A DNA stretch of 64,000 bases. Origin: Salinivirgaceae bacterium (lineage in GTDB: Bacteria > Bacteroidota > Bacteroidia > Bacteroidales > SZUA-534). The position numbers and the translations under genes were made by a program. Of the stretch, positions 1 to 64,000 are shown in pieces. Positions within the stretch are counted from its first letter, which is position 1, and the number at the start of each line of letters is the position of its first letter. Where the stretch lies: positions 18,363 through 82,362 of the forward strand of contig JAEEPS010000002.1 of assembly GCA_016284875.1 (NCBI GenBank), in the 5' to 3' direction. Under the pieces are notes generated by a model. The model was not told where the DNA came from. It made no database searches and worked only from the letters and a program-made list of their open reading frames with translations.

Positions 1-458
1 AGATTATTGATGTGGCCGTGCATCAGTTTCGCGGGGAAGCAGATGTTGTCGGCCATGATTGAGCGCAGGCCCGACTCGTAGATTTTGTTGCTCGAATTGT
101 TCGACAGCACCACTTCGAGCCCGCAGGCCGAAAACAAGGTGTACCAAAACGGATAATTCTCGTACATTCCCAAAGCACGCGGCAGTCCAATCTTGATTCC
201 CAGCGGTTTACCCACAGGCTCCACCTTCGGCTGACGGAAAAGCAACTTGTACTTCTCCACCATCATATTCACGCCCTTACGCTCTGATTCTGAATGGTTT
301 GAGTATATCTTCTCGCAGTTGTTGCCCGATGCGAACGTGTTGCCGTTCGGAAAGTGGAACAACTTGACGGTGCAGTGGTTGTCGCAGCCAGGACAAGTCT
401 GAAATTCAGACTCATACGAGTTGGCGTCTATCAATTCTGTTAACGATTTATCTGACAT
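1..458 (-). CDS. 2-hydroxyacyl-CoA dehydratase-related protein (activase-associated, DUF2229-like), N-terminal part; gene runs off the window
   Basis: Hand translation of the minus strand from ATG (complement of 456-458) gives MSDKSLTELIDANSYESEFQTCPGCDNHCTVKLFHFPNG... with a Cys cluster. It lies directly downstream of the double-ATPase activase gene. The ORF has no stop inside the window, so it is absent from the ORF track. Confidence 0.55.
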   Translation of the reverse strand, partial: MSDKSLTELIDANSYESEFQTCPGCDNHCTVKLFHFPNGNTFASGNNCEKIYSNHSESERKGVNMMVEKYKLLFRQPKVEPVGKPLGIKIGLPRALGMYENYPFWYTLFSACGLEVVLSNNSSNKIYESGLRSIMADNICFPAKLMHGHINN

Positions 459-464
459 ATTATT

Positions 465-570
465 AATTACGAATTTTGAATTACGAATTACGAATTTGAT
501 TGGTGAATCGGTCAATCGGCGAATTGTCTGTCTTCCAATCGATTATCCGATTATACAATTCACCGATTCA
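465..570. repeat. Heptad-periodic intergenic repeat tract (AATTACG/AATTTTG units, then AATCGG/CACCGATT words)
   Basis: Direct reading gives taattac gaatttt gaattac gaattac gaatttg, followed by gaatcggtcaatcggcgaatt ... ccaatcgattatccgatt ... caattcaccgattca. Strings recur at 12111-12126 and 12140-12154. Confidence 0.8.
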
Positions 571-2352
571 TCATTTTTCCTTGCTCATCTCAATGGCGTG
601 AAGTGCGGCTCCGTAGGCGCCCATCAATTCGGGGATGTCGGTGAACGACACTTCGCAGCCAGTCAGCAGTTCGAGCGCACGCACAATTGAGTGGTTGCGG
701 AACGTTCCGCCCTGAACCACGATATTTTCGCCCAACTCTTTGATATTCTTCAGTTTCAACACCTTGAACAAGCAGTTTTTCACCACCGAATAACTGAAAC
801 CAGCGGCAATGTCCTCAACCGCCGAACCTTCGCGCATGGCCTGCTTCACCTTCGAGTTCATAAACACGGTGCAGCGAGTGCCCAGGTCGCACGGGTGCTG
901 CGCCATGCACGAGAGCCGCGCAAACTCATCAACCTTGTAGCCGAGCATCGTGGCAAACGTCTCAATGAACGACCCGCAGCCCGACGAGCACGCCTCGTTA
1001 ATCTCAATGCGCTTGATGGTGCCGTTCTCAACAAAGATGGCCTTCATGTCCTGACCACCGATGTCGAGCACAAACGACACATCGGGGTTGACGTGCCGCG
1101 CGGCCACAAAATGCGCCATAGTCTCAACAATTCCGTAATCGAGATTGAAGGCCGTGCGCAGCAGATTCTCGCCGTAGCCAGTGGCGCAACTGCCTGCAAT
1201 CACAATGTTATCAGAGTTTGGCAGAGCAGCCTGCATACGCTTCAGCCCGTCGGCGAAGGTGCGGAAACTATCACCATTATTTCGTTGATAATCAGTATAT
1301 ACTATCTCGCCATTGGCGTTGGTAAGTACAATTTTGGTAGTGGTGCTGCCCGAGTCGATGCCCAGATAATATTTGCCTTGCTTGTCGGCTGCGAAATCGG
1401 CTTTCGGCACAAAATTGTTCATCTTGCGCTTGTGCCACACGTCGTAGTCGGCTGTCGACACAAACAACGGGTTGAGCCGTTTCGACAAATCGACAGGCGT
1501 GTCATCGGTCGCAAAACGCAGAATATAAAGGAATTCCGACAGACGCATCTCGCGATGGCCAAGCGAACCAGCCAGCAGAGCACAGCCCAGAGCGGGAATG
1601 ATTTGCGCGTTTTCGGGCAGAATGCAGTCGCCTTCAGTGATGTTGAGCACATGGATGAAATGTTTTTTCAGTTCGGGCAGAAAAGCAAACGGACCGCCGC
1701 AGAAGAACACATCGGGCAGAATGTCCATGCCGCGTGCAAGCGAAGCCACAACCTGCATCGCCACCGCGTTGAACACCGATGCGGCAATATCGCTGCGGCT
1801 CACGTTTCGGCTGATAAGATTCTGAATATCAGTCTTTGAGAACACACCGCACCGCGATGCTATCGGATAGATGGTTTCCGATTTTTCGGCCAGAGCGTTC
1901 AGTTCGTTGGTCTCAACACCGAGCAGCGTGGCCGTTTGGTCGATGAAGGCGCCTGTTCCGCCCGCGCAACTGCCGTTCATGCGGATGTCGGGCACCTTGC
2001 CTTCCTCAAAGAAAATCATCTTGCTGTCCTCGCCGCCCATATCAATAAAGGTGCGCACCTGCGGATAGCGCTGTTTGATGGTTTCGGCGGCGGCCACCAC
2101 CTCCTGAATGAAGCCCAGATTGAGCCTTTCGGCGTAGCCCATTCCCACCGAGCCTGTCATGGCCACATTCAGCCAGCAATCGCCGAACTTGTTGAAAATG
2201 CGCGTGGCCACATGATTGGCCGTCTGCTTGATAGCCGCGTTATGGCGCTGATAATCAGAATAAACCAGTTTCCCGTCGGCGTCGAGCATAGCCACCTTCA
2301 GCGTGGTTGAGCCAATATCGACACCTAAATTATAATGATTCCCCTCTTTCAT
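571..2352 (-). CDS. Double-domain BadF/BadG/BcrA/BcrD-type ATPase (acyl-CoA dehydratase activase-like)
   Basis: 593-aa ORF with two acetate/sugar-kinase-fold ATPase halves, each opening with a phosphate-1 motif ([11 protein letters not shown] and [11 protein letters not shown]). Each half also has a Cys-containing segment ([20 protein letters not shown]). Confidence 0.85.
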
Positions 2353-2504
2353 TGAATATAATAGAGTTATTTAATAGACTTATTAAAAACGGTGCGAATA
2401 TACAGTGTTTTTTGGTTTCAGCCCGATTTGAGAAGAAATTTATCCGTAAGATTGAAAATCCGAATAGAAAAAATCCTTACTAAATAACGGATAAATCACT
2501 AAAA

Positions 2505-2532
2505 CAAAAAAGCCCAGCGTCACCGCCGGGCT
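2505..2532 (-). terminator. Rho-independent terminator downstream of the PFOR gene
   Basis: AGCCCAGCG-tcac-CGCCGGGCT forms a 9-bp stem; the single mismatch is a G-U wobble on the minus-strand RNA. The A-run at 2505-2510 becomes a U-run on the minus transcript. It starts 23 nt past the stop at 2555. Confidence 0.7.
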
Positions 2533-2554
2533 TTTTCACTATCTCAAGCAGATG

Positions 2555-5500
2555 TTATTCTGCCGAATAATCCATCTTAGTCATTCTAACATAACTTTGG
2601 TAGCGCAGTTTGGCCATTTCTTGGCAGGCGCTGAAGAGTTCGTCGGCCTCGTTCGGGAACATTTTCTTAACTGAGTTGAAGCGAACCTCACCCATAAGAT
2701 ATTCTTGGAACTTCGACCAATCAGGCTCTTTCGAGTCGAGAATGAACGGATTCTTGCCTTCCTTAGCCAAATCGGGGTTGAAACGCCACAGATGCCAGTA
2801 GCCGCACTCAACGGCCTTAGCCTCCTCGGCCTGACTCTTGCCCATACCAGCCTTCAAACCGTGGTTGATGCAAGGTGCGTAAGCAATCACGATTGATGGT
2901 CCGTGGTAAGCCTCGGCCTCTTTCAAAGCCTTCAGCGTTTGTGCTTGGTCGGCACCCATAGCAATCTGTGCCACATAAACATAGCCGTAGGTGGTGGCAA
3001 TCATACCAAGGTCTTTCTTGCGAACGCGTTTTCCGCTTGCGGCGAATTTGGCGATTGCACCCAGCGGTGTAGCCTTCGACGACTGACCGCCAGTGTTCGA
3101 ATATACCTCAGTATCAATTACAAAGATGTTTACGTCCTCGCCCGAAGCAATCACGTGGTCGAGACCGCCGTAACCAATGTCGTACGAAGCACCGTCGCCA
3201 CCGATAATCCACTGCGAACGTTTTACCAGGTGGTCTTTGTAGGTCAGGATGTTCTTGCAGGTGTCGCAGCCGCAAGCCTCGCAGGCGGCAACAATCTTCG
3301 GTGCCAGAGCCTTTGTGGCGGCAGCGTCCTCTTGTTTCTCAATCCACTCGCGGAACAGAGCCTTCATATCGTCGGTGCAGCAGGTGCACTCTTGAGCCTC
3401 GGTCATAAGGCGGGTCAGACGCTGTTTCATTTTCTTGTTGGCGATTTCCATACCAAGACCGAACTCGCAGAAGTCCTCGAACAGTGAGTTGGCCCAGGCT
3501 GGACCTTGTCCTTTGGCGTTCTTTGTGTACGGTGTCGATGGAACAGAGCCCGAATAGATTGACGAGCAACCAGTTGCGTTGGCCACAATCTCGCGGTCGC
3601 CGAACAGTTGCGAAATCAACTTAACGTATGGTGTCTCGCCGCAACCTGCGCAAGCACCCGAGAATTCGAACAGCGGTGTTGCAAACTGCGAGTTCTTCAC
3701 ATTGGCTGTGATGTCGATAAGGTCTTGTTTCGACGATACCTTCTCAACGCAGTAGTTCCAGTTGGCAGCCTCTTTTGCGGCTTCGGCCGAAGTGTCGTCG
3801 TAAGCCACCATTTTGAGAGCGGGGCCGCCCTTCTTCGGATTGCCAGGGCAGACGTCGGCGCAGTTGCCGCAAGCCAAGCAGTCTTTAACACCCACTTGCA
3901 TTGTGAAGTACATTCCCTTGAACTGTGGTCCGAGTGCCGGAATGGTGTCGCCACCGAAGCCTGCCTTCTCGTCCTCGGTCATTACAAACGGACGGATGCA
4001 AGCGTGCGGGCAGACGTATGCGCACTTGTTACACTGAATACAATTCTCTGAATTCCAAACAGGTACGAAAGCACCAACGCCGCGTTTCTCGAATTTGGCA
4101 GTTCCTGCGGCCCAAGTACCGTCCTCAATACCCTTGAACGACGAAACAGGCAGCAAATCGCCGTCTTGTGCGTTGATTGGGCGGACAACCTTGTTGATGA
4201 AGTCGTCGCCGTCGGTGTAAACCTTCGGTTGGTCTTGCAGATTAGCCCAAGCCTTGTCAACAGCCAGTTCCTTGTACTCGCCGCCGCGGTCAACAGCAGC
4301 GTAGTTCTTGTTCACAACGTCCTCGCCCTTCTTGCCGTACGATTTCACAATGAAGTGCTTCATTTCCTCAACAGCCTTGTCAACTGCAATCACGCCTGTG
4401 ATGCGGAAGAATGCCGACTGAAGAATAGTGTTGGTGCGGTTTCCAAGACCGATTTCCTGTGCAATCTTGGTTGCGTTGATGTAGTAAACCTTGATGTCGT
4501 TCTTTGCGAAGTAAGCCTTCACCTTGTTCGGGATGTTGGCGATGAGTTCGTCGCCTTCCCAGATGGTGTTCAGCAGGAACGTACCGCCTTTCTGCAGGCC
4601 GCGAGTAACGTCGTACATATTCAGATAAGCCTGCTGATGGCAAGCAACGAAGTTCGGTGTTGTAACCAGATATGTAGAGCGGATTGGCTCGTCGCCGAAG
4701 CGAAGGTGCGAGCAGGTGAAGCCGCCCGATTTCTTCGAGTCGTACGAGAAGTATGCTTGGCAATATTTATTGGTAGTCTCGCCGATAATCTTAACCGAGT
4801 TCTTGTTTGCACCCACGGTACCGTCGGCGCCAAGGCCGTAGAATTTGGCTTGGAACTGACCAGCGGGAGCAACCGAAACCTCTTCGCCGACAGGCAGCGA
4901 AGTGAAGGTAACGTCGTCGGTGATACCCAGAGTGAAGTGGTTCTTCGGGGTGTTCATAGCCAGGTTGTCGTAAACGGCGATGATTTGCGCAGGTGTGGTG
5001 TCGTTCGAACCCAGACCGTAGCGGCCGCCGACAACTTCGATTTTCGAAATCAGGCCAAGTTCGGTCAGAGCGTCAACAACGTCAAGGAACAGCGGCTCGC
5101 TGTTTGCGCCAGGCTCTTTGGTGCGGTCGAGAACGCAGATGCGTTTGCACGATGCGGGGATGGCCTCTTTCAAATATTTGAGTGAGAACGGACGATACAG
5201 GTGAACGGCAATCATACCAACCTTCTCGCCTGCTGCAACTTTCTTATCCACAACCTCTTTGATGCACTCGGTGACAGAGCCCATAGCCACAATCACGTTG
5301 GTAGCGTCTTTGGCGCCGTAGTAGTCGAACGGACGGTGTTTGCGGCCAGTGATGGCGCTGATTTTGTCCATATAGTCGGCCACAATGTCAGGCACAGCGT
5401 TGTAGTACGGGTTGCACGACTCGCGGTGAGCGAAGAACACGTCGGGGTTCTCAGCCATACCGCGCATTTCAGGACGCTCAGGCGACAAAGCGCGCTCGCG

Positions 5501-6115
5501 GAAAGCCTTAACTGCGTCCCAGTCAACCAGTTCCTTCAGGTCGTCCTGCTCGACAACCTCAATTTTCTGATACTCGTGCGATGTGCGGAAACCGTCGAAG
5601 AAATTCAGGAACGGAACACGGCTCTTTAGTGTTGCCAAGTGAGCCACACCAGCCAAATCCATAACTTCCTGAACCGAACCCTCGGCCAGCATTGCAAAGC
5701 CAGTCTGACGGCAGGCCATTACGTCCTGATGGTCGCCGAAGATGCAGAGTGCGTGCGAAGCCAGCGTACGAGCCGAAACGTGGAACACTGTCGGGATAAG
5801 TTCGCCAGCGATTTTGTACATATTCGGAATCATAAGCAGAAGGCCCTGCGAAGCGGTGAAAGTGGTTGTGAGCGCACCTGCCTGCAACGAGCCGTGAACA
5901 GCACCTGCTGCACCGCCTTCCGACTGCATTTCCTGAACTAAAACTGTCTCGCCGAAGATGTTCTTTCGGCCTTGAGCTGCCCATTCGTCAACGTTTTCTG
6001 CCATTGGCGAAGATGGTGTGATTGGGTAAATGGCTGCAACCTCAGAGAACATATACGCGATATGCGCTGCGGCCTGATTACCATCACAAGTGATAAACTT
6101 TTTCTCTTTTGCCAT
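2555..6115 (-). CDS. nifJ: Pyruvate:ferredoxin (flavodoxin) oxidoreductase
   Basis: 1186-aa single-chain PFOR architecture. It has two ferredoxin-type clusters (CIQCNKCAYVCP, CLACGNCADVCP) and a TPP-binding segment GGDGASYDIGYGGLDH. Confidence 0.95.
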   Translation of the reverse strand: MAKEKKFITCDGNQAAAHIAYMFSEVAAIYPITPSSPMAENVDEWAAQGRKNIFGETVLVQEMQSEGGAAGAVHGSLQAGALTTTFTASQGLLLMIPNMYKIAGELIPTVFHVSARTLASHALCIFGDHQDVMACRQTGFAMLAEGSVQEVMDLAGVAHLATLKSRVPFLNFFDGFRTSHEYQKIEVVEQDDLKELVDWDAVKAFRERALSPERPEMRGMAENPDVFFAHRESCNPYYNAVPDIVADYMDKISAITGRKHRPFDYYGAKDATNVIVAMGSVTECIKEVVDKKVAAGEKVGMIAVHLYRPFSLKYLKEAIPASCKRICVLDRTKEPGANSEPLFLDVVDALTELGLISKIEVVGGRYGLGSNDTTPAQIIAVYDNLAMNTPKNHFTLGITDDVTFTSLPVGEEVSVAPAGQFQAKFYGLGADGTVGANKNSVKIIGETTNKYCQAYFSYDSKKSGGFTCSHLRFGDEPIRSTYLVTTPNFVACHQQAYLNMYDVTRGLQKGGTFLLNTIWEGDELIANIPNKVKAYFAKNDIKVYYINATKIAQEIGLGNRTNTILQSAFFRITGVIAVDKAVEEMKHFIVKSYGKKGEDVVNKNYAAVDRGGEYKELAVDKAWANLQDQPKVYTDGDDFINKVVRPINAQDGDLLPVSSFKGIEDGTWAAGTAKFEKRGVGAFVPVWNSENCIQCNKCAYVCPHACIRPFVMTEDEKAGFGGDTIPALGPQFKGMYFTMQVGVKDCLACGNCADVCPGNPKKGGPALKMVAYDDTSAEAAKEAANWNYCVEKVSSKQDLIDITANVKNSQFATPLFEFSGACAGCGETPYVKLISQLFGDREIVANATGCSSIYSGSVPSTPYTKNAKGQGPAWANSLFEDFCEFGLGMEIANKKMKQRLTRLMTEAQECTCCTDDMKALFREWIEKQEDAAATKALAPKIVAACEACGCDTCKNILTYKDHLVKRSQWIIGGDGASYDIGYGGLDHVIASGEDVNIFVIDTEVYSNTGGQSSKATPLGAIAKFAASGKRVRKKDLGMIATTYGYVYVAQIAMGADQAQTLKALKEAEAYHGPSIVIAYAPCINHGLKAGMGKSQAEEAKAVECGYWHLWRFNPDLAKEGKNPFILDSKEPDWSKFQEYLMGEVRFNSVKKMFPNEADELFSACQEMAKLRYQSYVRMTKMDYSAE

Positions 6116-6311
6116 CTTGTTTGTATTTAAATTAAAGTGTTATAAATGAGTATCTTAATAACTATCAATCAAAGTTTTGGCCGTTTCGCTATGGTCCACG
6201 GCACGCAAGCGCAAAACTAATAATTAGTTTGGCTGCGACTGAAAAAAATCGGTGATAAATTCTTGTTTTTTTTTGCGAGCGGAAAGCCGACAGCAGAGCC
6301 TAACGGATTTT

Positions 6312-7451
6312 TCAGCCGTTTTTCTGCAGATAGTCAGCAATGCGGTCGAGCGCTCTCGCGATGTTTTCGAGCGAATTGGCGTACGAAAAGCGGATGAAAC
6401 CTTCGCCGTTCGAGCCAAAATCGGTGCCAGGCGTAACGCCAACGTGGGCTTTTTCAAGAATGTCGAAGGCGAACTTGTATGAATCGGTCGTGAAACGGCT
6501 GGCGTCGGCAAAGATGTAGAAGGCGCCCTGCGGCTCAGTGTGAATGGTGAAGCCCATCTGCCGCAAACGGCCAATCATATATGTGCGGCGCTCGTTGTAG
6601 GTTTGGCGCATTGCAACCACATCGGCGTCGGCACTCTGCAAGGCGGCAATTCCCGCATACTGAGCCAGCGACGGGGCGCAAATGAAAAGGTTTTGCTGCA
6701 GAATCTGCAAACTACGCATATATTGCTGTGGCGCAATCAGATAACCTAGACGTAAGCCCGTCATTGCAAAGCGTTTGCTGAATCCGTTGAGAATGAAAGC
6801 ATTGCTGGTAAACTCAAGCATCGAGTGCGCCCGTCCCTCATAGACAAGGCCGTGGTAAATCTCGTCGGAAAGAATCGGCACATCCAACTTTGCCAACTCT
6901 GCCATCACATTGGGACTCAGCAATGTACCAGTGGGATTCATTGGCGAGTTGATGAATATGGCGCGTGTTTTAGGCGTGATGGCCCGCTTAACAGCCTCAA
7001 CATCAAACTGAAAACCGTCTTCCGCCTTGAGCGAAACCTCGACAGGCACACCACCGCACGCCAAAATGAAATTGCTGTAGCAGGCATAGCCAGGATTGGA
7101 AACAATAACCTCTCCCCCAGCCTCGCATAAAACCATCAGTGCCAGCAGGATGGCTGGCGACGAACCACTGGTCACAACAATGCAATCGGGATTGACACTG
7201 ACACCGTATTCCCGCCTGTGAAAATCGGCAATTGCCTGACGCAGAGCAAAATCACCCAACGAATGAGTATAATGCGTTTTCGACTTTTGCAGAGCCTCAA
7301 CCGTTGCCTGCGACACGCAATCTGGCATATCGAAATCGGGCTCGCCAACCTCAAGATGAATCACATCAACGCCTTGACGCTGCAACTCGTTGGCGCGCTC
7401 GAGCACTTCCATCACAATGAATGGCGACATTTTTTCAACTTGCGGATTCAT
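6312..7451 (-). CDS. Pyridoxal-phosphate-dependent aminotransferase, class I/II (aspartate/aromatic type)
   Basis: 379 aa with the fold-type I signature around the PLP lysine (NGFSKRFAMTGLRLGY) and an N-terminal ...VIHLEVGEPDFDMP segment. Confidence 0.85.
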   Translation of the reverse strand: MNPQVEKMSPFIVMEVLERANELQRQGVDVIHLEVGEPDFDMPDCVSQATVEALQKSKTHYTHSLGDFALRQAIADFHRREYGVSVNPDCIVVTSGSSPAILLALMVLCEAGGEVIVSNPGYACYSNFILACGGVPVEVSLKAEDGFQFDVEAVKRAITPKTRAIFINSPMNPTGTLLSPNVMAELAKLDVPILSDEIYHGLVYEGRAHSMLEFTSNAFILNGFSKRFAMTGLRLGYLIAPQQYMRSLQILQQNLFICAPSLAQYAGIAALQSADADVVAMRQTYNERRTYMIGRLRQMGFTIHTEPQGAFYIFADASRFTTDSYKFAFDILEKAHVGVTPGTDFGSNGEGFIRFSYANSLENIARALDRIADYLQKNG

Positions 7452-7453
7452 TT

Positions 7454-7497
7454 GAAGTTTTAAGTTCTTAAAGTTTTAAGTTACAAGGTACAAGTCA
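7454..7497. repeat. Heptad-periodic intergenic repeat (AAGTTnn units)
   Basis: gaagttt taagttc ttaaagttt taagtta caaggta caagtc. The reverse complement contains ccttgtaacttaaaactt, closely matching ccttgtaactttaaactt at about 40729-40746. Confidence 0.7.
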
Positions 7498-7537
7498 TTG
7501 AAACCTACACTCAACCGGTTTCCTTTTATCTGAATTA

Positions 7538-9040
7538 TCACTTTTTAGCCGGTTGGGTAGCACCTGACAGTGCGTCAATATTGACTGACGGGTCTGCGTT
7601 GACTTGAACCGGGTCGGCTTTGATGGCATCACGCCATTGGATTGGCGTTGTTGGAACTTCACCAGTAATGAAATCGGTGTTGTTATAGTTCAACGTGAAA
7701 TCGTCGTAGAAATCAGGGTCCTCCTGTGGCAAAAGGAAACGTTTCGAGAAGTTGCCATTGCCGTCGAAATGAGCGAAATATGGCTTGGTGAACATTCCGT
7801 CGGGCCATTTGCTGCCAACAACAAGCCAATGCCCATTGTGCGACCATCCGTGATTACTCTCAGAACAACTGCTATTGATTCCTCTTGGAGTAGTTATTTC
7901 GTTGGTTTTCAAGTCAAGCAAGCGGATGTCGGCCTCTCTGTTATAAGGAGTGAAATAACCTCGATTGGCGAATGTAAAAGCAATGTACCGACCATCAGGC
8001 GAAACTTTCGGGAAGGTAACACTGCCACCTAAATCGCTTGCACGAAGAACGGTATCGGCTGTTCCCCACGAGTTTGTGGCTTCATCATAGGTTATTCGCA
8101 ACAAACTGTACCAATAGTCGGTATCAAAACCCTTCTCTCCTTTTCGTTGCGGCGCACTTATATAATATAATGTGCGGCCATCTGGTGCCCACGCCGGCAA
8201 GTTTTCCATATCTTTGGTCGACAACTGCGGACAAGTGGTCAGCGTCTGAGTCTTCATGTTCAGCAGCACTATGTCTGATTTTGAATCAGATACGTAAATA
8301 CGCTTCCTATAATCATTGTGGAACTGCTGGCTTATCAAGTTAGTTGACATTGCAATCAAGTAGCCGTTCGGATTCCACGACGGATAGACTCCAGCCGACA
8401 TTGAAATATCGGTTTTTGTGTTGTATTTCTGCAATTTACCATCATACAATATGGTTGCACCACCATTAAATTTTCTGGTATGAAGCAACATTGTGTTCGG
8501 ATTTTGCGCGCTGAACGAATGGCAGTTCATGCAAGCATAATCAACTGACTGGTTCTCAATTATAGGCTTCTGGTTAAAGTTTTCAAGACAACGCTGGTAG
8601 ATACCCATCTTGTCCCAAAGCACATAGCCTGTATTAATTAGACGGTAGGCTATGTGCGAATCTATACTGTCGGGCGACACAAACTGCCAAAATGGAGCAC
8701 AACGTACTGCCTGCCCGAGCGTATCGATAATTGTTGCTGTATAAAACAACGTATCGTTCACGTTGTCTGCCAACATTTTATGCCATTTACGCTCATTGCA
8801 AATGAATTTTCCATCCTTGCATTTGTATTTGTAAGTCCCATTTTTACCTCGAACCTCAACCTCAAGAAGGTCGTTAAAAATACTAACCTTAAAGTTGAGC
8901 GGTGAAATATTAACTGGGATTACAATATTGGTGTAATCAGGATAGATGAATGGCTGACTGTCGATGCTTGGACAATCATCATACGAATGTGAGCAAGAAA
9001 ACAGTAACGTTATAAGTGCTGCGTATAATATCTTTTTCAT
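7538..9040 (-). CDS. Lipoprotein with TolB-like (PD40) beta-propeller repeats and a single CXXCH motif
   Basis: Lipobox LLFSC near the N-terminus. PD40-like blades are visible (PSWNPNGYLIAMS, PAWAPDGRTLYYIS, VSPDGRYIAFTF, GWSHNGHWLVVGS). The motif YACMNCHSF contains CXXCH. Confidence 0.6.
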   Translation of the reverse strand: MKKILYAALITLLFSCSHSYDDCPSIDSQPFIYPDYTNIVIPVNISPLNFKVSIFNDLLEVEVRGKNGTYKYKCKDGKFICNERKWHKMLADNVNDTLFYTATIIDTLGQAVRCAPFWQFVSPDSIDSHIAYRLINTGYVLWDKMGIYQRCLENFNQKPIIENQSVDYACMNCHSFSAQNPNTMLLHTRKFNGGATILYDGKLQKYNTKTDISMSAGVYPSWNPNGYLIAMSTNLISQQFHNDYRKRIYVSDSKSDIVLLNMKTQTLTTCPQLSTKDMENLPAWAPDGRTLYYISAPQRKGEKGFDTDYWYSLLRITYDEATNSWGTADTVLRASDLGGSVTFPKVSPDGRYIAFTFANRGYFTPYNREADIRLLDLKTNEITTPRGINSSCSESNHGWSHNGHWLVVGSKWPDGMFTKPYFAHFDGNGNFSKRFLLPQEDPDFYDDFTLNYNNTDFITGEVPTTPIQWRDAIKADPVQVNADPSVNIDALSGATQPAKK

Positions 9041-9051
9041 ATCTAACTTTT

Positions 9052-10878
9052 TTAATGAGCCAGCAATCTTGAATTAGTATGTATCGGATTATCAAAGTAA
9101 AAATACCTCCAATAAGTCTTGGGGAACTTCTCATCAATCACATCCCTCAAATTTTCTGGTTTTGATGTCATTACTCTCGCAAAATCGGAAAATGAATTCC
9201 TTATATATGACGATAATTTAATCTGCTCTATTTCCGGATCTACATTTTCTGCAGTCGCCAAATAAAGAATGATTGCTTCTTGGTAGGCCTTCGGTAAATT
9301 GTTATTATCGATATTCAAAATACCTGACTTGATTACTTTTATGAAAGATTCCAAATCGTTTTGCAACAATAAACTGCAAGCAATATATTGAGCAGCAACC
9401 TTGTTTTCGCGATTAGCCATCAATATCATCAACATATTGTTTTGCCTACCGTGCATATAAAAATCCTCAACAACATGTGCCTCTCTGGTTTTTCTCAGAT
9501 AGTCAAGAGTGAAATCAGAATCGACATTATCTAATCCATTTATGATTTTTAACCGTTCTGCCACATATTTACGTGAAAACATTGTCTTTTCATACTTTGT
9601 CAAGAACTCTTTTGCCAAATCATAATCCCCAATAATAATCAAGCAATCAACAACATACCGCATTGTATAATGACTTGAAGTAAATGTGGTTTGAGCCTCA
9701 AAAGCATAATGAAGCGCATTTGTGACAAGCCCTAAATCATAATAAAACATTGCCACAGGCAGACAAACGCTCGTTGCTACTGGTTCATCAAGAAAAAGTG
9801 CATCTATTCCCAACATCTGTGGGTAGTTAAACATTTTATCTGCCAATTGATTCTTCTCAGCCAATGCCAAACAGTAATAAAAGTTGACATTGCGGTCGTA
9901 GTTCTTGCGTTCAAAAACTTTCGGATTTTTCTTCACATAACTCAGAATCTTGTCCCAATCATTATGATAAGCCGCCACTTCCATCTTATACGCCAATCGT
10001 TCCATTGGATTATCATAGTTCTTGGCCAGGAAAAAAACACCTACAAACAGGACGCAAAGAACACATGCTTTAGCCCATAAAGGTTTTAAAACGGATAGTA
10101 TTTTTTCTTTAAAAATGCCAATCAGCAGTAAAATAGGAATAAACAGAAGTATGAACAATTGTGAAATAGTAAAACCAAAATTTGTATACATAAAAGAATG
10201 CGGGAACACTTTGTAGAATGCCGCTTCTGAACTTATTGGCAAAACGAATTTGTATATCACAAACGGGAGCACAAGAGATACTGCCACCGCCGACAACAAA
10301 TTGACAAGGCGCTGCTGGCTTTTACCATAAAAATATAATATGCCACAACAAACCGCGAATATGTACAATGGTGTTGGTCCACACGACATATATATAAATA
10401 TAGCCACAAAAGGAGCAACAAACAGATACCATTTCCGTTGCTCCAACATAAGATGAATATTCAACACCGCCACCAGCAACAACGCCTTCATATTCACCAC
10501 AAAAGCATACTTCACATCAATCCATGTCACAAACATAAGAGCCACAGCCAACACATGTGCCCAAACCCAGACATATTCATTGTCGCCCGTCAGTTTACGC
10601 ACAAGTCTGCTTGTCAGGAATGCTGTCGCAAATAATTCTAAAACCAAAAACAGTGTTCCCCAGAATCGGAACATTGTGAACTGGTCGATGAAAGTTTGCA
10701 TATATTCAGACAAACCGCCAGGCACGCCAACTTTTGACCAGAAAAAATCAAAAGTTAGCACAAAGGCCGGCTGCTGAAAAATATTATAGCACAACGGATT
10801 AATAACAAAATAGACGAACCATGCCAAAACAGCGTAAGACACCGCGATGGGTATCCAGCAAATAGGTTTTCGTATCAT
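9052..10878 (-). CDS. Polytopic inner-membrane protein with C-terminal helical-repeat (TPR-like) domain; resembles the Bacteroidota DUF6057 family
   Basis: 608 aa. The first roughly 290 aa are runs of hydrophobic helices and the C-terminal half is soluble and helical (YYCLALAEKNQLADKMF..., IIGDYDLAKEFLTKYEK...). It lies 11 nt upstream of the propeller lipoprotein gene. The DUF assignment is from memory only. Confidence 0.5.
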   Translation of the reverse strand: MIRKPICWIPIAVSYAVLAWFVYFVINPLCYNIFQQPAFVLTFDFFWSKVGVPGGLSEYMQTFIDQFTMFRFWGTLFLVLELFATAFLTSRLVRKLTGDNEYVWVWAHVLAVALMFVTWIDVKYAFVVNMKALLLVAVLNIHLMLEQRKWYLFVAPFVAIFIYMSCGPTPLYIFAVCCGILYFYGKSQQRLVNLLSAVAVSLVLPFVIYKFVLPISSEAAFYKVFPHSFMYTNFGFTISQLFILLFIPILLLIGIFKEKILSVLKPLWAKACVLCVLFVGVFFLAKNYDNPMERLAYKMEVAAYHNDWDKILSYVKKNPKVFERKNYDRNVNFYYCLALAEKNQLADKMFNYPQMLGIDALFLDEPVATSVCLPVAMFYYDLGLVTNALHYAFEAQTTFTSSHYTMRYVVDCLIIIGDYDLAKEFLTKYEKTMFSRKYVAERLKIINGLDNVDSDFTLDYLRKTREAHVVEDFYMHGRQNNMLMILMANRENKVAAQYIACSLLLQNDLESFIKVIKSGILNIDNNNLPKAYQEAIILYLATAENVDPEIEQIKLSSYIRNSFSDFARVMTSKPENLRDVIDEKFPKTYWRYFYFDNPIHTNSRLLAH

Positions 10879-10980
10879 ACTGTCACAAATTTTAACGGCA
10901 CGAAAGTAGTAAAAAAATGTGTGAATTCTCTATTACGCTCCTTTGCATAGCCCATATAATAAATTTCTGTAAATTTTTCT

Positions 10981-10994
10981 TGCAACCGATTGCA
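10981..10994. promoter_or_regulatory. Candidate LacI-family operator (14-bp near-palindrome TGCAACCGATTGCA)
   Basis: Matches TGnAAnCGnTTnCA at every constrained position. It sits 47 nt upstream of the regulator ATG and about 20 nt upstream of a -7-like box. Confidence 0.5.
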
Positions 10995-11013
10995 AAACTT
11001 GTTGCGAAAGTTG

Positions 11014-11021
11014 TATATTTG
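11014..11021 (+). promoter_or_regulatory. Bacteroidetes-type -7 promoter element (TAtaTTTG)
   Basis: TATATTTG matches the TAnnTTTG consensus, 20 nt before the ATG at 11041. Confidence 0.4.
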
Positions 11022-11040
11022 CCAGACAAACATTCAGGGA

Positions 11041-12057
11041 ATGGATAAAAGCGAAATAACCATCTACGACATTGCCAAAGAGTTAGGAATTTCGGCTTCG
11101 ACTGTGAGCCGCGCGCTGAACAACAACGCCAGCGTGAGCCAGAAAACTCGGCAGGAAGTGGCCGACTGCGCTGAAAGGCTCGGCTACCGCAACAACCCCT
11201 TCGCTGCAAACCTTCGCAAGGGTACAACCAACACCATCGGCGTGATTGTGCACAGGCTGGACAGCCTTTTCATCTCGGCCTTCTTGAGCGGGGCGGAAAA
11301 GGCAGCGGCTTCGCGCGGATACCAACTAATTATAGTTCAGTCGTTTGAAGACTCGAACAAAGAGATTGCAAATGCCAAAACAATGCTCGAAAAGCGCGTG
11401 GACGGACTTCTGGTGGCTGTGGCCAAAAACAGCGACTCGGTGGCACACTTCAAGCCGTTCAACAACTTTGGCATTCCGCTCGTATTCTTCGACCGCATCA
11501 TCCCCAACCTTGACTGCGCAAGTTTCTCGATTGACAACTACTCGGCTGCCTGCAAAGTGGCCACTCACCTTGCAGAGCAAGGCTGCTGCGACATTGTGCA
11601 CGCCACTATCGAATCAACATCAATGGTGTATCGCGAGCGCGAGCGCGGATTCAACGAGACGCTAGACAGGCTCGGAATCAGGCACCGCACGCTGCTAATG
11701 CCGAACATCGATTTTGAGTCGGGTAAGGATTTGGCCAACTCACTGAAAGCCAACGGACAAATGCCCGACGGCGTGTTTTTCAGCAACGATATGTCGGCGG
11801 CGGGATTCATCACGGGCGTGCAGGATTTGGGAATGAAAGTGCCTGACGACGTGGCAGTTGTGGGCTTCAACAATGACATCACAAGTCGAATTGTGAAACC
11901 GAACCTGACAACCATCAACTACCCTGCCAACGAACTCGGAACAATGGCGACAAACCACATTATCGACCACCTGCAAGGTGTTAACAATCTGTATGTTACC
12001 AATCAAGTGGTGCTGAAATCGGATTTGATTGTGAGAGAGTCATCGATAAGGCATTAG
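11041..12057 (+). CDS. LacI-family transcriptional regulator
   Basis: N-terminal HTH ITIYDIAKELGISASTVSRALNN followed by a periplasmic-binding-protein-like sugar-binding fold. The start is trimmed from the track ORF (10990) to the ATG that precedes the HTH. Confidence 0.9.
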   Translation: MDKSEITIYDIAKELGISASTVSRALNNNASVSQKTRQEVADCAERLGYRNNPFAANLRKGTTNTIGVIVHRLDSLFISAFLSGAEKAAASRGYQLIIVQSFEDSNKEIANAKTMLEKRVDGLLVAVAKNSDSVAHFKPFNNFGIPLVFFDRIIPNLDCASFSIDNYSAACKVATHLAEQGCCDIVHATIESTSMVYRERERGFNETLDRLGIRHRTLLMPNIDFESGKDLANSLKANGQMPDGVFFSNDMSAAGFITGVQDLGMKVPDDVAVVGFNNDITSRIVKPNLTTINYPANELGTMATNHIIDHLQGVNNLYVTNQVVLKSDLIVRESSIRH

Positions 12058-12175
12058 GCAACAGGCACTAGGCATTAGGGTAGAATTATGAATTATGAAT
12101 TATGAATTATGAATTACGAATTACGATTCACCGATTAAACAATTCACCGATTCACCGAAAAAAGTCACCAATTAA
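12050..12175. repeat. Composite heptad-periodic repeat tract: GCATTAG-type units, (GAATTAT)x4 (GAATTAC)x2, then CACCGATT words
   Basis: Direct reading. The regulator stop codon TAG (12055-12057) is part of the first GGCATTAG unit. 18 nt (12063-12080) are identical to 50306-50323. Confidence 0.9.
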
Positions 12176-12186
12176 ACTATAAGGCA

Positions 12187-14295
12187 ATGAGAATCAAAAA
12201 TTTAACATCAATGACGTTTGTGGCGGCGGGACTGCTGGCCTTGGCTTCGTGCTCAAACAACAACACGCGTACAACCATCGGCGACGACGGTCACCTGCTG
12301 TGGTTCAACTCGTTACAAATGGAAGCGCCTGCTACGCTCGGCCCGACGACCTTGCAGATTGCGCAGGAAAACATTGCAAAATATTGGAAATCAGACCGCA
12401 AGGTTGAACTGGAACTGAACAGCGAAGCCGTGGCCGAACTTGGAACGGAAGGTTTTGAAATCGATTTTTCGGGCGCAAATATCTGTGCGTCAGCCAATAG
12501 CGAAGTTGGTCTGCTCTACGCTTCGTACGAACTTCTGCGCCTTCAGGAAACTGACGGACTGGCCGCTCAAAACGGCAAACTGACGAGCGTTCCCGCCTTC
12601 GAGCGCCGCGTGCTCAACCACTGGGACAACCTTGACGGCACCATTGAGCGCGGGTTTGCGGGACATTCGCTTTGGAAATGGGACGAAATCAATGCCGACG
12701 ACGTGGCCGCCAACAGCAACATCTACGCCGAATACGCCCGCGCCAACGCGTCGGTGGGCATCAACGGCACGGTGCTGAACAACGTGAACGCCAACGCCGA
12801 CATTCTGACCGAAGATTATCTGCTGAAAGTGAAGGCTTTAGCCGAGATTTTCCGCCCATACGGACTGAAGGTCTATCTGTCGCTGAACTTTGCGGCGCCA
12901 AAACATCTGGCCAACCTTGAAACATCAGACCCGCTTGATAATGAAGTGGTTGCGTGGTGGAATGCAAAGGTTGCCGAAATCTACAAACTGATTCCCGATT
13001 TTGGCGGTTTTCTGGTGAAAGCCAACTCTGAAGGGCAGTCGGGACCGCAGGACTACGGCCGCACTCACGCCGACGGTGCCAATATGATTGCCAAAGCGCT
13101 AGAGCCGTTTGGCGGAATTGTTATGTGGCGCGCCTTTGTGTACGACGCCAAAAGTCCCGACCGCGCCAAACAGGCGGTTGAAGAGTTTATGCCGCTCGAC
13201 GGCCAATTTGCTGATAATGTGTTGATTCAGATAAAGAACGGGCCTGTGGATTTCCAACCGCGCGAACCGTTCAGCCCGCTTTTCGGACAGTTTGAGAAGA
13301 CACAGGCAATGGTTGAAGTGCAGATTACGCAGGAATATCTGGGCCACTCTAACCATCTGGTGTTTATGCACCCAATGTGGAAAGAGTGCTTGGATTCAGA
13401 CACTTACGAGCGTGGCGAAGGCTCAACTGTGGGCGCCATCACCGAAGGCAAGGTTATGCCATATAAATACACGGCCATTGCGGGTGTGAGCAACGTGGGC
13501 AACGACCGCAACTGGTGCGGACACCATTTCGCGCAAGCAAACTGGTACGCCTACGGACGAATGGCGTGGAATCCCGAACTATCGTCAGAACAGATTGCTA
13601 ATGAATGGATTATGCAGACATTCTCGAAAGAGAAAGAGTTTGTTGAGCCTGTGAAAAAGATAATGCTGGCATCGCGCGAAGCGTGCGTGAAATACGAAAT
13701 GCCGCTCGGCCTGCACCACACCTTCAAAGGCCCCGACCACTACGGACCTGGCCCGTGGGACCGCTCTATCCGCCCCGACTGGGAACCCGCCTATTACCAC
13801 AAGGCTGCCGCCGACGGCGTGGGATTCGACCGCACAATGAAGGGCTCGGGCGCTGTGGCACAGTATCACGAGCCGCTGAAATCGCAGTTCGACAACGTGG
13901 CGACCTGCCCCGAAAACCTGATTCTGTGGTTCCACCACTTGCCGTGGGACTACAAAATGAAGAGCGGACGCACGCTCTGGGACGAGTTGTGCCTGACCTT
14001 CCAATCGGGTATCAACGACGCGCGCTCGTTCGTCGACATTTGGAACTCGGTCGAGCAATATGTTGACCCACTGCGTTTTGCCGACGTTAAAGTTCGGCTT
14101 GAGCGTCAGGCGAAGGACGCAATCTGGTGGCGCGACGCGACAATCCAATACTTCCAACAATTCTCGGGAATGAGCCTGCCCGACGGCTGTCAGCCGTTCC
14201 AACAGAAACTCGACAAACTTATGAAGTACCGCATCGGCATCACCAACTACGAGAATCCGAAGATTGAAACATTACCTGAATATCAGTTGAAGTAA
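12187..14295 (+). CDS. Alpha-glucuronidase, glycoside hydrolase family 67
   Basis: 702 aa with a lipoprotein-type signal (LALASCS) and GH67-typical segments RVLNHWDNLDGTIERGFAGHSLW and LVKANSEGQSGPQDYGRTH. Confidence 0.9.
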   Translation: MRIKNLTSMTFVAAGLLALASCSNNNTRTTIGDDGHLLWFNSLQMEAPATLGPTTLQIAQENIAKYWKSDRKVELELNSEAVAELGTEGFEIDFSGANICASANSEVGLLYASYELLRLQETDGLAAQNGKLTSVPAFERRVLNHWDNLDGTIERGFAGHSLWKWDEINADDVAANSNIYAEYARANASVGINGTVLNNVNANADILTEDYLLKVKALAEIFRPYGLKVYLSLNFAAPKHLANLETSDPLDNEVVAWWNAKVAEIYKLIPDFGGFLVKANSEGQSGPQDYGRTHADGANMIAKALEPFGGIVMWRAFVYDAKSPDRAKQAVEEFMPLDGQFADNVLIQIKNGPVDFQPREPFSPLFGQFEKTQAMVEVQITQEYLGHSNHLVFMHPMWKECLDSDTYERGEGSTVGAITEGKVMPYKYTAIAGVSNVGNDRNWCGHHFAQANWYAYGRMAWNPELSSEQIANEWIMQTFSKEKEFVEPVKKIMLASREACVKYEMPLGLHHTFKGPDHYGPGPWDRSIRPDWEPAYYHKAAADGVGFDRTMKGSGAVAQYHEPLKSQFDNVATCPENLILWFHHLPWDYKMKSGRTLWDELCLTFQSGINDARSFVDIWNSVEQYVDPLRFADVKVRLERQAKDAIWWRDATIQYFQQFSGMSLPDGCQPFQQKLDKLMKYRIGITNYENPKIETLPEYQLK

Positions 14296-14391
14296 ATTGA
14301 AAGTTGAAAATTGAAAATGAAAACTTTATGACTGAAGGCGCAGTTGAGAGACGGCAAAAGTCCGTTGTCTGAAGTCTGTGGTCTGAAGTCC
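14287..14391. repeat. Heptad-periodic repeats (TTGAAAn x4; GTCTGAA/GTCTGTG x3) flanking a short hairpin
   Basis: ttgaagtaaa ttgaaag ttgaaaa ttgaaaa tgaaaac overlaps the GH67 stop codon. It is followed by gtctgaa gtctgtg gtctgaa gtcc at 14367-14391. Confidence 0.75.
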
Positions 14392-14428
14392 AAAAATAGA
14401 ATCAAAAACATTTAAAAATCAAAGTATT

Positions 14429-15256
14429 ATGGACAACAACACTCAAATGTACAGCATTGAGGGCAAGGTTGCCATCATCACGGGCGCTGGTGGCGTTCTG
14501 GGTGGCAGCGTAGCCAAAAGTTTTATGCGCGCTGGCGCGAAAGTGGTGGCTCTTGACATCCGTCAGGAACAACTCGACAAACGCATCGAGGAACTGAACG
14601 CCATCGGCAACGGCGAGGCAATGGGCTTGATTTGCAACGTTTTGGACATCGATTCAATCAAAGCAATGGCCAACAAGGTGGTTGAGAAATGGGGCCGCAT
14701 CGACATCCTTATCAACATTGCAGGCGGCAATATGCCTGGCGCCACTCTCCGCCCCGACCAACCTATCTTCGATATGAAAATTGAGGACTGGAACAAGGTT
14801 ACCAACCTGAATATGAACGGAACAGTTTATCCGTCGATTGTGATTGGCGAGATTATGGCCAAACAGAAGAAGGGCGCAATGGTGAACATCTCGTCGATGG
14901 CCGCTCTGCAGTCGATGACCAACGTGCCTGGCTACTCGGCCGCAAAAGCCGCTGTAACTAACTTCACGCAGTGGATGGCAATGGAAATGGCGCTGAAATA
15001 TGGCGACGGCATCCGCGTGAACTCTGTTGCACCTGGATTCTTCATCGGCGACCAAAACCGCGCCGTGCTCTTGAACCCCGACGGCTCGCTCACCGAACGC
15101 AGTCATAAAGTGCTGGCAAACACACCAATGCGCCGCTTTGGCGACATCAACGAGTTGAACGGCGCCATCCAATTCCTGTGCTCTGACGCCGCATCGTTCA
15201 TCACTGGCGCCAACCTGCCAATCGACGGTGGATTCAGCACATTTAGTGGTGTATGA
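14429..15256 (+). CDS. uxuB: Short-chain dehydrogenase/reductase, D-mannonate oxidoreductase type
   Basis: 275 aa with the SDR Rossmann motif ITGAGGVLGG and the catalytic YSAAK. Its position immediately upstream of uxuA matches the Bacteroidales glucuronate pathway. Confidence 0.75.
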   Translation: MDNNTQMYSIEGKVAIITGAGGVLGGSVAKSFMRAGAKVVALDIRQEQLDKRIEELNAIGNGEAMGLICNVLDIDSIKAMANKVVEKWGRIDILINIAGGNMPGATLRPDQPIFDMKIEDWNKVTNLNMNGTVYPSIVIGEIMAKQKKGAMVNISSMAALQSMTNVPGYSAAKAAVTNFTQWMAMEMALKYGDGIRVNSVAPGFFIGDQNRAVLLNPDGSLTERSHKVLANTPMRRFGDINELNGAIQFLCSDAASFITGANLPIDGGFSTFSGV

Positions 15257-15289
15257 TTTTAGTTGTCAGATATTTATAACTGAATCAAT

Positions 15290-16510
15290 ATGCTAGAAAA
15301 GACCTGGCGCTGGTTCGGGTTCAACGACCCAATCACGCTCGACAATTTGGTACAAATGGGTGTTGAAGGCGTTGTGACGGCCTTGCACCACCTTCCCATC
15401 GGCGTTGTATGGGAGAAAGACGAGATTATGAAAGTGAAGAACGCCATCGAGGCGAAGGGAATGCGCTGGAGCGTGGTGGAGAGCCTGCCCGTGAGCGAGG
15501 CCATCAAAACCTGCTCGGCCGAGCGCGACCTGCACATCGAGAACTACAAGAAATCGCTGCGCAACCTTGGCGAGTGCGGCATCGACACTGTCTGCTACAA
15601 CTTTATGCCTGTGCTCGACTGGTCGCGTACATCGCTCACCTACAAGCACCCTGGCGGCGGCGAGGGACTTTACTTTGACTTCACAACCTTTGTGGCTTGG
15701 GACTGCTACATTCTCTGCCGCCCCAACGCCGAGAACGAATATCCCGCCGAGGTTGTGGCAAAGGCGAAGGAACTATTCAAGACCTTCAGCAAGGAGAAAT
15801 GCGAGGAGTTGACCTACATTATCATTGTGCTGACGCAAGGCTTTGTGAACGGCGTGATTGACGGTACTGTGAAAGACCCGAAAGCGCTGTTCCTGAAGTA
15901 CATATCGACTTACAAAGACATTGACAAGGAGAAGTTGCGCGCCAATATGAAGCGTTTTCTTGACGACGTGATTCCGACTTGCGAGAAGTACAACGTGAAC
16001 CTGTGCGTCCACCCCGACGACCCGCCGTACCCCGTTTTGGGTATGCCGCGCATCATCGGCTGTATGGACGACCTGGAGTGGCTGCGCAAGGCAAATCCGT
16101 CGTTGCGTAACGGCATCACCTATTGCACGGGCTCACTCTCGGGCCGCCCCGACAATGACCTGGTGGCCATTGCCGAGCGCTTTGCCGACGCCATCCACTT
16201 TGTGCACCTGCGCAACACGCAGCACTTGGACGATTTCAGTTTCTACGAGTCGGGCCACTTGAAAGGCAGCCTTGATATGCCTGCCATTGTGGAGGCTCTG
16301 CTCAAAGAGCAACAGCGCCGCATCCGCGAGGGCCGCAAGGACATTCGTATGCCCTTCCGCCCCGACCACGGCATCCGCATCCTGAACGACCTTGACCCCG
16401 ACAAGAACATCTACAACGCCGGATACCCGCTCTGCGGCCGTATGCGCGGCTTGGCAGAAATCTCGGGGCTTATGGCTGGAATTGAATATGAATTGACAAA
16501 GAAGAAATAA
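15290..16510 (+). CDS. uxuA: Mannonate dehydratase
   Basis: 406 aa with the characteristic N-terminus MLEKTWRWFGFNDPITL and a xylose-isomerase-like TIM barrel. Confidence 0.9.
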   Translation: MLEKTWRWFGFNDPITLDNLVQMGVEGVVTALHHLPIGVVWEKDEIMKVKNAIEAKGMRWSVVESLPVSEAIKTCSAERDLHIENYKKSLRNLGECGIDTVCYNFMPVLDWSRTSLTYKHPGGGEGLYFDFTTFVAWDCYILCRPNAENEYPAEVVAKAKELFKTFSKEKCEELTYIIIVLTQGFVNGVIDGTVKDPKALFLKYISTYKDIDKEKLRANMKRFLDDVIPTCEKYNVNLCVHPDDPPYPVLGMPRIIGCMDDLEWLRKANPSLRNGITYCTGSLSGRPDNDLVAIAERFADAIHFVHLRNTQHLDDFSFYESGHLKGSLDMPAIVEALLKEQQRRIREGRKDIRMPFRPDHGIRILNDLDPDKNIYNAGYPLCGRMRGLAEISGLMAGIEYELTKKK

Positions 16511-16536
16511 TTTGTTGAATTTCATGAATTTACAAT

Positions 16537-16574
16537 GTGGAGACGTCACAATTGTGGCGTCTCTACTTGTTTTT
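16537..16574 (+). terminator. Rho-independent terminator after uxuA
   Basis: GTGGAGACG ... CGTCTCTAC forms a 9-bp stem with one G-U pair, followed by TTGTTTTT. Confidence 0.6.
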
Positions 16575-16738
16575 AAGGGGCGATGCTAATGACGTTTGAC
16601 TGAAAATCAGAGATACTCCTGCCCTATCCGTGGAAAATTGACAAACAAAGTTTGTAAAACGATAAAGAGGGTAACACCGCCAAAAAGAATGATTATTTTT
16701 GTGTTATTATTGCATGAAATCATAAAAAGAGCCAATAT

Positions 16739-18343
16739 ATGAAACGAATCAGGACAAAATTATTGTTTGCGACATGCCTGTTGGCTATGGCGGGTTGCAT
16801 GAAAGACGACGTTGAAATCGACGAGTTTAAGTACACGCGCATGCCGAATCTTGCCGCGCCTGTTTTCTACGCCAACGTTGACTACAACGGCATTTTCAAA
16901 CATCTGGCAAAAAACAAGCCTCAAAACAACGCCAAAGTCGAGTTCGACAACGATGGACTTATATACCTGACATACAAGAAGAACTACGATGTTTCATGGA
17001 ATTCTGTGGCCGACATCAACGACATATATTGGTCCAACAATCAGTTATTCCCCACTGTAGCAGGCAAAAAAGTCTCTCAAAGAGTTTCAGACCAAATAAA
17101 AATGAACGCCGACGACTCCCAGAGGTTCGACACATTAATAATATCAAAGTCGACAATGACCGTGAAAGCCGCGAAATTGGATGTTGACGGCAACGGAACA
17201 ATGACCTTCCCCGAGATGACAAAAAACGGCAAAGCCCTGGAGGTCAAATGGAAACTCAATGAGGGAACCGAACAGACCATTGATGTTGCGGGCTACAAAA
17301 TCGTTCCAAAACACTCAACCGGAACAAGTTACATGACCAACAATATTGTATTGGAAGGAACTGCCTCGGCCTCTTCAACAACATCTCACCTGAATATTGA
17401 AATGACGATGACCGACATTGTTCCGCAAGTCATTTTCGGATATTTCGGCACTAAAAATGCCCTCAACCGTCAATCGGTCATGAACATCAATTTCTTCCAA
17501 AGCCACGAATTCCCCGATGAGGTTGAATTCACGGGCGCATTCATCAATCTCGATGTCAACAACTGGACCGGCACCCCGTTCAACTTGAAAATGGACGACA
17601 GGTTCATTGTCAAGAGCAACAAAGACTCCCTTCCCGTCAGTCTGCTGAAAGACAATCCATTATATATCGAGCAGATTGATTATACCGACTATCGCGCCGA
17701 CGGAAAATACAACCCGAAGCACAACTATTTCCTGATTGACACCACAAACTCCAACCTCAACGCCATACTGAACTGTTCGCCAAACAGTTACGACTACACG
17801 TTGGAAATCACAACGAATCCGAACGGAGAGCAATCGGAAAACTTCCTGACCGAAGAATCAAAACTTTTAGCCGACGTGCAACTTTACATTCCATTCTGGC
17901 TGAAAATCACCGATTTGACTCGCGAGGATACCATCGACTTCGACCTAAATAACATCATTCTAGATGCCGACAACGCCAAATATGTTGACTCCATCACCCT
18001 CTATTTCGATTTCGACAATGGCTTCCCTATAACCCTCTGGTCGCAAGCCTACCTTGTTGATGAGAAAAATATGGTTGTCGATTCGCTGTTCAACGGCCGC
18101 GAGCAATTATGGAACACACCGCAATTAGACCAGAACAAACGAGTGTCGAAATGGACCGCAACTCACAGCCGCGTCACTATGGACAACGAGAAAATTGTTG
18201 ACTGCTCAAAAAAGAATGTGAAGAAAATAATACTTCACACAGGAATTTCAACAACTGGCGCCAAGACGAATCAATATCTGAAATTCTATAAAGAATACGG
18301 GTTGACAATGAATCTGTCGTTCGAAGTATTAAGCAAAAAGTAA
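16739..18343 (+). CDS. Hypothetical lipoprotein (534 aa)
   Basis: Signal peptide with lipobox LAMAGC. No recognisable catalytic motifs. The stop overlaps the next start (TAATG). Confidence 0.6.
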   Translation: MKRIRTKLLFATCLLAMAGCMKDDVEIDEFKYTRMPNLAAPVFYANVDYNGIFKHLAKNKPQNNAKVEFDNDGLIYLTYKKNYDVSWNSVADINDIYWSNNQLFPTVAGKKVSQRVSDQIKMNADDSQRFDTLIISKSTMTVKAAKLDVDGNGTMTFPEMTKNGKALEVKWKLNEGTEQTIDVAGYKIVPKHSTGTSYMTNNIVLEGTASASSTTSHLNIEMTMTDIVPQVIFGYFGTKNALNRQSVMNINFFQSHEFPDEVEFTGAFINLDVNNWTGTPFNLKMDDRFIVKSNKDSLPVSLLKDNPLYIEQIDYTDYRADGKYNPKHNYFLIDTTNSNLNAILNCSPNSYDYTLEITTNPNGEQSENFLTEESKLLADVQLYIPFWLKITDLTREDTIDFDLNNIILDADNAKYVDSITLYFDFDNGFPITLWSQAYLVDEKNMVVDSLFNGREQLWNTPQLDQNKRVSKWTATHSRVTMDNEKIVDCSKKNVKKIILHTGISTTGAKTNQYLKFYKEYGLTMNLSFEVLSKK

Positions 18344-19785
18344 TGGATATGAAAAGATATATAGCACCCCTTCTGATTGCGTTGCTGGCAGTGAACGCCA
18401 CCGCGCAGACATCGTTGTCGCTCTATCACATGGAGGTTATTCCACAATCATCGATGCTGAATCCTGCACGGGCACCGCGTTGCAATGTTTTTGTCAGCAT
18501 GCCATGCGCAAACTTATCGCTCCGCGGCGAGACAAACATAAAACTATCAGAAATGTTTCAAAAGGTGAATGGCCAATGGAACTTCCTCACCGATAATGAT
18601 TTCGACTATTCCGACATCAACCGCCGCATTAAAAAAGGCACACGAATCAACTCGCAAATGAACATCGGGCTAATAAATGTTGGCTGGCGGCAAGCAGAGA
18701 ACTATTGGACTGTCAACTGGAATGCCCGCGTAAGTTCGGGAATATCAGTGCCCAAAGCGTTCATCACCATGCTCGACAAAGGTTTGCCCGACGGCACTCG
18801 CCTCGATTTCAGTTATCTGCGCGCCAACATGATTTCATACCACGAACTGTCGGTGGGCTTCACCCGCGCATTGGACGAGCAACTGTCGTTGGGCGGACGG
18901 CTGAAATATCTGTCGGGCGTTTTTGCGGCAAAGAGCAAATTCAGCAAGTTCGACGTGACCACAAGCCGAAAACAATGGACATTCGACGTTAACGGCGAGG
19001 CCGATCTTTCATTCCCGCTGAAGATGAATCCCGACCAAGACGGAGCCATCGCCATCGACTCCATTGAATGGAAAGATATGAGCGCATTGGAAATCGTCGG
19101 GCGCACACTAATCGGCTTGCACAATCCTGGTGCCGCCATCGACCTTGGCGCCGAATACAAAATCGACGAGAATTTCAAAGTTTCGGCATCTGTCACCGAC
19201 CTTGGATTCATTGTCTGGCACAAAGACGCGACCAAACTTCGCGCAAAAAACAAGTATGCTTATGACGGTTTCGAAGTTGAGTTCAACGATTTCTTCGACG
19301 GCATCAACCTGTCCGACAGAGTTAGTGATATTGTTGATTCTGTGAAAAATGCGTTCCAATCGCACACAACCGACCAGATTTTCGTAACAGGCGTGCACCC
19401 CAACATCTACATTGGCGGCGAATACACTCCGTTTCGGTTCATGAGCGTCGGTGCTGTGTCGCGGACAACCTTCTGGGGAAATGGCGTCACGCAGAATTTC
19501 AATTTCTCACTCAACATGAAGCCCTACTCGTTCGTTTCGGTGATGAGCAGTTATAATATCGATATAAAAGGCTGTATAACAACCGATTTCGGATTCTCAA
19601 TCAATATGGGACCGCTACAATACTATATGATGATTGATGGCATTCCGTTGGCTCAAAGACGGCTCACGTTTGAAGGCGACAGGATTACGATTCCCTACAA
19701 TTTATGCGATTTGAGCGTCAGCACCGGCTTTAATATTATTATAGGTGCAAAAGGCCCGAAACCGAATTTTAATTCAAAATATTGA
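18343..19785 (+). CDS. Outer-membrane beta-barrel protein, PorP/SprF-like (DUF5723-like)
   Basis: Signal peptide ending NATAQ. It is followed by LYHMEVIPQSSMLNPA, which resembles the N-terminal ...YM.N....NPA motif of PorP/SprF-type proteins. Alternating beta-strand pattern runs to the C-terminus. The family call is tentative. Confidence 0.5.
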   Translation: MDMKRYIAPLLIALLAVNATAQTSLSLYHMEVIPQSSMLNPARAPRCNVFVSMPCANLSLRGETNIKLSEMFQKVNGQWNFLTDNDFDYSDINRRIKKGTRINSQMNIGLINVGWRQAENYWTVNWNARVSSGISVPKAFITMLDKGLPDGTRLDFSYLRANMISYHELSVGFTRALDEQLSLGGRLKYLSGVFAAKSKFSKFDVTTSRKQWTFDVNGEADLSFPLKMNPDQDGAIAIDSIEWKDMSALEIVGRTLIGLHNPGAAIDLGAEYKIDENFKVSASVTDLGFIVWHKDATKLRAKNKYAYDGFEVEFNDFFDGINLSDRVSDIVDSVKNAFQSHTTDQIFVTGVHPNIYIGGEYTPFRFMSVGAVSRTTFWGNGVTQNFNFSLNMKPYSFVSVMSSYNIDIKGCITTDFGFSINMGPLQYYMMIDGIPLAQRRLTFEGDRITIPYNLCDLSVSTGFNIIIGAKGPKPNFNSKY

Positions 19786-19821
19786 TAAGCAAAGTTTTAA
19801 CACCATGTTCGGATAATAAAC

Positions 19822-19851
19822 AAGCCCCGATTCAATTTTGAGTCGGGGCTT
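19822..19851. terminator. Bidirectional hairpin terminator between convergent genes
   Basis: AAGCCCCGA-12 nt-TCGGGGCTT is a perfect 9-bp stem with T/A-rich flanks on both sides. Confidence 0.6.
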
Positions 19852-19920
19852 GCCGTTTTATCCAATCATCAATTTATTGATTTCTAAATCTTTAATTCAG
19901 TTAATCAGTTATTCAATCCT

Positions 19921-22533
19921 TCAGTTCTTACTAAGTATGTCTTTAAGCGCCGAGCCGAAAATGATGTACTGCGTATTTCCTGCAATGGTGCCTTCGTTCT
20001 GTCCCCAAAGGAATGGCCAATCGTCGTAGTTCTCGAAGTGGTCGGGGCGGCGGAAAAGCAAGCCTGGAGCCACATTGCCAGGAATAGCAGAGAAGTCGGC
20101 GCGGTTGTTGCCGTAGAAGACGGCTTTCGGGCGGGTGGCGCCCACAACGGCCACAAACGAATAGTTGTGGTACGGGTGGCAACCGTAGAGCCAGTTGGCC
20201 GTGCGGAACACATCGTCGCGCTTAATAATGTCGGGGAAATAGCGGTAAGCAAAGCAAACCGTTGTGCCAAAACTAATTGCAGCATTACCTCCTGCCCAGT
20301 TGCCCAACCCGATTGGAATGCCGTAAGGATTGTCGTTGGCAAGGCTGTCGATGTAGGCGGCATACTTCTCAACGTATGGGCGCAGTTTGTTTTTGTAGTT
20401 GTCGTCCATGTATGGAATGGCGTCGAGAGCGGTCTGCAAGGTGTAGGTTACACCGAAGTCGAGGGCAGGCCAAATCTGCTTCTCAAAGTTGTCGCGATAC
20501 TGCTGCTCGCCAGTTGCGGCGTAGAGTTGCAGATTAGTGCCAAGGTCGCTGCGATTGTTGCGGGGGCGCGGTTGCTGACGGCGGCGGTTGCTGTTCGGTT
20601 GGTTAACATTGCCATCGCCTGCACCTGTCAGCCAGTCGGCATCAGCCTGTGCCTGTGCGTCGGGGCGCGGACCATTGCGCTGGCTCATCAGTTCGGTTGC
20701 CTCCTGCATCAGCCTTTTCGACTGTGTGAGAGCACGTTGCGCAAGGTCGTCGTTGTAACCCTTCAGAGCGCGGCTTGCGGCGGCAAACATGGTTGCGGCC
20801 TGGAAATCGAGTTGCGGATTACGGGTTGTGAAGGCCCACATATCGTCGGGAGTGCCGCTGCTCTTGCCGTCGGCCGACACCTCGTAAGGCTTCAGCGACG
20901 GGTCGTAATGCAAACCGTCGGTAATGCTGGCCGCATCGCCAAGATGGTGATAATTGTCAAGCACAGAATTAGACAGTGTTGAGGCCATGTGACCAATCTG
21001 TTCGGCCTGCGCCACAAGATTCAGCACGCCATGCTCAATAAACTGAAGCACATCGGGGATGCCGTCGGGGCGGTGAAGGTCAACATAACGCTGCTCCTGA
21101 CTGACGAAGGTCTCGTCGCGCTGCGGTTTGAAAAGTTCCCACGTGCGTATGAAATTCTGCACAACGTTGATGTTTGAGCCAGTCTCGATGTCGAAGTCGC
21201 CCGCATCAAAGAATCCGCCAACATTCAGCCCAGGAATCAACTCAAGAGGTTTGTACTTGGTGTCGGTTGTGGGGCCTTGGCGGTGAAGGTCGAAGTGGTC
21301 GCTGGGCGGAGCCTGCAGATAGCCCTCGCGGAATGGCTCGCCGTGCCATGTGCGGTAGCCCTCGGTAACATACATGTGGTTCATGTGAATAGGCACCCAA
21401 ACATCGGTTGTGGCGTCGGTGATGCGGTCGTAAACGTGGCTGTCAATCAGGAAATCGTTGGTGCGAACGTCACCATATTTAATATAGTAAACTCCTGGCT
21501 CGGTCACTTTCGTGAAATCGAACTTGACATAATTGTACTTGAAATATTCGCCCCACGGCTTGATGTCGGCAGTGAAAGCCTCCGTGGTTGTGCCATCGTT
21601 GTTGATGCGCATGAGCGATGCCTTCGACAGCGGCTTGTCGGCCTTATCGAGTTCAATCACAGCCACTTTGGGTTGGTCAGGAATGTAGCCAACCTGCGAG
21701 AAACCAATGTTTGGCTGGCGAATCCAACCTGCAATGGCGTTCGGCTCCACAGTCCAGGTCACAACCTTGCCCGTCTTGTTTTTCGGCAAGGCGCTGTGCA
21801 GCACAAACCATCCGTTTTGCGCAATCATGCGGCCGTCGTAGAGTTCCAGTTCGGCATCGCTGCTGCTGATGGCTATCATGCGCTCAGGGTCGTCGGTGGC
21901 CATTATAATCTTGTGGCCCTTCTCCATTGGCAGCGGGTCGATGAAACGGTCGGTGCCGCGGTCGTCGTAAGTCTTGAAACCTTTGAACTGGCGAGGTTTC
22001 TCGCTGTTGGGCCGTGTCACGGTCTGGCTGGTGGCATATCGAGGAAAGCGGTTGAGCCGTCCGTCCATGACGAATGTTTTCAGCCAGTACTGCGACGGCA
22101 GAAACTCAAGATTGAAACCAGCGTCGGTAAGAGCCTCGGGAACGGGTTTGTCGAGCCATACAGCAATCTCAACGGCTTTGCCCTTGGCTGTCACCACCAC
22201 GCGGCTGTCGAAATCGTAGTCGTCGTAGCGCATTGCCACCTCAATGGTTCCTTTGGCGCGGTCAACCTTGCGGTTGGTCATTTTCGGCACCAAATCCCAC
22301 TGCTCGGGCGTTTTGTTCAGACGGACAGCGCCGCCCTGAATTGTCCGCACTCCGTGATGGATAATCTCAATGCCCGAATTCTTCTCATCGTTGAACCCTC
22401 CGTTGAAACTATTGCTGAAAACCAGCACGTTGACACCTTGCCGCTCAAAATATTCGCGGTCGTTCAGTTGCAAATCCTGCGCATAGCCTGCCGTGGCGGC
22501 CAACAGAATCGCAATTGCAATCATCTTCCTCAT
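19921..22533 (-). CDS. Glycoside hydrolase family 9 enzyme with N-terminal Ig-like (CelD_N) domain
   Basis: 870 aa with a signal peptide. The Ig-like domain motif is GFSQVGYIPDQPKVAVIE. GH9-like segments are VGGFFDAGDFDIETG and a C-terminal GQNEGTIAGNTQY. Confidence 0.7.
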   Translation of the reverse strand: MRKMIAIAILLAATAGYAQDLQLNDREYFERQGVNVLVFSNSFNGGFNDEKNSGIEIIHHGVRTIQGGAVRLNKTPEQWDLVPKMTNRKVDRAKGTIEVAMRYDDYDFDSRVVVTAKGKAVEIAVWLDKPVPEALTDAGFNLEFLPSQYWLKTFVMDGRLNRFPRYATSQTVTRPNSEKPRQFKGFKTYDDRGTDRFIDPLPMEKGHKIIMATDDPERMIAISSSDAELELYDGRMIAQNGWFVLHSALPKNKTGKVVTWTVEPNAIAGWIRQPNIGFSQVGYIPDQPKVAVIELDKADKPLSKASLMRINNDGTTTEAFTADIKPWGEYFKYNYVKFDFTKVTEPGVYYIKYGDVRTNDFLIDSHVYDRITDATTDVWVPIHMNHMYVTEGYRTWHGEPFREGYLQAPPSDHFDLHRQGPTTDTKYKPLELIPGLNVGGFFDAGDFDIETGSNINVVQNFIRTWELFKPQRDETFVSQEQRYVDLHRPDGIPDVLQFIEHGVLNLVAQAEQIGHMASTLSNSVLDNYHHLGDAASITDGLHYDPSLKPYEVSADGKSSGTPDDMWAFTTRNPQLDFQAATMFAAASRALKGYNDDLAQRALTQSKRLMQEATELMSQRNGPRPDAQAQADADWLTGAGDGNVNQPNSNRRRQQPRPRNNRSDLGTNLQLYAATGEQQYRDNFEKQIWPALDFGVTYTLQTALDAIPYMDDNYKNKLRPYVEKYAAYIDSLANDNPYGIPIGLGNWAGGNAAISFGTTVCFAYRYFPDIIKRDDVFRTANWLYGCHPYHNYSFVAVVGATRPKAVFYGNNRADFSAIPGNVAPGLLFRRPDHFENYDDWPFLWGQNEGTIAGNTQYIIFGSALKDILSKN

Positions 22534-22894
22534 AATCTGATAATTTATAGTTTAAAAAATTGTTTTTTCCCAAAAATGGCCGACATCAAACATCGGATGC
22601 CCGAAATAGTCCGATTCCCCAAAAGCCATTCAAATTCGAGCAAAAAGATAGATGTAATTTTCTGATACACACCATTAAACATCGGCAAAATCGACAACGG
22701 AAAGGTTTTATCGGATTAAAATGCCGAATTGTCGGACAGCCAACGGGCTAATTTGTGGTCACAATTATCCACGATTAATCTATAAATTATGGCGATTCAT
22801 CAGACGCATGCAACATAACATGTTGATTACATAATATATATCATCAATTCTTTTCAGCATAAATACTTATAGCCCGCATAATATCTATTCAAAA

Positions 22895-22921
22895 TTTGCG
22901 TATATTTGCATGGTATATTTG
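22895..22921 (+). promoter_or_regulatory. Candidate Bacteroidetes promoter (TTTG then two overlapping-register TAtaTTTG boxes)
   Basis: TTTG at 22895-22898; TATATTTG at 22901-22908 and 22914-22921. The ATG at 23050 lies about 130 nt downstream. Confidence 0.35.
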
Positions 22922-23049
22922 TAACAAAACCTAATTATGTTGCAACTTATTGAGAATGATATAAACTGTAACCGCACTGACGGATTCCTTTGCGGAAGCG
23001 GATTTTTTAACCAAAACTAATTTGTTAGAATCCATAAAATCAATAATCT

Positions 23050-24555
23050 ATGAAAAGTATTTTAAAAACCACAGGCATTATGATGCTTGGCGCAGCAGTA
23101 TTGTTTACGGGCTGCAAAAAAGACAAAGACGAGAAGTTTAGCGTGACCGCAACGGCCAACAACCCTGAATGGGGCGTTGTTGTGGGCGGTGGCGAGTTTG
23201 ACGAAGGAACCGAAATTGTTCTTGCCGCAACGGCGAACGAAGGTTACCACTTTGTGAAATGGAGCAACGAACTTACCGACAATCCGCTCAAACTGGTTGT
23301 TACCCAAAACGAGTCGCTGATTGCCTATTTTGCCGAAGGCAATGGCGGAAACCCTGGCGGTGGCGGCACAAGCGACCCGCAGTCAATCACCCTGAGCGGA
23401 ACCATCGACGCGAACACCACGTGGAAAGACCTTGGCCTGCCTGTGGATTACATTGTTGACGGAACAATCTATCTCGAGGGCAATGCACTTGTAACCGTTG
23501 AGCCAGGCGTGACCATCATGTTCACTGGTACAAACGGGGGTATCTACGTTGGCGAAAATGCAGGCTTGAAGATGGCTGGAACTGCAGAAAAACCAATCGT
23601 TTTCACTGGTCCGACAAACAACCAAAATGTTGGTGCGTGGGATTATATCTCAATCACCTCCAACCGTTCTGAAAACATCTGGGAAAATGTGACATTCAAG
23701 AATGGTGGCTCAAACTCAGATGGTGCCGTTGTATGGATTGAAAACGAAGCAAAGGTTTCGATGAAAAACTGCATCATCGACGGTTCGCTTGCTAATGGCA
23801 TAATAGTTAAAGGCAATTCTGTTTTCGCCGCTTTTGAAGGCAACACCATCACCAATTGCGCCAAAAATCCTATTTCTATCGACAGTTGGAAATCGGTGCT
23901 CACCCTAAATGCAAACAACATTTTTGCCAACAACGGCAACAATACAATTGCAATTACCGATGGTGCTTGGTCATTTGAAAATAATGATAAAAACACCCTC
24001 AAAAAAATGCCCGTGCCATATTATTTGAAAGAAACCCTTCGTTTGGGTGGTTCGCAAACATTCACCATTGAGGCTGGCACAGTAATTAAAATGGCATCTA
24101 GTATTGGTATCGAAATAGGAGAAGATGTAACCTTTATTGCCGAAGGAACTGCAACCGAACCAATCGAGATTAGCGGTTTTGAAAACGAAAAATCATATTG
24201 GGAATCAGTATGGTATGAATCAAAAAAATCTAACTCATCAATAAAATACGTCAATTTCAAAAACGCAGGCAAGGGCGACGAGAATGCCGCAATCCTGGAA
24301 TTTTACAATGGCACGAAACTGACTATGGAAAACTGCTCATTCAGCGAGACTGAAGGGTTCGGAATTAAGATTGGAGACGCCACATCAATGAAGAACGTTA
24401 GCATTACGGGCGACACCTACTCGAACTGCGACGGCGGAAATGTGAAAGTGATAGATGCGTTTGAAAAAGAAGATGAAAATGGTGAATGGCAAACCATTAT
24501 CAGCGAAGGCCAGACATTCGACAACTTTGCAGCAGTTAAGGCACTTGTAGAATAA
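23050..24555 (+). CDS. Lipoprotein with one divergent InlB-B-repeat domain and a right-handed parallel beta-helix region
   Basis: Lipobox LFTGC. The B-repeat reads FSVTATANNPEWGVVVGGGEFDEGTEIVLAATANEGYHFVKWSN...LIAYF. It is followed by G/N-rich repeats typical of beta-helix proteins (NGIIVKGNS, ITNCAKNPISI, IKIGDATSM). Confidence 0.65.
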   Translation: MKSILKTTGIMMLGAAVLFTGCKKDKDEKFSVTATANNPEWGVVVGGGEFDEGTEIVLAATANEGYHFVKWSNELTDNPLKLVVTQNESLIAYFAEGNGGNPGGGGTSDPQSITLSGTIDANTTWKDLGLPVDYIVDGTIYLEGNALVTVEPGVTIMFTGTNGGIYVGENAGLKMAGTAEKPIVFTGPTNNQNVGAWDYISITSNRSENIWENVTFKNGGSNSDGAVVWIENEAKVSMKNCIIDGSLANGIIVKGNSVFAAFEGNTITNCAKNPISIDSWKSVLTLNANNIFANNGNNTIAITDGAWSFENNDKNTLKKMPVPYYLKETLRLGGSQTFTIEAGTVIKMASSIGIEIGEDVTFIAEGTATEPIEISGFENEKSYWESVWYESKKSNSSIKYVNFKNAGKGDENAAILEFYNGTKLTMENCSFSETEGFGIKIGDATSMKNVSITGDTYSNCDGGNVKVIDAFEKEDENGEWQTIISEGQTFDNFAAVKALVE

Positions 24556-24579
24556 AACATCTGCCAGACAAATAAATAA

Positions 24580-24605
24580 AGCCGGGGTGTTCTCCGGCTT
24601 TTTTT
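24580..24605 (+). terminator. Rho-independent terminator
   Basis: GCCGGGG-tgtt-CTCCGGC forms a 7-bp stem with one G-U pair, followed by TTTTTTT. Confidence 0.7.
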
Positions 24606-24879
24606 GTGCCTGTTCACGCCGAACAAACTAACAATGAGACTCTTCTACCCCACCATTCATGGCTTTTTGTCCTAATTTTGGTATATTCTTCAAAAAAAAA
24701 TCCACTTTTTGACCCTTAAAAAAGTGCTTTTGACCCAATAGGATTTAAAGTTTATCAATATTCGCCGCAAAAGGCCAAACCGACAATGGTTTAAATGCTT
24801 TTTTATCAGCATATTTGCCAATCTAACAACAAGGGGGAAATCCTTCCTTTTTATATGGTAACAAGAAAAAACTAACAAC

Positions 24880-27800
24880 ATGAGGAAACATTTGTTATTG
24901 ACGTGTGCGCTTGTGGCTTCGCTGACGAGTGCGTTTGGTGAGACAGTTAAATTTACCCATTCTTATTTGGATGAAGAAAACAACATCAAGAGAGTCTACC
25001 TTGAGTTGAACACTTCAAACCATGAAGCAACCGTGGTAAGTGGCGATTGGGAGTACACTGGCAAAATCATCATTCCAGACGCTGTGGAGTATCCTGAAGG
25101 AAGCGGCACCATGTACAAAGTCACAACTATTGGTAAGGGTGGTGACGCCACGCAAGCCAATTCTCCTTTTTACTATTGCTATGATTTGGATGAGGTCGTA
25201 TTTGGCGCAAATGTAAAAACCATCAAAAAAAACGCATTTTACCGTTGCGGAACTGAAAGCCGTCCGGTAAAGTTGAATTTGGATTCCGAAGGTCTTGTAA
25301 CAATTGAGACAAGCGCCATAAACCAAGTTGCTTTACGAGCAAACTATGGAGACAACACCATCTTGTTAGGCAAAAACATTACACAATTTGGCCCTGCAGG
25401 CGCAACAAGTACCGATAACTGGAATCCATGGGGCGACCTAATTAACATCACTGCCTTTAAAGTGGCCGATGGCAATACTGCATTTAGTACCGATGCTAAT
25501 GGTGTTTTGTACAATTCTGACAAAACCACTCTTATCTCATTCCCAAAATACAAAAATCAGAACACATTCGAAATACCCACAACAGTAACAACTGTAAGAA
25601 GTTACGCTTTTTACAAGATGAAATATCTTAGAACTGTTACTGGTGGTGACAATGTGGTACGATTGGGCAGCGTGATAAGCGGTTTAACATCACTTCGGAT
25701 GGGGGCAAAACTTACCACAATGAGTCCATCGGCATTCATGTACTGCGGTGAGAGTTTTGTACCTGTTATTGACGCTAGTAATACCACATTCAAACTGATT
25801 GACAATGTATTGTTCAAATTCGAAACCGACAAAGTTACATTGTGTTGGTTCTTAAGAGGAAATCAAACCGAAAATTATGTTATGCCTTCATTTGTAACCG
25901 ATATTCCTTACGGAGCCTTTTATCCGAATAAATATATTAAAACAATAGATTTCTCGCAGGCCACAAAATTGACACCAGATAAAATTGACAAAGATGCCTT
26001 TATAGGCACTGTTAATTCCATTGAATTTACAGGAGCAGAAAATTTTTACCACAATGTTGACGGAGTATGGTATAACTACGACTATACCCGATTGGAGATA
26101 TTCGGCTCAGATGCCACAGTTGAAAACTTTGTGATGAACGATGCAACCACAACACTCCCGCGTGCAGCAGTTAAGAAAAACGATAAGGTAAAAACCATTA
26201 AATTCAATAGTAAACTATCCTCGTTTGACTCGCAAGATTTTTACAAATGGGAGAATCTTGAAAAGTACTATGTTAAAGAAGGCAATTCAAAATTATGGGC
26301 TGATGCCGATGGTGTTTTATATAACAGCGCAAAGACAAAGGTTGTCGCCTATCCGCGTGGCAACACACGGGCATTTTACAAAGTTATTGATGGTACCACA
26401 AATATCGGAACCTATGCTTTTTACTATAATAAAAATCTGATGGCTCTGGATTTGGGCGACGACATCAAATCGGTTGTTGAGTCGAACTGCAACAATTTGG
26501 CTGGAATGCAACAATTGAAGGCCATAAAAGTGGGAACCATGGTACCACCTACAGTAACAACATCGACATTTACAAACTCACAACTTACAGGCGGAAACAT
26601 TGTGCTGTATATTCCGAAAGATGAAGGTGCATATGAGATTTATAAAAACGCATCCATCTGGAACCGTTTTACAATTATCCGCGATGTAAGCAAGTTTGAT
26701 GAGGAAATTCGCCAAATTCCTATTAATTATTCAGTCAAACATTATGTGCAAAATACTGATGACGACGATTATACATTAGTTGAAACAAATAACGCCACTG
26801 GCACATTGCTCGGCACATCAAACGCAACAGCCAAAACCGACGGGGACTATGCATACCTCGAACCACAATCATTCGAGCAGATAACGCTGAATAACAACGG
26901 AATGGCGGTTGAAATCAGATATCATCGCAAACCATTCACAATCACATGGAAGAACGGAGAAACAACACTTTTTACAAAAACTTACCGCTACGGTGCAAGT
27001 TTCCTTCAGGATAAACCTGATGATCCAGCAGCCGTTGCCGGCAAGCATTTTGTGGGTTGGAATACCGATGCCAATGCCACAGGAGCAACGACATTCAACG
27101 GCAGCGAGGTTGTGAGAGGCAACACCACCTATTATGCCATTTTTGCCGACAATGCAAACACCTCATACGTTGTCAAACATTATCAGGAAAACGCTGATGA
27201 CAACGGATACACACTTGTCGATACCGATAATGATTTGTCGGCACCGTTTGGCTCTTCAACCCATGCCGAGGCGAGATCGTACAATGGATTCAATGCTCCA
27301 GAATCAATTGCACAATTACCAATTGCCCAAGATGGTTCAACAGTTATCGAAATCCGCTACACCCGAATCGAATATCCTGTAACGTGGATTAATGGATCAA
27401 CAACATTGAGCAAGAGTGGCTATTACAAATATGGAAGCACATTAGATGTTCCTGACGACCCAGAGGCCGCACAAGGACAACGTTTTGTTGGATGGAATGA
27501 AAACTCCGAAGCACAATCCTCTGAACTTGGCCAAACGGTTCCTCTCGGTGGTGTCACTTACTATGCAATTTTCACCGCAACTGGTAATATGGATTACACC
27601 ATTAAGCACTATCAGCAAGATCTTGACGAGGTGCATTACACACTAGTTGCAACCGGAACGGGAACGGGTCAAATAGATTTTACGACAACCGCCCAACCCA
27701 ATAGTTATCCTGGTTTTACCCATCAACCCATTACACAGCAAACAATCACAGATGCTGGTGCAACAGTCGAGATCCGCTACAACCGCAACCGATACAATGT

Positions 27801-30800
27801 GGTTTGGAAAAATGGTAATGATGTATTCCAAACAGATAAAAATCAATTGTTCGGCAGTGCAATTCATGCTCCTGCGACAAATCCCGCAGCAGAACCCGGA
27901 GAGCATTTTGCCGGTTGGAACAGCGATCCTGACGCCGAATCACCAATTAATCTTGACAATGCAACCGTTACTGTTGACGGCATCACCTATTACGCAAAAT
28001 TTGCCACCAACGCAACTGTGCACTACACAGTTAAGCACTATTTGGAAAATCTTGACGGATCTTTCCCCGCTGACCCGGAAGACTTTGATGATGAAACCGG
28101 AGTCTTCGGACTGGACGCAACGGCAACAGTTAAAACATACACTGGATTCACCGCACAACAATTTACCCCGCAAACCATTGCCGAAGACGGCTCTACTGTA
28201 GTCAGAATTGAGTACCTGCGTAAAAGTCATTCGCTATCATGGAACGAAAATGGCGGTGAACTGAGCGGAAACTTTACAACTGGAGACGTCAAATTTGGTG
28301 CACCAATCACCGCCCCAACAGCAACACTCCTTGGTCACAGTTTCTTCGGTTGGAACACGTCAACCGAACATGCTACCGCAACCGTTCCAGAGACAATGCC
28401 TGACAACAATTTGACATTTTACGCCATTTGGAATGTTAATCAATACCATGCGGCATTCTACTACAACAATCCGGCACACGTGAACGAGGAATTTACAGGC
28501 TGGAACTACGATTTTAAAGCAACAATAAATCGTCCGGCAGGCAATCCTCTGCCAACAGATTACGACGGTCACCACGACTTTGTTGGCTGGTCTGCAAATA
28601 AAGACGGCAACATCAACGACATTATTACGGGTGACGATTTCGGCGAAATGACAACCGCTGGCGCCAAATTCTACGCCATCTGGCAGATTCACTCGAACAC
28701 TCTTGCATGGAACGCCAATGGCGGTAATGCACTTACAGGCAACTATACAAGCGGAACAGTTAATTACGATGCTGCAATTACTGCACCGAACGACCCGACA
28801 CGCACTGGTTATACCTTTAAAGGTTGGGCGACTTCAGAAAACGGCACACCTGTGGCAGCCGTATCAGCAACAATGCCCGACTATAATTTGACATACTACG
28901 CCATCTGGGAAATCAACAGCCATAATCTTTCTTGGAATGCCAATGAAGGTACGCTGAGCGGTGACTACACAGAAGGTGTGGTTGAATATGGCGCAACCAT
29001 AGATACTGCAACAGCCACTCGCACTGGTTACACATTCAAAGGTTGGGCAGAGACAGCCGAAGCAACAATAGCCGACATTATAACTCCTGCAACCTCAATG
29101 CCCGACCGTAATTTGACATACTACGCCGTTTGGGAAGTGCACAAGCACCAACTCACATGGTATCCGAATGGTGGACGATTTGTAACTTCAAATCAAGAAG
29201 GAGAACTTATTGAAGTCGACGACCCAAGTGGCCAAGTGGCTTACGGAACAGAGATTACAACACCACAAGTTAATCGCATCGACCCAGATCCGGAAATAGA
29301 GTGGAAATGTGCAGGTTGGGGAACATCAGAAGATGCAACCGTTGCAATAACACCTGCCAGCACCATGCCTGATGAGGATTTGGCTTACTATGCCATTTGG
29401 ATTCTCAAGAAAAATGTTGTAACATGGAAACGCAACTACAGCAATGATGATGATTTTAATGCTACTGCCACCCATGTTGAAGTTGGTCAGGACATTACCG
29501 CTCCCGACATGATTCCTGAAAATCCACATCATCATTTCTTAGGCTGGTCAGCCACACGTGATGGTGAAGTTATTTCCGATGGCAACTTCGGCAAAATGGA
29601 CACCGACAAGAAAGAATTCTACGCCCGCTGGGAAATCAACAGCCATAATCTTTCTTGGAATGCCAATGAAGGTGCGCTGAGCGGTGACTATACTGAAGGT
29701 GAGGTTGAATATGGCGCAACCATTACTCCCGCAACAGCAACACGCATTGGTTACGAATTCCAGGACTGGGCTTTGTCAACAAACCCAACCGTGGCCACTG
29801 AGATAAGCACAATGCCCGACAACGATGTTGAATACATCGCCATCTGGGAAGCAAAACCCTACCCCGTGACATGGATGAAGAATGACGGCACGGAGGAGAT
29901 TATCGATGTAACAAGTGTCTATTTCGATAGTGAAATTCAGCCGACAAGCAAAGATGTAGCACGCGAACACTATAAGTTCATTGGTTGGGCATCAACACCC
30001 GAAGGCGAAGTGATTACTAATTTCGGCACTCTAAAAACCGAAGGCGCAATCTTCTATGCAAAATGGGAAACCCGTAAATATGTGCTTGGTTGGGATGGCA
30101 ACAATGGTGTGTTGAGCGGAACCTACACTCCTGCTGGCGAGGTTGACTATGGCACACACATCTATCCTCCGACAGCAACACGCACCAACTACATTCATGC
30201 AGGTTGGGGTACGGCTGTCAAACCAGACTCTGCAGTGAATATCACCACAATGCCCGACAGTAGCGTTACTTACGTGGCCATGTGGTTGCCAAATCACTAT
30301 ATAGTGGAGTGGCGCAAAAACGACGGCACAGAAGATAACTATCAGGCTACGAATGTTGATTACAACAATCTTATTGTGGCACCAGAAATCAATCCGGAAC
30401 GCACTCACTATCAGTTCCTTGGTTGGTCAGAAACAGAAGACGGAGAAGTGATTACCGAGTTCGGCAAAATGTTAGCAGACCACGCGATATACTATGCTCA
30501 ATGGCAAATCAACAGCAATACTCTTTCATGGAATGCCAATGGCGGTGAGTTAAGTGGTAACTACACAAGCGGCAGTGTTGAATACGGCACTACAATTGTC
30601 CGTCCTGTGGCAACACGCGAAGGTTACACCTACAACGGATGGAACACCTACGCCGATGCCGTTGACAGCGTAAGCATCAGCACCATGCCCGACAACGACA
30701 TAGAATATTTTGCCATCTGGGCAGCAAACTCATACCATGTTTCATGGATGCGCAACGATGGCTCTGATGATATTTTTGAAACAACCGAAGTTGCATTTGG

Positions 30801-33204
30801 CAACCCAATCGAAAAGCCAAGCGACCCGTCGCGCGAGCACTACCAATTCTTAGGCTGGGCAACCGCTAGCGATGGCGACATTGCAACCGATTATGGTACA
30901 ATGGGAACTGAAGATATAACCTTCTACGCTCAATGGCAGATTAACAGCCATACGCTTGCTTGGAATGCCAATGGCGGAGAGTTGAGTGGCGATTACACAC
31001 AAGGTGAAGTTGAGTATGATTCAACTATCATTGTGCCGACCGCTTCTCGCATTGGTTTCACATTCGATGGTTGGGGCGCAACCGACAATGCAACCGAGGC
31101 TATCGAAATAACCACTATGCCAGACAACGATGTTGAATACTTCGCCATCTGGAAAGTAAACAGTTACACTGCTAAATGGCATTTCGATTCCGACAGCATT
31201 TTCGCATCGACAACTGTCAATTTCGGCGATACGATAAAAGCGCCATTGGCAATGCCTGAGCGCGCCGACTTCAACTTCCTGGGTTGGGCAGCAACCGAAA
31301 ATGGCAGCGCAATCGACAGTTTTGGACTCATGCCTGCCACAGATACAGCATTCTTCGCTGTTTGGGAGGAAATCGAAGTTGTAACTGACAAGTACGCCGT
31401 TCTTTGGAAACTGAACGATGGTACGGCTTCTGTATTCAAGACCGACAGCCTTGCCGAGGGTAAACCCATCTTGGCTCCGACTGAGAAACCCGAACGCGAG
31501 CAATTCACATTCGCCGGCTGGGCTGCAACTGAGACTGGTATTGCTATCGATAGTTTTGGCTTGATGCCTGCAGCCGATACAGCATTCTTCGCTATTTGGG
31601 AGGCTGTTGAAGACACAACCATCACACCGGCAACATTCACAGCCACATGGTACATGAACAACGGTTCTGACTCTGTATTCGTAACAAGCAAGTTCGCTGA
31701 GGGCGATAGCATTGTGACTCCGGCAGAGAATCCTGTTCGCGAGCAATTTACATTCGCTGGCTGGGCCGCAACTGAAAACGGTATAGCAATCGACAGTTTT
31801 GGTCTCATGCCTGCCGCCAACACTGCGTTCTTCGCTGTTTGGGAGGCTGTTGAAGACAGTTCTCTGCTCTCTGTCGATTGGCTCATGAACGACGGAACCG
31901 ATTCTGTATATATGATTCAGAAATATGCTCTGGGCGATAGTATTGCTGCCCCTGCAATCAATCCTGAACGCATTGGCCACCAATTCCTTGGTTGGTCGGC
32001 TGATAGCACCGGCACACTCATAACCAAGTTCGACACAATAAATGCCGACACTGCTTTCTTCGCCATTTGGATGAAGAATCAATATGTGATAACATGGTAC
32101 TTCGACCAAAACGACACTTTAAAAATCGACACCCTGGCTTATGGCGATGCGATCATCGCTCCTGCTGAGAATCCAGCGCGCGTGCATTACATATTCAAAG
32201 GTTGGGCAACCGCAGCCGAAAGCGACAGTGTGATTGCCGATTTTGGAACAGTAACTGACAGCGCATCATTCTATGCCGTTTGGGAAGAAGAAGTGGTGAA
32301 GCAATATGCAGCCGTTTGGTACTACAACGACGGCACCAACTCTGCATTCAAAACAACCATGGTCAATGCCGGCGCCACAATATCAGCACCGTCATCTACC
32401 CCAACCCGCGAACGCTATGAATTCAAAGGGTGGGCTACAACCGCCACAGGAAACGTTACCAACAACTTTGGCACAATGACCGAGGCCGGAGCCGTATTCT
32501 ACGCTGTTTGGGCTGCAATTGTCAACTTCGACGCACCAGAGAATTTCAACTCTTGTGAGACTGGCGACGACTTCATCAAACTTACCAACATAAGCCACAG
32601 CGACATTGTGTTTGAATGGAACATAAACGGCGATCTCGACTCGATACAAACCGATGGCTATTTCGAATTCAGCAAAGAAATGGCGTTGTCGGGAACTATT
32701 GAGGTAACTGGTATTGTTGGCAATAGCCGTCTGACAAAGACCATCAATTATCAACGCAACAAGGACATGCTGCGCACAATGTGGGACGATGTCATCACAG
32801 TTGTTAATGGCGAAGGTTACTTCAAATCGTTCAAATGGTATCATAATGGTGCGCTTGTCGATACTACCGAGTTGCACTATGAGGCCGGTGGATTGACTGG
32901 CACATACAAACTTGTCGCAACCACCGTTGATGATGTGGAAATCACTTCGTGCGAGATGACATTCAGTGAGCCGACAATAGCCTCAATAAGTGTCTATCCG
33001 AACCCTGTTGTCACTACTATTCGCGTTGAAAGCAGCAGTTTGACTCCAGGCGCAAGAATCTTCGTTCTGGACAACGATGGTAAAGTTCGCATGACAAAAG
33101 ATGCTACCGGTAACGGAAGTGAGGAGTTGAATGTATCAACCCTGCCACAGGGCATCTACATTGTGAAAATCGGCAACCAATCAGCATCTATTATTAAACT
33201 TTAA
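24880..33204 (+). CDS. Giant cell-surface protein: signal peptide, BspA-type leucine-rich repeats, about 22 InlB-B (Listeria-Bacteroides, Flg_new) repeats plus 4 KHY-type modules, T9SS C-terminal sorting domain
   Basis: 2774 aa. LRR_5-like segments include VKTIKKNAFYRCG, TVRSYAFYKMKYLRTV and IGTYAFYYNKNLMALDLG. B-repeats follow the pattern ..GYxFxGW....MPDxxxxYYAIW. The C-terminus reads SVYPNPVVTTIRVESS...GIYIVKIGNQSASIIKL, as in T9SS sorting domains. Confidence 0.9.
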   Translation: MRKHLLLTCALVASLTSAFGETVKFTHSYLDEENNIKRVYLELNTSNHEATVVSGDWEYTGKIIIPDAVEYPEGSGTMYKVTTIGKGGDATQANSPFYYCYDLDEVVFGANVKTIKKNAFYRCGTESRPVKLNLDSEGLVTIETSAINQVALRANYGDNTILLGKNITQFGPAGATSTDNWNPWGDLINITAFKVADGNTAFSTDANGVLYNSDKTTLISFPKYKNQNTFEIPTTVTTVRSYAFYKMKYLRTVTGGDNVVRLGSVISGLTSLRMGAKLTTMSPSAFMYCGESFVPVIDASNTTFKLIDNVLFKFETDKVTLCWFLRGNQTENYVMPSFVTDIPYGAFYPNKYIKTIDFSQATKLTPDKIDKDAFIGTVNSIEFTGAENFYHNVDGVWYNYDYTRLEIFGSDATVENFVMNDATTTLPRAAVKKNDKVKTIKFNSKLSSFDSQDFYKWENLEKYYVKEGNSKLWADADGVLYNSAKTKVVAYPRGNTRAFYKVIDGTTNIGTYAFYYNKNLMALDLGDDIKSVVESNCNNLAGMQQLKAIKVGTMVPPTVTTSTFTNSQLTGGNIVLYIPKDEGAYEIYKNASIWNRFTIIRDVSKFDEEIRQIPINYSVKHYVQNTDDDDYTLVETNNATGTLLGTSNATAKTDGDYAYLEPQSFEQITLNNNGMAVEIRYHRKPFTITWKNGETTLFTKTYRYGASFLQDKPDDPAAVAGKHFVGWNTDANATGATTFNGSEVVRGNTTYYAIFADNANTSYVVKHYQENADDNGYTLVDTDNDLSAPFGSSTHAEARSYNGFNAPESIAQLPIAQDGSTVIEIRYTRIEYPVTWINGSTTLSKSGYYKYGSTLDVPDDPEAAQGQRFVGWNENSEAQSSELGQTVPLGGVTYYAIFTATGNMDYTIKHYQQDLDEVHYTLVATGTGTGQIDFTTTAQPNSYPGFTHQPITQQTITDAGATVEIRYNRNRYNVVWKNGNDVFQTDKNQLFGSAIHAPATNPAAEPGEHFAGWNSDPDAESPINLDNATVTVDGITYYAKFATNATVHYTVKHYLENLDGSFPADPEDFDDETGVFGLDATATVKTYTGFTAQQFTPQTIAEDGSTVVRIEYLRKSHSLSWNENGGELSGNFTTGDVKFGAPITAPTATLLGHSFFGWNTSTEHATATVPETMPDNNLTFYAIWNVNQYHAAFYYNNPAHVNEEFTGWNYDFKATINRPAGNPLPTDYDGHHDFVGWSANKDGNINDIITGDDFGEMTTAGAKFYAIWQIHSNTLAWNANGGNALTGNYTSGTVNYDAAITAPNDPTRTGYTFKGWATSENGTPVAAVSATMPDYNLTYYAIWEINSHNLSWNANEGTLSGDYTEGVVEYGATIDTATATRTGYTFKGWAETAEATIADIITPATSMPDRNLTYYAVWEVHKHQLTWYPNGGRFVTSNQEGELIEVDDPSGQVAYGTEITTPQVNRIDPDPEIEWKCAGWGTSEDATVAITPASTMPDEDLAYYAIWILKKNVVTWKRNYSNDDDFNATATHVEVGQDITAPDMIPENPHHHFLGWSATRDGEVISDGNFGKMDTDKKEFYARWEINSHNLSWNANEGALSGDYTEGEVEYGATITPATATRIGYEFQDWALSTNPTVATEISTMPDNDVEYIAIWEAKPYPVTWMKNDGTEEIIDVTSVYFDSEIQPTSKDVAREHYKFIGWASTPEGEVITNFGTLKTEGAIFYAKWETRKYVLGWDGNNGVLSGTYTPAGEVDYGTHIYPPTATRTNYIHAGWGTAVKPDSAVNITTMPDSSVTYVAMWLPNHYIVEWRKNDGTEDNYQATNVDYNNLIVAPEINPERTHYQFLGWSETEDGEVITEFGKMLADHAIYYAQWQINSNTLSWNANGGELSGNYTSGSVEYGTTIVRPVATREGYTYNGWNTYADAVDSVSISTMPDNDIEYFAIWAANSYHVSWMRNDGSDDIFETTEVAFGNPIEKPSDPSREHYQFLGWATASDGDIATDYGTMGTEDITFYAQWQINSHTLAWNANGGELSGDYTQGEVEYDSTIIVPTASRIGFTFDGWGATDNATEAIEITTMPDNDVEYFAIWKVNSYTAKWHFDSDSIFASTTVNFGDTIKAPLAMPERADFNFLGWAATENGSAIDSFGLMPATDTAFFAVWEEIEVVTDKYAVLWKLNDGTASVFKTDSLAEGKPILAPTEKPEREQFTFAGWAATETGIAIDSFGLMPAADTAFFAIWEAVEDTTITPATFTATWYMNNGSDSVFVTSKFAEGDSIVTPAENPVREQFTFAGWAATENGIAIDSFGLMPAANTAFFAVWEAVEDSSLLSVDWLMNDGTDSVYMIQKYALGDSIAAPAINPERIGHQFLGWSADSTGTLITKFDTINADTAFFAIWMKNQYVITWYFDQNDTLKIDTLAYGDAIIAPAENPARVHYIFKGWATAAESDSVIADFGTVTDSASFYAVWEEEVVKQYAAVWYYNDGTNSAFKTTMVNAGATISAPSSTPTRERYEFKGWATTATGNVTNNFGTMTEAGAVFYAVWAAIVNFDAPENFNSCETGDDFIKLTNISHSDIVFEWNINGDLDSIQTDGYFEFSKEMALSGTIEVTGIVGNSRLTKTINYQRNKDMLRTMWDDVITVVNGEGYFKSFKWYHNGALVDTTELHYEAGGLTGTYKLVATTVDDVEITSCEMTFSEPTIASISVYPNPVVTTIRVESSSLTPGARIFVLDNDGKVRMTKDATGNGSEELNVSTLPQGIYIVKIGNQSASIIKL
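26728..32511 (+). repeat. In-frame coding repeat array (B-repeats of about 70-80 aa) with near-identical DNA copies
   Basis: By hand count, 28905-29000 and 29628-29723 differ at 4 of 96 nt. Three related copies lie around 31260-31380, 31500-31620 and 31740-31860. Confidence 0.85.
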
Positions 33205-33222
33205 TCAATTAACCAGTTAATT

Positions 33223-34173
33223 ATGAATCGTTTAAATATATCAAATAACGGAAAAGCAAGAATGGGCTCAATATTAAAATTGGTTTTAGCAACAACTATT
33301 GTCGCCGTTTCGGCCACAACTTACGGACAGCGGCGCAATAGTTTCCAATACGTTTCTGCCGACTATGGCGGCGGTCTGCACAGCATTCAGTACTCACCCA
33401 TTGATGGCAAACACAAGGTTGGTGCCGGAATGACATTCAATCTCGGCTATCGGTATTTCCTGTCTGATCAATGGGCTATTAGCAGCGGTATCGGTCTGTC
33501 GACTTACAACGCGAAAACAATCTATAACAGCGCAAAACCTGATAACAACCGGAAATATGATATTCTGATTCCATCGTACGATTCAATTAATCAACTGGAT
33601 TTCGAATTCCGGACCTATTTCGACAATTTTAAGGAGAAACAGAAAGCCACTATTCTTGAAATACCAATTCAAGCCTATTATGAGTACGCTTTCCCGCAAA
33701 CTCGCTTTGAAGTATTTGGCAAGGCAGGTTTCAAAATCGGCATTCCTGTGTCAAGCAAGTACAAACTGATGAAAGGCTCATACGAGACTCGCGGCTACTA
33801 TCCTGTTCTGGGCCATGAAATCTACTCCACTTCCGACAGCGTTTATGTCCATGGTTATGGCATCTACGAGGCAGAGAAACAAAAAGGAAAGATGAAACTA
33901 AACCCCGTCAATCTTTCGCTCGCCATTGAAGGTGGTGGTCATTTCCGGCTTAATAAGATGATCAGACTTAGTGCTTCGCTTTACTTCGGCTACTGTCTCA
34001 CCAACATTCACAAAGACAGCATTGAGCCGATTATTAATGAGGAATACGTATACAACGGCACTTTGCAATCAAACCAAATTGATCGTGCTTCACTCTTGTC
34101 GCTTGGTTTAAAAGCAGGTGTTGTATTTGACATCAACGAACTACTCAACAAAAAAGGTCGTCCGAAATTCTAA
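33223..34173 (+). CDS. Outer-membrane beta-barrel protein (OMP_b-brl_2 / porin-family-like)
   Basis: 316 aa with a signal peptide and alternating amphipathic strands ending in an aromatic-rich C-terminus (LKAGVVFDI). It starts 19 nt after the giant gene stop. The start could instead be the M at 33262. Confidence 0.6.
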   Translation: MNRLNISNNGKARMGSILKLVLATTIVAVSATTYGQRRNSFQYVSADYGGGLHSIQYSPIDGKHKVGAGMTFNLGYRYFLSDQWAISSGIGLSTYNAKTIYNSAKPDNNRKYDILIPSYDSINQLDFEFRTYFDNFKEKQKATILEIPIQAYYEYAFPQTRFEVFGKAGFKIGIPVSSKYKLMKGSYETRGYYPVLGHEIYSTSDSVYVHGYGIYEAEKQKGKMKLNPVNLSLAIEGGGHFRLNKMIRLSASLYFGYCLTNIHKDSIEPIINEEYVYNGTLQSNQIDRASLLSLGLKAGVVFDINELLNKKGRPKF

Positions 34174-34200
34174 TTAGTCAACTGCTATCATTTTTAGCAT

Positions 34201-34869
34201 TTACTTCAGAAGCCTGACAATCTGGTTTTCTGAAGCATTGGGAAGTACGCCTTTTAGGTGCTCAAAAATCTTTTCAAATGACTCATTAGGCGAACAATCA
34301 CATTTGCACGATTCAAGTCCGTATAGTTGTTCGGGGGTGGTAAGCAACGACCACCCCCAACCATATTCATGCCCGTGACGGTCGATGGGATAGACAAAAT
34401 CTTCAGTTACAATGCGACAAGCCATCTGCAGACGAGTGATGTAACCGTCAAACTTGCTGCGCATGTTTGAACCAGTGAAACCACAAGCCGATCGAAGGTC
34501 GCGGGTAATCATGCTACCCTGCGCCTGCAATGTGAACAATATGGCTTCTTCGATGGTGCCAGCAGAGGGTTGCGGATGGATGCTACGGCGATAGTTGCAG
34601 AAATCGGGCCACCACTTTCGACTGATAAACCCCGCTTTGCCAGCAAAGAATTTGCCATAGACGGTGCTGCCTTCTGTCAGAATAGAGCCTTTCCACTTCC
34701 ACAGCAGCCACTCCCAACCGCCATCGGGTAATGGCGAGTAGCGACACTCATCACTCACCATCTCCTCGGCAGAATAGCCACTGATGCCACTGTCAAGCAA
34801 AGGCAGAAAACCTATCTGCTGAATCAGTTCTATCAGTTGCGCCTGATTAGTAATATCTTGACAATCCAC
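34201..34869 (-). CDS. Hypothetical cytoplasmic protein, possibly winged-helix YcaQ/AlkZ-related
   Basis: 222 aa, Trp-rich (WEWLLWKWKG, RKWWPDF), with no signal peptide. The family assignment is a weak recollection only. Confidence 0.35.
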   Translation of the reverse strand: MDCQDITNQAQLIELIQQIGFLPLLDSGISGYSAEEMVSDECRYSPLPDGGWEWLLWKWKGSILTEGSTVYGKFFAGKAGFISRKWWPDFCNYRRSIHPQPSAGTIEEAILFTLQAQGSMITRDLRSACGFTGSNMRSKFDGYITRLQMACRIVTEDFVYPIDRHGHEYGWGWSLLTTPEQLYGLESCKCDCSPNESFEKIFEHLKGVLPNASENQIVRLLK

Positions 34870-34909
34870 ACTCTAAACCCTAGTCGAGTAACAGTACCAA
34901 AAACCGGTA

Positions 34910-36382
34910 TTAGAACCTAAAACCTGCTGTTAGCACGAAATTGCCAACCCGGCTTTTCATTTTGGTCTCGCTTTCTTGATAAGTGTAGATGTATTTGGTC
35001 TCATTCTTTGTACGCAAATTGTAACCCAAATCAATGAAAGCCCAATGTCCACGATAGCCAGCACCAATACTGTATACCATCTGGTGAGCCGATGAATTGA
35101 CATGGCCGCTCTTGTAAGGACTACCGTAGAAACCGAATCCGGCTCGTGCAACTGCAGGGCCAAAAGTCAGTTCGCCGCCAAGTCGCAGGTTAACAGTGGT
35201 GCGAAGTTCTGCAGAAATGAGGCCATTGAGTTCATCGTATTCGTTGCCAATTTGGATATCGTCATCTTTGATGGTGGCGTCCGAATATTTAACAACCTCA
35301 CAATCAACATCAATCATTCCATGCTCTGGTGCTACAAAAGCGATACTGCCGATAAATTTAGCCGGCATCGTCAAACGCCAGTCAACAGTACCTGTCGAAT
35401 TATAGCTTTGTTTTGTAGTGTAATACGTGACATCATTAGTATTGTTGTCTTGCTCACTATACCACACAGAAGACTCAACTTTTGTACCATAATCGTCAGT
35501 CAACGACAAGATGGTAGGGGTGTGGAAAGCCGCTCCCACTCTTAAATTATCATTCAACCAGCCAATTACGCCCAACTTCAGATTGACGCCTCCGCCTGTA
35601 GTCCAAAACTCGTCAGTAACATTAAAATAATCAATTGTAAAATCTTCAATGTCAGGTTCTTCTGTATATTTCGACACATGACGGTAATCGACATGGACAA
35701 TGTTCAGCGAACCTCCGATATAAAATTCATTGTTGATGTTTGCACCCAACAGGAAACTGTAATCTCCCAAACTACCATCGGTTGTTACCGACTGTCGCTG
35801 ATTTGAACCATAAACGCCAAAATCCTCATAATCATTTATATACCTGTGCATAGATGAGTCGTAAATAAACAAATCGGTATTATAGAACGGATCGCGATCC
35901 CAATAATCGACATTGAAATCGTCAACAGCCTTATCGAGCAGCGAACTGACATCATTATAGCCCCTTACCGAATAACCACCATCAAAATTAGTCAGACGGT
36001 TGTAAACAAAACCCATATTGAACGATACCAATCCGGTTTCATCAACTGGAATCGCCGAAGCCAATCCGACATTCGAAAAGCGGAAACTGCTTGAATTTGA
36101 TTTTGCCGTTGTACCATAATATTTTGCCGTCTCCTTATCTGTTGTCCACATTGGCGAAATTGTCATTTGTCCGTTACGATAAACGCCGAGGCCCGCAGGA
36201 TTGACAGTTACTGCTGTCAAATCACCGCCAATGGCACCCATTGCACCGCCCATCGATACGAATTTTGCCGTTCCTGCCGGAACTATGTTTGAGTAACGGA
36301 TGGCATCGTCGATATTTTGAGCCGACACAACCGTTGCAACACCAAACATAAACAAAACTGATATAATTGATTTTGCCTTCAT
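34910..36382 (-). CDS. FadL/TodX-like outer-membrane transport barrel
   Basis: 490 aa with a signal peptide ending VSAQ. The conserved-looking N-terminal plug segment is DAIRYSNIVPAGTAKFVSMGGAMGAIGGDLTAVTVNPAGLGVY, and the C-terminus is the barrel-closing ...VLTAGFRF. Confidence 0.65.
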   Translation of the reverse strand: MKAKSIISVLFMFGVATVVSAQNIDDAIRYSNIVPAGTAKFVSMGGAMGAIGGDLTAVTVNPAGLGVYRNGQMTISPMWTTDKETAKYYGTTAKSNSSSFRFSNVGLASAIPVDETGLVSFNMGFVYNRLTNFDGGYSVRGYNDVSSLLDKAVDDFNVDYWDRDPFYNTDLFIYDSSMHRYINDYEDFGVYGSNQRQSVTTDGSLGDYSFLLGANINNEFYIGGSLNIVHVDYRHVSKYTEEPDIEDFTIDYFNVTDEFWTTGGGVNLKLGVIGWLNDNLRVGAAFHTPTILSLTDDYGTKVESSVWYSEQDNNTNDVTYYTTKQSYNSTGTVDWRLTMPAKFIGSIAFVAPEHGMIDVDCEVVKYSDATIKDDDIQIGNEYDELNGLISAELRTTVNLRLGGELTFGPAVARAGFGFYGSPYKSGHVNSSAHQMVYSIGAGYRGHWAFIDLGYNLRTKNETKYIYTYQESETKMKSRVGNFVLTAGFRF

Positions 36383-36414
36383 CTTTCAATAGTATTTATC
36401 AGAACAACAATAAA

Positions 36415-37812
36415 TTATCTTCGTCCACGACCGCCACCACTACTGTGACCGCCACTACTGTGACCGCCACTGCTATGACTGCCGCCACTACTGCGGCTGC
36501 CACCGCTGTAACTGCCACCGCTGCTGTGACTACTGCCACTACTGCGGCTGCCACCGCTGTAACTGCCACCGCTGTAACTGCCACCGCTGCTGTGACTACT
36601 GCCACTACTGCGGCTGCCACTGCTGTAACTGCTGTGCGATGAGCCAGAACTTGACGAAGATGAAGATGAAGATGAAGATGAACTTGACCGGAATGAAGAA
36701 CTACTGCTACTATGCGAAGTTCCGCTACTACTACTGCTACTACTGCTACTGCCGCTGCTGTATGTAGAGCTTGACCCGCGAGTTGCTGTGCTCACCCTGC
36801 TGCCTGTACGCGCTGTTGTGCTTGGCTGTTGCTGCACACTGCGTCCACGGCTTTGTGTTGCTGATGCCGATCTTGTTGATGATGAAGCACTTCCTTGATT
36901 AACGTTGCTGTTATTACTATTGGTTGCCTGACTTGATGAACTTCTGCTGGCTCCGCTTTGCGAAACAGAACCATTGGTAGTTGAAGTGCGTCCGCGAACT
37001 GCCGTGCTTGACGAAGCCGCCGTGCTTGACGAACCCGATCCGCCTGAATGACCAACTACAGTTGAAGAGTTGCCACTATTCCGCGACTCTCCACTTCGTC
37101 CGCGAATTACAGTTCGATCATCACGCGACGACGAGGTGCTGGTTGTCGCACTCCGCCTTGGGCCATAGTTGCGACTGTTGCTGCTGCTGGCATAGTTGCT
37201 GTGATGATGGCGATGGCGATAAGTGTACAACGGATAATAATGCCGATAGTATGGATAGTAATGGTGGTAGTACCACGGATCGTAATATCCATAATAGTAA
37301 TCCCAATATGAGTAATAACTCGGATAATAGTGATACCCGTAATACCAATTATTATAATAATGATGATGATAACGCCATGAATAAGGATAGCCGAATGTCA
37401 AGTCCCAAGCCAAATCCCAAGCAAGATCATCCCATCCCCAACGGTCATAATAATAAACATGCACATTGACAGGTTGGACATTGACATCTGTCTCTCCATC
37501 AGCGAAATACTTTCCATCATAATCATCACTGAAACGCATCAAACGGCGCTCGTACTCTCCCATCTCGCCGTCATCAGTCTCTCCTCCGTCATAATTATCA
37601 GCATCGTCATTATCTCTGTTGACTTTTGCCATCTGATATTCTTCCGATTCGGAAGCCGATGTCTGAGCATAACTCGTTTCCTGTTTGATGTCAGTCTTAG
37701 GATTGAAATAAACGTCGTCGTAATAATACCCCGTCAATCCTGCTGTTGAACCGCATGAAGCAGCAAACCCTGTTGCCGCCGCTGCCACTAATAATAAAGT
37801 TAGATTTTTCAT
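36415..37812 (-). CDS. Extreme low-complexity lipoprotein: acidic segment, Tyr/His/Trp-rich segment, long Ser/Thr/Gly/Arg-rich tail with tandem GGSYS/SSGSSHS repeats
   Basis: 465-aa ORF with the canonical lipobox GFAASC. The aromatic block reads WRYHHHYYNNWYYGYHYYPSYYSYWDYYYGYYDPWYYHHYYPYYRHYY. The last roughly 270 aa are almost entirely S/T/G/R/N/H. It ends 33 nt upstream of the FadL-like gene. Confidence 0.7.
   Translation of the reverse strand: MKNLTLLLVAAAATGFAASCGSTAGLTGYYYDDVYFNPKTDIKQETSYAQTSASESEEYQMAKVNRDNDDADNYDGGETDDGEMGEYERRLMRFSDDYDGKYFADGETDVNVQPVNVHVYYYDRWGWDDLAWDLAWDLTFGYPYSWRYHHHYYNNWYYGYHYYPSYYSYWDYYYGYYDPWYYHHYYPYYRHYYPLYTYRHRHHHSNYASSSNSRNYGPRRSATTSTSSSRDDRTVIRGRSGESRNSGNSSTVVGHSGGSGSSSTAASSSTAVRGRTSTTNGSVSQSGASRSSSSQATNSNNSNVNQGSASSSTRSASATQSRGRSVQQQPSTTARTGSRVSTATRGSSSTYSSGSSSSSSSSSGTSHSSSSSSFRSSSSSSSSSSSSSSGSSHSSYSSGSRSSGSSHSSGGSYSGGSYSGGSRSSGSSHSSGGSYSGGSRSSGGSHSSGGHSSGGHSSGGGRGRR
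36425..36730. repeat. In-frame tandem DNA repeats (15-nt subunit; 51- and 66-nt higher-order units; GAAGAT hexamer run)
   Basis: gccactactgcggctgccaccgctgtaactgccaccgctgctgtgactact at 36484-36534 recurs at 36535-36600 with one extra 15-nt unit, and again partially from 36601. (gaagat)n lies around 36655-36685. Confidence 0.85.
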
Positions 37813-37982
37813 AGTAGTATGATATTAGGTTTATTGGTTTGTCTCAAAAATTGTGCCACTATTAAATTATCAAATTTCGGTGTTTTTTAGAGTTCTCCTC
37901 AACTCTTTTAATTTACTTTGCACCATCTTTATTAAAAGATAAAATTAGTAAAACATTACAAAAATACCAAATAAAAAAGACG

Positions 37983-39455
37983 ATGGGCAAATTTTTGACT
38001 TCGAGAAGCGAGAATTACTCGCAATGGTACAACGAGTTGGTTGTGAAAGCCGACTTGGCCGAGAACTCAGCCGTCAGGGGCTGTATGGTGATAAAACCTT
38101 ATGGATATGCAATTTGGGAGAAGATGCACGATGCTCTCGACAAGATGTTTAAGGACACCGGACACGTGAATGCTTATTTCCCGCTTTTCATTCCGAAATC
38201 GTTCCTTAGCCGCGAGGCCGACCACGTTGAGGGCTTTGCCAAGGAGTGCGCCGTGGTTACTCACTACCGTCTGAAAACCAATCCCGACGGCTCGGGCGTG
38301 ATTGTTGACCCCGAAGCCAAACTTGAGGAGGAGCTGATTGTCCGCCCAACATCGGAGACTATCATCTGGAGTACATATAAAAACTGGATTCAGTCATACC
38401 GCGACCTGCCGATTCTGTGCAACCAATGGGCCAACGTTGTCCGCTGGGAGATGCGTACGCGCTTGTTCCTTCGCACTGCTGAATTCCTTTGGCAGGAAGG
38501 TCACACTGCCCACGCCACCAAAGAGGAGGCTGAGGTTGAGGCTCGCCGCATGCTCGATGTTTATGCCAAGTTTGCCGAAGAGTTTATGGCCGTGCCGGTC
38601 ATCAAGGGTGTGAAGACTGCCAACGAGCGTTTTGCCGGTGCTCTCGACACCTACTGCATCGAGGCTCTGATGCAGGATGGCAAGGCTCTACAGGCTGGAA
38701 CATCGCACTTCCTTGGTCAGAATTTCGCGAAAGCGTTCGATGTGAAATTCCTGAACAAAGAGGGCAAACAAGAGTTGGTTTGGGCCACAAGTTGGGGTGT
38801 ATCGACTCGCCTGATGGGCGCGCTCATCATGTCGCATTCTGATGACAACGGTCTTGTTCTGCCGCCGAAACTCGCACCAATTCAGGTGGTTATCGTGCCT
38901 ATCTTCAAAGGTGACGAAGAGAATGCCAAGATGCGTGAGTTGGGCAACAAACTCAAAGCCGATCTTGAGGCTAAAGGTCTGTCAGTCAAGTTCGACGACC
39001 GCGACACGCAGAAACCGGGCTGGAAGTTTGCTCAGTACGAACTGCAGGGCGTTCCGGTGCGCATCGCCTTTGGTGCCCGCGACCTTGAGAACGGCACCGT
39101 TGAGATTGCCCGTCGCGACACACTCGAGAAAGAGACCTACCCGGTTGGTCAGGCTGTTGACATCTGCACAAAACTGATGGACGAGATTCAGGCCAACATC
39201 TATAAGAAAGCGCTCGATTTCCGCGCTGCCAACATCACCAAAGTTGACACTTGGGAAGAGTTTGAGGCTGCGCTTGAGAAGGGCGGATTTGTGTCGGCTC
39301 ACTGGGACGGCACCACCGAGACCGAGGTTGCAATCAAAGAGAAGACAAAGGCCACCATCCGCTGCATTCCGTTGGGCAACCCGCTCGAGGAAGGCAAGTG
39401 CATCCTGACTGGCAAGCCGTCGAAGCAGCGCGTGCTGTTCGCAATTGCTTATTAA
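37983..39455 (+). CDS. proS: Proline--tRNA ligase (archaeal/eukaryote-like class IIa type)
   Basis: 490 aa with the N-terminus [38 protein letters not shown] and the C-terminal ...RVLFAIAY typical of this ProRS type. Confidence 0.95.
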
Positions 39456-39488
39456 TTGAAGGACAGATTAATTGAATAACAGAAAGGA

Positions 39489-39520
39489 GCCTGACGGGCA
39501 TATGCTTGTCGGGCTTTTTT
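39489..39520 (+). terminator. Rho-independent terminator after proS
   Basis: GCCTGAC-12 nt-GTCGGGC stem with one G-U pair, followed by TTTTTT. Confidence 0.65.
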
Positions 39521-39590
39521 CGTTTCCGTCCCCGCCCCCATTTTCAATTGTTATTTTTTAATTGTTATTTTGCCTAAAAAAATTACCATC

Positions 39591-40637
39591 ATGCTTGATT
39601 ATAGCGAAGTAACACTAAATCAGATTGTTGTGCACAACATTGGCAGCCGTTCTGAAGACCAAGGTGTGCAGATTTCGAAAGCACCGACGCAGATTTTTGA
39701 CGAAACGGCCGAGGACATTCTAAAAACATATTTCCTGTCGCATTTCAAGACCGAATACTTCTACCAATTTGTGGATAACGAAGATTTACAGCAAAATGCG
39801 GTTTACGATTCCGTCAGCAAGGTGTTCGACGACAATGCCCAGTTCTATCAGCAATCCACCAACATCGCCTGGCATCTGTATGAGAAATCGAATAACCAGA
39901 ACATTAAAACCGGCGAGTTCTACATGGTGTATTTCAGCGGGATACAGATTGACGGTGTGGCGGTTGATGCCATCGGTATATTCAAATCGGAAAACAAGGA
40001 CACATATATAAAGGTGTGCCAGCAAGGCGACAGTTACGGCGTTGAATACGAAAACGGCATCAATATCAAGAAGTTGGACAAAGGATGCCTGATTCTGAAC
40101 AACGAGCGCGAGACAGGCTACCAGGTGGCCATTGTCGACAGCACCAACCGCGGCGATGAGGCGATGTACTGGCGCGAGAGTTTCCTGAACGTGATGCCGC
40201 GTGAGAATGAATACTACCAGACCAACCAACTGTTCGACATCTGCAAGAATTTCAGCCACGATATGCTCACATCGCAAAACAAGGTTGACAAGGCCGACCA
40301 GGTGACTTTTATGAAGCGCGCCGAGCAGTTCTTCAACACAAACGACTTTTTCGACAGCGAACAGTTCAAGAACGATGTTATTGGTAACGAGCAGGTTAGC
40401 GCAGCATTCGAAGACTACAAGCGCAAGTTCGAGAACCAGAAGATGCTCTCGCCGATTGACCAGTTCGAGATTTCGGGCGAGGCCGTCAAACGTGGCAAGA
40501 AATATTTCCGCAGCGTGATTAAACTCGACAAGAATTTCCACATCTACGTGCACGCCAATCCCGACTACATTGAGAAAGGATTTGACGAGCACAAAGGTTT
40601 GAAATTCTACAAGTTATTCTTTAGTAACGAGGAGTAG
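39591..40637 (+). CDS. Nucleoid-associated protein, NdpA/YejK-like (NA37 family)
   Basis: About 348 aa from the ATG at 39591 (the track ORF begins at a TTG at 39570). LNQIVVHNIGSRSE near the N-terminus and the overall size fit the family. Confidence 0.6.
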   Translation: MLDYSEVTLNQIVVHNIGSRSEDQGVQISKAPTQIFDETAEDILKTYFLSHFKTEYFYQFVDNEDLQQNAVYDSVSKVFDDNAQFYQQSTNIAWHLYEKSNNQNIKTGEFYMVYFSGIQIDGVAVDAIGIFKSENKDTYIKVCQQGDSYGVEYENGINIKKLDKGCLILNNERETGYQVAIVDSTNRGDEAMYWRESFLNVMPRENEYYQTNQLFDICKNFSHDMLTSQNKVDKADQVTFMKRAEQFFNTNDFFDSEQFKNDVIGNEQVSAAFEDYKRKFENQKMLSPIDQFEISGEAVKRGKKYFRSVIKLDKNFHIYVHANPDYIEKGFDEHKGLKFYKLFFSNEE

Positions 40638-40776
40638 TGGTTAGGCATTAGGCATTAGTAAATTAGGAATTAGAAATATTAAACTTGTTAAACCTGTTAA
40701 ACTTTAAACTTATACCTTGTACCTTGAACCTTGTAACTTTAAACTTCGAAAACTTATAACTTAAAATATAAATAAT
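40638..40776. repeat. Composite heptad-periodic repeat tract (TAG-containing GCATTAG-type units, AAACTTGTT words, TTGnAAC units)
   Basis: ggttag gcattag gcattag taaattag gaattag ... aaacttgttaaacctgttaaactttaaac ... ttgtacc ttgaacc ttgtaac tttaaac ... ttataac ttaaaat, running up to the ATG at 40777. Confidence 0.85.
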
Positions 40777-41064
40777 ATGGCAAGCAAAAGACAACTCAAA
40801 GGCGACATCTGTTTCATTGTCAAAGAGATGATTAGCGAATGCATTGCATACACAATGCTGGTTCCGAACGTCGACATCAAGGCCACTGAAGACTTGATAA
40901 ACGACATTTTGGATTATTATGGCAAGGCTCTGACTGACATCAACGCAGTGCGCAAAAACAAGACCGACGAGCGCGGCGACAACTTGAAAGCCATCCGCAA
41001 CGACGTCCGTCAGAAGGTGGCAGAATTCGTTGGCCGTATGGCAAAACTCAGCGAAAGCAAATAA
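40777..41064 (+). CDS. Hypothetical small protein (95 aa)
   Basis: ATG-initiated ORF with coding-like composition and predicted helical character, between the repeat tract and thrS. No recognisable family. Confidence 0.45.
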
Positions 41065-41134
41065 AAAAGAAAACTATTGGCAAAACGGAACACAAATAGT
41101 ACCTTTGCCGACCATTTTTAGTGGACGTACTATT

Positions 41135-43075
<1,941 letters not shown>

Positions 43076-43090
43076 TTATAGGAGAACCAT

Positions 43091-43642
43091 ATAATAGAAA
43101 ACAAACCACAAGGGAAGTCCGGGTCAGATGACAAGGCTGCCAATAGGATTAATGAGGAAATCAGAGTGCCGAAAGTCCGCTTAGTGGGCGACAACGTGGA
43201 GCAAGGCATCTACAGCATTCGCGACGCTCTGAAAATTGCCGAAGAACAAGGAGTTGACTTGGTGGAGATTTCGCCAAACGCCGACCCACCGGTATGCAAA
43301 GTGATTGATTACAGCAAGTTCCTTTATGCTTTGAAAAAGAAGCAGAAGGAGATGAAAGCCAACGCTTCGAAGGTTGTAATCAAGGTTATCCGCTTCGGGC
43401 CGCAAACCGATGAGCACGATTTCAACTTCAAAAAGAACCACGCAATCAAGTTCCTTGAAGAGGGTGCGAAAGTGAAGGTTTACGTGTTCTTCAAAGGCCG
43501 CTCAATCCTGTTCAAAGACCAGGGCGAATTGGTTCTGCTGAGACTGGCCAACGAACTTGAGGACTACGGCAAAGTTGAGCAGTTGCCGACTCTTGAGGGT
43601 AAAAGAATGATAATGACTATTGTACCGAAAAAGAAAAAATAA
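43091..43642 (+). CDS. infC: Translation initiation factor IF-3, probably initiated at a non-canonical ATA codon
   Basis: The conserved N-terminus ...[19 protein letters not shown] extends upstream of the GTG used by the ORF track. No in-frame ATG, GTG or TTG lies between the upstream stop (43079-43081) and that motif; candidate starts are ATA at 43091 and 43094. The 5-prime boundary is uncertain. Confidence 0.8.
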
Positions 43643-43661
43643 ATTTAAATTTTGTACAGTT

Positions 43662-43859
43662 ATGCCTAAGATGAAAACCAATTCCGGCGCAAAGAAAAGA
43701 TTCGTGCTTACAGGCACCGGAAAAATCAAAAGAAAACACGCTTACAAAAGCCACATCCTGACTAAGAAAGGGACTAAGCAGAAGCGTAACCTGACCTATT
43801 TCACAACCGTTGACAAGGCTGATGTTAAGAACATCAAACTTTGCCTGGCAATGAGATAG
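43662..43859 (+). CDS. rpmI: 50S ribosomal protein L35
   Basis: [36 protein letters not shown]..., 65 aa, starting at the ATG at 43662. Confidence 0.95.
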
Positions 43860-43960
43860 TCAATCCAAAAAATTAATTTTAATTGTTTAACCGCGAATGT
43901 TTTAGCTGTCGAAGTTTCCTAAAGGAGAGGAACGCTAACCATTCCTAAAATCGTAAAATT

Positions 43961-44305
43961 ATGCCGCGTTCAGTAAATCACGTAGCTTCAAGAGCAAGAA
44001 GGAAGAAAATTTTAAAACAAACCAAAGGTAATTTCCTTGGCCGCGCCAATGTGTGGACCGTTGCCAAAAACACCTTTGAAAAAGGCCAACAATACGCCTA
44101 TCGCGACCGCCGCAACAAGAAACGCTCATTCCGCGCTTTGTGGATTCAGCGTATCAATGCCGGCGCCCGCCAATATGGGTTGTCATACTCAGAACTTATT
44201 GGCAAACTGGCGAAAGCAAATGTTGAAATCAACCGCAAAGTCCTTGCCGACCTTGCAATGAACCAACCAAAGGCTTTCGAAGCCGTAGTTAATTCGGTAA
44301 AATAA
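43961..44305 (+). CDS. rplT: 50S ribosomal protein L20
   Basis: [23 protein letters not shown]...[25 protein letters not shown], 114 aa. Confidence 0.95.
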
Positions 44306-44337
44306 ATCAAGATTTTCAATTGAGGTACAATAGATTA

Positions 44338-44366
44338 AGCCGTTCCTTAGGGGACGGCTTTTTTTA
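44338..44366 (+). terminator. Rho-independent terminator after rplT
   Basis: GCCGTTCC-ttag-GGGACGGC stem followed by TTTTTTT. Confidence 0.75.
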
Positions 44367-44417
44367 TAGGGTGAATGAAACAAACCAATAGTGAGAGACA
44401 CTCCTCTCCTATTACTT

Positions 44418-47348
44418 TCATTTGTTTATAATCGCCTGATAGAAAAGTTCTTGAATCTGTGTGCGGATGTTCAGTTTCGCAAGTTTATTGTCTTTCGAAG
44501 ATGGGAATGTTCGGTTCGTAAGGAAAACCATAAAGCACTCATACTCTGGGTCAATCCAGATATATGTGCCAGTGAATCCGCTGTGGCCGAAACTTTTTTG
44601 AGAAGCATATCGGCAAGTTGGACCATTGCTATTGTACTTTTTCAGAGGTCGGTCGAAGCCCAAAGCACGGCGATTCCCTCCGAATTGGGCAGCAGTGAAT
44701 GTTTGAACCGTTTTGCGGCCGACAATATTGGCATCGCCATAATTGCCGCTGTTAAGCCACATTTGGCAGAGTTTGGCAAGGTCGTTGGCATTTGAGAACA
44801 GGCCTGCGTGTCCCGACACCCCGCCCAACATGGCCGCCCCCTGGTCGTTGACAAAACCACGGACAGTATCGTGCCGCCAAGTCTGGTCAATTTCCGATGG
44901 AACAATCCGCGCCGTTTCGTATTTCGACAATGGCAAATAGCATGTGTTGCTCATTCCCAACGGCTTGTAAATATGCTCATTACAATAATCGTCGATGGTC
45001 TTTCCCGACAGTTTTTCAATCATTTTCGGGAAAAGATAGAACCCAAGGTCGCTGTATAAATACTTCTTCTCACCCAAAGGCGATTTTACGATTTCGGAAT
45101 AGATAGTGTCAATATAACTTGAATTAAGATACAGGCTGTCAGATATTTGGATATTGTACTTGGCATTTTTTGTTTTCGAATACAATTCAGGACGCAATGA
45201 ACCATTTGGCTTGAATGTGTTTTGGTAGAACGGAATCCAACTTTTCAATCCTGCCTGATGAGCCATTATTTGATTTATTTTCAAATCTTTCTTGTTGCTT
45301 TGCGCCAACATTGGTACGTAGGACGAAAGTTTGTCGTTCAGTTTGAATTTCTTTTTGTCGTATAACTGCATGAGCGCGGTGGTGGTGGCCGCCACTTTCG
45401 TGACCGATGCAATATCATAAATATCAGTCATTTGCACAGGCTGCAAACTGTCGTATGTGTGAAATCCATAAGCCTTGCTGTAAACAATACTTCCTTTTAC
45501 ACCGAAAACTATCTGACAGCCAGGCATAACCTTATCAGCAATACACTGATTGATAATGGAATCTATCTTCTGGAATGGTTCGGATTTCAACCCCGCGCTA
45601 TTAACATCGGAATATGCGAGCCTGATGGCCTTGCCGCCGTCCAAACCATTGCCTTGTACAATTTGGTCGTTAACTGAAACTGGCATTTTGCCCCTCACCT
45701 CTCGCCCGCCAAAAACTGCTTGTGCAGCCAGTTCCTGCGTCTCACGACACGAACGATAGCCAATCAGCACTGCCGATAATTGGTTGATATTATGAATCTT
45801 ACCAAGTGCATAAGGATTGCCCAAATGGACAAAAATCGTGTTGCCATGATAGGCCAAAGTATCAATCATTTTTACAGATTCGGGTATAACGCCAAAGTTC
45901 TTCGACTGCAATTCATTCGTGCCCACAGTCGCAACAATCACAGTGCTATATTTTTGCGCGGTATCGAAAACGGCCGCGATTACAGAATCGCTCGGATATG
46001 TGGGCAGGGTGATTGTATCAACAGTAGTGTATAGTTGCAACTGCTTATTGAATTGATTGTCACGTAGTTCACCCAAGGAAATAGCGAGTATCTTATTGTC
46101 AGTCAGATTCTTTATTGGGAAAGCACCATTGTTTTTAATTAAGGTGAATGTTTGACTGGTTAAACTGGTATGTAAAGATGTTGCTCCAGCAGAATTCAAT
46201 TCGGCATAAAGGTTGGTGGTGTCGATGGGCTGATAATGGTTCAGACCCATCCAAGCCTTGGCTGTCAGCACTTTACGACAGCGACGGTTGAGTTCGTCAA
46301 GGCTTATCAGGCTGTCGGCAATGGCCTGCTCAATGCTGTTGATGGTGAGTTCGGCGTTTTTGGGGAAGAGCAGAATGTCGTTTCCAGCCATAAACGCGCG
46401 GACTTCCAACTCGCCAGGTTCAAAGGCGTTTGCCACACCGCGCATATTCAGCGCATCGGTGAAAATCAAACCTTTATAACCTAAATCTTTGATTAGCAGC
46501 GAGTCCACAATACGCTTCGACAGTGTTGACGGAAGCAGCGTGTCGGGTTCCAAGGCGGGCACGGCCAGATGCGCCACCAGCATTCCGCCCATCAGGTCGG
46601 CGGTTTTGCGGAACGGGTATAACTCAATGTCGTTCAGTCGCCGACGGCTGTGATCGACCAGCGGAAGGGCAAGGTGCGAGTCGGTGTGAGTGTCGCCGTG
46701 GCCAGGGAAATGCTTGCCCACGGCCAGAATTCCGCCGTCTTGCATTCCACGCGCATATGCTGACGCACAATCAGTTACGTGCAATTTGCTTTCGCCGAAT
46801 GAGCGGCTGCTGATAATCGGGTTATTAGGTTCGACGTTGATGTCGAGTACGGGTGCGAAATTGATGTTCACGCCCAACCGACGGCACTGACGCGCCACTT
46901 CAGCGCCAAAATCGTATATCGGCTCGCTGCTTCCGATGGCGCCCAAAGCCATTGCGCGCGGGTAGTAAATGGTGCTGTCGAGCCGCATTCCTAACCCGTA
47001 TTCGGCATCGATGGCCACCATTGCGGGAATGTTCAGCACAGCCTGAATGCGGTTGCACAACATCGCTTGCCGCACGGGGCCGCCCTGCATAAAAATTATG
47101 CCGCCAATTTGCTGTTGCTCAAATAATTCAACGGTCTGTTGGTTGTAACTTTCGGTTTTGTTCGAATAGACAGCCATCATTATCAGTTGCGCTATTTTCT
47201 GCCGCGTGTTGAGCGTATTTAGCACGGAATCAGCCCATTGCTCTTGCTCGGCGGCGTATTCCACCTTCCCCGAATCGTGAGTGTTGCCCATAGCGGACAA
47301 ACAAGTCAGCAATCCGACTGCAACCGATAAGTGTTTGAAAATCTTCAT
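44418..47348 (-). CDS. Fusion protein: GH3 NagZ-type beta-N-acetylhexosaminidase domain plus C-terminal serine beta-lactamase/PBP-fold hydrolase domain
   Basis: 976 aa with a signal peptide. The GH3 motif is KHFPGHGDTHTDSH. The second half carries the SxxK active-site motif (ASVTKV) of class C beta-lactamase-like hydrolases. Confidence 0.8.
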   Translation of the reverse strand: MKIFKHLSVAVGLLTCLSAMGNTHDSGKVEYAAEQEQWADSVLNTLNTRQKIAQLIMMAVYSNKTESYNQQTVELFEQQQIGGIIFMQGGPVRQAMLCNRIQAVLNIPAMVAIDAEYGLGMRLDSTIYYPRAMALGAIGSSEPIYDFGAEVARQCRRLGVNINFAPVLDINVEPNNPIISSRSFGESKLHVTDCASAYARGMQDGGILAVGKHFPGHGDTHTDSHLALPLVDHSRRRLNDIELYPFRKTADLMGGMLVAHLAVPALEPDTLLPSTLSKRIVDSLLIKDLGYKGLIFTDALNMRGVANAFEPGELEVRAFMAGNDILLFPKNAELTINSIEQAIADSLISLDELNRRCRKVLTAKAWMGLNHYQPIDTTNLYAELNSAGATSLHTSLTSQTFTLIKNNGAFPIKNLTDNKILAISLGELRDNQFNKQLQLYTTVDTITLPTYPSDSVIAAVFDTAQKYSTVIVATVGTNELQSKNFGVIPESVKMIDTLAYHGNTIFVHLGNPYALGKIHNINQLSAVLIGYRSCRETQELAAQAVFGGREVRGKMPVSVNDQIVQGNGLDGGKAIRLAYSDVNSAGLKSEPFQKIDSIINQCIADKVMPGCQIVFGVKGSIVYSKAYGFHTYDSLQPVQMTDIYDIASVTKVAATTTALMQLYDKKKFKLNDKLSSYVPMLAQSNKKDLKINQIMAHQAGLKSWIPFYQNTFKPNGSLRPELYSKTKNAKYNIQISDSLYLNSSYIDTIYSEIVKSPLGEKKYLYSDLGFYLFPKMIEKLSGKTIDDYCNEHIYKPLGMSNTCYLPLSKYETARIVPSEIDQTWRHDTVRGFVNDQGAAMLGGVSGHAGLFSNANDLAKLCQMWLNSGNYGDANIVGRKTVQTFTAAQFGGNRRALGFDRPLKKYNSNGPTCRYASQKSFGHSGFTGTYIWIDPEYECFMVFLTNRTFPSSKDNKLAKLNIRTQIQELFYQAIINK

Positions 47349-47426
47349 TCCAACCCTAAACTTCCAACTTCAACCTAACTCTTTATTCTGAATTCTAAAT
47401 TCTAAATTCAGAATTCAAAACCCTAA
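47349..47426. repeat. Heptad-periodic intergenic repeat (TTCTGAA TTCTAAA TTCTAAA TTCAGAA TTCAAAA) with internal palindrome
   Basis: Direct reading. TCTGAAT ... ATTCAGA are inverted copies. It is preceded by ccaaccctaaacttccaacttcaacctaac. Confidence 0.75.
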
Positions 47427-48752
47427 CTATTTGATAATCTTGAATAATCTGCGCCAGCGTATGTTTTTCGGGAACGATTGGTCCTTGTCCGACGAGAACC
47501 AAATCATCGAAGCCTTGCCAACTATGTGGTCTTCAGGCACAAAGCCCCAGAAACGCGAGTCGAGCGAGTTGTGGCGGTTGTCGCCCATCATCCAGTAGTA
47601 GTCCATTGCAAAGGTGTACTTGTCGGCGGGCTGCCCATTTATATATATGGTGCTGTCCTTCACCTGCAGGTCGTTGCCTTCGTAGATGCGGATAATGCGC
47701 TGATACAAAGGCAAATTATCGATTGTTAAGTCGATGGTAGTGCCTTTTTTCGGAACCCACAGCGGGCCAAAGTTGTCTTCGTTCCAGCGATAGCGCGCGT
47801 CGTGCGGGAAGTTGGTGCCGTCATAGCGGTCGCCAGCATTGACGCGTTTTATCTCTCTGATAAAGCGGAAGTTGCGAAGACTCTCAACCATTTCGGGTGT
47901 CAATGGAATCTGATAGTGTCCTGCTGCAATTTGGCTGCGGCTTATGTCTTCCATCGATATGCCCAATCGTTGTAATGCCTTGGGACTGAACGCGGTACCA
48001 TCGGTTATGATGTCGTAGCGGTATTGCTTTATGCCGATTTCCTTTTGCGGCTGTCCGTTGATAAACAGTTGTCCGTCAACAATTTTGAGCGAGTCGCCAG
48101 GAATGGCCACGCAGCGTTTGATGTAGTTTTCACGCTTGTCCACAGGGCGGTAACCGATGGTGTAGTACTGCCAGATTTTGTCGCGGCCGTAGTCGCGCAC
48201 CATCTGATGGTAACTTGGTGCCTGATTTTCAAGGCAAACCGTGTCGCCTTCGGGGAAGTTGAACACAACCACATCGTTGTTCTTAATCTTGCGGAAACCA
48301 GCCATACGTGTGTATTTGCGTTGCCAAATATCAGAATATGAGCGTGTTGTGGCAGTGAACGGCATTGTGTGGTGCACAAACGGCACCGAAATTGGCGTTA
48401 TCGGCTTGCGCGGGCCGTAAGTGAACTTATTTACAAACAGATAGTCGCCCACGAGCAGTGATTTTTCCATCGACGAAGTTGGTATGGTGTACGCCTCGAA
48501 CAGGAACGTGCGGATAAGCGATGCTACAACCACTGCAAATATCACAGCATCAATCCATTCCACAGTCTTTGTCTGCTTCTCAACACCTTTTTTCTTCCAA
48601 AAAGCCCAATGAACTTTTTTGGTGATGTAGATGTCGAAAATCACAGGAATGCCCAGCAACCACCATAGGCCGCCGTTCCAAATAATCCACAGAATGTAGA
48701 TTACGAGTACTATGCTGAATTTTATAATGTCTTTCTTTGACGGCTTTTCCAT
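47427..48752 (-). CDS. lepB: Signal peptidase I
   Basis: 441 aa with N-terminal TM helices, the Ser box IPTSSMEKSLLVGDYLFV and the C-terminal box GDNRHNSLDSRFWGFVPEDHIVGKA. Confidence 0.9.
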   Translation of the reverse strand: MEKPSKKDIIKFSIVLVIYILWIIWNGGLWWLLGIPVIFDIYITKKVHWAFWKKKGVEKQTKTVEWIDAVIFAVVVASLIRTFLFEAYTIPTSSMEKSLLVGDYLFVNKFTYGPRKPITPISVPFVHHTMPFTATTRSYSDIWQRKYTRMAGFRKIKNNDVVVFNFPEGDTVCLENQAPSYHQMVRDYGRDKIWQYYTIGYRPVDKRENYIKRCVAIPGDSLKIVDGQLFINGQPQKEIGIKQYRYDIITDGTAFSPKALQRLGISMEDISRSQIAAGHYQIPLTPEMVESLRNFRFIREIKRVNAGDRYDGTNFPHDARYRWNEDNFGPLWVPKKGTTIDLTIDNLPLYQRIIRIYEGNDLQVKDSTIYINGQPADKYTFAMDYYWMMGDNRHNSLDSRFWGFVPEDHIVGKASMIWFSSDKDQSFPKNIRWRRLFKIIK

Positions 48753-48755
48753 TGC

Positions 48756-49484
48756 TTATCGTTTTAATATTGAGTCAAATACGTCTTTCATACTGTAGAT
48801 GCCTTTTTTGCCAGCCATAAACTCGGCGGCCACCACTGCACCAAGCGCGAAACCCTTGCGGTTGAAGGCTTCGTGGCGAATGGTAATCTCATCGGCCTCA
48901 GAGCGGTAGAAAACCTCGTGAGTGCCAGGCACTTCGCCAATGCGTTCTGATGTTATCGGCAACTCATTCGGCTGACAGTCAGCGGTTTTCACCCATTTGT
49001 CGAGACGCGGATTGATTTTCACAATGTCCTCACCCAAAGTGATGGCTGTGCCGCTCGGTGCGTCTAACTTGTGAATATGGTGTATCTCGTTCATTCTCAC
49101 CGAATAATCGGGGAAACTGCTCATCATTTCAGCAAGTTTGCGGTTCAGTTCAAAGAACAGATTCACGCCCAGGCTGAAGTTCGATGCGTAAAGGAAACCG
49201 CCGTTCTGCTTGCGGCACTCTTCCTCAACCATCGGACGTTGGTCGAGCCAGCCAGTAGTGCCCGTAACCACAGGCACACCCGCCTTGAAGCACTTCAGAT
49301 AGTCGCCCACAGCCGATTCGGGGAAAGTGAACTCAATGGCCACGTCAACCGTTTTAAACTTCTCGCTTTCAAGGTCTTGCATATTGTCCTTGTCGATGGT
49401 CAGCACAACATTGTGCCCTCTTTTCACGGCAATGGCCTCAATCTCGTGGCCCATCCGTCCGTATCCGATAATCGCTAATTTCAT
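48756..49484 (-). CDS. dapB: 4-hydroxy-tetrahydrodipicolinate reductase
   Basis: The Rossmann N-terminus is MKLAIIGYGRMG, with the start trimmed from 49517. The catalytic-region segment is HHIHKLDAPSGTA. It is in the conserved dapB-lepB arrangement. Confidence 0.9.
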   Translation of the reverse strand: MKLAIIGYGRMGHEIEAIAVKRGHNVVLTIDKDNMQDLESEKFKTVDVAIEFTFPESAVGDYLKCFKAGVPVVTGTTGWLDQRPMVEEECRKQNGGFLYASNFSLGVNLFFELNRKLAEMMSSFPDYSVRMNEIHHIHKLDAPSGTAITLGEDIVKINPRLDKWVKTADCQPNELPITSERIGEVPGTHEVFYRSEADEITIRHEAFNRKGFALGAVVAAEFMAGKKGIYSMKDVFDSILKR

Positions 49485-49814
49485 TCTCTTAAAATTTATA
49501 TATGTATTTTGACGCAAAGGTTTGTCGAATTTCGATAAGAATCAAACGAATGGTGTAAAAACTTATTATAGGTTGCTGATAAAATAGCATTACTCTGTTT
49601 TTTTTCGACAACTACCCACAATCCGTCTCAACATCGAAATCATTTCTGTTCAAATCTGACAAAAAATGTTAATAAAAATATTCAACTATATACCAAGCAG
49701 TTATGCCCATATAGGTATAAATACCTATTGACCAAAAGTGGCGTTTTCGATAGGTTTGCAGCGCTTTTTTAGGAAATATGAAGCATATATTATGTCTTAC
49801 ATAAATTAATTACA

Positions 49815-50285
49815 ATGACAAAAAAAAGAAGAATTTTAGCCGTTGCAGCAGTGCTTTTTTGCGCGAGCGCGGCCACAGCCCAAACCACAGTTGCCACATC
49901 GGGTGGAGAGGCAGGAACGGTAAGTTTCACCGTTGGTCAGCCGTTCTACGAGACTACAACATCTGATGCGGGTAGCCTTGCAGCAGGAGTGCAGCAGGCC
50001 TACACCATTAGCGTTGTTGACGGTATCGAGAACTCGCAGATAACCCTTGAGGCCGAGGTTTACCCAAACCCAGTGACCGACCGCTTGAACCTCCGCGTGG
50101 TTGATGCCAGCGATTCCGCCCTGCATTACACGCTCACCGACAACAACGGCCGCACCCTCGAAACCGACGACATTCAGGATGCACTGTCGGCAATCGACAT
50201 GAGTCAATTTGTGCAAGGTGTTTATTTCCTAAGAGTTGACAATGGAGAGAGAGTAGTGAAAACGTTTAAAATCGTGAAAAATTGA
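49815..50285 (+). CDS. Small secreted protein with T9SS C-terminal sorting domain
   Basis: 156 aa with a signal peptide ending ATAQ. The C-terminal half reads EVYPNPVTDRLNLRV...GVYFLRVDNGERVVKTFKIVKN, which is T9SS sorting-domain-like. Confidence 0.75.
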   Translation: MTKKRRILAVAAVLFCASAATAQTTVATSGGEAGTVSFTVGQPFYETTTSDAGSLAAGVQQAYTISVVDGIENSQITLEAEVYPNPVTDRLNLRVVDASDSALHYTLTDNNGRTLETDDIQDALSAIDMSQFVQGVYFLRVDNGERVVKTFKIVKN

Positions 50286-50292
50286 TAATTAA

Positions 50293-50354
50293 GGCATTAG
50301 GTTTTAGGCACTAGGCATTAGGGATTTTAAACTTGTTCAACCTTTAAACCAAAC
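50293..50354. repeat. Heptad-periodic repeat tract (GGCATTAG GTTTTAG GCACTAG GCATTAG) plus an AAACTTGTTCAACC module
   Basis: Direct reading, with the same module order as 40638-40700. 18 nt (50306-50323) are identical to 12063-12080. Confidence 0.85.
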
Positions 50355-50378
50355 ACAAAAAAAAGAAACACTTTAATA

Positions 50379-52898
50379 ATGAATATTTTAAAAACAAAAA
50401 ACATGAGAAAAATTACAACAATTGTTGCTGCCCTGTTATTATCAGTGGCAACATTCGCCCAAGCCCCGCAGGGCTTCAGTTATCAGGCTGTTGTGCGCGA
50501 TGCGCAGAACGCTGTGGTTGTTAACCAAGAGGTGGAGGTGACGCTCACCATCACTGCCGAAATCAATGGCGCGGCCGTGCAGACTTACACCGAGAAACAC
50601 ACCGCTACCACCAACCAAAACGGACTTCTGACACTGACGGTTGGCCAGGGCGAGAGCAGCCAGAAACTCTCTGACATTAAATGGAATCTGCCCGACGCCA
50701 TCTATAACATGCGCACCGAGACCAAGTACGGCACAGTCACCACTCAACTTTTGAGCGTGCCGTTTGCCATGTATGCCGAGCAGGCTGGCGACATCGATTT
50801 CGATAAACTGGCTAAAAAGTTGAACAGCAGCGATGTACAGGCTCTTTTGAACTTTGTGAAACCTGAAGATTTGGAAAAGGTATACCAATATATAAAAGAC
50901 TCTGTAGGCAACACTTATATCAAGAAAACCGATGTTAACGTCTTGACAAACAATTATGTAACTAAAGAATATTTTGAAAACTACGTCATCAGTGGCGGAA
51001 CCCCCGACTCGGTTGACTTGAGCGTTTACGCCAAAAAGACTGATTTGCCGAACATGAGCAATTATGTTCAAATGCGTATGCTGGATTATTACTCTGATAC
51101 TATAAACCAAATCCGCTCGGAATACGCGAAGAAGAATTTTGTGGCAGAAAACTACGTAACCAAAGAGGCTTTCGACAACTATGTTTTGAGCGGCGGCGAT
51201 GCCGAATCGGTTGACCTCACCGTTTACGCCAAAAGCGCCGACGTTGAGAAAACTTACGCCAAGAAGGCCGACATTCCAAGTTTGAGCGGCTATGCACTCA
51301 AGTCTGATATTCCGACAATGCCCACCGTTCCAACCAAAGTGTCTGAATTGCAGAACGATGTCAATTATCTGACATCTCACCAGGATATTAGTGGCAAGCA
51401 AGATGTTATCGACGACCTTGACGACATCCGCAGCGGTGCAGCCCTTGGCGCAACGGCTTTGCAGAGCCATCAATCGCTTGACGCTTATGCAAAAACAGCC
51501 GATGTCGCTGCAGGCTATGTAACCAAAGAGACTTTTGACAACTATGTTTTGAGCGGTGGTAATGCTCAATCTGTTGACCTCACCGTTTATGCAAAAACAG
51601 CCGATGTTGCAAAAACTTATGCCACCCAAACCGAAGTTGCTGGCAAAGTTGACAAAGATGGTAACAAAGTCCTGTCAACCAACGATTTCACCAACGAACT
51701 GAAAACAAAACTGGAAAGTGGTGTTCTCACCGAGCATCAAGACATTACAGGCAAAGCCGACAAAAGCGCAATGAGCATTGTGCAAGGAACAGGCGAAAAT
51801 GCCGACAAAGCAACCATTACTCTTAAAGAAGGCACTTCGGCTACTGTTCTAACCGATCACCAATCTTTGGAGGCACTCACACAGCAAATCGCCGCCTTGC
51901 AGGAGGCAATTGCTCAACTGCGAGCAGCAATGCCAACCATTGAGATGTCAAAACTAAAGATTAAGATTGTCAATCCTTATGCTGGCAACAGCAGTACGTG
52001 GGGCTCCAACACCGCAACAGTCCAGTTCAATGGAGAGTCATTCACCTCGGGCACAAAAGAATTCGACGTGCAGGTTGGTTCTGCTATGCCACTCTCAGTT
52101 TCGCTCGGAACATTCAAGCAGACAGAGACCCATTATTATCCGTATGTGTATACCTACACAATAACCATCAACGGCCAGCCATTCGATAATGTAGCGGGAA
52201 CCTACGACCGTCCTACAGGTTATGTCTATAACACAATGCGTACCGTCAGCCTCACTGAACTTGTGGCAAAAGGGATGATTGAGGGCGGCAATGAGAAACT
52301 GTCAGATAATCAAATCGGTTATAGTGAATGGCACGGCCATGAAGATGGATATGGAGATGCCGAAGAAATGGACACCTACTTCAACCGCACAGCGCAGCAA
52401 GACCAGTTTCACATATATGCCGATATTGTTGATGCCCTTCCTGATTATGACAATAAAAAATACCAACCTTTTAACGCTCAATTTGGGCGTGACGGAAGTT
52501 TTACTATTGACTATGACAGAACTTACAATAAATATTTCGAGAACAGGCTGTTGCTGTCAATAACACAGGAAGATGGTAAAATGGCTGAATCAGGATGGGG
52601 AGAATATAGTGTTGGTATAACAAAGAAAGGATATTATTGGAGTTCAAATTCTTGGACTAATGATGAAGGTGTAAGTGCGTTAGGTTTAACGCATTCCTCT
52701 CACTATAGAGATAATATTCATGGTTTTGCCCCGATCTTTGCTAAGATACCGAATTTTGTGTACAAAATGGAGTATGAGCAGGGCGAGATTTTGAAAGTTG
52801 GTACTCTCAAAGACAAGTTGAATGCCAATATGAACAGCCAGAATGTTGGCCCGTTCATTAGCGGTGAGAACACTATTGTGATAACGGCGATTATATAA
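50379..52898 (+). CDS. Secreted repeat protein with tail-fibre-like stalk repeats and an unassigned C-terminal domain of about 330 aa
   Basis: 839 aa; the start may be the M at 50403. A signal peptide is present. The N-terminal domain reads QGFSYQAVVRDAQN.... Three long repeats read YVTKE.F.NYV.SGG...SVDL.VYAK..D. Short units include HQDISGK, HQDITGKADK and LSTNDFTNELKTKLE. No T9SS sorting domain is seen. Confidence 0.6.
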   Translation: MNILKTKNMRKITTIVAALLLSVATFAQAPQGFSYQAVVRDAQNAVVVNQEVEVTLTITAEINGAAVQTYTEKHTATTNQNGLLTLTVGQGESSQKLSDIKWNLPDAIYNMRTETKYGTVTTQLLSVPFAMYAEQAGDIDFDKLAKKLNSSDVQALLNFVKPEDLEKVYQYIKDSVGNTYIKKTDVNVLTNNYVTKEYFENYVISGGTPDSVDLSVYAKKTDLPNMSNYVQMRMLDYYSDTINQIRSEYAKKNFVAENYVTKEAFDNYVLSGGDAESVDLTVYAKSADVEKTYAKKADIPSLSGYALKSDIPTMPTVPTKVSELQNDVNYLTSHQDISGKQDVIDDLDDIRSGAALGATALQSHQSLDAYAKTADVAAGYVTKETFDNYVLSGGNAQSVDLTVYAKTADVAKTYATQTEVAGKVDKDGNKVLSTNDFTNELKTKLESGVLTEHQDITGKADKSAMSIVQGTGENADKATITLKEGTSATVLTDHQSLEALTQQIAALQEAIAQLRAAMPTIEMSKLKIKIVNPYAGNSSTWGSNTATVQFNGESFTSGTKEFDVQVGSAMPLSVSLGTFKQTETHYYPYVYTYTITINGQPFDNVAGTYDRPTGYVYNTMRTVSLTELVAKGMIEGGNEKLSDNQIGYSEWHGHEDGYGDAEEMDTYFNRTAQQDQFHIYADIVDALPDYDNKKYQPFNAQFGRDGSFTIDYDRTYNKYFENRLLLSITQEDGKMAESGWGEYSVGITKKGYYWSSNSWTNDEGVSALGLTHSSHYRDNIHGFAPIFAKIPNFVYKMEYEQGEILKVGTLKDKLNANMNSQNVGPFISGENTIVITAII

Positions 52899-52933
52899 CT
52901 AATTGATTAGAGTCTAATACCATAAACAAACCG

Positions 52934-52976
52934 AACCCCTTCCTTAGCCAAACAAATGGCTGGGGAAGGGGTTTTT
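52934..52976 (+). terminator. Rho-independent terminator (long hairpin)
   Basis: AACCCCTTCC ... GGAAGGGGTT is a perfect 10-bp stem with an inner AGCCA/TGGCT pairing, followed by TTTT. Confidence 0.75.
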
Positions 52977-53270
52977 GTTTTATGTGATAAAAAGTGATTC
53001 TCATTTTATCACCATTCCGACTCCAATAAGTTCGTTTCCCTCGAATGAGAAAAAGCGTGCAAACGGTTGAATCAATCATACATCAATCTAAAATTCAATA
53101 TTATAACACCGCGTTAGAAAATCGGATGAACAACCGTGGTGTCAATAAAAATCAAGGCTGAAAGGCGGTTTGGCACAGAATATGTAACTAAAAATGGGTT
53201 GCGAAAAGGACTACCAATGTCCAATTATCGCTTAAGAACTTGTATATCAAGAAAATCTAACATAAACAAA

Positions 53271-54830
53271 ATGACGAATAAAGACAAAATTGGAGGGCTG
53301 ATTAAAAAAAGAGCCGAGGCCAAAGTTGGAGGCGGTGTTGCGCGAATCGACAAACAACACGAAAAAGGCAAACTCACAGCCCGCGAACGCATCAACATGC
53401 TGCTCGACGAGGGCAGTTTTGAGGAGTTCGATATGTTTGTGAGCCACCGCTGCACAAACTTCGGAATGGACAAGCAGAAATTTATGGGCGACGGCGTTGT
53501 AACTGGCCACGGAACCATCGACGGACGCGTGGTTTACATTTACGCTCAAGACTTTACGGTGTTCGGCGGCTCGCTGTCGGAAACCATGTCGCAGAAGATT
53601 TGCAAGGTGATGGATATGGCCATGAAGGTTGGCGCACCCGTCATCGGAATCAACGACTCGGGCGGCGCGCGTATTCAAGAAGGTGTGAATTCTCTCACTG
53701 GCTTTGCCAACATTTTCGAACGTAACATTCTTGCTTCGGGCGTAATTCCCCAAATATCAGCAATATACGGCCCTTGCGCAGGCGGCGCGGTTTACTCGCC
53801 CGCCATCACCGACTTTGTCTTTATGAATCAAGACACAAGTTATATGTTCCTGACTGGCCCGAAGGTTGTGAAAACCGTTACGGGCGAAGTTGTTAACGAA
53901 GAACAACTTGGTGGCGCTCAAGTACATACATCGAAATCGGGCGTTGCCCACTTTGTTTCGGAAAACGAGGAAGAAGGCCTGATGGCGATTCGCCGTCTGC
54001 TCTCGTTCCTGCCGCAGAACAACCTTGAGGAGGCGCCGCTGCTTGAGTGCAACGACCCAATCAACCGTCTTGAAGACTCGCTCAACGAGATTATCCCCGA
54101 CAACCCGAACACGCCGTACGATATGAAAGACGTCATTCTGGCCATCATCGACAACGGCGATTTCATGGAAGTTCAGGAGAATTTTGCAAAGAACATAATT
54201 GTAGGTTTCGCACGCTTCAACGGCGCATCGGTGGGCATCGTGGCCAACCAACCGTCGTTTATGGCAGGTGTGCTCGACAGCAACGCTGCCCGCAAGGCCG
54301 CCCGTTTCATCCGCTTCTGCGACGCCTTCAATATTCCGATTGTAACACTTGTTGATGTGCCTGGATTCCTTCCTGGAACAGGTCAGGAATACAACGCCAT
54401 CATATCGCACGGCGCCAAACTGCTCTACGCTTACGGCGAGGCCACAGTGCCAAAAATCACCGTCATCCTGCGCAAGGCTTACGGCGGCGCCTACATTGTG
54501 ATGGGCTCAAAGGGCCTTCGCGGCGACATCAACTACGCATGGCCGTCGGCTGAGATTGCCGTGATGGGTGCCAAAGGTGCGGTTGAGATTCTTGAAGGCA
54601 AGAATATCAGCAAGATAGAAGATGCCGACGAGAAAGCCGCCTACATCAAGCAGGCCGAGGACGAGTACACAGACAAATTCTCGAACCCGTATGTGGCTGC
54701 GCAGATGGGCTACCTTGACGACGTGATTGAGCCACGCAACACCCGCTTCCGCGTGATTCGCGCGCTGCAAGTGCTCGCCACAAAGAAAGATTCTGTTCCC
54801 GCAAAGAAACACTCAAACATTCCATTGTAA
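53271..54830 (+). CDS. mmdA: Methylmalonyl-CoA decarboxylase alpha subunit (acyl-CoA carboxyltransferase)
   Basis: 519 aa from the ATG at 53271. The carboxyltransferase N and C halves are present (GKLTARERI..., GGARIQEG, ...[17 protein letters not shown]). It is the first gene of the decarboxylase operon. Confidence 0.9.
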
Positions 54831-55703
54831 ATGAAGCCGATACGAATATTAACACTGATTATTGCTCTGTCGGCCTGCGTTGCGGCATCCGCCCAAAACG
54901 CGTCAGATTTGCGGATAAACGAGGTGATGGTTTTCAACGACTCGAGCGTGGTTGACGATTACGGAAACCATGTGGGATGGATTGAGATTTTCAACACATC
55001 GTACAACACCGTCAACCTGAGCGGGCTGTTCCTGACCGACGATATGGGCAATCCGACAAAGAGCCGCATCGCCAAAAGTCCCGATGCGACAATCGCACCG
55101 CGCAGTTACTTTATATTGTATGCCACAGGCGACAAATCGGTTGGCGTGCACCATCTGACCTTCAACCTGAAAAACAGCCGAATGATTGCGCTGTTCGACG
55201 GCAACGGCCGCACCATAATCGACAGCGTTGCGCTTCCCGCAATGACAGCCGACATGTCGCTGAGCCGCGAAACAGACGGCGGCGAAGTGTGGACAACCAA
55301 GAATCTGCCCACACCGAACTCGAGCAACTGGTTCGAACCGTTTGCGGGCGAAGTTGACCAATTCAAGTCGCTCGACCCGTTCGGCGCAGGCATGGCAATG
55401 ATTGCCATGACCATTGTACTTGGTTCATTGGCAACACTTTACTGCTGTTTTAAGATTGTCGGCCGAATAGCCACACGCAAGAAAAAAGACAAGCCGTTTG
55501 TGGCCAAAAACGCCGAAACGGGCGAAGAAGCATCAAATGAAGTGAACGCAGCAATCGCTTTGGCACTATTCTTGCTTAGCAAACAAGAGCACGACGATGA
55601 GTACACCGTTCTGACGATGCACAAAGTGTCGAGAAACTACTCGCCGTGGAGTTCAAAAATATATGGTCTGCGCAAGCGTCCTGGCGGTTTATCGTCATTC
55701 TAA
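54831..55703 (+). CDS. Lamin-tail-domain protein with C-terminal OadG-like membrane anchor (decarboxylase small-subunit position)
   Basis: The ATG abuts the mmdA stop. LTD-like segments are LRINEVMVFNDSS...GWIEIFNTSYNTVNLSGLFLTDD. A single TM helix (GMAMIAMTIVLGSLATLYCCF) and its tail resemble the OadG/MmdD family. Confidence 0.65.
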   Translation: MKPIRILTLIIALSACVAASAQNASDLRINEVMVFNDSSVVDDYGNHVGWIEIFNTSYNTVNLSGLFLTDDMGNPTKSRIAKSPDATIAPRSYFILYATGDKSVGVHHLTFNLKNSRMIALFDGNGRTIIDSVALPAMTADMSLSRETDGGEVWTTKNLPTPNSSNWFEPFAGEVDQFKSLDPFGAGMAMIAMTIVLGSLATLYCCFKIVGRIATRKKKDKPFVAKNAETGEEASNEVNAAIALALFLLSKQEHDDEYTVLTMHKVSRNYSPWSSKIYGLRKRPGGLSSF

Positions 55704-55726
55704 AAACGAAAAAAAACTTTTGGGAT

Positions 55727-56170
55727 ATGGAAAAGTTCAATTTTATAATCAACGGTAACAATTACGATACCGAAGTCCTTGAAATCATTGACAATAAGGC
55801 GCAAATACAAGTTAATGGCGTCATCTACAATGTTGAAATCGACAACTCGAAACAAAAAATAGCAAACACACCGCGCGCAAATGTCGCACGGCCGATTGTT
55901 AAATCGGCTTCGGCTGACACACAAACCATTGTGAAACAAACACGTACAGCCGTCAGCGATAACGCTGTGACAGCCCCGCTGCCTGGTGTGATTCTGGACG
56001 TGAAAGTGAACGTTGGCGACACCGTGACCGCTGGTCAGCACCTGCTCACGCTTGAAGCGATGAAGATGGAAAACAACATCGACTCGCCGAAAGACGGCGT
56101 GGTTAAGAGCATTGCCAAACACAAAGGCGACTCGGTGATGGAAGGCGACGCATTGATTGTCATTGAATAG
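55727..56170 (+). CDS. mmdC: Biotin carboxyl carrier subunit of the decarboxylase
   Basis: The C-terminal biotinyl domain carries the EAMKMEN biotinylation motif. The start is trimmed to the ATG at 55727. Confidence 0.9.
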   Translation: MEKFNFIINGNNYDTEVLEIIDNKAQIQVNGVIYNVEIDNSKQKIANTPRANVARPIVKSASADTQTIVKQTRTAVSDNAVTAPLPGVILDVKVNVGDTVTAGQHLLTLEAMKMENNIDSPKDGVVKSIAKHKGDSVMEGDALIVIE

Positions 56171-56212
56171 CAATAGGATTAATCCATTGATTTACAAATA
56201 GAAAATCCACTA

Positions 56213-57370
56213 ATGGAACACGGATTCATATCATTTGTGCTCGAACATATAGCACAATTCTTCTCATACACAGCCTTCGCCAACATGACCATCGGCCACC
56301 TTGTGATGATTGCCGTTGGTTTGGTTTTCATCTATTTAGCCATTGCGAAGGAATTTGAACCGATGCTGCTGCTGCCAATCGGTTTCGGCATCATCATTGG
56401 CAACATTGCCTTCGCGCCTGGTCTGAAAATCGGCATCTACGAGAGCGGCAGTGTGCTTAACTACTTGCATTTCGGTGTTTTACAAGGCGTTTACCCGCCA
56501 CTGATATTTTTGGGTATTGGTGCGATGACCGACTTTTCGGCGCTCATATCGAACCCGAAACTGGTGCTGGTTGGCGGCGCCGCGCAGTTGGGCATTTTTG
56601 GCGCTTACGCGATTGCCCTGGCGCTGGGATTCACATCGCCCGAAGCAGGTGCAATCGGCATCATCGGCGGTGCCGACGGCCCGACAGCCATCTTCCTTTC
56701 GTCGAAACTGGCCCCCGACCTGATGGGCGCCATTGCCATATCGGCATACTCTTATATGGCGCTTGTGCCTGTGATTCAGCCGCCGCTGATGAAACTTCTG
56801 ACAACAGAAAAAGAGCGCACCATCAAGATGAAACCGCCACGTGCCGTTTCGAAGACAGAGCGCATCATGTTCCCGATTATCGGCTTGCTGCTCACCTGTC
56901 TTCTGGTTCCGTCGGGTCTGCCGCTGCTGGGTATGCTGTTCTTTGGCAACCTGCTGAAAGAGAGCACTGTAACCAAACGCCTGGCCGACACCGCACGCGG
57001 TCCGCTCATCGACATTGTGACAATCCTTATCGGCTTGACCGTGGGCGCTTCAACACAAGCAACCACCTTCCTGACAGCCAAATCGATAGGCATCTTTGCA
57101 CTGGGTGCAATCTCGTTTGTGATTGCAACCTGCGGCGGTGTGCTGTTCGTGAAGTTCTTCAACCTGTTCCTGAAGGAAGGCAACAAAATCAACCCGCTCA
57201 TTGGCAACGCTGGTGTTTCGGCTGTGCCCGACAGCGCGCGCGTTTCGGAAGTTGTTGGCCTTGAGTTCGATAAGAGCAACCACCTGCTGATGCACGCAAT
57301 GGGCTGCAACGTGGCTGGCGTCATCGGTAGCGCCATTGCCGCTGGTATCTTGCTGAGTTTCTTGAGTTGA
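56213..57370 (+). CDS. mmdB: Na+-translocating decarboxylase beta subunit
   Basis: 385-aa polytopic membrane protein of the OadB/MmdB/GcdB family (GADGPTAIF, NPLIGNAGVSAVPDSARV). Confidence 0.9.
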   Translation: MEHGFISFVLEHIAQFFSYTAFANMTIGHLVMIAVGLVFIYLAIAKEFEPMLLLPIGFGIIIGNIAFAPGLKIGIYESGSVLNYLHFGVLQGVYPPLIFLGIGAMTDFSALISNPKLVLVGGAAQLGIFGAYAIALALGFTSPEAGAIGIIGGADGPTAIFLSSKLAPDLMGAIAISAYSYMALVPVIQPPLMKLLTTEKERTIKMKPPRAVSKTERIMFPIIGLLLTCLLVPSGLPLLGMLFFGNLLKESTVTKRLADTARGPLIDIVTILIGLTVGASTQATTFLTAKSIGIFALGAISFVIATCGGVLFVKFFNLFLKEGNKINPLIGNAGVSAVPDSARVSEVVGLEFDKSNHLLMHAMGCNVAGVIGSAIAAGILLSFLS

Positions 57371-59376
57371 TGCGAAACTATCTGACTAACATAAAGTTAT
57401 TTGCAAAAAGGATACTTCTGATATTCGTCTTTATGACTGCCACAAGGCTGCTGTTCTATGCAATGAATAGCAGCCATTTTTGTTTGTCATTCAGCGAGTT
57501 AGTCTTGCATTTGCTCTACGGGCTGCATTTCGATATGGTGTCGATTGCGCTGGCCAATATGTTGTTTGTGCTGATGAGCGTTGTTCCGGTGAGCCGGATT
57601 TTAGACAATCAAATCTATCAGAAAATACTGAAAATCATCTTTTTAATCACAAACATTGCAATTCTTGCGTGCAATTTTGTGGATTGCAAATTCTATGAGT
57701 GGGAAGAGAAACGGCTCACGGCCGACATTTTCACACCCGAATGGATGGGCGATGATTTTCTGACGCTGCTGCCACGATTCTTCACCGACTATTGGCCACT
57801 GTTTCTGCTATTTGCGGCCACGGTGGCGCTGTTTGTCTGGCTTTATCCCAATCACAAGTCCGTTGAAAGGCAACGCTGCACTCCGCTTGAATATGCAGCA
57901 CAAAGTATTGTGGCTCTGCTAATTATAGCAATTACCGCAATAGCATCGCGCGGCAGTTTTGGCGAGAAACCGCTGCGCATTATGGCGGCTGCCAAATACA
58001 CCACGCCCGAACGGATGCCGCTGGTGCTGAACTCATCGTTCACAATCTTCAAAACATTGGGCAACAGCACGTTATCACAATATAACTACTTCACCGAAGA
58101 TGAACTAGAGCAGATTTACACACCACTTCACGCACCTGTCAGCACTGCCGTTGGCAAGGGCAAGAATGTGGTTATCATTATTTTAGAGAGTTTCGGCCGC
58201 GAATACAGCGCACTGCTCAACAACTCGAAAACCGGCTACACGCCTTGCCTTGACTCGCTGATGCGCCAAGGTCTTTACTGCACAAACGCGTACGCCAACG
58301 GCAAACGCTCAATTGAAGCAATGCCGTCGGTGATGGCATCGCTGCCTGCACTGCTCGACAAGGCGTTCATCACATCGACATACGCATCGAACCAAATTGA
58401 CGGCATAGCCACCCTGCTTGGCCGGCAAGGCTACACATCGGCCTTCTTCCACGGCGGCGCAAACGGCACAATGAGCTTCGACAGTTTTACGAGCCTTGCC
58501 GGATTCGAGCGCTACTACGGCTTTAACGAGTATCCCGACAAGGGCGATTCCGACAACTATTGGGGCATTTTCGACGAACCGTTTGAACAGTTTATGGTCA
58601 ATGAGTTATCGACTTTCAAGCAGCCGTTTGTGGCCGGGCTGTTCACTTTGAGCTCGCACCACCCCTACACCATTCCCGAGCAGCATAAAGGCCGTTTCCC
58701 GAAAGGGCATTTGATTAATTTAGAGAGCATTGGCTATGCCGATTACGCTCTGGGGCGATTCTTTGAGTCGGCTGCGAAAACCGATTGGTACAACAACACG
58801 CTTTTTGTGCTGACGGCCGACCACACAGCGCAGTCGGAATCGGAATTCTACCAATCGACAGTGGGACATTATGCTGTGCCACTGATATTTATCTGCCCGT
58901 CGGACAGCACAATGCACGGCGTCTACACCCGCACTGCGCAGCAAATCGATATTATGCCCACCATTCTTGACTACGTGGGCTGCGACGAGCCTTATGTGGC
59001 CTTCGGCAACAGCCTGTTCGACAGCGCCGCACCACGTGTTTCAGTGAGCTATCTGAACGGACTTTATCAGATTATCGACGACGAACGGTGCGTGATTTTC
59101 GATGGCGATGAGTTCACAACATCGATGGAAATCAGAAAGTTGCATCAGAACGACGGAATCGACCGCTACGCCAACGGATACCAATTTGTTTCCATCGGCG
59201 AAAGCCTGAAACGATACAAAGCCGAAGCCGACGAACTGCTGCGCAATCGCAATACGTATCTGTCTAAAAACAAGACAGATGAGCAAAATCTGCAACTTTT
59301 GAAAGGCATCATTCAGCAGTACAACACACGGATGCAAAACAATGAGTTGTCGGCAAAACGAAATAAAATTCGTTAA
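57370..59376 (+). CDS. LTA-synthase-family / sulfatase-fold phosphoglycerol (or phosphoethanolamine) transferase
   Basis: Five N-terminal TM helices are followed by an alkaline-phosphatase-superfamily domain (NVVIIILESFGREY, LTADH). The ATG overlaps the mmdB stop (TGATG). Confidence 0.75.
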   Translation: MRNYLTNIKLFAKRILLIFVFMTATRLLFYAMNSSHFCLSFSELVLHLLYGLHFDMVSIALANMLFVLMSVVPVSRILDNQIYQKILKIIFLITNIAILACNFVDCKFYEWEEKRLTADIFTPEWMGDDFLTLLPRFFTDYWPLFLLFAATVALFVWLYPNHKSVERQRCTPLEYAAQSIVALLIIAITAIASRGSFGEKPLRIMAAAKYTTPERMPLVLNSSFTIFKTLGNSTLSQYNYFTEDELEQIYTPLHAPVSTAVGKGKNVVIIILESFGREYSALLNNSKTGYTPCLDSLMRQGLYCTNAYANGKRSIEAMPSVMASLPALLDKAFITSTYASNQIDGIATLLGRQGYTSAFFHGGANGTMSFDSFTSLAGFERYYGFNEYPDKGDSDNYWGIFDEPFEQFMVNELSTFKQPFVAGLFTLSSHHPYTIPEQHKGRFPKGHLINLESIGYADYALGRFFESAAKTDWYNNTLFVLTADHTAQSESEFYQSTVGHYAVPLIFICPSDSTMHGVYTRTAQQIDIMPTILDYVGCDEPYVAFGNSLFDSAAPRVSVSYLNGLYQIIDDERCVIFDGDEFTTSMEIRKLHQNDGIDRYANGYQFVSIGESLKRYKAEADELLRNRNTYLSKNKTDEQNLQLLKGIIQQYNTRMQNNELSAKRNKIR

Positions 59377-59389
59377 TTTGCAGAAAAAA

Positions 59390-60370
59390 ATGGCCGAAGA
59401 AATTCTTTTCATAGTAAACCCCATTTCGGGCACCGGCAAGCAGAAACATCTGAACGCCATTCTTGAGAAAACGCTGGATTTCAACGCTTTCAGTCCGACT
59501 ATTCTCTACACCCAACACGCTGGTCACGCAACCGAACTGAGCCACGAAGCCATTGGCAAATACCGCTATGTGATTGCCGTTGGCGGCGACGGAACAGTGA
59601 ACGAAGTGGCGAAAGGGCTGGTTGGCTCCGACACCACCATGGGCATCATTCCTGTGGGCTCAGGCAATGGACTAGCGCGGCACCTGAACATTCCGATGAA
59701 GATGGACGAAGCCGTGAAAGTCATCAACAAACGGCTGACTGAACGCATTGACACTGTGAAGATTAACAATGAATTATCGGTCAATGTGTCGGGCACGGGA
59801 TTCGACGCGCACGTGGCTCACAAATTCGCGAAAAACGGCAAGCGCGGCTCGATTCCATACGTGAAAATCGCCGCAACCGAGTTTCAGCAATACAAGACGC
59901 AGGCCTACAAGATTGTGGCCGACGGGCAGCCGATGTTCCGCAACGCCTTCATGATAAGCCTTGCCAACTCGGCGCAGTTCGGCAACAACGCGCTCATCTC
60001 GCCCGAAGCAAAGATTGACGACGGCCTGGTTGACATCTGCATCTTATCGGAATTTCCGAAAGTGGAAGCGCCCGCACTGGCCGCACGGCTCTTCAACCGC
60101 ACCATGCACAAGTCGAACTTTCTTGAGATTGTGCGTGCCAAATCGGTTCAGATAGACACCAATCACCCGATTGTCTGCCACATCGATGGCGAACCCGTGG
60201 TTTTCGACGATATGCTCAACATTGAGGTGCAGCCAGCATCGCTCAGCATCATCTACAACGATGAAGTACAGAAACCGATAATCACCAACATCGAAAGGGA
60301 ATTTACGAAACTGTTCAGCAACGCCAAAGGCGGTATTTTTGGCAACAAAAAGAAAATCGATGCGAAATGA
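59390..60370 (+). CDS. Diacylglycerol-kinase-family lipid kinase (YegS/BmrU-like)
   Basis: ILFIVNPISGTGK and the DAGK catalytic motif GGDGTVNEV are present. The start is trimmed to the ATG at 59390. Confidence 0.85.
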   Translation: MAEEILFIVNPISGTGKQKHLNAILEKTLDFNAFSPTILYTQHAGHATELSHEAIGKYRYVIAVGGDGTVNEVAKGLVGSDTTMGIIPVGSGNGLARHLNIPMKMDEAVKVINKRLTERIDTVKINNELSVNVSGTGFDAHVAHKFAKNGKRGSIPYVKIAATEFQQYKTQAYKIVADGQPMFRNAFMISLANSAQFGNNALISPEAKIDDGLVDICILSEFPKVEAPALAARLFNRTMHKSNFLEIVRAKSVQIDTNHPIVCHIDGEPVVFDDMLNIEVQPASLSIIYNDEVQKPIITNIEREFTKLFSNAKGGIFGNKKKIDAK

Positions 60371-60954
60371 AAAACGTAATTTTTGATTTGGGCGGTGTTG
60401 TCTTTTCGCGCGACAAACGATTGTGTTCCAACGATTTGCTTGCATTTTGGAAAATCATTCACGCCACCCCAACACCAAAATTCTGGCTTGAGTTCGACCG
60501 CGGCACTCTCACCTGGGAAGAGATGGTTCTGACCATGACCGAAGTGATGCAAATGCCTTATAATCACTGCGATGAGATTCTGCACGAAGCCATTGCGCAA
60601 ACACGCCCCGTGGCAGCCACAAGCGAACTGATTGGACAACTGAAAAAGGCTGGTTATAAACTGTTTGTGCTGTCGAATATGTCGTTCGAGTTTATTGCCG
60701 ACTTCCGCAAATACCCAATTCTTAATGAGTTCGACGGCGAAGTGATTTCGTGCTACTACAATCTGATTAAACCCGAACGCGCCATCTACGAATTGATTTC
60801 CAACAAGTTCGGGCTCAACCCCGCCGAAACGCTCTTTATCGACGACAAACCCGTTAACACCGTTGCAGCCGCCGACTTTGGATTCAATGTCTTCAACTTC
60901 GACCGCGAAAACCCTGTAAAATCGTGCGACGAGTTACGGAAGATACTGATTTAA
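60367..60954 (+). CDS. HAD-superfamily hydrolase (subfamily IA-like)
   Basis: Motif I is VIFDLGGVVF, with LSN and a late FIDD motif. ATGA overlaps the upstream stop. Confidence 0.8.
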   Translation: MKNVIFDLGGVVFSRDKRLCSNDLLAFWKIIHATPTPKFWLEFDRGTLTWEEMVLTMTEVMQMPYNHCDEILHEAIAQTRPVAATSELIGQLKKAGYKLFVLSNMSFEFIADFRKYPILNEFDGEVISCYYNLIKPERAIYELISNKFGLNPAETLFIDDKPVNTVAAADFGFNVFNFDRENPVKSCDELRKILI

Positions 60955-61100
60955 TACGATTTACCCACTAGCAAAATACCAATTTCCGCTAATCGGTTTC
61001 AGCAGATTTTATCATACTTTGATTCAATTTCCACCCAACTTTTCGCTTTAATCTTTTGCCATAGAAATTATATTTGCAACCGCTAACAAAAACGCGAGAA

Positions 61101-61673
61101 ATGGCAAAACAGACCTGGCGACCTGGAACAATGATTTATCCGCTGCCTGCGGTGCTGGTGAGTTGCGGCCGTATGGACGGCGAGCGCAACGTTTTCACCG
61201 CTTCGTGGACGGGCACCATCTGTTCCAATCCGCCGATGTGCTACGTGTCAATCCGCAAGAGCCGCCACTCGTACAACATTATCAAAGAGTCAGGCGAGTT
61301 CGTCATCAATCTGACTAACAGCGAGTTGGCGAAGGCCACCGACTGGTGCGGCGTGAAATCGGGACGCGAAGTGGACAAGTTTGAAGCGATGGGGCTGACG
61401 CCAATCAAAGCCACTCAAGTTGCCGCCCCGATGATTGATGAATCGCCCGTCAATATTGAGTGCAAAGTAGTTGAGATTAAAGAACTTGGCTCGCACGATA
61501 TGTTCATCGCCAATGTTGTGGCTGTGAACGCCGACGAGAAATATATGAACCCAAAAACGGGCGCTTTCGACCTTGGTGCGGCCGATATGATTGCCTATAT
61601 GCACGGCCAATACTACAAGTTGGGCAAGCGGATTGGCAAATTCGGGTGGACGGTTGAGAAGAAGCGCAAATAA
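61101..61673 (+). CDS. Flavin reductase-like domain protein
   Basis: 190 aa from the ATG at 61101. IYPLPAVLVSCG...NVFTASWTG is typical of the FMN-binding split-barrel flavin reductase family. Confidence 0.75.
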   Translation: MAKQTWRPGTMIYPLPAVLVSCGRMDGERNVFTASWTGTICSNPPMCYVSIRKSRHSYNIIKESGEFVINLTNSELAKATDWCGVKSGREVDKFEAMGLTPIKATQVAAPMIDESPVNIECKVVEIKELGSHDMFIANVVAVNADEKYMNPKTGAFDLGAADMIAYMHGQYYKLGKRIGKFGWTVEKKRK

Positions 61674-61715
61674 GATTTGGTTAACAGTTGAAATTCAGCG
61701 TTTTTCGGTAGAAAT

Positions 61716-63527
61716 ATGATTGGCAGCATAAAATCGATTTTCAAACTCCGCATCAAGATTCCGTTTATTGAGCGGCTTCACATCTGGCGCGGCATACATC
61801 TGACTGAAAATCAGTTTATTCTGATTTTGAGTTTCGTTGTCGGCCTGTTGAGCGGACTGGCTGCCGTGGTTCTGAAAAACACCATCCACCTGACCTATCA
61901 GTTTGTGCTGAAGGCAATTAACTCTGGTTTCGGAAGTTACATCTACCTTGCGTTGCCTGCCGTGGGCATTCTGCTCACCACGCTCTGGATAAAATTCCAC
62001 GTAAAAGACAACATCTCGCACGGAATCACACGCGTATTATTCTGTATATCACGCAAAAACGGCATCATCAAGGCGCACAACACCTACACAGGCATTGTGG
62101 GCAGTTCGCTCACCATCGGGTTTGGCGGTTCGGTTGGTGCCGAAGCGCCGATAGTGCTCACGGGCGCGGCCATCGGCAGCAATCTGGCGCGGCTTTTCAA
62201 ACTTAATTATAAGCAAGTTATACTGATGATTGGCTGCGGCGCCGCGGGTGCTGTGGCTGGCATTTTCAAGGCCCCGATTGCGGGCTTGGTCTTCACTCTG
62301 GAAGTGCTGATGCTCGATATGACAATGGCTTCGCTGGCGCCGCTCTTGATTTCGGCCGTCACAGCCACGCTGATGTCGTACTTTTTCCTTGGCAGCGAAG
62401 CCACGCTCTGCACCCTTCCGCAACCGCCCACCTTCGAACTGCACAATATTCCACTCTATCTGATACTTGGCGTGGCCGCTGGGCTCATCGGCTGGTACTT
62501 CACGGCAACATCGATGCGGATGGAAAAGTGGTTCAGCAAGATACTGAACCCGTGGAAGAAAATCGCCATCGGCGGTGTGATTCTGGGGCTGCTCATCTGG
62601 CTTTTCCCGCCGCTCTTCGGTGAAGGTTATGATGCTCTGCGCGAGATACTTACGGGCGACGGTCTGCACATTCTCGACCACTCAATGTTCGGTCAGTTTG
62701 GCGACGGCGTCTGGGTGGTTGTTGCGTATTGCGCTCTGATGCTGATTTTCAAAGTGATAGCCACATCGGCAACCACAGGCGCGGGCGGCATTGGCGGTGT
62801 GTTCGCACCATCGCTCTTTATGGGCGGCGTGCTCGGCTATATGATGGCGCATCTGCTTAACTGTCTGGATTTTATCAGCGTAAGCGAAGTTAATTTCGCC
62901 CTTGTCGGGATGGCCGCTTTTATGTCGGCACTGATGCACGCGCCGCTCACAGGCATCTTCCTGATTGCCGAAATCACGGGCGGATACAATCTGTTTGTCC
63001 CGCTGATGGTGGCGTCGGTAAGTGCTTATGTCACAATCTATTACTTTGAACCGCACAGCATCTACACCAAGCGTCTCGCGCAAAGCGGCGACCTGATAAC
63101 CCACAACAAAGACCGCGCCGCTCTGACGCTGATGCGGCTTGAAAAGGAAGTTGAGCACGACCTGACCGAAGTGGGCCCCGACCAAACTCTGCGCGACCTT
63201 GTGAACGCCATCTCGCACTCGCGCCGCAACATTTTCCCCGTGGTCGATGAAGAAGGCAAACTGATGGGAATCGTCCTGCTCGACGACATCCGCAAGATAA
63301 TGTTCAACACCGAGATGTACGACAACACCTATATATATGAGTTGATGGTGATGCCGCCCGACACCGTGAAAACCACCGACACAATGGATGTGGTGATGGA
63401 AAAATTCGAAAAATCAGGTGCTTGGAACCTGCCCGTCATCAAAAACGGATTGTATATGGGATATATCTCAAAATCAAAAATTTATACCGCATACCGCAAG
63501 GTGCTGCTGAATTTTGCGGAAGAATAG
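61716..63527 (+). CDS. ClC-family voltage-gated chloride channel/antiporter with C-terminal CBS pair
   Basis: 603 aa with selectivity-filter-like segments GSVGAEAP, GIFKAPIAG and GGVFAPSL. The CBS-like C-terminus reads NIFPVVDEEGKLMGIVLLDDI and WNLPVIKNGLYMGYISKSKI. Confidence 0.85.
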   Translation: MIGSIKSIFKLRIKIPFIERLHIWRGIHLTENQFILILSFVVGLLSGLAAVVLKNTIHLTYQFVLKAINSGFGSYIYLALPAVGILLTTLWIKFHVKDNISHGITRVLFCISRKNGIIKAHNTYTGIVGSSLTIGFGGSVGAEAPIVLTGAAIGSNLARLFKLNYKQVILMIGCGAAGAVAGIFKAPIAGLVFTLEVLMLDMTMASLAPLLISAVTATLMSYFFLGSEATLCTLPQPPTFELHNIPLYLILGVAAGLIGWYFTATSMRMEKWFSKILNPWKKIAIGGVILGLLIWLFPPLFGEGYDALREILTGDGLHILDHSMFGQFGDGVWVVVAYCALMLIFKVIATSATTGAGGIGGVFAPSLFMGGVLGYMMAHLLNCLDFISVSEVNFALVGMAAFMSALMHAPLTGIFLIAEITGGYNLFVPLMVASVSAYVTIYYFEPHSIYTKRLAQSGDLITHNKDRAALTLMRLEKEVEHDLTEVGPDQTLRDLVNAISHSRRNIFPVVDEEGKLMGIVLLDDIRKIMFNTEMYDNTYIYELMVMPPDTVKTTDTMDVVMEKFEKSGAWNLPVIKNGLYMGYISKSKIYTAYRKVLLNFAEE

Positions 63528-63602
63528 TGGCGGCCAAATAAATCTACATGTAAAAGTTCTTAACTACACTCATCTATTTTTATCGCCGATCCGAAAAACG
63601 TT

Positions 63603-63656
63603 GTTGCATAAACTATTTGAAAGTTTGCAATAAATCAATCAGTTAGTTTATGCAAC
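63603..63656. promoter_or_regulatory. Perfect 13-bp inverted repeat with 28-nt spacer in the ClC-NhaD spacer
   Basis: GTTGCATAAACTA (63603-63615) and TAGTTTATGCAAC (63644-63656) are exact reverse complements. Confidence 0.5.
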
Positions 63657-63768
63657 CAATCGGTTTTATCAATCGATATTATAGAAAAATACCATAATCA
63701 TTATAGGATTAATGGTTCTTGAACCACTACTTTTGCGCCCGAAAAATTGGGGATAAAAGTACATTGAT

Positions 63769-64000
63769 ATGTTTGCAGTTATGATTTTGGTGTTCGTGCT
63801 CGGCTACATTGCCATTGCAATGGAACACCCTTTCAGAATTGACAAAGCGGCACCGGCGCTCTTCATCGGCGCGGCTTTGTGGGCTATTTATGCACTTGGC
63901 GCCGACAGCATTCTCTCGCTCGGCCACAGCGCAGCGTGGAACAAATACTCGCTGACCGTCGAAGGCGGTCTCACCGATGAGAACATCCACTCTTTCTTTA
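63769..64000 (+). CDS. NhaD-type Na+/H+ antiporter (IT superfamily), N-terminal fragment; runs off the window
   Basis: Hand translation from the ATG at 63769 gives MFAVMILVFVLGYIAIAMEHPFRIDKAAPALFIGAALWAIYALG.... The frame stays open to the window edge, so it is absent from the ORF track. Confidence 0.55.
   Translation, partial: MFAVMILVFVLGYIAIAMEHPFRIDKAAPALFIGAALWAIYALGADSILSLGHSAAWNKYSLTVEGGLTDENIHSFF

Follow-up and report, generated by a model that had tools for sequence, protein, structure and literature searches.

Compound heptamer and octamer arrays in the spacer between a LacI-family regulator gene and a GH67 gene of a rumen Salinivirgaceae bacterium

Introduction

Intergenic heptanucleotide repeats have been on record since 1990 in cyanobacteria, Xanthomonas, Beggiatoaceae and a few Bacteroidetes, and no origin or function is accepted for them. 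In the account of the LSSR5-11 repeats by Mrazek, Guo and Shah (2007), as far as it is related in PMC4679880 and PMC4692102, heptanucleotides are the commonest class of long simple sequence repeats (SSRs), and polymerase slippage is proposed. TAACTGA repeats have been described in marine Beggiatoaceae, in cyanobacteria and in five Bacteroidetes (MacGregor 2015, PMC4679880), in a study that also discusses CspB, a protein that binds heptamer repeats with one protein per unit. Furthermore, intergenic heptamers are known as GGGAATC in Xanthomonas and as GGGGAYT in Nostoc (Rehm et al. 2015, PMC4692102), and as the STRR repeats in Calothrix. Among Xanthomonas species, these repeats vary in both length and sequence at conserved positions, which is the same pattern as at the locus described here (PMC4692102).

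Heptamers have also been found in transcribed contexts. In the 5′ UTR of Haemophilus influenzae hmw1A, expression is inversely proportional to the number of (ATCTTTC)n repeats (PMC12721329), and the intervening sequences (IVS) of Coxiella combine terminal inverted repeats, excision by RNase III and variable heptamer repeats (PMC4990558).

Here we describe a repeat tract from an uncultured rumen Salinivirgaceae (Bacteroidales) MAG, located in a 64,000-nt stretch of DNA that we refer to as the window. The tract fills the gap between the first two genes of a sugar-utilisation operon with the order LacI-GH67-SDR-UxuA. The first-pass annotation of this DNA recognised no described REP-, BIME- or MITE-type family in it, which is correct for these families; intergenic heptanucleotide SSRs, however, were already known (PMC4679880, PMC4692102).

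Results

The spacer contains three abutting tandem arrays

We found that positions 12049-12158 are resolved by TRF into three abutting tandem arrays, AGGCAYT x4.4, GAATTAY x5.9 and CGATTCAC-like octamers x4.4 (Table 1). The first has a period of 7 with 79% matches; the second, also of period 7, reaches 97% matches with a score of 75 and is the most variable part of the tract; the third has a period of 8 with 77% matches. In all three blocks, a unit of 5-11 nt is repeated head-to-tail in at least three copies. Direct reading confirmed the sequence of the tract as it had first been described, including the position of the regulator stop codon TAG (12055-12057), which falls together with the last codons of the LacI open reading frame within the first repeat unit. 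The 7-nt period that had been assigned to the tract holds for blocks 1 and 2 but not for block 3.

The exact identities reported between the tract and other parts of the window hold as well, namely 12111-12126 with 478-493, 12140-12154 with 556-570 and the 18-mer at 12063-12080 with 50306-50323. This 18-mer indeed exceeds chance, with no match in 100 dinucleotide shuffles even when 2 mismatches were allowed. Strings of 15 to 18 nt are common to non-orthologous spacers, but the proposed common order needs a correction at 459-570: it is inverted there relative to transcription, as the flanking genes lie on the minus strand. In gene orientation, this spacer contains an inverted pair, GAATCGGTGAATTG ... 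CAATTCGCCGATTGACCGATTCACC, and then (ATTCGTA)n.

A Bacteroidota -7 promoter motif, TATATTTG, is located 27 nt 5′ of the LacI ATG, and the TAnnTTTG promoter motif is absent from the 129-nt LacI-GH67 spacer. As neither promoter nor terminator motifs interrupt it, the tract is probably co-transcribed with the operon genes, which we infer from sequence. The spacer contains no open reading frame. In relatives, the LacI regulator is 338 aa long (JGI and ENA gene calls) and its C-terminal residues track the local repeat unit, reading IRH, VRI, VRN or KRI. An identical-protein look-up matched SDR and returned no match for GH67.

Table 1. Coordinates of the operon genes, the repeat blocks and the other array-bearing spacers in the window.
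Feature	Position	Strand	Evidence or remark
GAATTAC + CGATTCAC-type units spacer	459..570	-	TRF, exact matches, alignment; fold z = -1.0
CTTGTAC/CTTAAAA heptamers directly 5′ of start codon (gene orientation)	7452..7537	-	TRF, fold
LacI-family regulator gene	11041..12057	+	Pfam LacI plus Peripla_BP_1/3/4
Block 1, degenerate AGGCAYT heptamers (AGGCATT AGGCAAC AGGCACT AGGCATT AGGG)	12049..12080	+	TRF array 12049-12079
Block 2, pure heptamer array (GAATTAT)x4 (GAATTAC)x2	12083..12123	+	TRF
Block 3, octamers CGATTCAC CGATTAAA CAATTCAC CGATTCAC CG	12124..12158	+	TRF
Non-repeat A-rich leader before GH67 start codon	12159..12186	+	32 nt preceding ATG nearly invariant in seven relatives
GH67 alpha-glucuronidase gene, 3′ of tract	12187..14295	+	Pfam Glyco_hydro_67M and 67C
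GH67-SDR spacer: AATTGAA, GTCTGAA/GTCCGTT units	14296..14428	+	TRF; fold z = -1.7
16-nt and 14-nt units (AATTGAA vs TTCAATT cores) flanking terminator-like hairpin	39456..39590	+	TRF; z = -3.2
Composite: TTAGGCA/TTAGGAA, then TTAAACTTG, then CTTGTAC/CTTAAAA units	40638..40776	+	TRF; z = +2.4, less structured than shuffles
TTAGGGT + GAATTYA heptamers (gene orientation), palindromic hairpin inside	47349..47426	-	TRF; z = -2.7
AGGCAYT heptamers directly after stop codon, then TTAAACTTG-type units	50286..50378	+	TRF; shared 18-mer

Arrays are abundant in co-directional spacers and follow a strand polarity

The intergenic DNA of the window (4,954 nt) contains seven period-7 and two period-8 arrays of at least three copies each. 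In 200 dinucleotide shuffles the means were 0.045 and 0.035, respectively, with a maximum of 1, that is about 0.08 arrays expected against nine observed. Over the window and the sampled loci, arrays cover 16% of the bases of co-directional spacers (33 of 96 spacers), 2.7% of those of divergent spacers (1 of 17) and 0.10% of those of coding DNA. Tracts of this kind are thus, as the first-pass annotation held, intergenic, present in many spacers and more frequent than chance allows. TRF confirmed the eight or more tract-bearing spacers that it had counted, these being the LacI-GH67 spacer itself (12058-12186) and the seven others of Table 1; a ninth candidate at 19892-19915 is weak, with 2.9 copies of CTGATTAA-type octamers by TRF, and is the one place in the window where these TAACTGA-related octamers occur. 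The tracts draw on a limited repertoire of units that several spacers have in common.

Arrays are present in roughly one of every two operon-internal spacers in the window, some of them preceding housekeeping genes. The TAnnTTTG promoter motif was found upstream of nine window genes and in none of the eight tract spacers. In the clade, intergenic lag-7 autocorrelation is 0.329 compared to a baseline of about 0.277, and neither coding DNA nor 67 other Bacteroidota loci show a lag-7 peak. The data cover 64 kb and, in about 25 relatives, a single orthologous operon, so that a lineage-wide reading of these figures is an extrapolation. Orthologous loci are, moreover, not independent samples.

The arrays are also polar. 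Along co-directional spacers, for genes of both strands, the GC skew takes the values +0.28, +0.21, -0.08, -0.17 and -0.17. On the sense strand, G-rich AGG-type units lie only just past stop codons and C-rich units toward the next start: AGG-N4-AGG occurs in 20 of 75 spacer 5′ halves and in none of the 75 3′ halves, while CCT-N4-CCT occurs in none of the former and in one of the latter. Relative to genes, no global polarity was found for GAATTAY in viral contigs (38 versus 57) or for AGGCAYT in metagenomes (25 versus 21), which limits the clear polarity to the clade and to where units lie inside a spacer. Stop codons in all frames were considered as a cause of the polarity and rejected, with stop triplets present in both orientations of AGGCATT and AGGCACT. 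The choice of units and their strand polarity are not random. Because AGG units are found only after stops and C-rich units toward starts, selection on the transcript or a process linked to transcription must filter units and orientations.

Copy number varies between strains and unit families between species

In L088, which is 98.4% identical over 7.6 kb, the tract has five heptamers instead of six and seven octamers instead of four, with the next spacer being identical. Across seven close relatives, block 1 is kept unit for unit, block 2 ranges from 3 to 9 heptamers and block 3 from 4 to 11 octamers, between conserved flanks. In the alignment of these seven, orthologous spacers differ in the number of units, and no block is missing from any of them. 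Pure arrays gain or lose whole units even between near-identical strains; interrupted arrays remain unchanged. L002 and L040, whose GH67 is 94-96% identical, carry TTAGGAT/TTAGGAG units at the target position, and still other units are found there in L005, L006 and L041.

The shared strings had been taken for related copies of a modular element rather than for microsatellites. We find instead changes by whole units and the replacement of unit families at the above GH67 identity. Furthermore, the likeness between non-orthologous spacers stops at the repeat units, which argues against a discrete element. Unconstrained slippage in sister strains, named beforehand as the mark of neutral debris, is largely what copy number displays, whereas the strand polarity and the unit repertoire speak against purely neutral debris.

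Unlike the target tract, the spacer 14296-14428 is strongly kept across species. In L005, L082 and L088 its identity is 97.7-100%, compared to 86-96% for GH67 of the same three, and it is more conserved than the surrounding genes. Recent horizontal transfer of an SDR cassette with breakpoints in the arrays was considered and rejected: the SDR protein is identical across species at a DNA identity of 93-97%, a pattern that indicates purifying selection.

In about 25 relatives, which come from sheep, yak, buffalo and cattle, the same four-gene operon has repeat-filled spacers of 59-250 nt. In the outgroup L011, from horse gut, the operon spacers measure 10, 31 and 21 nt, the 10-nt one being that between LacI and GH67, and contain no arrays. 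Judging from this outgroup, which has the operon without the arrays, the arrays are not needed for the operon.

The tract does not fit known structured RNAs or element families

Rfam returned no hit at gathering score over the whole window and none at E<=1 over 11900-14500. The target spacer folds with an MFE of -16.2 compared to -13.9 +/- 2.9 for shuffles (z = -0.8, not significant), the z-scores of the eight window spacers ranging from -3.2 to +2.4. Pairing of the target with the operon transcript over long range reaches -51.1 compared to -50.6 +/- 3.2 for shuffled spacers. A structured RNA was rejected on the Rfam result together with the fold z-score. The long hairpin of an hmw-type 5′-UTR SSR is absent, as neither a within-spacer fold nor long-range pairing exceeds shuffle level.

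Mobile and repeat families were rejected as well. REP/BIME elements do not apply, the target units being direct repeats and not palindromes and the fold having the same z = -0.8; for a MITE, the alignment of 455-575 with 12078-12190 matches within repeat units only, and the target tract has no terminal inverted repeats, target-site duplications or defined ends. An IVS-like S23p/IVP cassette at the target was dismissed for want of an open reading frame and a partner arm, and the TAACTGA family for want of a TAACTGA array in 12049-12186. When the tract was compared to GenBank phages by BLASTN, nothing matched, with the query probably masked by the low-complexity filter. The cyanobacterial STRR1-3 repeats proper, whose units in a heterocystous cyanobacterium are reportedly CCCCAGT, TTGGTCA and CAACAGT (attributed to Mazel and colleagues, 1990), are also excluded: these units are not among the TRF consensus units and the host is a Bacteroidales MAG. 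The target is neither a mobile element nor a hairpin, nor does it act as a sequence-specific regulatory RNA.

Repeat-armed cassettes and unit recurrence beyond the clade

Complementary heptamer arms flank Avd-like 23S-IVS-protein genes both in relatives and in unrelated metagenomes. In relatives, a PF05635 (IVP) gene is present between SDR and UxuA, enclosed by complementary arms whose sequence is specific to the variant (GTACAAG/CTTGTAC, AGGCATA/TATGCCT and CTGATTAA/TTAATCAG). Cognate arms form duplexes of -28 to -40 kcal/mol and most non-cognate ones of -7 to -20; one cross pair, of the L041 upstream arm with the L005 downstream arm, has -32 kcal/mol. Of 120 metagenomic loci with AGGCAYT arrays, 20 have an inverted partner downstream of the array and 3 have one upstream; an IVP gene is present at 7 of the 120, adjoining the array in 6 cases. 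An HMM search found no PF05635-like open reading frame within the window. Stems spanning a gene are not a general rule, as complementary flanking spacers stand out for PF05635 genes only, and not for GH67. We found no literature joining the IVS protein, the four-helix bundle and inverted repeats.

Arrays of AGGCAYT and GAATTAY recur in unrelated genomes and viruses whatever the GC content. (GAATTAY)3 is present at no fewer than 119 viral loci, of which 19 have a GC content above 0.55. Two control heptamers of matched composition gave 61 and 53 loci, and for each of them a single locus exceeds 0.55. The octamer pattern was found at 2 loci only in viral contigs.

Discussion

Origin of the tract

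We consider it probable, at roughly 60%, that the tract is a compound SSR of the known intergenic heptanucleotide class, grown by slippage and tolerated inside an operon spacer. Three short tandem arrays, two of heptamers and one of octamers, would have expanded in the untranslated LacI-GH67 spacer. Slipped-strand mispairing during replication may both create such arrays and alter them, and new unit variants may come from point mutation followed by amplification, neighbouring blocks being 1-2 changes apart (GAATTAT > GAATTAC; CGATTCAC > CAATTCAC/CGATTAAA). The arrays would persist where a longer mRNA spacer harms little, and the tract would at most set the length and composition of the intercistronic mRNA. 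Against neutral slippage alone stand the strict sense-strand polarity of AGG-type units in the clade, the return of the same few unit families, and even of one identical imperfect 18-mer, in spacers that are not orthologous, the presence of AGGCAYT and GAATTAY arrays in viruses and unrelated genomes, and the conserved spacer 14296-14428.

A broader view, which we hold tentatively and think rather unlikely, is that specific heptamers (AGGCAYT, GAATTAY, TAACTGA-like and others) belong to cosmopolitan, undescribed repeat-armed elements that have colonised the spacers of the clade, the tract being a decayed product. If so, G-first inverted arms would form RNA/DNA hairpins, often enclosing Avd-like 23S-IVS-protein genes between cistrons, and the elements would be an mRNA counterpart of the rRNA intervening sequences. 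Together with slippage-prone decayed arms, they would fill most operon-internal spacers in the rumen Salinivirgaceae clade, and 12050-12186 would be the product of a decayed element, not a home-grown microsatellite.

Another derivation, in which the arrays are the arms of selfish S23p/Avd-like cassettes that lost the open reading frame and then slipped into unpaired arrays, seems improbable to us. Such a cassette would carry a G-rich arm 5′ and a C-rich arm 3′, insert between operon genes and probably be excised from the mRNA by RNase III, as in Coxiella, where the IVS has inverted repeats and variable heptamers (PMC4990558); this would account both for G-rich units coming first and for the units that spacers have in common. 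The PF05635 genes of relatives, with cognate duplexes between their arms, and the mostly downstream inverted partners and the IVP genes at metagenomic AGGCAYT loci are in line with it. However, the target spacer has neither open reading frame nor complementary partner nor significant fold, and its three blocks are not mutually complementary. None of the about 25 relatives has an IVP gene at the LacI-GH67 position, the empty IVP site of the window (15257-15289) carries no array, and viral GAATTAY arrays adjoin an IVP gene in 1 of 119 loci among the matches listed.

By analogy with contingency-type SSRs, copy number could act as an expression rheostat, tuning GH67 translation or mRNA stability, which we likewise judge unlikely. 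Strains as well as species differ greatly in copy number, at a fixed position before a start codon in a tract that is probably transcribed within the operon, and a heptamer SSR acting via the 5′ UTR has experimental precedent (PMC12721329). Unlike contingency loci, however, arrays occupy about half of the operon-internal spacers, housekeeping genes included; furthermore, the hmw mechanism needs a long hairpin and a partner arm, both missing from the target, and the outgroup operon has a 10-nt spacer.

Translation in Bacteroidota does not rely on Shine-Dalgarno pairing. By analogy with the TAACTGA repeats, for which this has been proposed, the arrays might bind a single-strand-binding protein with a footprint of about 7 nt (a cold-shock/S1-type OB fold or another RNA-binding protein) that would recruit or exclude ribosomes on mRNAs devoid of Shine-Dalgarno sites. 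We think this very unlikely. The sense-strand polarity of the arrays, on mRNA between stop and start codon, and the binding of one CspB per heptamer (PMC4679880) would agree with it, but unit sequence is not conserved at orthologous positions, many unrelated unit families lie side by side, and it is the non-repeat leader adjoining the start codon that is conserved. Finally, we give hardly any credence to a discrete MITE- or REP-like element copying itself between spacers, which would account for 15- to 18-mers shared in the same order by non-orthologous spacers, but not for a likeness limited to repeat units without element ends, for the inverted and rearranged composite at 459-570 relative to its flanking genes, or for the same short units in unrelated genomes.

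With growth by slippage as the preferred reading, the clade provides an unusually clean comparative series, from spacers of 10-30 nt in the outgroup to 59-250 nt in about 25 relatives, which speaks directly for arrays that are recent, can be dispensed with, are driven by slippage and keep to the mRNA spacers inside operons. Two features go beyond neutral slippage, namely the strict sense-strand polarity and the re-use of units across phyla and viruses. In practice, the arrays mark operon-internal spacers and could serve as strain-typing markers; short-read assemblies and gene callers can err at them because stop codons sit inside the repeats.

Comparison with known systems

The 23S rRNA IVS with an S23p open reading frame of Coxiella and Leptospira (PMC4990558) resemble the cassettes of the relatives and not the target. 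Both have a PF05635 open reading frame within inverted-repeat arms and associated variable-number heptamers, but IVS are located in helix 25 or 45 of 23S rRNA (PMC4990558) whereas the cassettes of the relatives lie between protein-coding cistrons and have arms built from the heptamer or octamer repeats themselves; the target has neither the open reading frame nor paired arms. The hmw1A repeat is, like the target, a transcribed heptamer SSR 5′ of a start codon with a strain-variable copy number. Together with a G-rich arm it builds a long hairpin, the substrate of RNase III, and a single adhesin gene is under its control (PMC12721329), in contrast to the target, which has no partner arm or significant fold and belongs to a pervasive set of arrays.

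The GGGAATC, GGGGAYT and STRR repeats share with the target a period of 7 and an intergenic location, including between operon genes (pecE-pecF). They keep the same gene neighbours in sister species while varying widely in length and sequence, and inverted pairs are occasional. The G-rich GGGAATC and GGGGAYT units can form G-quadruplexes, which the AT-rich target units, with at most 2-3 consecutive G, cannot.

TAACTGA repeats are likewise intergenic direct heptamers, oriented to the downstream start on mRNAs with few Shine-Dalgarno sites, and are missing from the same spacer in close relatives; in Elizabethkingia, Gramella and Aequorivita they are found inside larger assemblages of heptamer repeats (PMC4679880). 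The target has no TAACTGA, although the IVP-arm octamer CTGATTAA of relatives contains it, and many unit families are present here compared to one dominant family in Beggiatoaceae (PMC4679880).

As related in PMC4679880 and PMC4692102, the LSSR5-11 repeats resemble the target in their head-to-tail units of 7-8 nt, intergenic location, lineage-restricted abundance, length variation ascribed to slippage and lack of a specific known function. The lineages named there are Burkholderia, cyanobacteria, actinobacteria and Xanthomonas, and the rumen Salinivirgaceae clade is not among them. Unlike the LSSR5-11 repeats as described there, the arrays of this clade concatenate several unit families per spacer and do so with a strand polarity.

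A compound repeat inside a predicted operon

The target tract, which fills the spacer between the genes for a LacI-family regulator and a GH67 alpha-glucuronidase, is a compound heptamer/octamer simple-sequence repeat. Read directly, it consists of three adjoining tandem arrays, of which the third is an octamer array because tandem repeat finder (TRF) gives it a period of 8, and a 28-nt A-rich leader without repeats separates the arrays from the ATG at 12187. The first-pass annotation had described the tract as 7-nt periodic, which holds for blocks 1 and 2 and fails for block 3. Its three exact matches elsewhere in the window and its figure of at least eight tract-bearing spacers were correct (we found eight), and the 18-mer that it had judged beyond chance gave no match in 100 dinucleotide shuffles with up to two mismatches permitted. 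Overall, the intergenic DNA of the window (4,954 nt) holds seven period-7 and two period-8 arrays with three or more copies each, compared with means of 0.045 and 0.035 in 200 shuffles.

The genes are ordered LacI - GH67 - SDR - UxuA. A Bacteroidota -7 promoter motif, TATATTTG, is located 27 nt 5′ of the LacI ATG, and a hairpin followed by a T-run is found on the 3′ side of UxuA. TAnnTTTG motifs precede nine window genes and are absent from all eight spacers that carry arrays. We infer that the target tract would lie inside the operon transcript, with co-transcription predicted. Relatives of the GH67 protein (82-98% identical) come from MAGs labelled Salinivirgaceae or uncultured Bacteroidales/Bacteroidetes, from gut compartments of sheep, yak and water buffalo and from other metagenomes.

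Coordinates of the features discussed (window positions unless a locus is named; L001-L090, GH67 loci; L091-L210, metagenome loci with AGGCAYT arrays; L211-L329, viral loci with GAATTAY arrays; Y, C or T)
Feature	Location	Sequence or description
Likely candidate LacI-family operator	10968-11012	TTGCAACCGATTGCAAAACTTGTTGC; just 5′ of the LacI promoter motif, kept in divergent spacers of all relatives
LacI stop codon	12055-12057	TAG, inside the first repeat unit
Three adjoining arrays	12049-12158	
Block 1		AGGCATT AGGCAAC AGGCACT AGGCATT AGGG; TRF period 7, 4.4 copies
Block 2		(GAATTAT)x4 (GAATTAC)x2; TRF period 7, 5.9 copies, 97% matches
Block 3		CGATTCAC CGATTAAA CAATTCAC CGATTCAC CG; TRF period 8, 4.4 copies
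GH67-SDR spacer	14296-14428	GC-rich core surrounded by AATTGAA and GTCTGAA/GTCCGTT units
SDR gene	14429-15256	275-aa protein
Empty PF05635 site	15257-15289	33 nt, no array
PF05635 sites between SDR and UxuA	L005:9062-9644; L041:6069-6569; L008:9048-9660; L087:4440-5018	
PF05635 arms 5′/3′	L005, L085, L087	GTACAAG / CTTGTAC
PF05635 arms 5′/3′	L041	AGGCATA / TATGCCT
PF05635 arms 5′/3′	L006, L008, L010, L082 and others	CTGATTAA / TTAATCAG
Palindrome and T-run 3′ of UxuA and other clade genes	~16537-16575; L001:9456-9530; L003:9470-9540; L009:6050-6120	GTAGAGACGC..N..GCGTCTCTAC; resembles a shared family of intrinsic-terminator or REP-like hairpins
Long coding tandem repeats in minus-strand ORF 36415..37812	36429-36752	GCCACTGCTGTAACT-like units, periods 15, 18, 33, 51, 66; presumably encode a low-complexity repeat protein segment
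Example AGGCAYT loci	L139:8664-8760; L142:2100-2560; L114:8424-8930; L129:271-330	
(GAATTAY)n in IMG/VR contigs, including 55-64% GC	L275:4789-4851; L246:12877-12939	
Three PF05635-like ORFs within 2.8 kb	L118:100-2600	one between AGGCATT / AATCCCT-type arms
GH67-UxuA spacer without SDR gene	L004:8113-8334	

Arrays turn over by whole units

Over 7.6 kb, the relative L088 matches the window at 98.4% identity, and its GH67-SDR spacer is identical; at the target position it carries five heptamers instead of six, with another Y pattern, and seven octamers instead of four. Seven close relatives conserve the interrupted AGGCAxx block as well as the final 32 nt 5′ of the ATG, and their pure arrays range from 3 to 9 heptamers and from 4 to 11 octamers, with spacers of 123-210 nt. 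TTAGGAT or TTAGGAG units occupy this position in L002 and L040, with GH67 94-96% identical, and further relatives have AGGCATA, GAATTAY plus GTCTGTA, or CTAAACN. The C-terminal residues of LacI, read from the relatives' sequences, vary with the first unit. All four genes are likewise present in the horse-gut outgroup L011 (GH67 73% identical), separated by array-free spacers of 10, 31 and 21 nt. Taken together, the comparisons of L088, the seven relatives, L002/L040 and L011 show arrays that are recent, dispensable for the operon and altered by whole units, with unit identity not conserved. Such turnover is microsatellite behaviour.

Other parts of the operon differ among relatives as well. 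Identity between L088 and the window is 100% from the GH67-SDR spacer through UxuA and only 95-96% in LacI and GH67, which suggests a recombination breakpoint. The GH67-SDR spacer (fold z = -1.7) changes less than the surrounding coding DNA, with 97.7-100% identity among species that share only 86-96% in the GH67 gene, and could be a functional element at the RNA or DNA level. The SDR protein is 100% identical between the window and L081-L090, in species with GH67 DNA about 82% identical, despite SDR DNA identity of 93-97%, indicating very strong purifying selection. In L001-L004, L009 and L040, from which the SDR gene is missing, a 119-251-nt spacer connects GH67 to UxuA; it contains up to seven unit families strung in fixed order and a possible mini-ORF, ATGAAAATGGTGTTGGGTGTTGGGTGTTAG.

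Arrays are polar and re-use a small set of units

Period-7 autocorrelation, for which the first-pass annotation had proposed a scan, separates intergenic from coding DNA: in the window pooled with 12 orthologous clade loci, intergenic same-base frequency, about 0.277 at baseline, peaks at lag 7 (0.329) and again at lags 8 (0.315), 14 and 21, and coding DNA has a period-3 signal only. The lag-7 peak is absent from the intergenic DNA of 67 other Bacteroidota loci (0.281). In these clade loci, which are orthologous so that counts are not independent, the share of bases lying in arrays is 16% in co-directional spacers (33/96 spacers), 2.7% in divergent (1/17), 5.6% in convergent (2/14) and 0.10% in coding DNA. 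Purine-rich heptamers directly 3′ of stop codons also occur in a few other rumen Bacteroidales (among them Prevotella MAG L074, L015, L019 and L020), and a Paludibacter MAG (L068) has heptamer arrays too.

Along co-directional clade spacers, in gene orientation, GC skew runs +0.28, +0.21, -0.08, -0.17, -0.17, alike for plus- and minus-strand window genes, and in other Bacteroidota only from +0.12 to +0.02. AGG-N4-AGG was found in the stop-proximal half of 20 of the 75 distinct clade spacers and in no start-proximal half; for CCT-N4-CCT the counts were 0 and 1.

Non-orthologous spacers re-use a small set of units. AGGCAYT x3 occurs in at least 120 metagenome contigs of 30-74% GC, lying outside ORF calls in 77 of the first 80 loci among the matches listed. 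GAATTAY x3 occurs in at least 119 viral contigs (median GC 0.43, 19 above 0.55, among the matches listed), compared with 61 and 53, mostly AT-rich and one each above 0.55, for two composition-matched control heptamers. This re-use within and outside the clade, set against the controls, shows that the choice of unit is not random. Polarity, recurrent units and occurrence outside the clade are not explained by neutral slippage. Several viral contigs carry 3-5 separate (GAATTAY)n arrays each.

PF05635 genes are flanked by complementary arms

Many relatives have a 127-140-aa PF05635 gene (23S rRNA intervening-sequence protein, bAvd-like) between SDR and UxuA. Both flanking spacers form heptamer or octamer arms that are complementary to each other; arm sequence differs by variant, and yet complementarity holds, indicating that pairing is kept while sequence changes. 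Duplex energies are -28 to -40 kcal/mol for cognate arms and -7 to -20 for non-cognate ones, with one exception at -32. Ranking genes by complementary flanking spacers placed PF05635 genes at the top, and GH67 did not rank high. Gene and arms together look like an rRNA-type intervening sequence within an mRNA operon.

Among the matches listed, AGGCAYT metagenome loci show an inverted partner at a distance of up to 1 kb, downstream in 20/120 and upstream in 3/120 cases (background, 0.028 per kb), and PF05635-like genes in 7/120, with the array adjacent in six. The arm pairs enclose 5-117-nt loops or small ORFs, some of them PF05635 genes. GH67 loci from outside the clade, about 800 kb in all, yielded no PF05635-like gene. 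The downstream partner of (AGGCAYT)n is the inverted (ARTGCCT)n, a G-rich-arm-first asymmetry that is the same on both strands. One arm pair, in L096, surrounds a 130-aa ORF, by eye a candidate MaoC/hotdog-fold dehydratase.

Discussion

We favour, at a probability of roughly 60%, a reading in which slippage would generate the arrays, these would be tolerated as added untranslated mRNA, and an orientation filter would act on them.

That the tract is an expression rheostat seems improbable to us. In structure tests the tract folds no better than shuffles (z = -0.8); with values from -3.2 to +2.4, the eight window spacers as a group lean toward neither folded nor unfolded RNA. The operon transcript contains no segment that pairs with the tract better than with shuffled versions of it, and an Rfam search, a check that the first-pass annotation had proposed, returned no family. 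Equally doubtful is that the tract represents decayed arms of cassettes resembling rRNA intervening sequences, as it carries none of the defining features of such an element. We consider an array of protein-binding sites less probable still; the microsatellite behaviour argues against a sequence-specific cis element at the target. Finally, a discrete mobile module is very unlikely, and the first-pass view of related modular copies rather than microsatellites gives way before whole-unit change and unconserved units.

Slippage with tolerance and an orientation filter remains our preferred reading of the tract. It adds a lineage to a repeat class that is known but still unexplained, and it is ordinary for that class. 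Published explanations go no further than slippage of the polymerase in a 7-nt register and, possibly, horizontal spread (PMC4679880, PMC4692102). The clade lends itself well to asking what makes certain heptamers, in certain orientations, multiply in some bacteria. For repeat arms as RNA stems there are two precedents: the Coxiella 23S intervening sequence, which carries an S23p ORF, heptamer repeats in variable number and terminal inverted repeats that RNase III cuts (PMC4990558), and the heptamer repeat in the H. influenzae hmw 5′ UTR, which folds into a hairpin that RNase III processes (PMC12721329).

Follow-up and report, generated by a model that had tools for sequence, protein, structure and literature searches.

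A predicted disordered lipoprotein encoded beside a FadL-type outer-membrane barrel in Bacteroidota

The window analysed here is a stretch of 64,000 nucleotides from a Salinivirgaceae bacterium (contig JAEEPS010000002.1), and all positions are those of the window. Its minus strand contains the gene of a 465-residue protein, here called X, followed downstream by the gene of an outer-membrane barrel and flanked upstream by the divergent proS gene. The features of this locus, with the evidence for each, are the following.

34910..36382, minus strand: partner gene, a 490-aa FadL/OmpP1/TodX-family outer-membrane barrel (AlphaFold2, Foldseek, profile match)
36415..37812, minus strand: X, complete coding sequence of a predicted disordered lipoprotein, 465 aa plus stop, ATG start (ORF listing, homologues of like architecture, purifying selection)
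36418..37200, minus strand: basic Ser/Thr/Gly/Arg tail of X, predicted disordered, residues 205-465, ending RGRR (composition)
36429..36634, minus strand: in-frame tandem repeats encoding (S/G)n-[YRH]-S units (Tandem Repeats Finder)
37201..37455, minus strand: aromatic block rich in Tyr, Trp, His and Pro, residues 120-204 (composition; lowest dN/dS of the gene)
37531..37554, minus strand: second family motif, YERRLMRF, residues 87-94 (near-invariance in alignments)
37555..37698, minus strand: variable acidic head, residues 39-86 (net charge)
37699..37719, minus strand: N-terminal family motif, DDVYFNP, residues 32-38, 12 residues past Cys20 (alignments A3, A5 and A6)
37753..37812, minus strand: signal peptide and lipobox, residues 1-20, with Cys20 as the lipidated residue (sequence; Cys in 67 of 72 family members)
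37813..37982, no strand: divergent intergenic region common to X and proS (sequence read directly)
37983..39455, plus strand: proS (prolyl-tRNA synthetase), a conserved divergent neighbour (Pfam domains on related contigs)

X is built from blocks of extreme composition. Its first 20 residues (MKNLTLLLVAAAATGFAAS ending in Cys20) are followed by GSTAGL, and residues 21-130 contain 16% Asp, 8% Glu and 12% Tyr, with a net charge of -8 in residues 51-80. Residues 131-205 consist of 37% Tyr, 15% His, 8% Trp and 7% Pro, and residues 206-465 of 44% Ser, 16% Gly, 9% Arg and 8% Thr, the tail having a net charge of +19 and the terminus GGGRGRR. In the C-terminal GS(Y/R/H)S region, Tandem Repeats Finder detected repeats whose periods range from 15 to 66 nt, and four [GS]Y[GS] motifs occur in the protein. 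The ORF, its composition and the repeats thus agree with the initial annotation, in which a lipoprotein was described whose acidic head precedes a Tyr/His/Trp block and a repeat-bearing Ser/Thr/Gly/Arg tail. Its suggestion of low-complexity disorder was borne out by AlphaFold2, which, from an alignment of 77 sequences, modelled X with a mean pLDDT of 46.7 and with no secondary structure beyond the signal peptide.

The barrel gene starts 32 nt past the stop codon of X, with no terminator-like site between them, and the two genes are probably co-transcribed. A possible Bacteroidota-type promoter, TTTG ... AATTTTTG, is located on the minus strand about 35 nt upstream of the X start codon, an assignment derived from the known -33/-7 consensus.

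X is a real gene under purifying selection. Compared with its counterpart at locus L014, dN/dS was 0.10 in the head, 0.04 in the aromatic block and 0.15 in the tail, at pS values of 0.45-0.56. The frame is intact and every indel is in frame in the three closest species (L014, L015 and L016), among which the length of the tandem repeats differs, and an identical protein was found on four contigs from different assemblies. An uninterrupted counterpart lies upstream of the barrel gene in 71 of 73 assessable loci, and in the 72nd (L093) X is present and broken by masked bases only; frameshifts or stops in syntenic relatives, which the initial annotation had named among the findings that would tell against the gene, were looked for and excluded. 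That X is a spurious ORF over a non-coding repeat region, as the repeat-rich, low-complexity DNA and the long ORFs on the opposite strand might suggest, is therefore hardly credible, being refuted by these uninterrupted frames and by the low dN/dS, together with the conserved motifs, the in-frame indels and the detection of the Flavobacterium johnsoniae counterpart protein by mass spectrometry.

X belongs to a large Bacteroidota family without a name, whose members are disordered lipoproteins of the outer membrane. A search with the full-length protein scored 8,000 candidates and gave 223 matches of like architecture, but was so swamped by low-complexity words that the query itself was absent from the results, and N-terminal profiles were used instead. 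With these, 339 indexed matches were obtained, and an exhaustive search found 3,432, 1,454 and 153 cluster representatives at E<=1e-3, 1e-10 and 1e-30, respectively, nearly all of them matching from residue 1. No described family could be assigned, as already stated in the initial annotation: Pfam and NCBIfam scans of X were empty, PDB sequence searches with the single sequence or a profile gave nothing meaningful, and functional annotation was absent from all family members examined. With at least 1,454 cluster representatives, the family merits a Pfam or NCBIfam model of its own.

The hallmark of the family is a signal peptide and lipobox Cys, followed after 9-15 residues (mostly 11-12) by DD[ILV]Y[YF], of which X has Cys20 and DDVYF at residues 32-36; D32, D33 and Y35 vary little or not at all across alignments A3, A5 and A6. 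The second motif has the consensus Y-x-x-R-[IL]-R-R-F-[HN], in which Y87, R90, R93 and F94 are nearly invariant, and X carries it at residues 87-94, before the aromatic block at 120-204 and the basic tail ending in RR. The lipobox, called textbook in the initial annotation, stood in part: its Cys is conserved in 67 of 72 members, mostly as L-[AST]-[SAG]-C, but position -3 in X is Ala and not Leu. The five members without Cys retain the motif, 3-7 residues past a signal-peptidase-I site. The aromatic block of the family spans about 100 aa, with 30% Tyr, 15% Gly, 7% Trp and 4% His; the head and tail have average net charges of -13 and +26, and 70 of 72 members have a basic residue at the C-terminus. 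In two members from Flavobacteriales MAGs (L045 and L070) the tail is richer in Asn, Pro and Lys, and ten Asn/Lys-rich representatives that were looked up were unnamed or named hypothetical protein, none being from Flavobacterium.

Several identities were considered and rejected. X is no cargo of the T9SS, since a C-terminal sorting domain (Por_Secre_tail) is absent, Pfam and NCBIfam scans are empty, and the C-terminus is GS-rich and ends in RR; the neighbouring protein of 2,774 aa, by contrast, carries such a domain (PF18962). A single JGI name, YgcG, arises artefactually from the Gly/Ser tail. UniRef calls one Hymenobacter member a YXWGXW repeat-containing protein, and YXWGXW repeat proteins are, like the X family, exported and rich in aromatic residues and Gly; this repeat (PF12779) gave no Pfam match to X at E<=0.1 or to three other members at E<=1.

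The partner barrel, as modelled, shows the features of the FadL/OmpP1/TodX family, namely a 14-strand barrel, an N-terminal hatch and an NPA motif, together with profile and structural similarity. The AlphaFold2 model (pLDDT 91.5) contains a complete hatch, residues 22-71, that plugs the lumen, and its best Foldseek matches were BamG, FadL and TodX (E about 1e-15). A profile of the barrel matched TbuX (E=4.9e-6) and PF03349 is present on many of its homologues; the window barrel alone falls below Pfam detection, and its Pfam and NCBIfam scans returned nothing. N61 and P62 are invariant and A63 nearly so, and the mature N-terminus is highly conserved (Q22, D26, A27 and R29).

The linkage of X to an outer-membrane barrel was claimed from the window, and it holds well beyond it. 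Genome loci were fetched with an alignment of eight barrel sequences, and X and barrel genes were paired in 71 of 73 assessable loci; in these loci, fetched via the barrel, the two genes share a strand and are separated by 16-270 nt. The paired loci span Salinivirgaceae, Tenuifilaceae, Rikenellaceae-labelled MAGs, Lentimicrobium, Perlabentimonas and Flavobacteriales, and the pair also occurs in Agriterribacter (Chitinophagales) and Cryptobacteroides. In 70 of 80 genome loci, proS lies upstream of X on the opposite strand. It marks the position of the module and is not a functional part of it, as no evidence of a functional link between X and proS was found and the X-barrel pairing survives where proS is absent, as at locus L004. 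A link to LPS genes was also discarded, since lpxD/C/A adjoin the pair only in Cryptobacteroides-type loci. A WbqC-like gene recurs in about one quarter of the loci.

In F. johnsoniae the genes Fjoh_4939 (proS), Fjoh_4940 and Fjoh_4941 are laid out as at the X locus (PMC12045153). Fjoh_4940 was described as an SPII lipoprotein of unknown function without an export signal and classed as periplasm-facing, and Fjoh_4941 as an OMPP1/FadL/TodX barrel of 55 kDa (PMC12045153). The pair is expressed and located in the outer-membrane fraction, both proteins having been detected in membrane fractions, and is co-induced: depletion of TamL increased Fjoh_4941 5.6-fold and Fjoh_4940 2.6-fold, alongside LolA and LolB homologues, and a functional link of the two was suggested by the authors (PMC12045153). 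Fjoh_4940 was not reported in vesicles, and the Nature BAM supplements list Fjoh_4941 (A5FA29) and not Fjoh_4940 (UniProt A5FA28). From synteny and the SPII/no-export-signal class, and not from sequence, we infer that Fjoh_4940 belongs to the X family; it has no described function, structure or composition. Tryptic peptides of Fjoh_4941 could be placed on the barrel family with matches that are positionally consistent and statistically weak.

The best reading of these data is that X faces the periplasm as the disordered partner of its own, dedicated FadL-type barrel, in a relation comparable to but not the same as that of BamG-BamH, and with a function that we infer to lie in the envelope. That X is the lipoprotein of a two-gene outer-membrane module that is conserved across the phylum, and is docked on the FadL-family barrel, seems to us to have a chance somewhat short of even. 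In such a module, X would be exported by Sec and lipidated at Cys20 and, lacking an export signal, it would remain on the outer membrane's periplasmic side. In Bacteroidota, surface lipoproteins are marked by an acidic lipoprotein export signal. X has no Asp/Glu cluster at positions +1 to +6 after Cys20 and the signal was found in none of the 67 lipidated family members, which predicts, rather than proves, a periplasmic orientation. The DD[ILV]YY linear motif, whose spacing from the lipid anchor is fixed, would dock X on its barrel in a physical complex, perhaps helped by the second motif, Y..R[IL]RRF. The remainder of X would project into the periplasm as a block polyampholyte without a fixed fold, made of the acidic head, the Tyr/Trp/Gly block of about 100 aa and the polycationic Ser/Thr/Arg tail of about 260 aa. 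The aromatic block could occupy the membrane interface or bind hydrophobic cargo, and for the Arg-rich tail possible ligands are polyanions, peptidoglycan or anionic lipids among them, or the Tyr block of neighbouring copies. The output of the module would be envelope or lipid homeostasis, and the role of X is probably one of envelope upkeep rather than that of a surface metal-binder or glycoprotein.

The closest precedent is BamG-BamH, in which BamG grips BamH by its lipidated N-terminal tail, while BamG2 and BamH2 are encoded by an operon and co-transcribed (PMC12578637, PMC12611786). Both systems pair a lipoprotein with a 14-strand barrel of the FadL fold that has a conserved, extended N-terminus, and the constrained spacing of 9-15 residues between Cys and motif in the X family is in keeping with docking of the BamG-BamH kind. 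However, the partner barrel has only 13-14% identity to BamG in structural alignment, no closer than to E. coli FadL, and PDB sequence searches with the single sequence and a profile found no match to BamG chains at E<=10. BamH, a lipoprotein of the cell surface, carries an export signal and a folded carbohydrate-binding-like domain (a two-domain arch), both of which X, predicted to be wholly disordered, lacks; the BamH/BamH2 type of export signal is missing after Cys20 of X as it is from all 67 lipidated members. Nor is the pair BamG2/BamH2, which in F. johnsoniae are encoded at another locus, fjoh_1686-1685. The partner barrel has its fold, N-terminal hatch and NPA motif in common with the FadL, TodX and TbuX channels, at 11-14% identity, and it exceeds the solved FadL, TodX, TbuX and BamG chains by about 60-100 residues. 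We know of no dedicated disordered lipoprotein partner for the proteobacterial FadL/TodX/TbuX channels.

Because the invariant NPA motif and the hatch are kept, the barrel may simply be a transporter that is co-expressed with X. A fuller version of this idea makes the barrel a true FadL transporter importing long-chain fatty acids, lipids or aromatics, and X an accessory that handles the cargo, its aromatic block receiving the cargo in the periplasm or serving as a greasy conduit, perhaps in the form of a Tyr-Arg condensate under the channel. It would account for the FadL hallmarks (hatch, N61-P62-A63 and the profile match to the toluene channel TbuX), for the aromatic block being the most constrained part of X, and for the co-induction of the pair with lipid and lipoprotein trafficking factors. 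We nevertheless consider it unlikely, since FadL substrates exit sideways into the outer membrane and not into the periplasm (PMC12611786), fatty-acid catabolism and activation genes are not linked on related contigs, and the long cationic Ser/Arg tail is left without explanation.

Disordered segments of outer-membrane lipoproteins also work in other ways. In E. coli, those of RcsF and LpoB act by threading through a barrel or spanning the periplasm; they measure about 30-60 residues and lead to a folded domain, and the passage of RcsF through OmpA/C/F is an established precedent. X, with about 445 residues of predicted disorder and no folded domain, is not homologous to either. It might still act as a threaded sensor, with its anchor and body on opposite faces of the membrane and part of the disordered chain threaded through the FadL-type barrel or running beside it. 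The cationic tail would then sense LPS or the packing of outer-membrane lipids and signal envelope stress. The position of the gene of a long disordered lipoprotein next to that of a barrel, the polycationic tail, and the induction of the F. johnsoniae pair on depletion of TamL, an outer-membrane homeostasis factor, all fit this proposal, which is however made improbable by the predicted hatch that fills the barrel lumen in the presence of an invariant NPA motif, by the lack of a folded signalling domain in X and of a conserved signalling partner gene nearby, and by the five members without a lipid anchor.

A low probability of the same order is given to X as a surface-displayed, low-complexity coat, with a Tyr/His block for metal binding, adhesion or mineralisation and a heavily O-glycosylated Ser/Thr tail. 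The composition of the window copy invites this idea, and a FadL-like barrel is able to hold a surface lipoprotein, as BamG does BamH. The Bacteroidota BamA, moreover, has a disordered, Tyr/Gly/Asn-rich extracellular loop, indicating that such sequences occur on the Bacteroidota surface; this loop 3, of 38 residues, is structurally invisible and of unknown function, and its likeness to X is compositional only, as it lies within a barrel and on the extracellular side (PMC12578637). The surface roles put forward in the initial annotation (adhesion, biofilm and biomineralisation) are nevertheless not supported, given the missing export signal and the F. johnsoniae counterpart, classed as periplasm-facing and not reported in vesicles. 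Metal binding through His is likewise not supported as a family function: the lipobox and the Tyr/Trp block proved to be conserved among homologues, but the His enrichment did not, with 12-15% His in the block only in the X lineage and a few others, against a family mean of 4%, a minimum of 0% and more than 8% in only 9 of 72 members. Nor is the tail supported as a large target of the general O-glycosylation system of Bacteroidota: the canonical sequon D-(S/T)-(A/I/L/V/M/T) is absent from X and occurs on average 0.7 times per family protein, although glycosylation of a non-canonical type may occur.

Similar compositions are known from eukaryotic proteins unrelated to X by descent, namely the FUS-family Tyr/Arg sticker domains and the His/Tyr-rich proteins of squid beak and Nereis jaw. 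With these, X shares [GS]Y[GS] motifs and the combination of a Tyr block and an Arg block, and the window copy also the His enrichment. On the reading of X as the periplasmic partner of the barrel, it might further represent a new class of envelope protein, a phylum-wide lipoprotein without a folded domain, whose function would reside in two short docking motifs and a block-polyampholyte chain of acidic, Tyr/Trp and Ser/Arg segments and which, anchored to its barrel, would form a Tyr-Arg-driven condensate or a polycationic tether under the outer membrane; we regard this extension as rather doubtful. If true, the condensate or tether would be an organising principle of the Bacteroidota periplasm without a counterpart in Proteobacteria. 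To our knowledge, the Bacteroidota periplasm has no Lpp.

The outer-membrane biology of Bacteroidota has recently been shown to be unlike the E. coli model, with FadL-like barrels that dock lipoproteins (BamG-BamH and PorV). X and its barrel would be a third pair of FadL-type barrel and lipoprotein, phylum-wide and unstudied, and X is unusual in being wholly disordered by prediction yet under strong purifying selection. Should it tether or organise the periplasm or aid lipid traffic, it would fill a gap in the envelope maintenance of gut, rumen and environmental bacteria and provide a rare bacterial example of function in a conserved low-complexity sequence. The Fjoh_4940/4941 pair, with its response to TamL depletion, constitutes a tractable model. 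A similar aromatic block and Ser/Thr/Arg tail are also found in a P0083-type protein family without a FadL barrel next door, so that the function of such a tail is not tied to the barrel.

The lipoprotein gene of the window and the gene of the FadL/OmpP1/TodX-family barrel downstream of it are best described as a variation on a Bacteroidota theme, the pairing of lipoprotein and FadL-type barrel. What is unusual in the pair is the complete predicted disorder of the lipoprotein, whose features are as follows.

36415..37812, reverse strand: coding sequence of the lipoprotein, 465 aa (ORF listing)
Residues 1-20: signal peptide, with the lipobox at its end (…GFAAS followed by C20)
Residues 21-130: acidic segment, D 16%, E 8%
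About residue 120 to 204: aromatic block; composition of residues 131-205, Y 37%, H 15%, W 8%
About 260 residues: tail, S 44%, G 16%, R 9%, T 8%; C-terminal GGGRGRR
36429..36634: in-frame tandem repeats, periods 15 to 66 nt

These residue counts agree with the acidic part, Y/H/W block and S/G/R/T tail described in the initial annotation. No hydrophobic stretch beyond the signal peptide was found when the mature protein was scanned, and AlphaFold2 with a 77-sequence alignment gave no secondary structure outside the signal peptide (mean pLDDT 46.7). The gene is overlapped, in its other frames or on the opposite strand, by ORFs of 73-162 aa (36367..36642 (+), 36399..36620 (-) and 36981..37469 (+)), and one of their products reads TATTTVTATTV…; they are by-products of codon repeats and should be left unannotated, and the long opposite-strand ORFs across the repeat region are by-products of composition.

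The lipoprotein is a member of a large, conserved, essentially uncharacterised family. Searches against Pfam, NCBIfam and PDB sequences gave no match, in keeping with the early remark that no described family has this layout. A full-length search retrieved 223 proteins of 380-500 aa, all from Bacteroidota, and every one named by its source was hypothetical; a look-up of the clusters of ten family representatives likewise returned "hypothetical protein" or no name. An N-terminal family profile (230 positions) found 339 proteins in the indexed database, and an exhaustive search of 1.84 billion cluster representatives with a profile of this kind found 3,432, 1,454 and 153 at E<=1e-3, 1e-10 and 1e-30, respectively; among the 150 matches listed, nearly all begin at or near residue 1. 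The family occurs in Bacteroidales, Flavobacteriales and Chitinophagales, and also in Cytophagales, where cultured Hymenobacter have it.

The anatomy of the family was drawn from 72 sequences. Of these, 67 have a lipobox Cys; in the remaining five a signal-peptidase-I site is found, with Gln as its +1 residue. A DD[ILV]Y[YF]xP motif follows 9-15 residues past the Cys, usually 11-12, with D32, D33 and Y35 (numbering of the window protein) invariant or nearly so. The acidic head is variable (net charge mean -13) and is followed by a second motif, Y-x-x-R-[IL]-R-R-F-[HN], and a conserved YYDP.Y…YWY.Y.P..WG.S.Y.GY stretch. Next comes an aromatic block of about 100 aa (Y 30%, G 15%, W 7%, P 6%, only 4% H) and then a tail of about 265 aa (S 27%, R 12%, T 10%, D+E 5%; net charge mean +26), with a Gly/Ser-rich C-terminus whose last residue is basic in 70/72 members and which ends in RR in 47/72. 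The window protein is a typical member with two departures, an unusually His-rich aromatic block (12-15%) and an unusually Ser-rich tail.

A second Bacteroidales family (P0003, P0004, P0023, P0072 and P0083; locus L007, 6001-7278) resembles the lipoprotein in its back half, namely an aromatic W/Y/H block plus an S/T/R tail whose GS-rich end finishes in RR. The front halves differ: this family has a signal-peptidase-I signal and an N-domain of about 130 aa, probably folded, with a weak EF-hand/dockerin-like DxDxNGDG loop (ETITVSANS…NLDLNGDG.VDYLRV). The gene is not adjacent to a FadL barrel, and in L007 it comes after LptF/G and ribBA. As this back half occurs in two families, the aromatic-plus-cationic tail looks, from sequence, like a reusable module.

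The lipoprotein gene is real and under selection, and the early view of its product as an exported protein was right. An identical protein is encoded by four contigs from separate assemblies, and the nearest genome, a MAG of Salinivirgaceae recovered from sheep abomasum, has a barrel with 92% identity to that of the window. Compared with the three nearest species (loci L014, L015 and L016), the frame is intact and all indels are in frame, clustering in the Ser/Gly repeats. Measured against L014 (pS 0.45-0.56), dN/dS came to 0.10 in the head, 0.04 in the aromatic block and 0.15 in the tail.

With the barrel as query, 80 genome loci were retrieved, 73 of them with sufficient upstream DNA for assessment. 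An uninterrupted lipoprotein gene stands upstream of the barrel and on its strand in 71 of these 73, with gaps of 16-270 nt; this bears out the suggested linkage to an outer-membrane barrel and answers the concern, raised in the initial annotation, that frames might be broken in relatives. In L093 the gene is interrupted by masked bases only. A Flavipsychrobacter locus (L078) is the only assessable one with a barrel homologue and neither the lipoprotein nor proS (prolyl-tRNA synthetase), and this barrel is probably a paralogous or relocated copy. There a 968-aa protein (966..3872) stands upstream instead; read directly, its sequence appears to combine a T9SS sorting tail with a metalloprotease HExxH motif. 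In 70/80 loci proS is the divergent upstream gene, and the pair is kept where flanking genes differ, e.g. in L004, and in distant lineages.

The barrel (490 aa) lies 32 nt downstream of the lipoprotein gene on the same strand, and no terminator-like site was found in the gap. Its model (pLDDT 91.5) has a barrel fold with an N-terminal hatch, and its top structural matches were BamG (F. johnsoniae, B. thetaiotaomicron, P. gingivalis), FadL (E. coli, P. aeruginosa) and TodX/TbuX, at a normalisation-dependent TM-score of about 0.5-0.65 and 11-14% identity; the match to PorV was much weaker. The barrel profile matched TbuX (E=4.9e-6) and no BamG chain, and PF03349 is present on many homologues. 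The barrel is thus a FadL-family paralogue in its own right, not BamG. Positions N61 and P62 never vary, and A63 and the residues Q22, D26, A27 and R29 of the mature N-terminus vary little or not at all. Under the Bacteroidota "Q-rule", the N-terminal Gln of signal-peptidase-I substrates is converted to pyroglutamate; the first mature residue of the barrel, the invariant Q22, and the Gln at the predicted +1 of the non-lipidated lipoprotein variants (L031, L036, L055, L062, L072) fit this rule.

The gene order of the window recurs in F. johnsoniae as Fjoh_4939 (proline-tRNA ligase), Fjoh_4940, an SPII lipoprotein of unknown function without export signal, and Fjoh_4941, a 55-kDa OMPP1/FadL/TodX barrel (PMC12045153). 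From position and class we infer that Fjoh_4940 belongs to the family, whose motifs are present in the corresponding genes of two Flavobacteriales MAGs. Both products were detected in membrane fractions, and upon TamL depletion Fjoh_4941 rose 5.6-fold and Fjoh_4940 2.6-fold, along with LolA and LolB homologues; a possible functional link was remarked by the authors (PMC12045153). Fjoh_4940 gave about 46 spectral counts, comparable to BamG, and no presence in vesicles was reported for it (PMC12045153 and preprint). Fjoh_4941 was also detected in another study, where it drops on depletion of BAM subunits (PMC12611786 supplements).

Bacteroidota BamG, a FadL-like barrel, grips the conserved lipidated tail at BamH's N-terminus, and the paralogous pair BamG2 and BamH2 is co-transcribed (PMC12578637, PMC12611786; both 2025); in F. 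johnsoniae this second pair is fjoh_1686-1685, a locus different from Fjoh_4940/4941. BamA has a Tyr/Gly/Asn-rich disordered loop of unknown function (PMC12578637).

The favoured model, on the circumstantial basis of strict synteny, charge blocks, BamG-BamH and the TamL co-induction, is one of docking. The protein would be an outer-membrane lipoprotein facing the periplasm, whose N-terminal motif, at a set distance from the lipid anchor, may dock onto its dedicated FadL-type barrel. The disordered acidic, aromatic and cationic chain would reach out beneath the outer membrane and bind polyanions, membrane interfaces or hydrophobic cargo, or self-associate via Tyr-Arg contacts, with a putative function in envelope or lipid homeostasis. 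That the two proteins form a physical complex, how the lipoprotein is oriented and what its tail binds are our inferences. Counted in favour of the model are the constrained spacing from the Cys to DD[ILV]Y[YF], the retention of this motif in members without a lipid anchor, the conserved acidic-aromatic-cationic layout, and BamG-BamH as precedent for a FadL-type barrel docking a lipoprotein. Less probably, the lipoprotein could be the cargo acceptor of a true transporter, an RcsF-like threaded sensor or a surface coat. A surface role in adhesion or biofilm formation, as first proposed, is unsupported because the export signal is absent from all 67 lipidated family members checked for it, which also counts for the favoured model. 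Two other early proposals fared no better: metal binding is unsupported as a family function because His is not conserved (block mean 4%), and general O-glycosylation of the tail because the window protein has 0 canonical sequons.

Roughly one in four loci has a WbqC-like gene (PF08889) downstream of the barrel, at a distance of up to about 4 kb (L005, L006, L012, L019, L020, L022, L023, L025, L030, L031, L033, L037, L043, L054, L055, L058, L062, L068, L072, L080, L091, L094-L096), and loci of the Cryptobacteroides type have lpxD, lpxC and lpxA, which are lipid A genes, adjacent too; the window has neither the WbqC-like gene nor these lpx genes. This proximity may point to envelope biogenesis, or the gene order may simply be inherited. 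The following neighbours were observed in the window.

34201..34869, reverse strand: AlkZ-related protein (PF24741, E=1e-67), 40-nt gap downstream of the barrel and on its strand; lineage-specific, not conserved with the pair elsewhere
39570..40637, forward strand: 37-kDa nucleoid-associated protein NA37 (PF04245), after proS and followed by a 95-aa ORF and thrS
24880..33204, forward strand: 2,774-aa protein with many repeats of about 85 aa and, at the C-terminus, a sorting domain for type IX secretion; precomputed Pfam matches LRR_5 (faint), Flg_new_2 (faint) and Flg_new
33223..34173, forward strand: 316-aa small beta-barrel (OMP_b-brl_2), immediately after the preceding gene

The 2,774-aa protein looks like a giant T9SS cargo, and the 316-aa beta-barrel like its possible dedicated outer-membrane partner.
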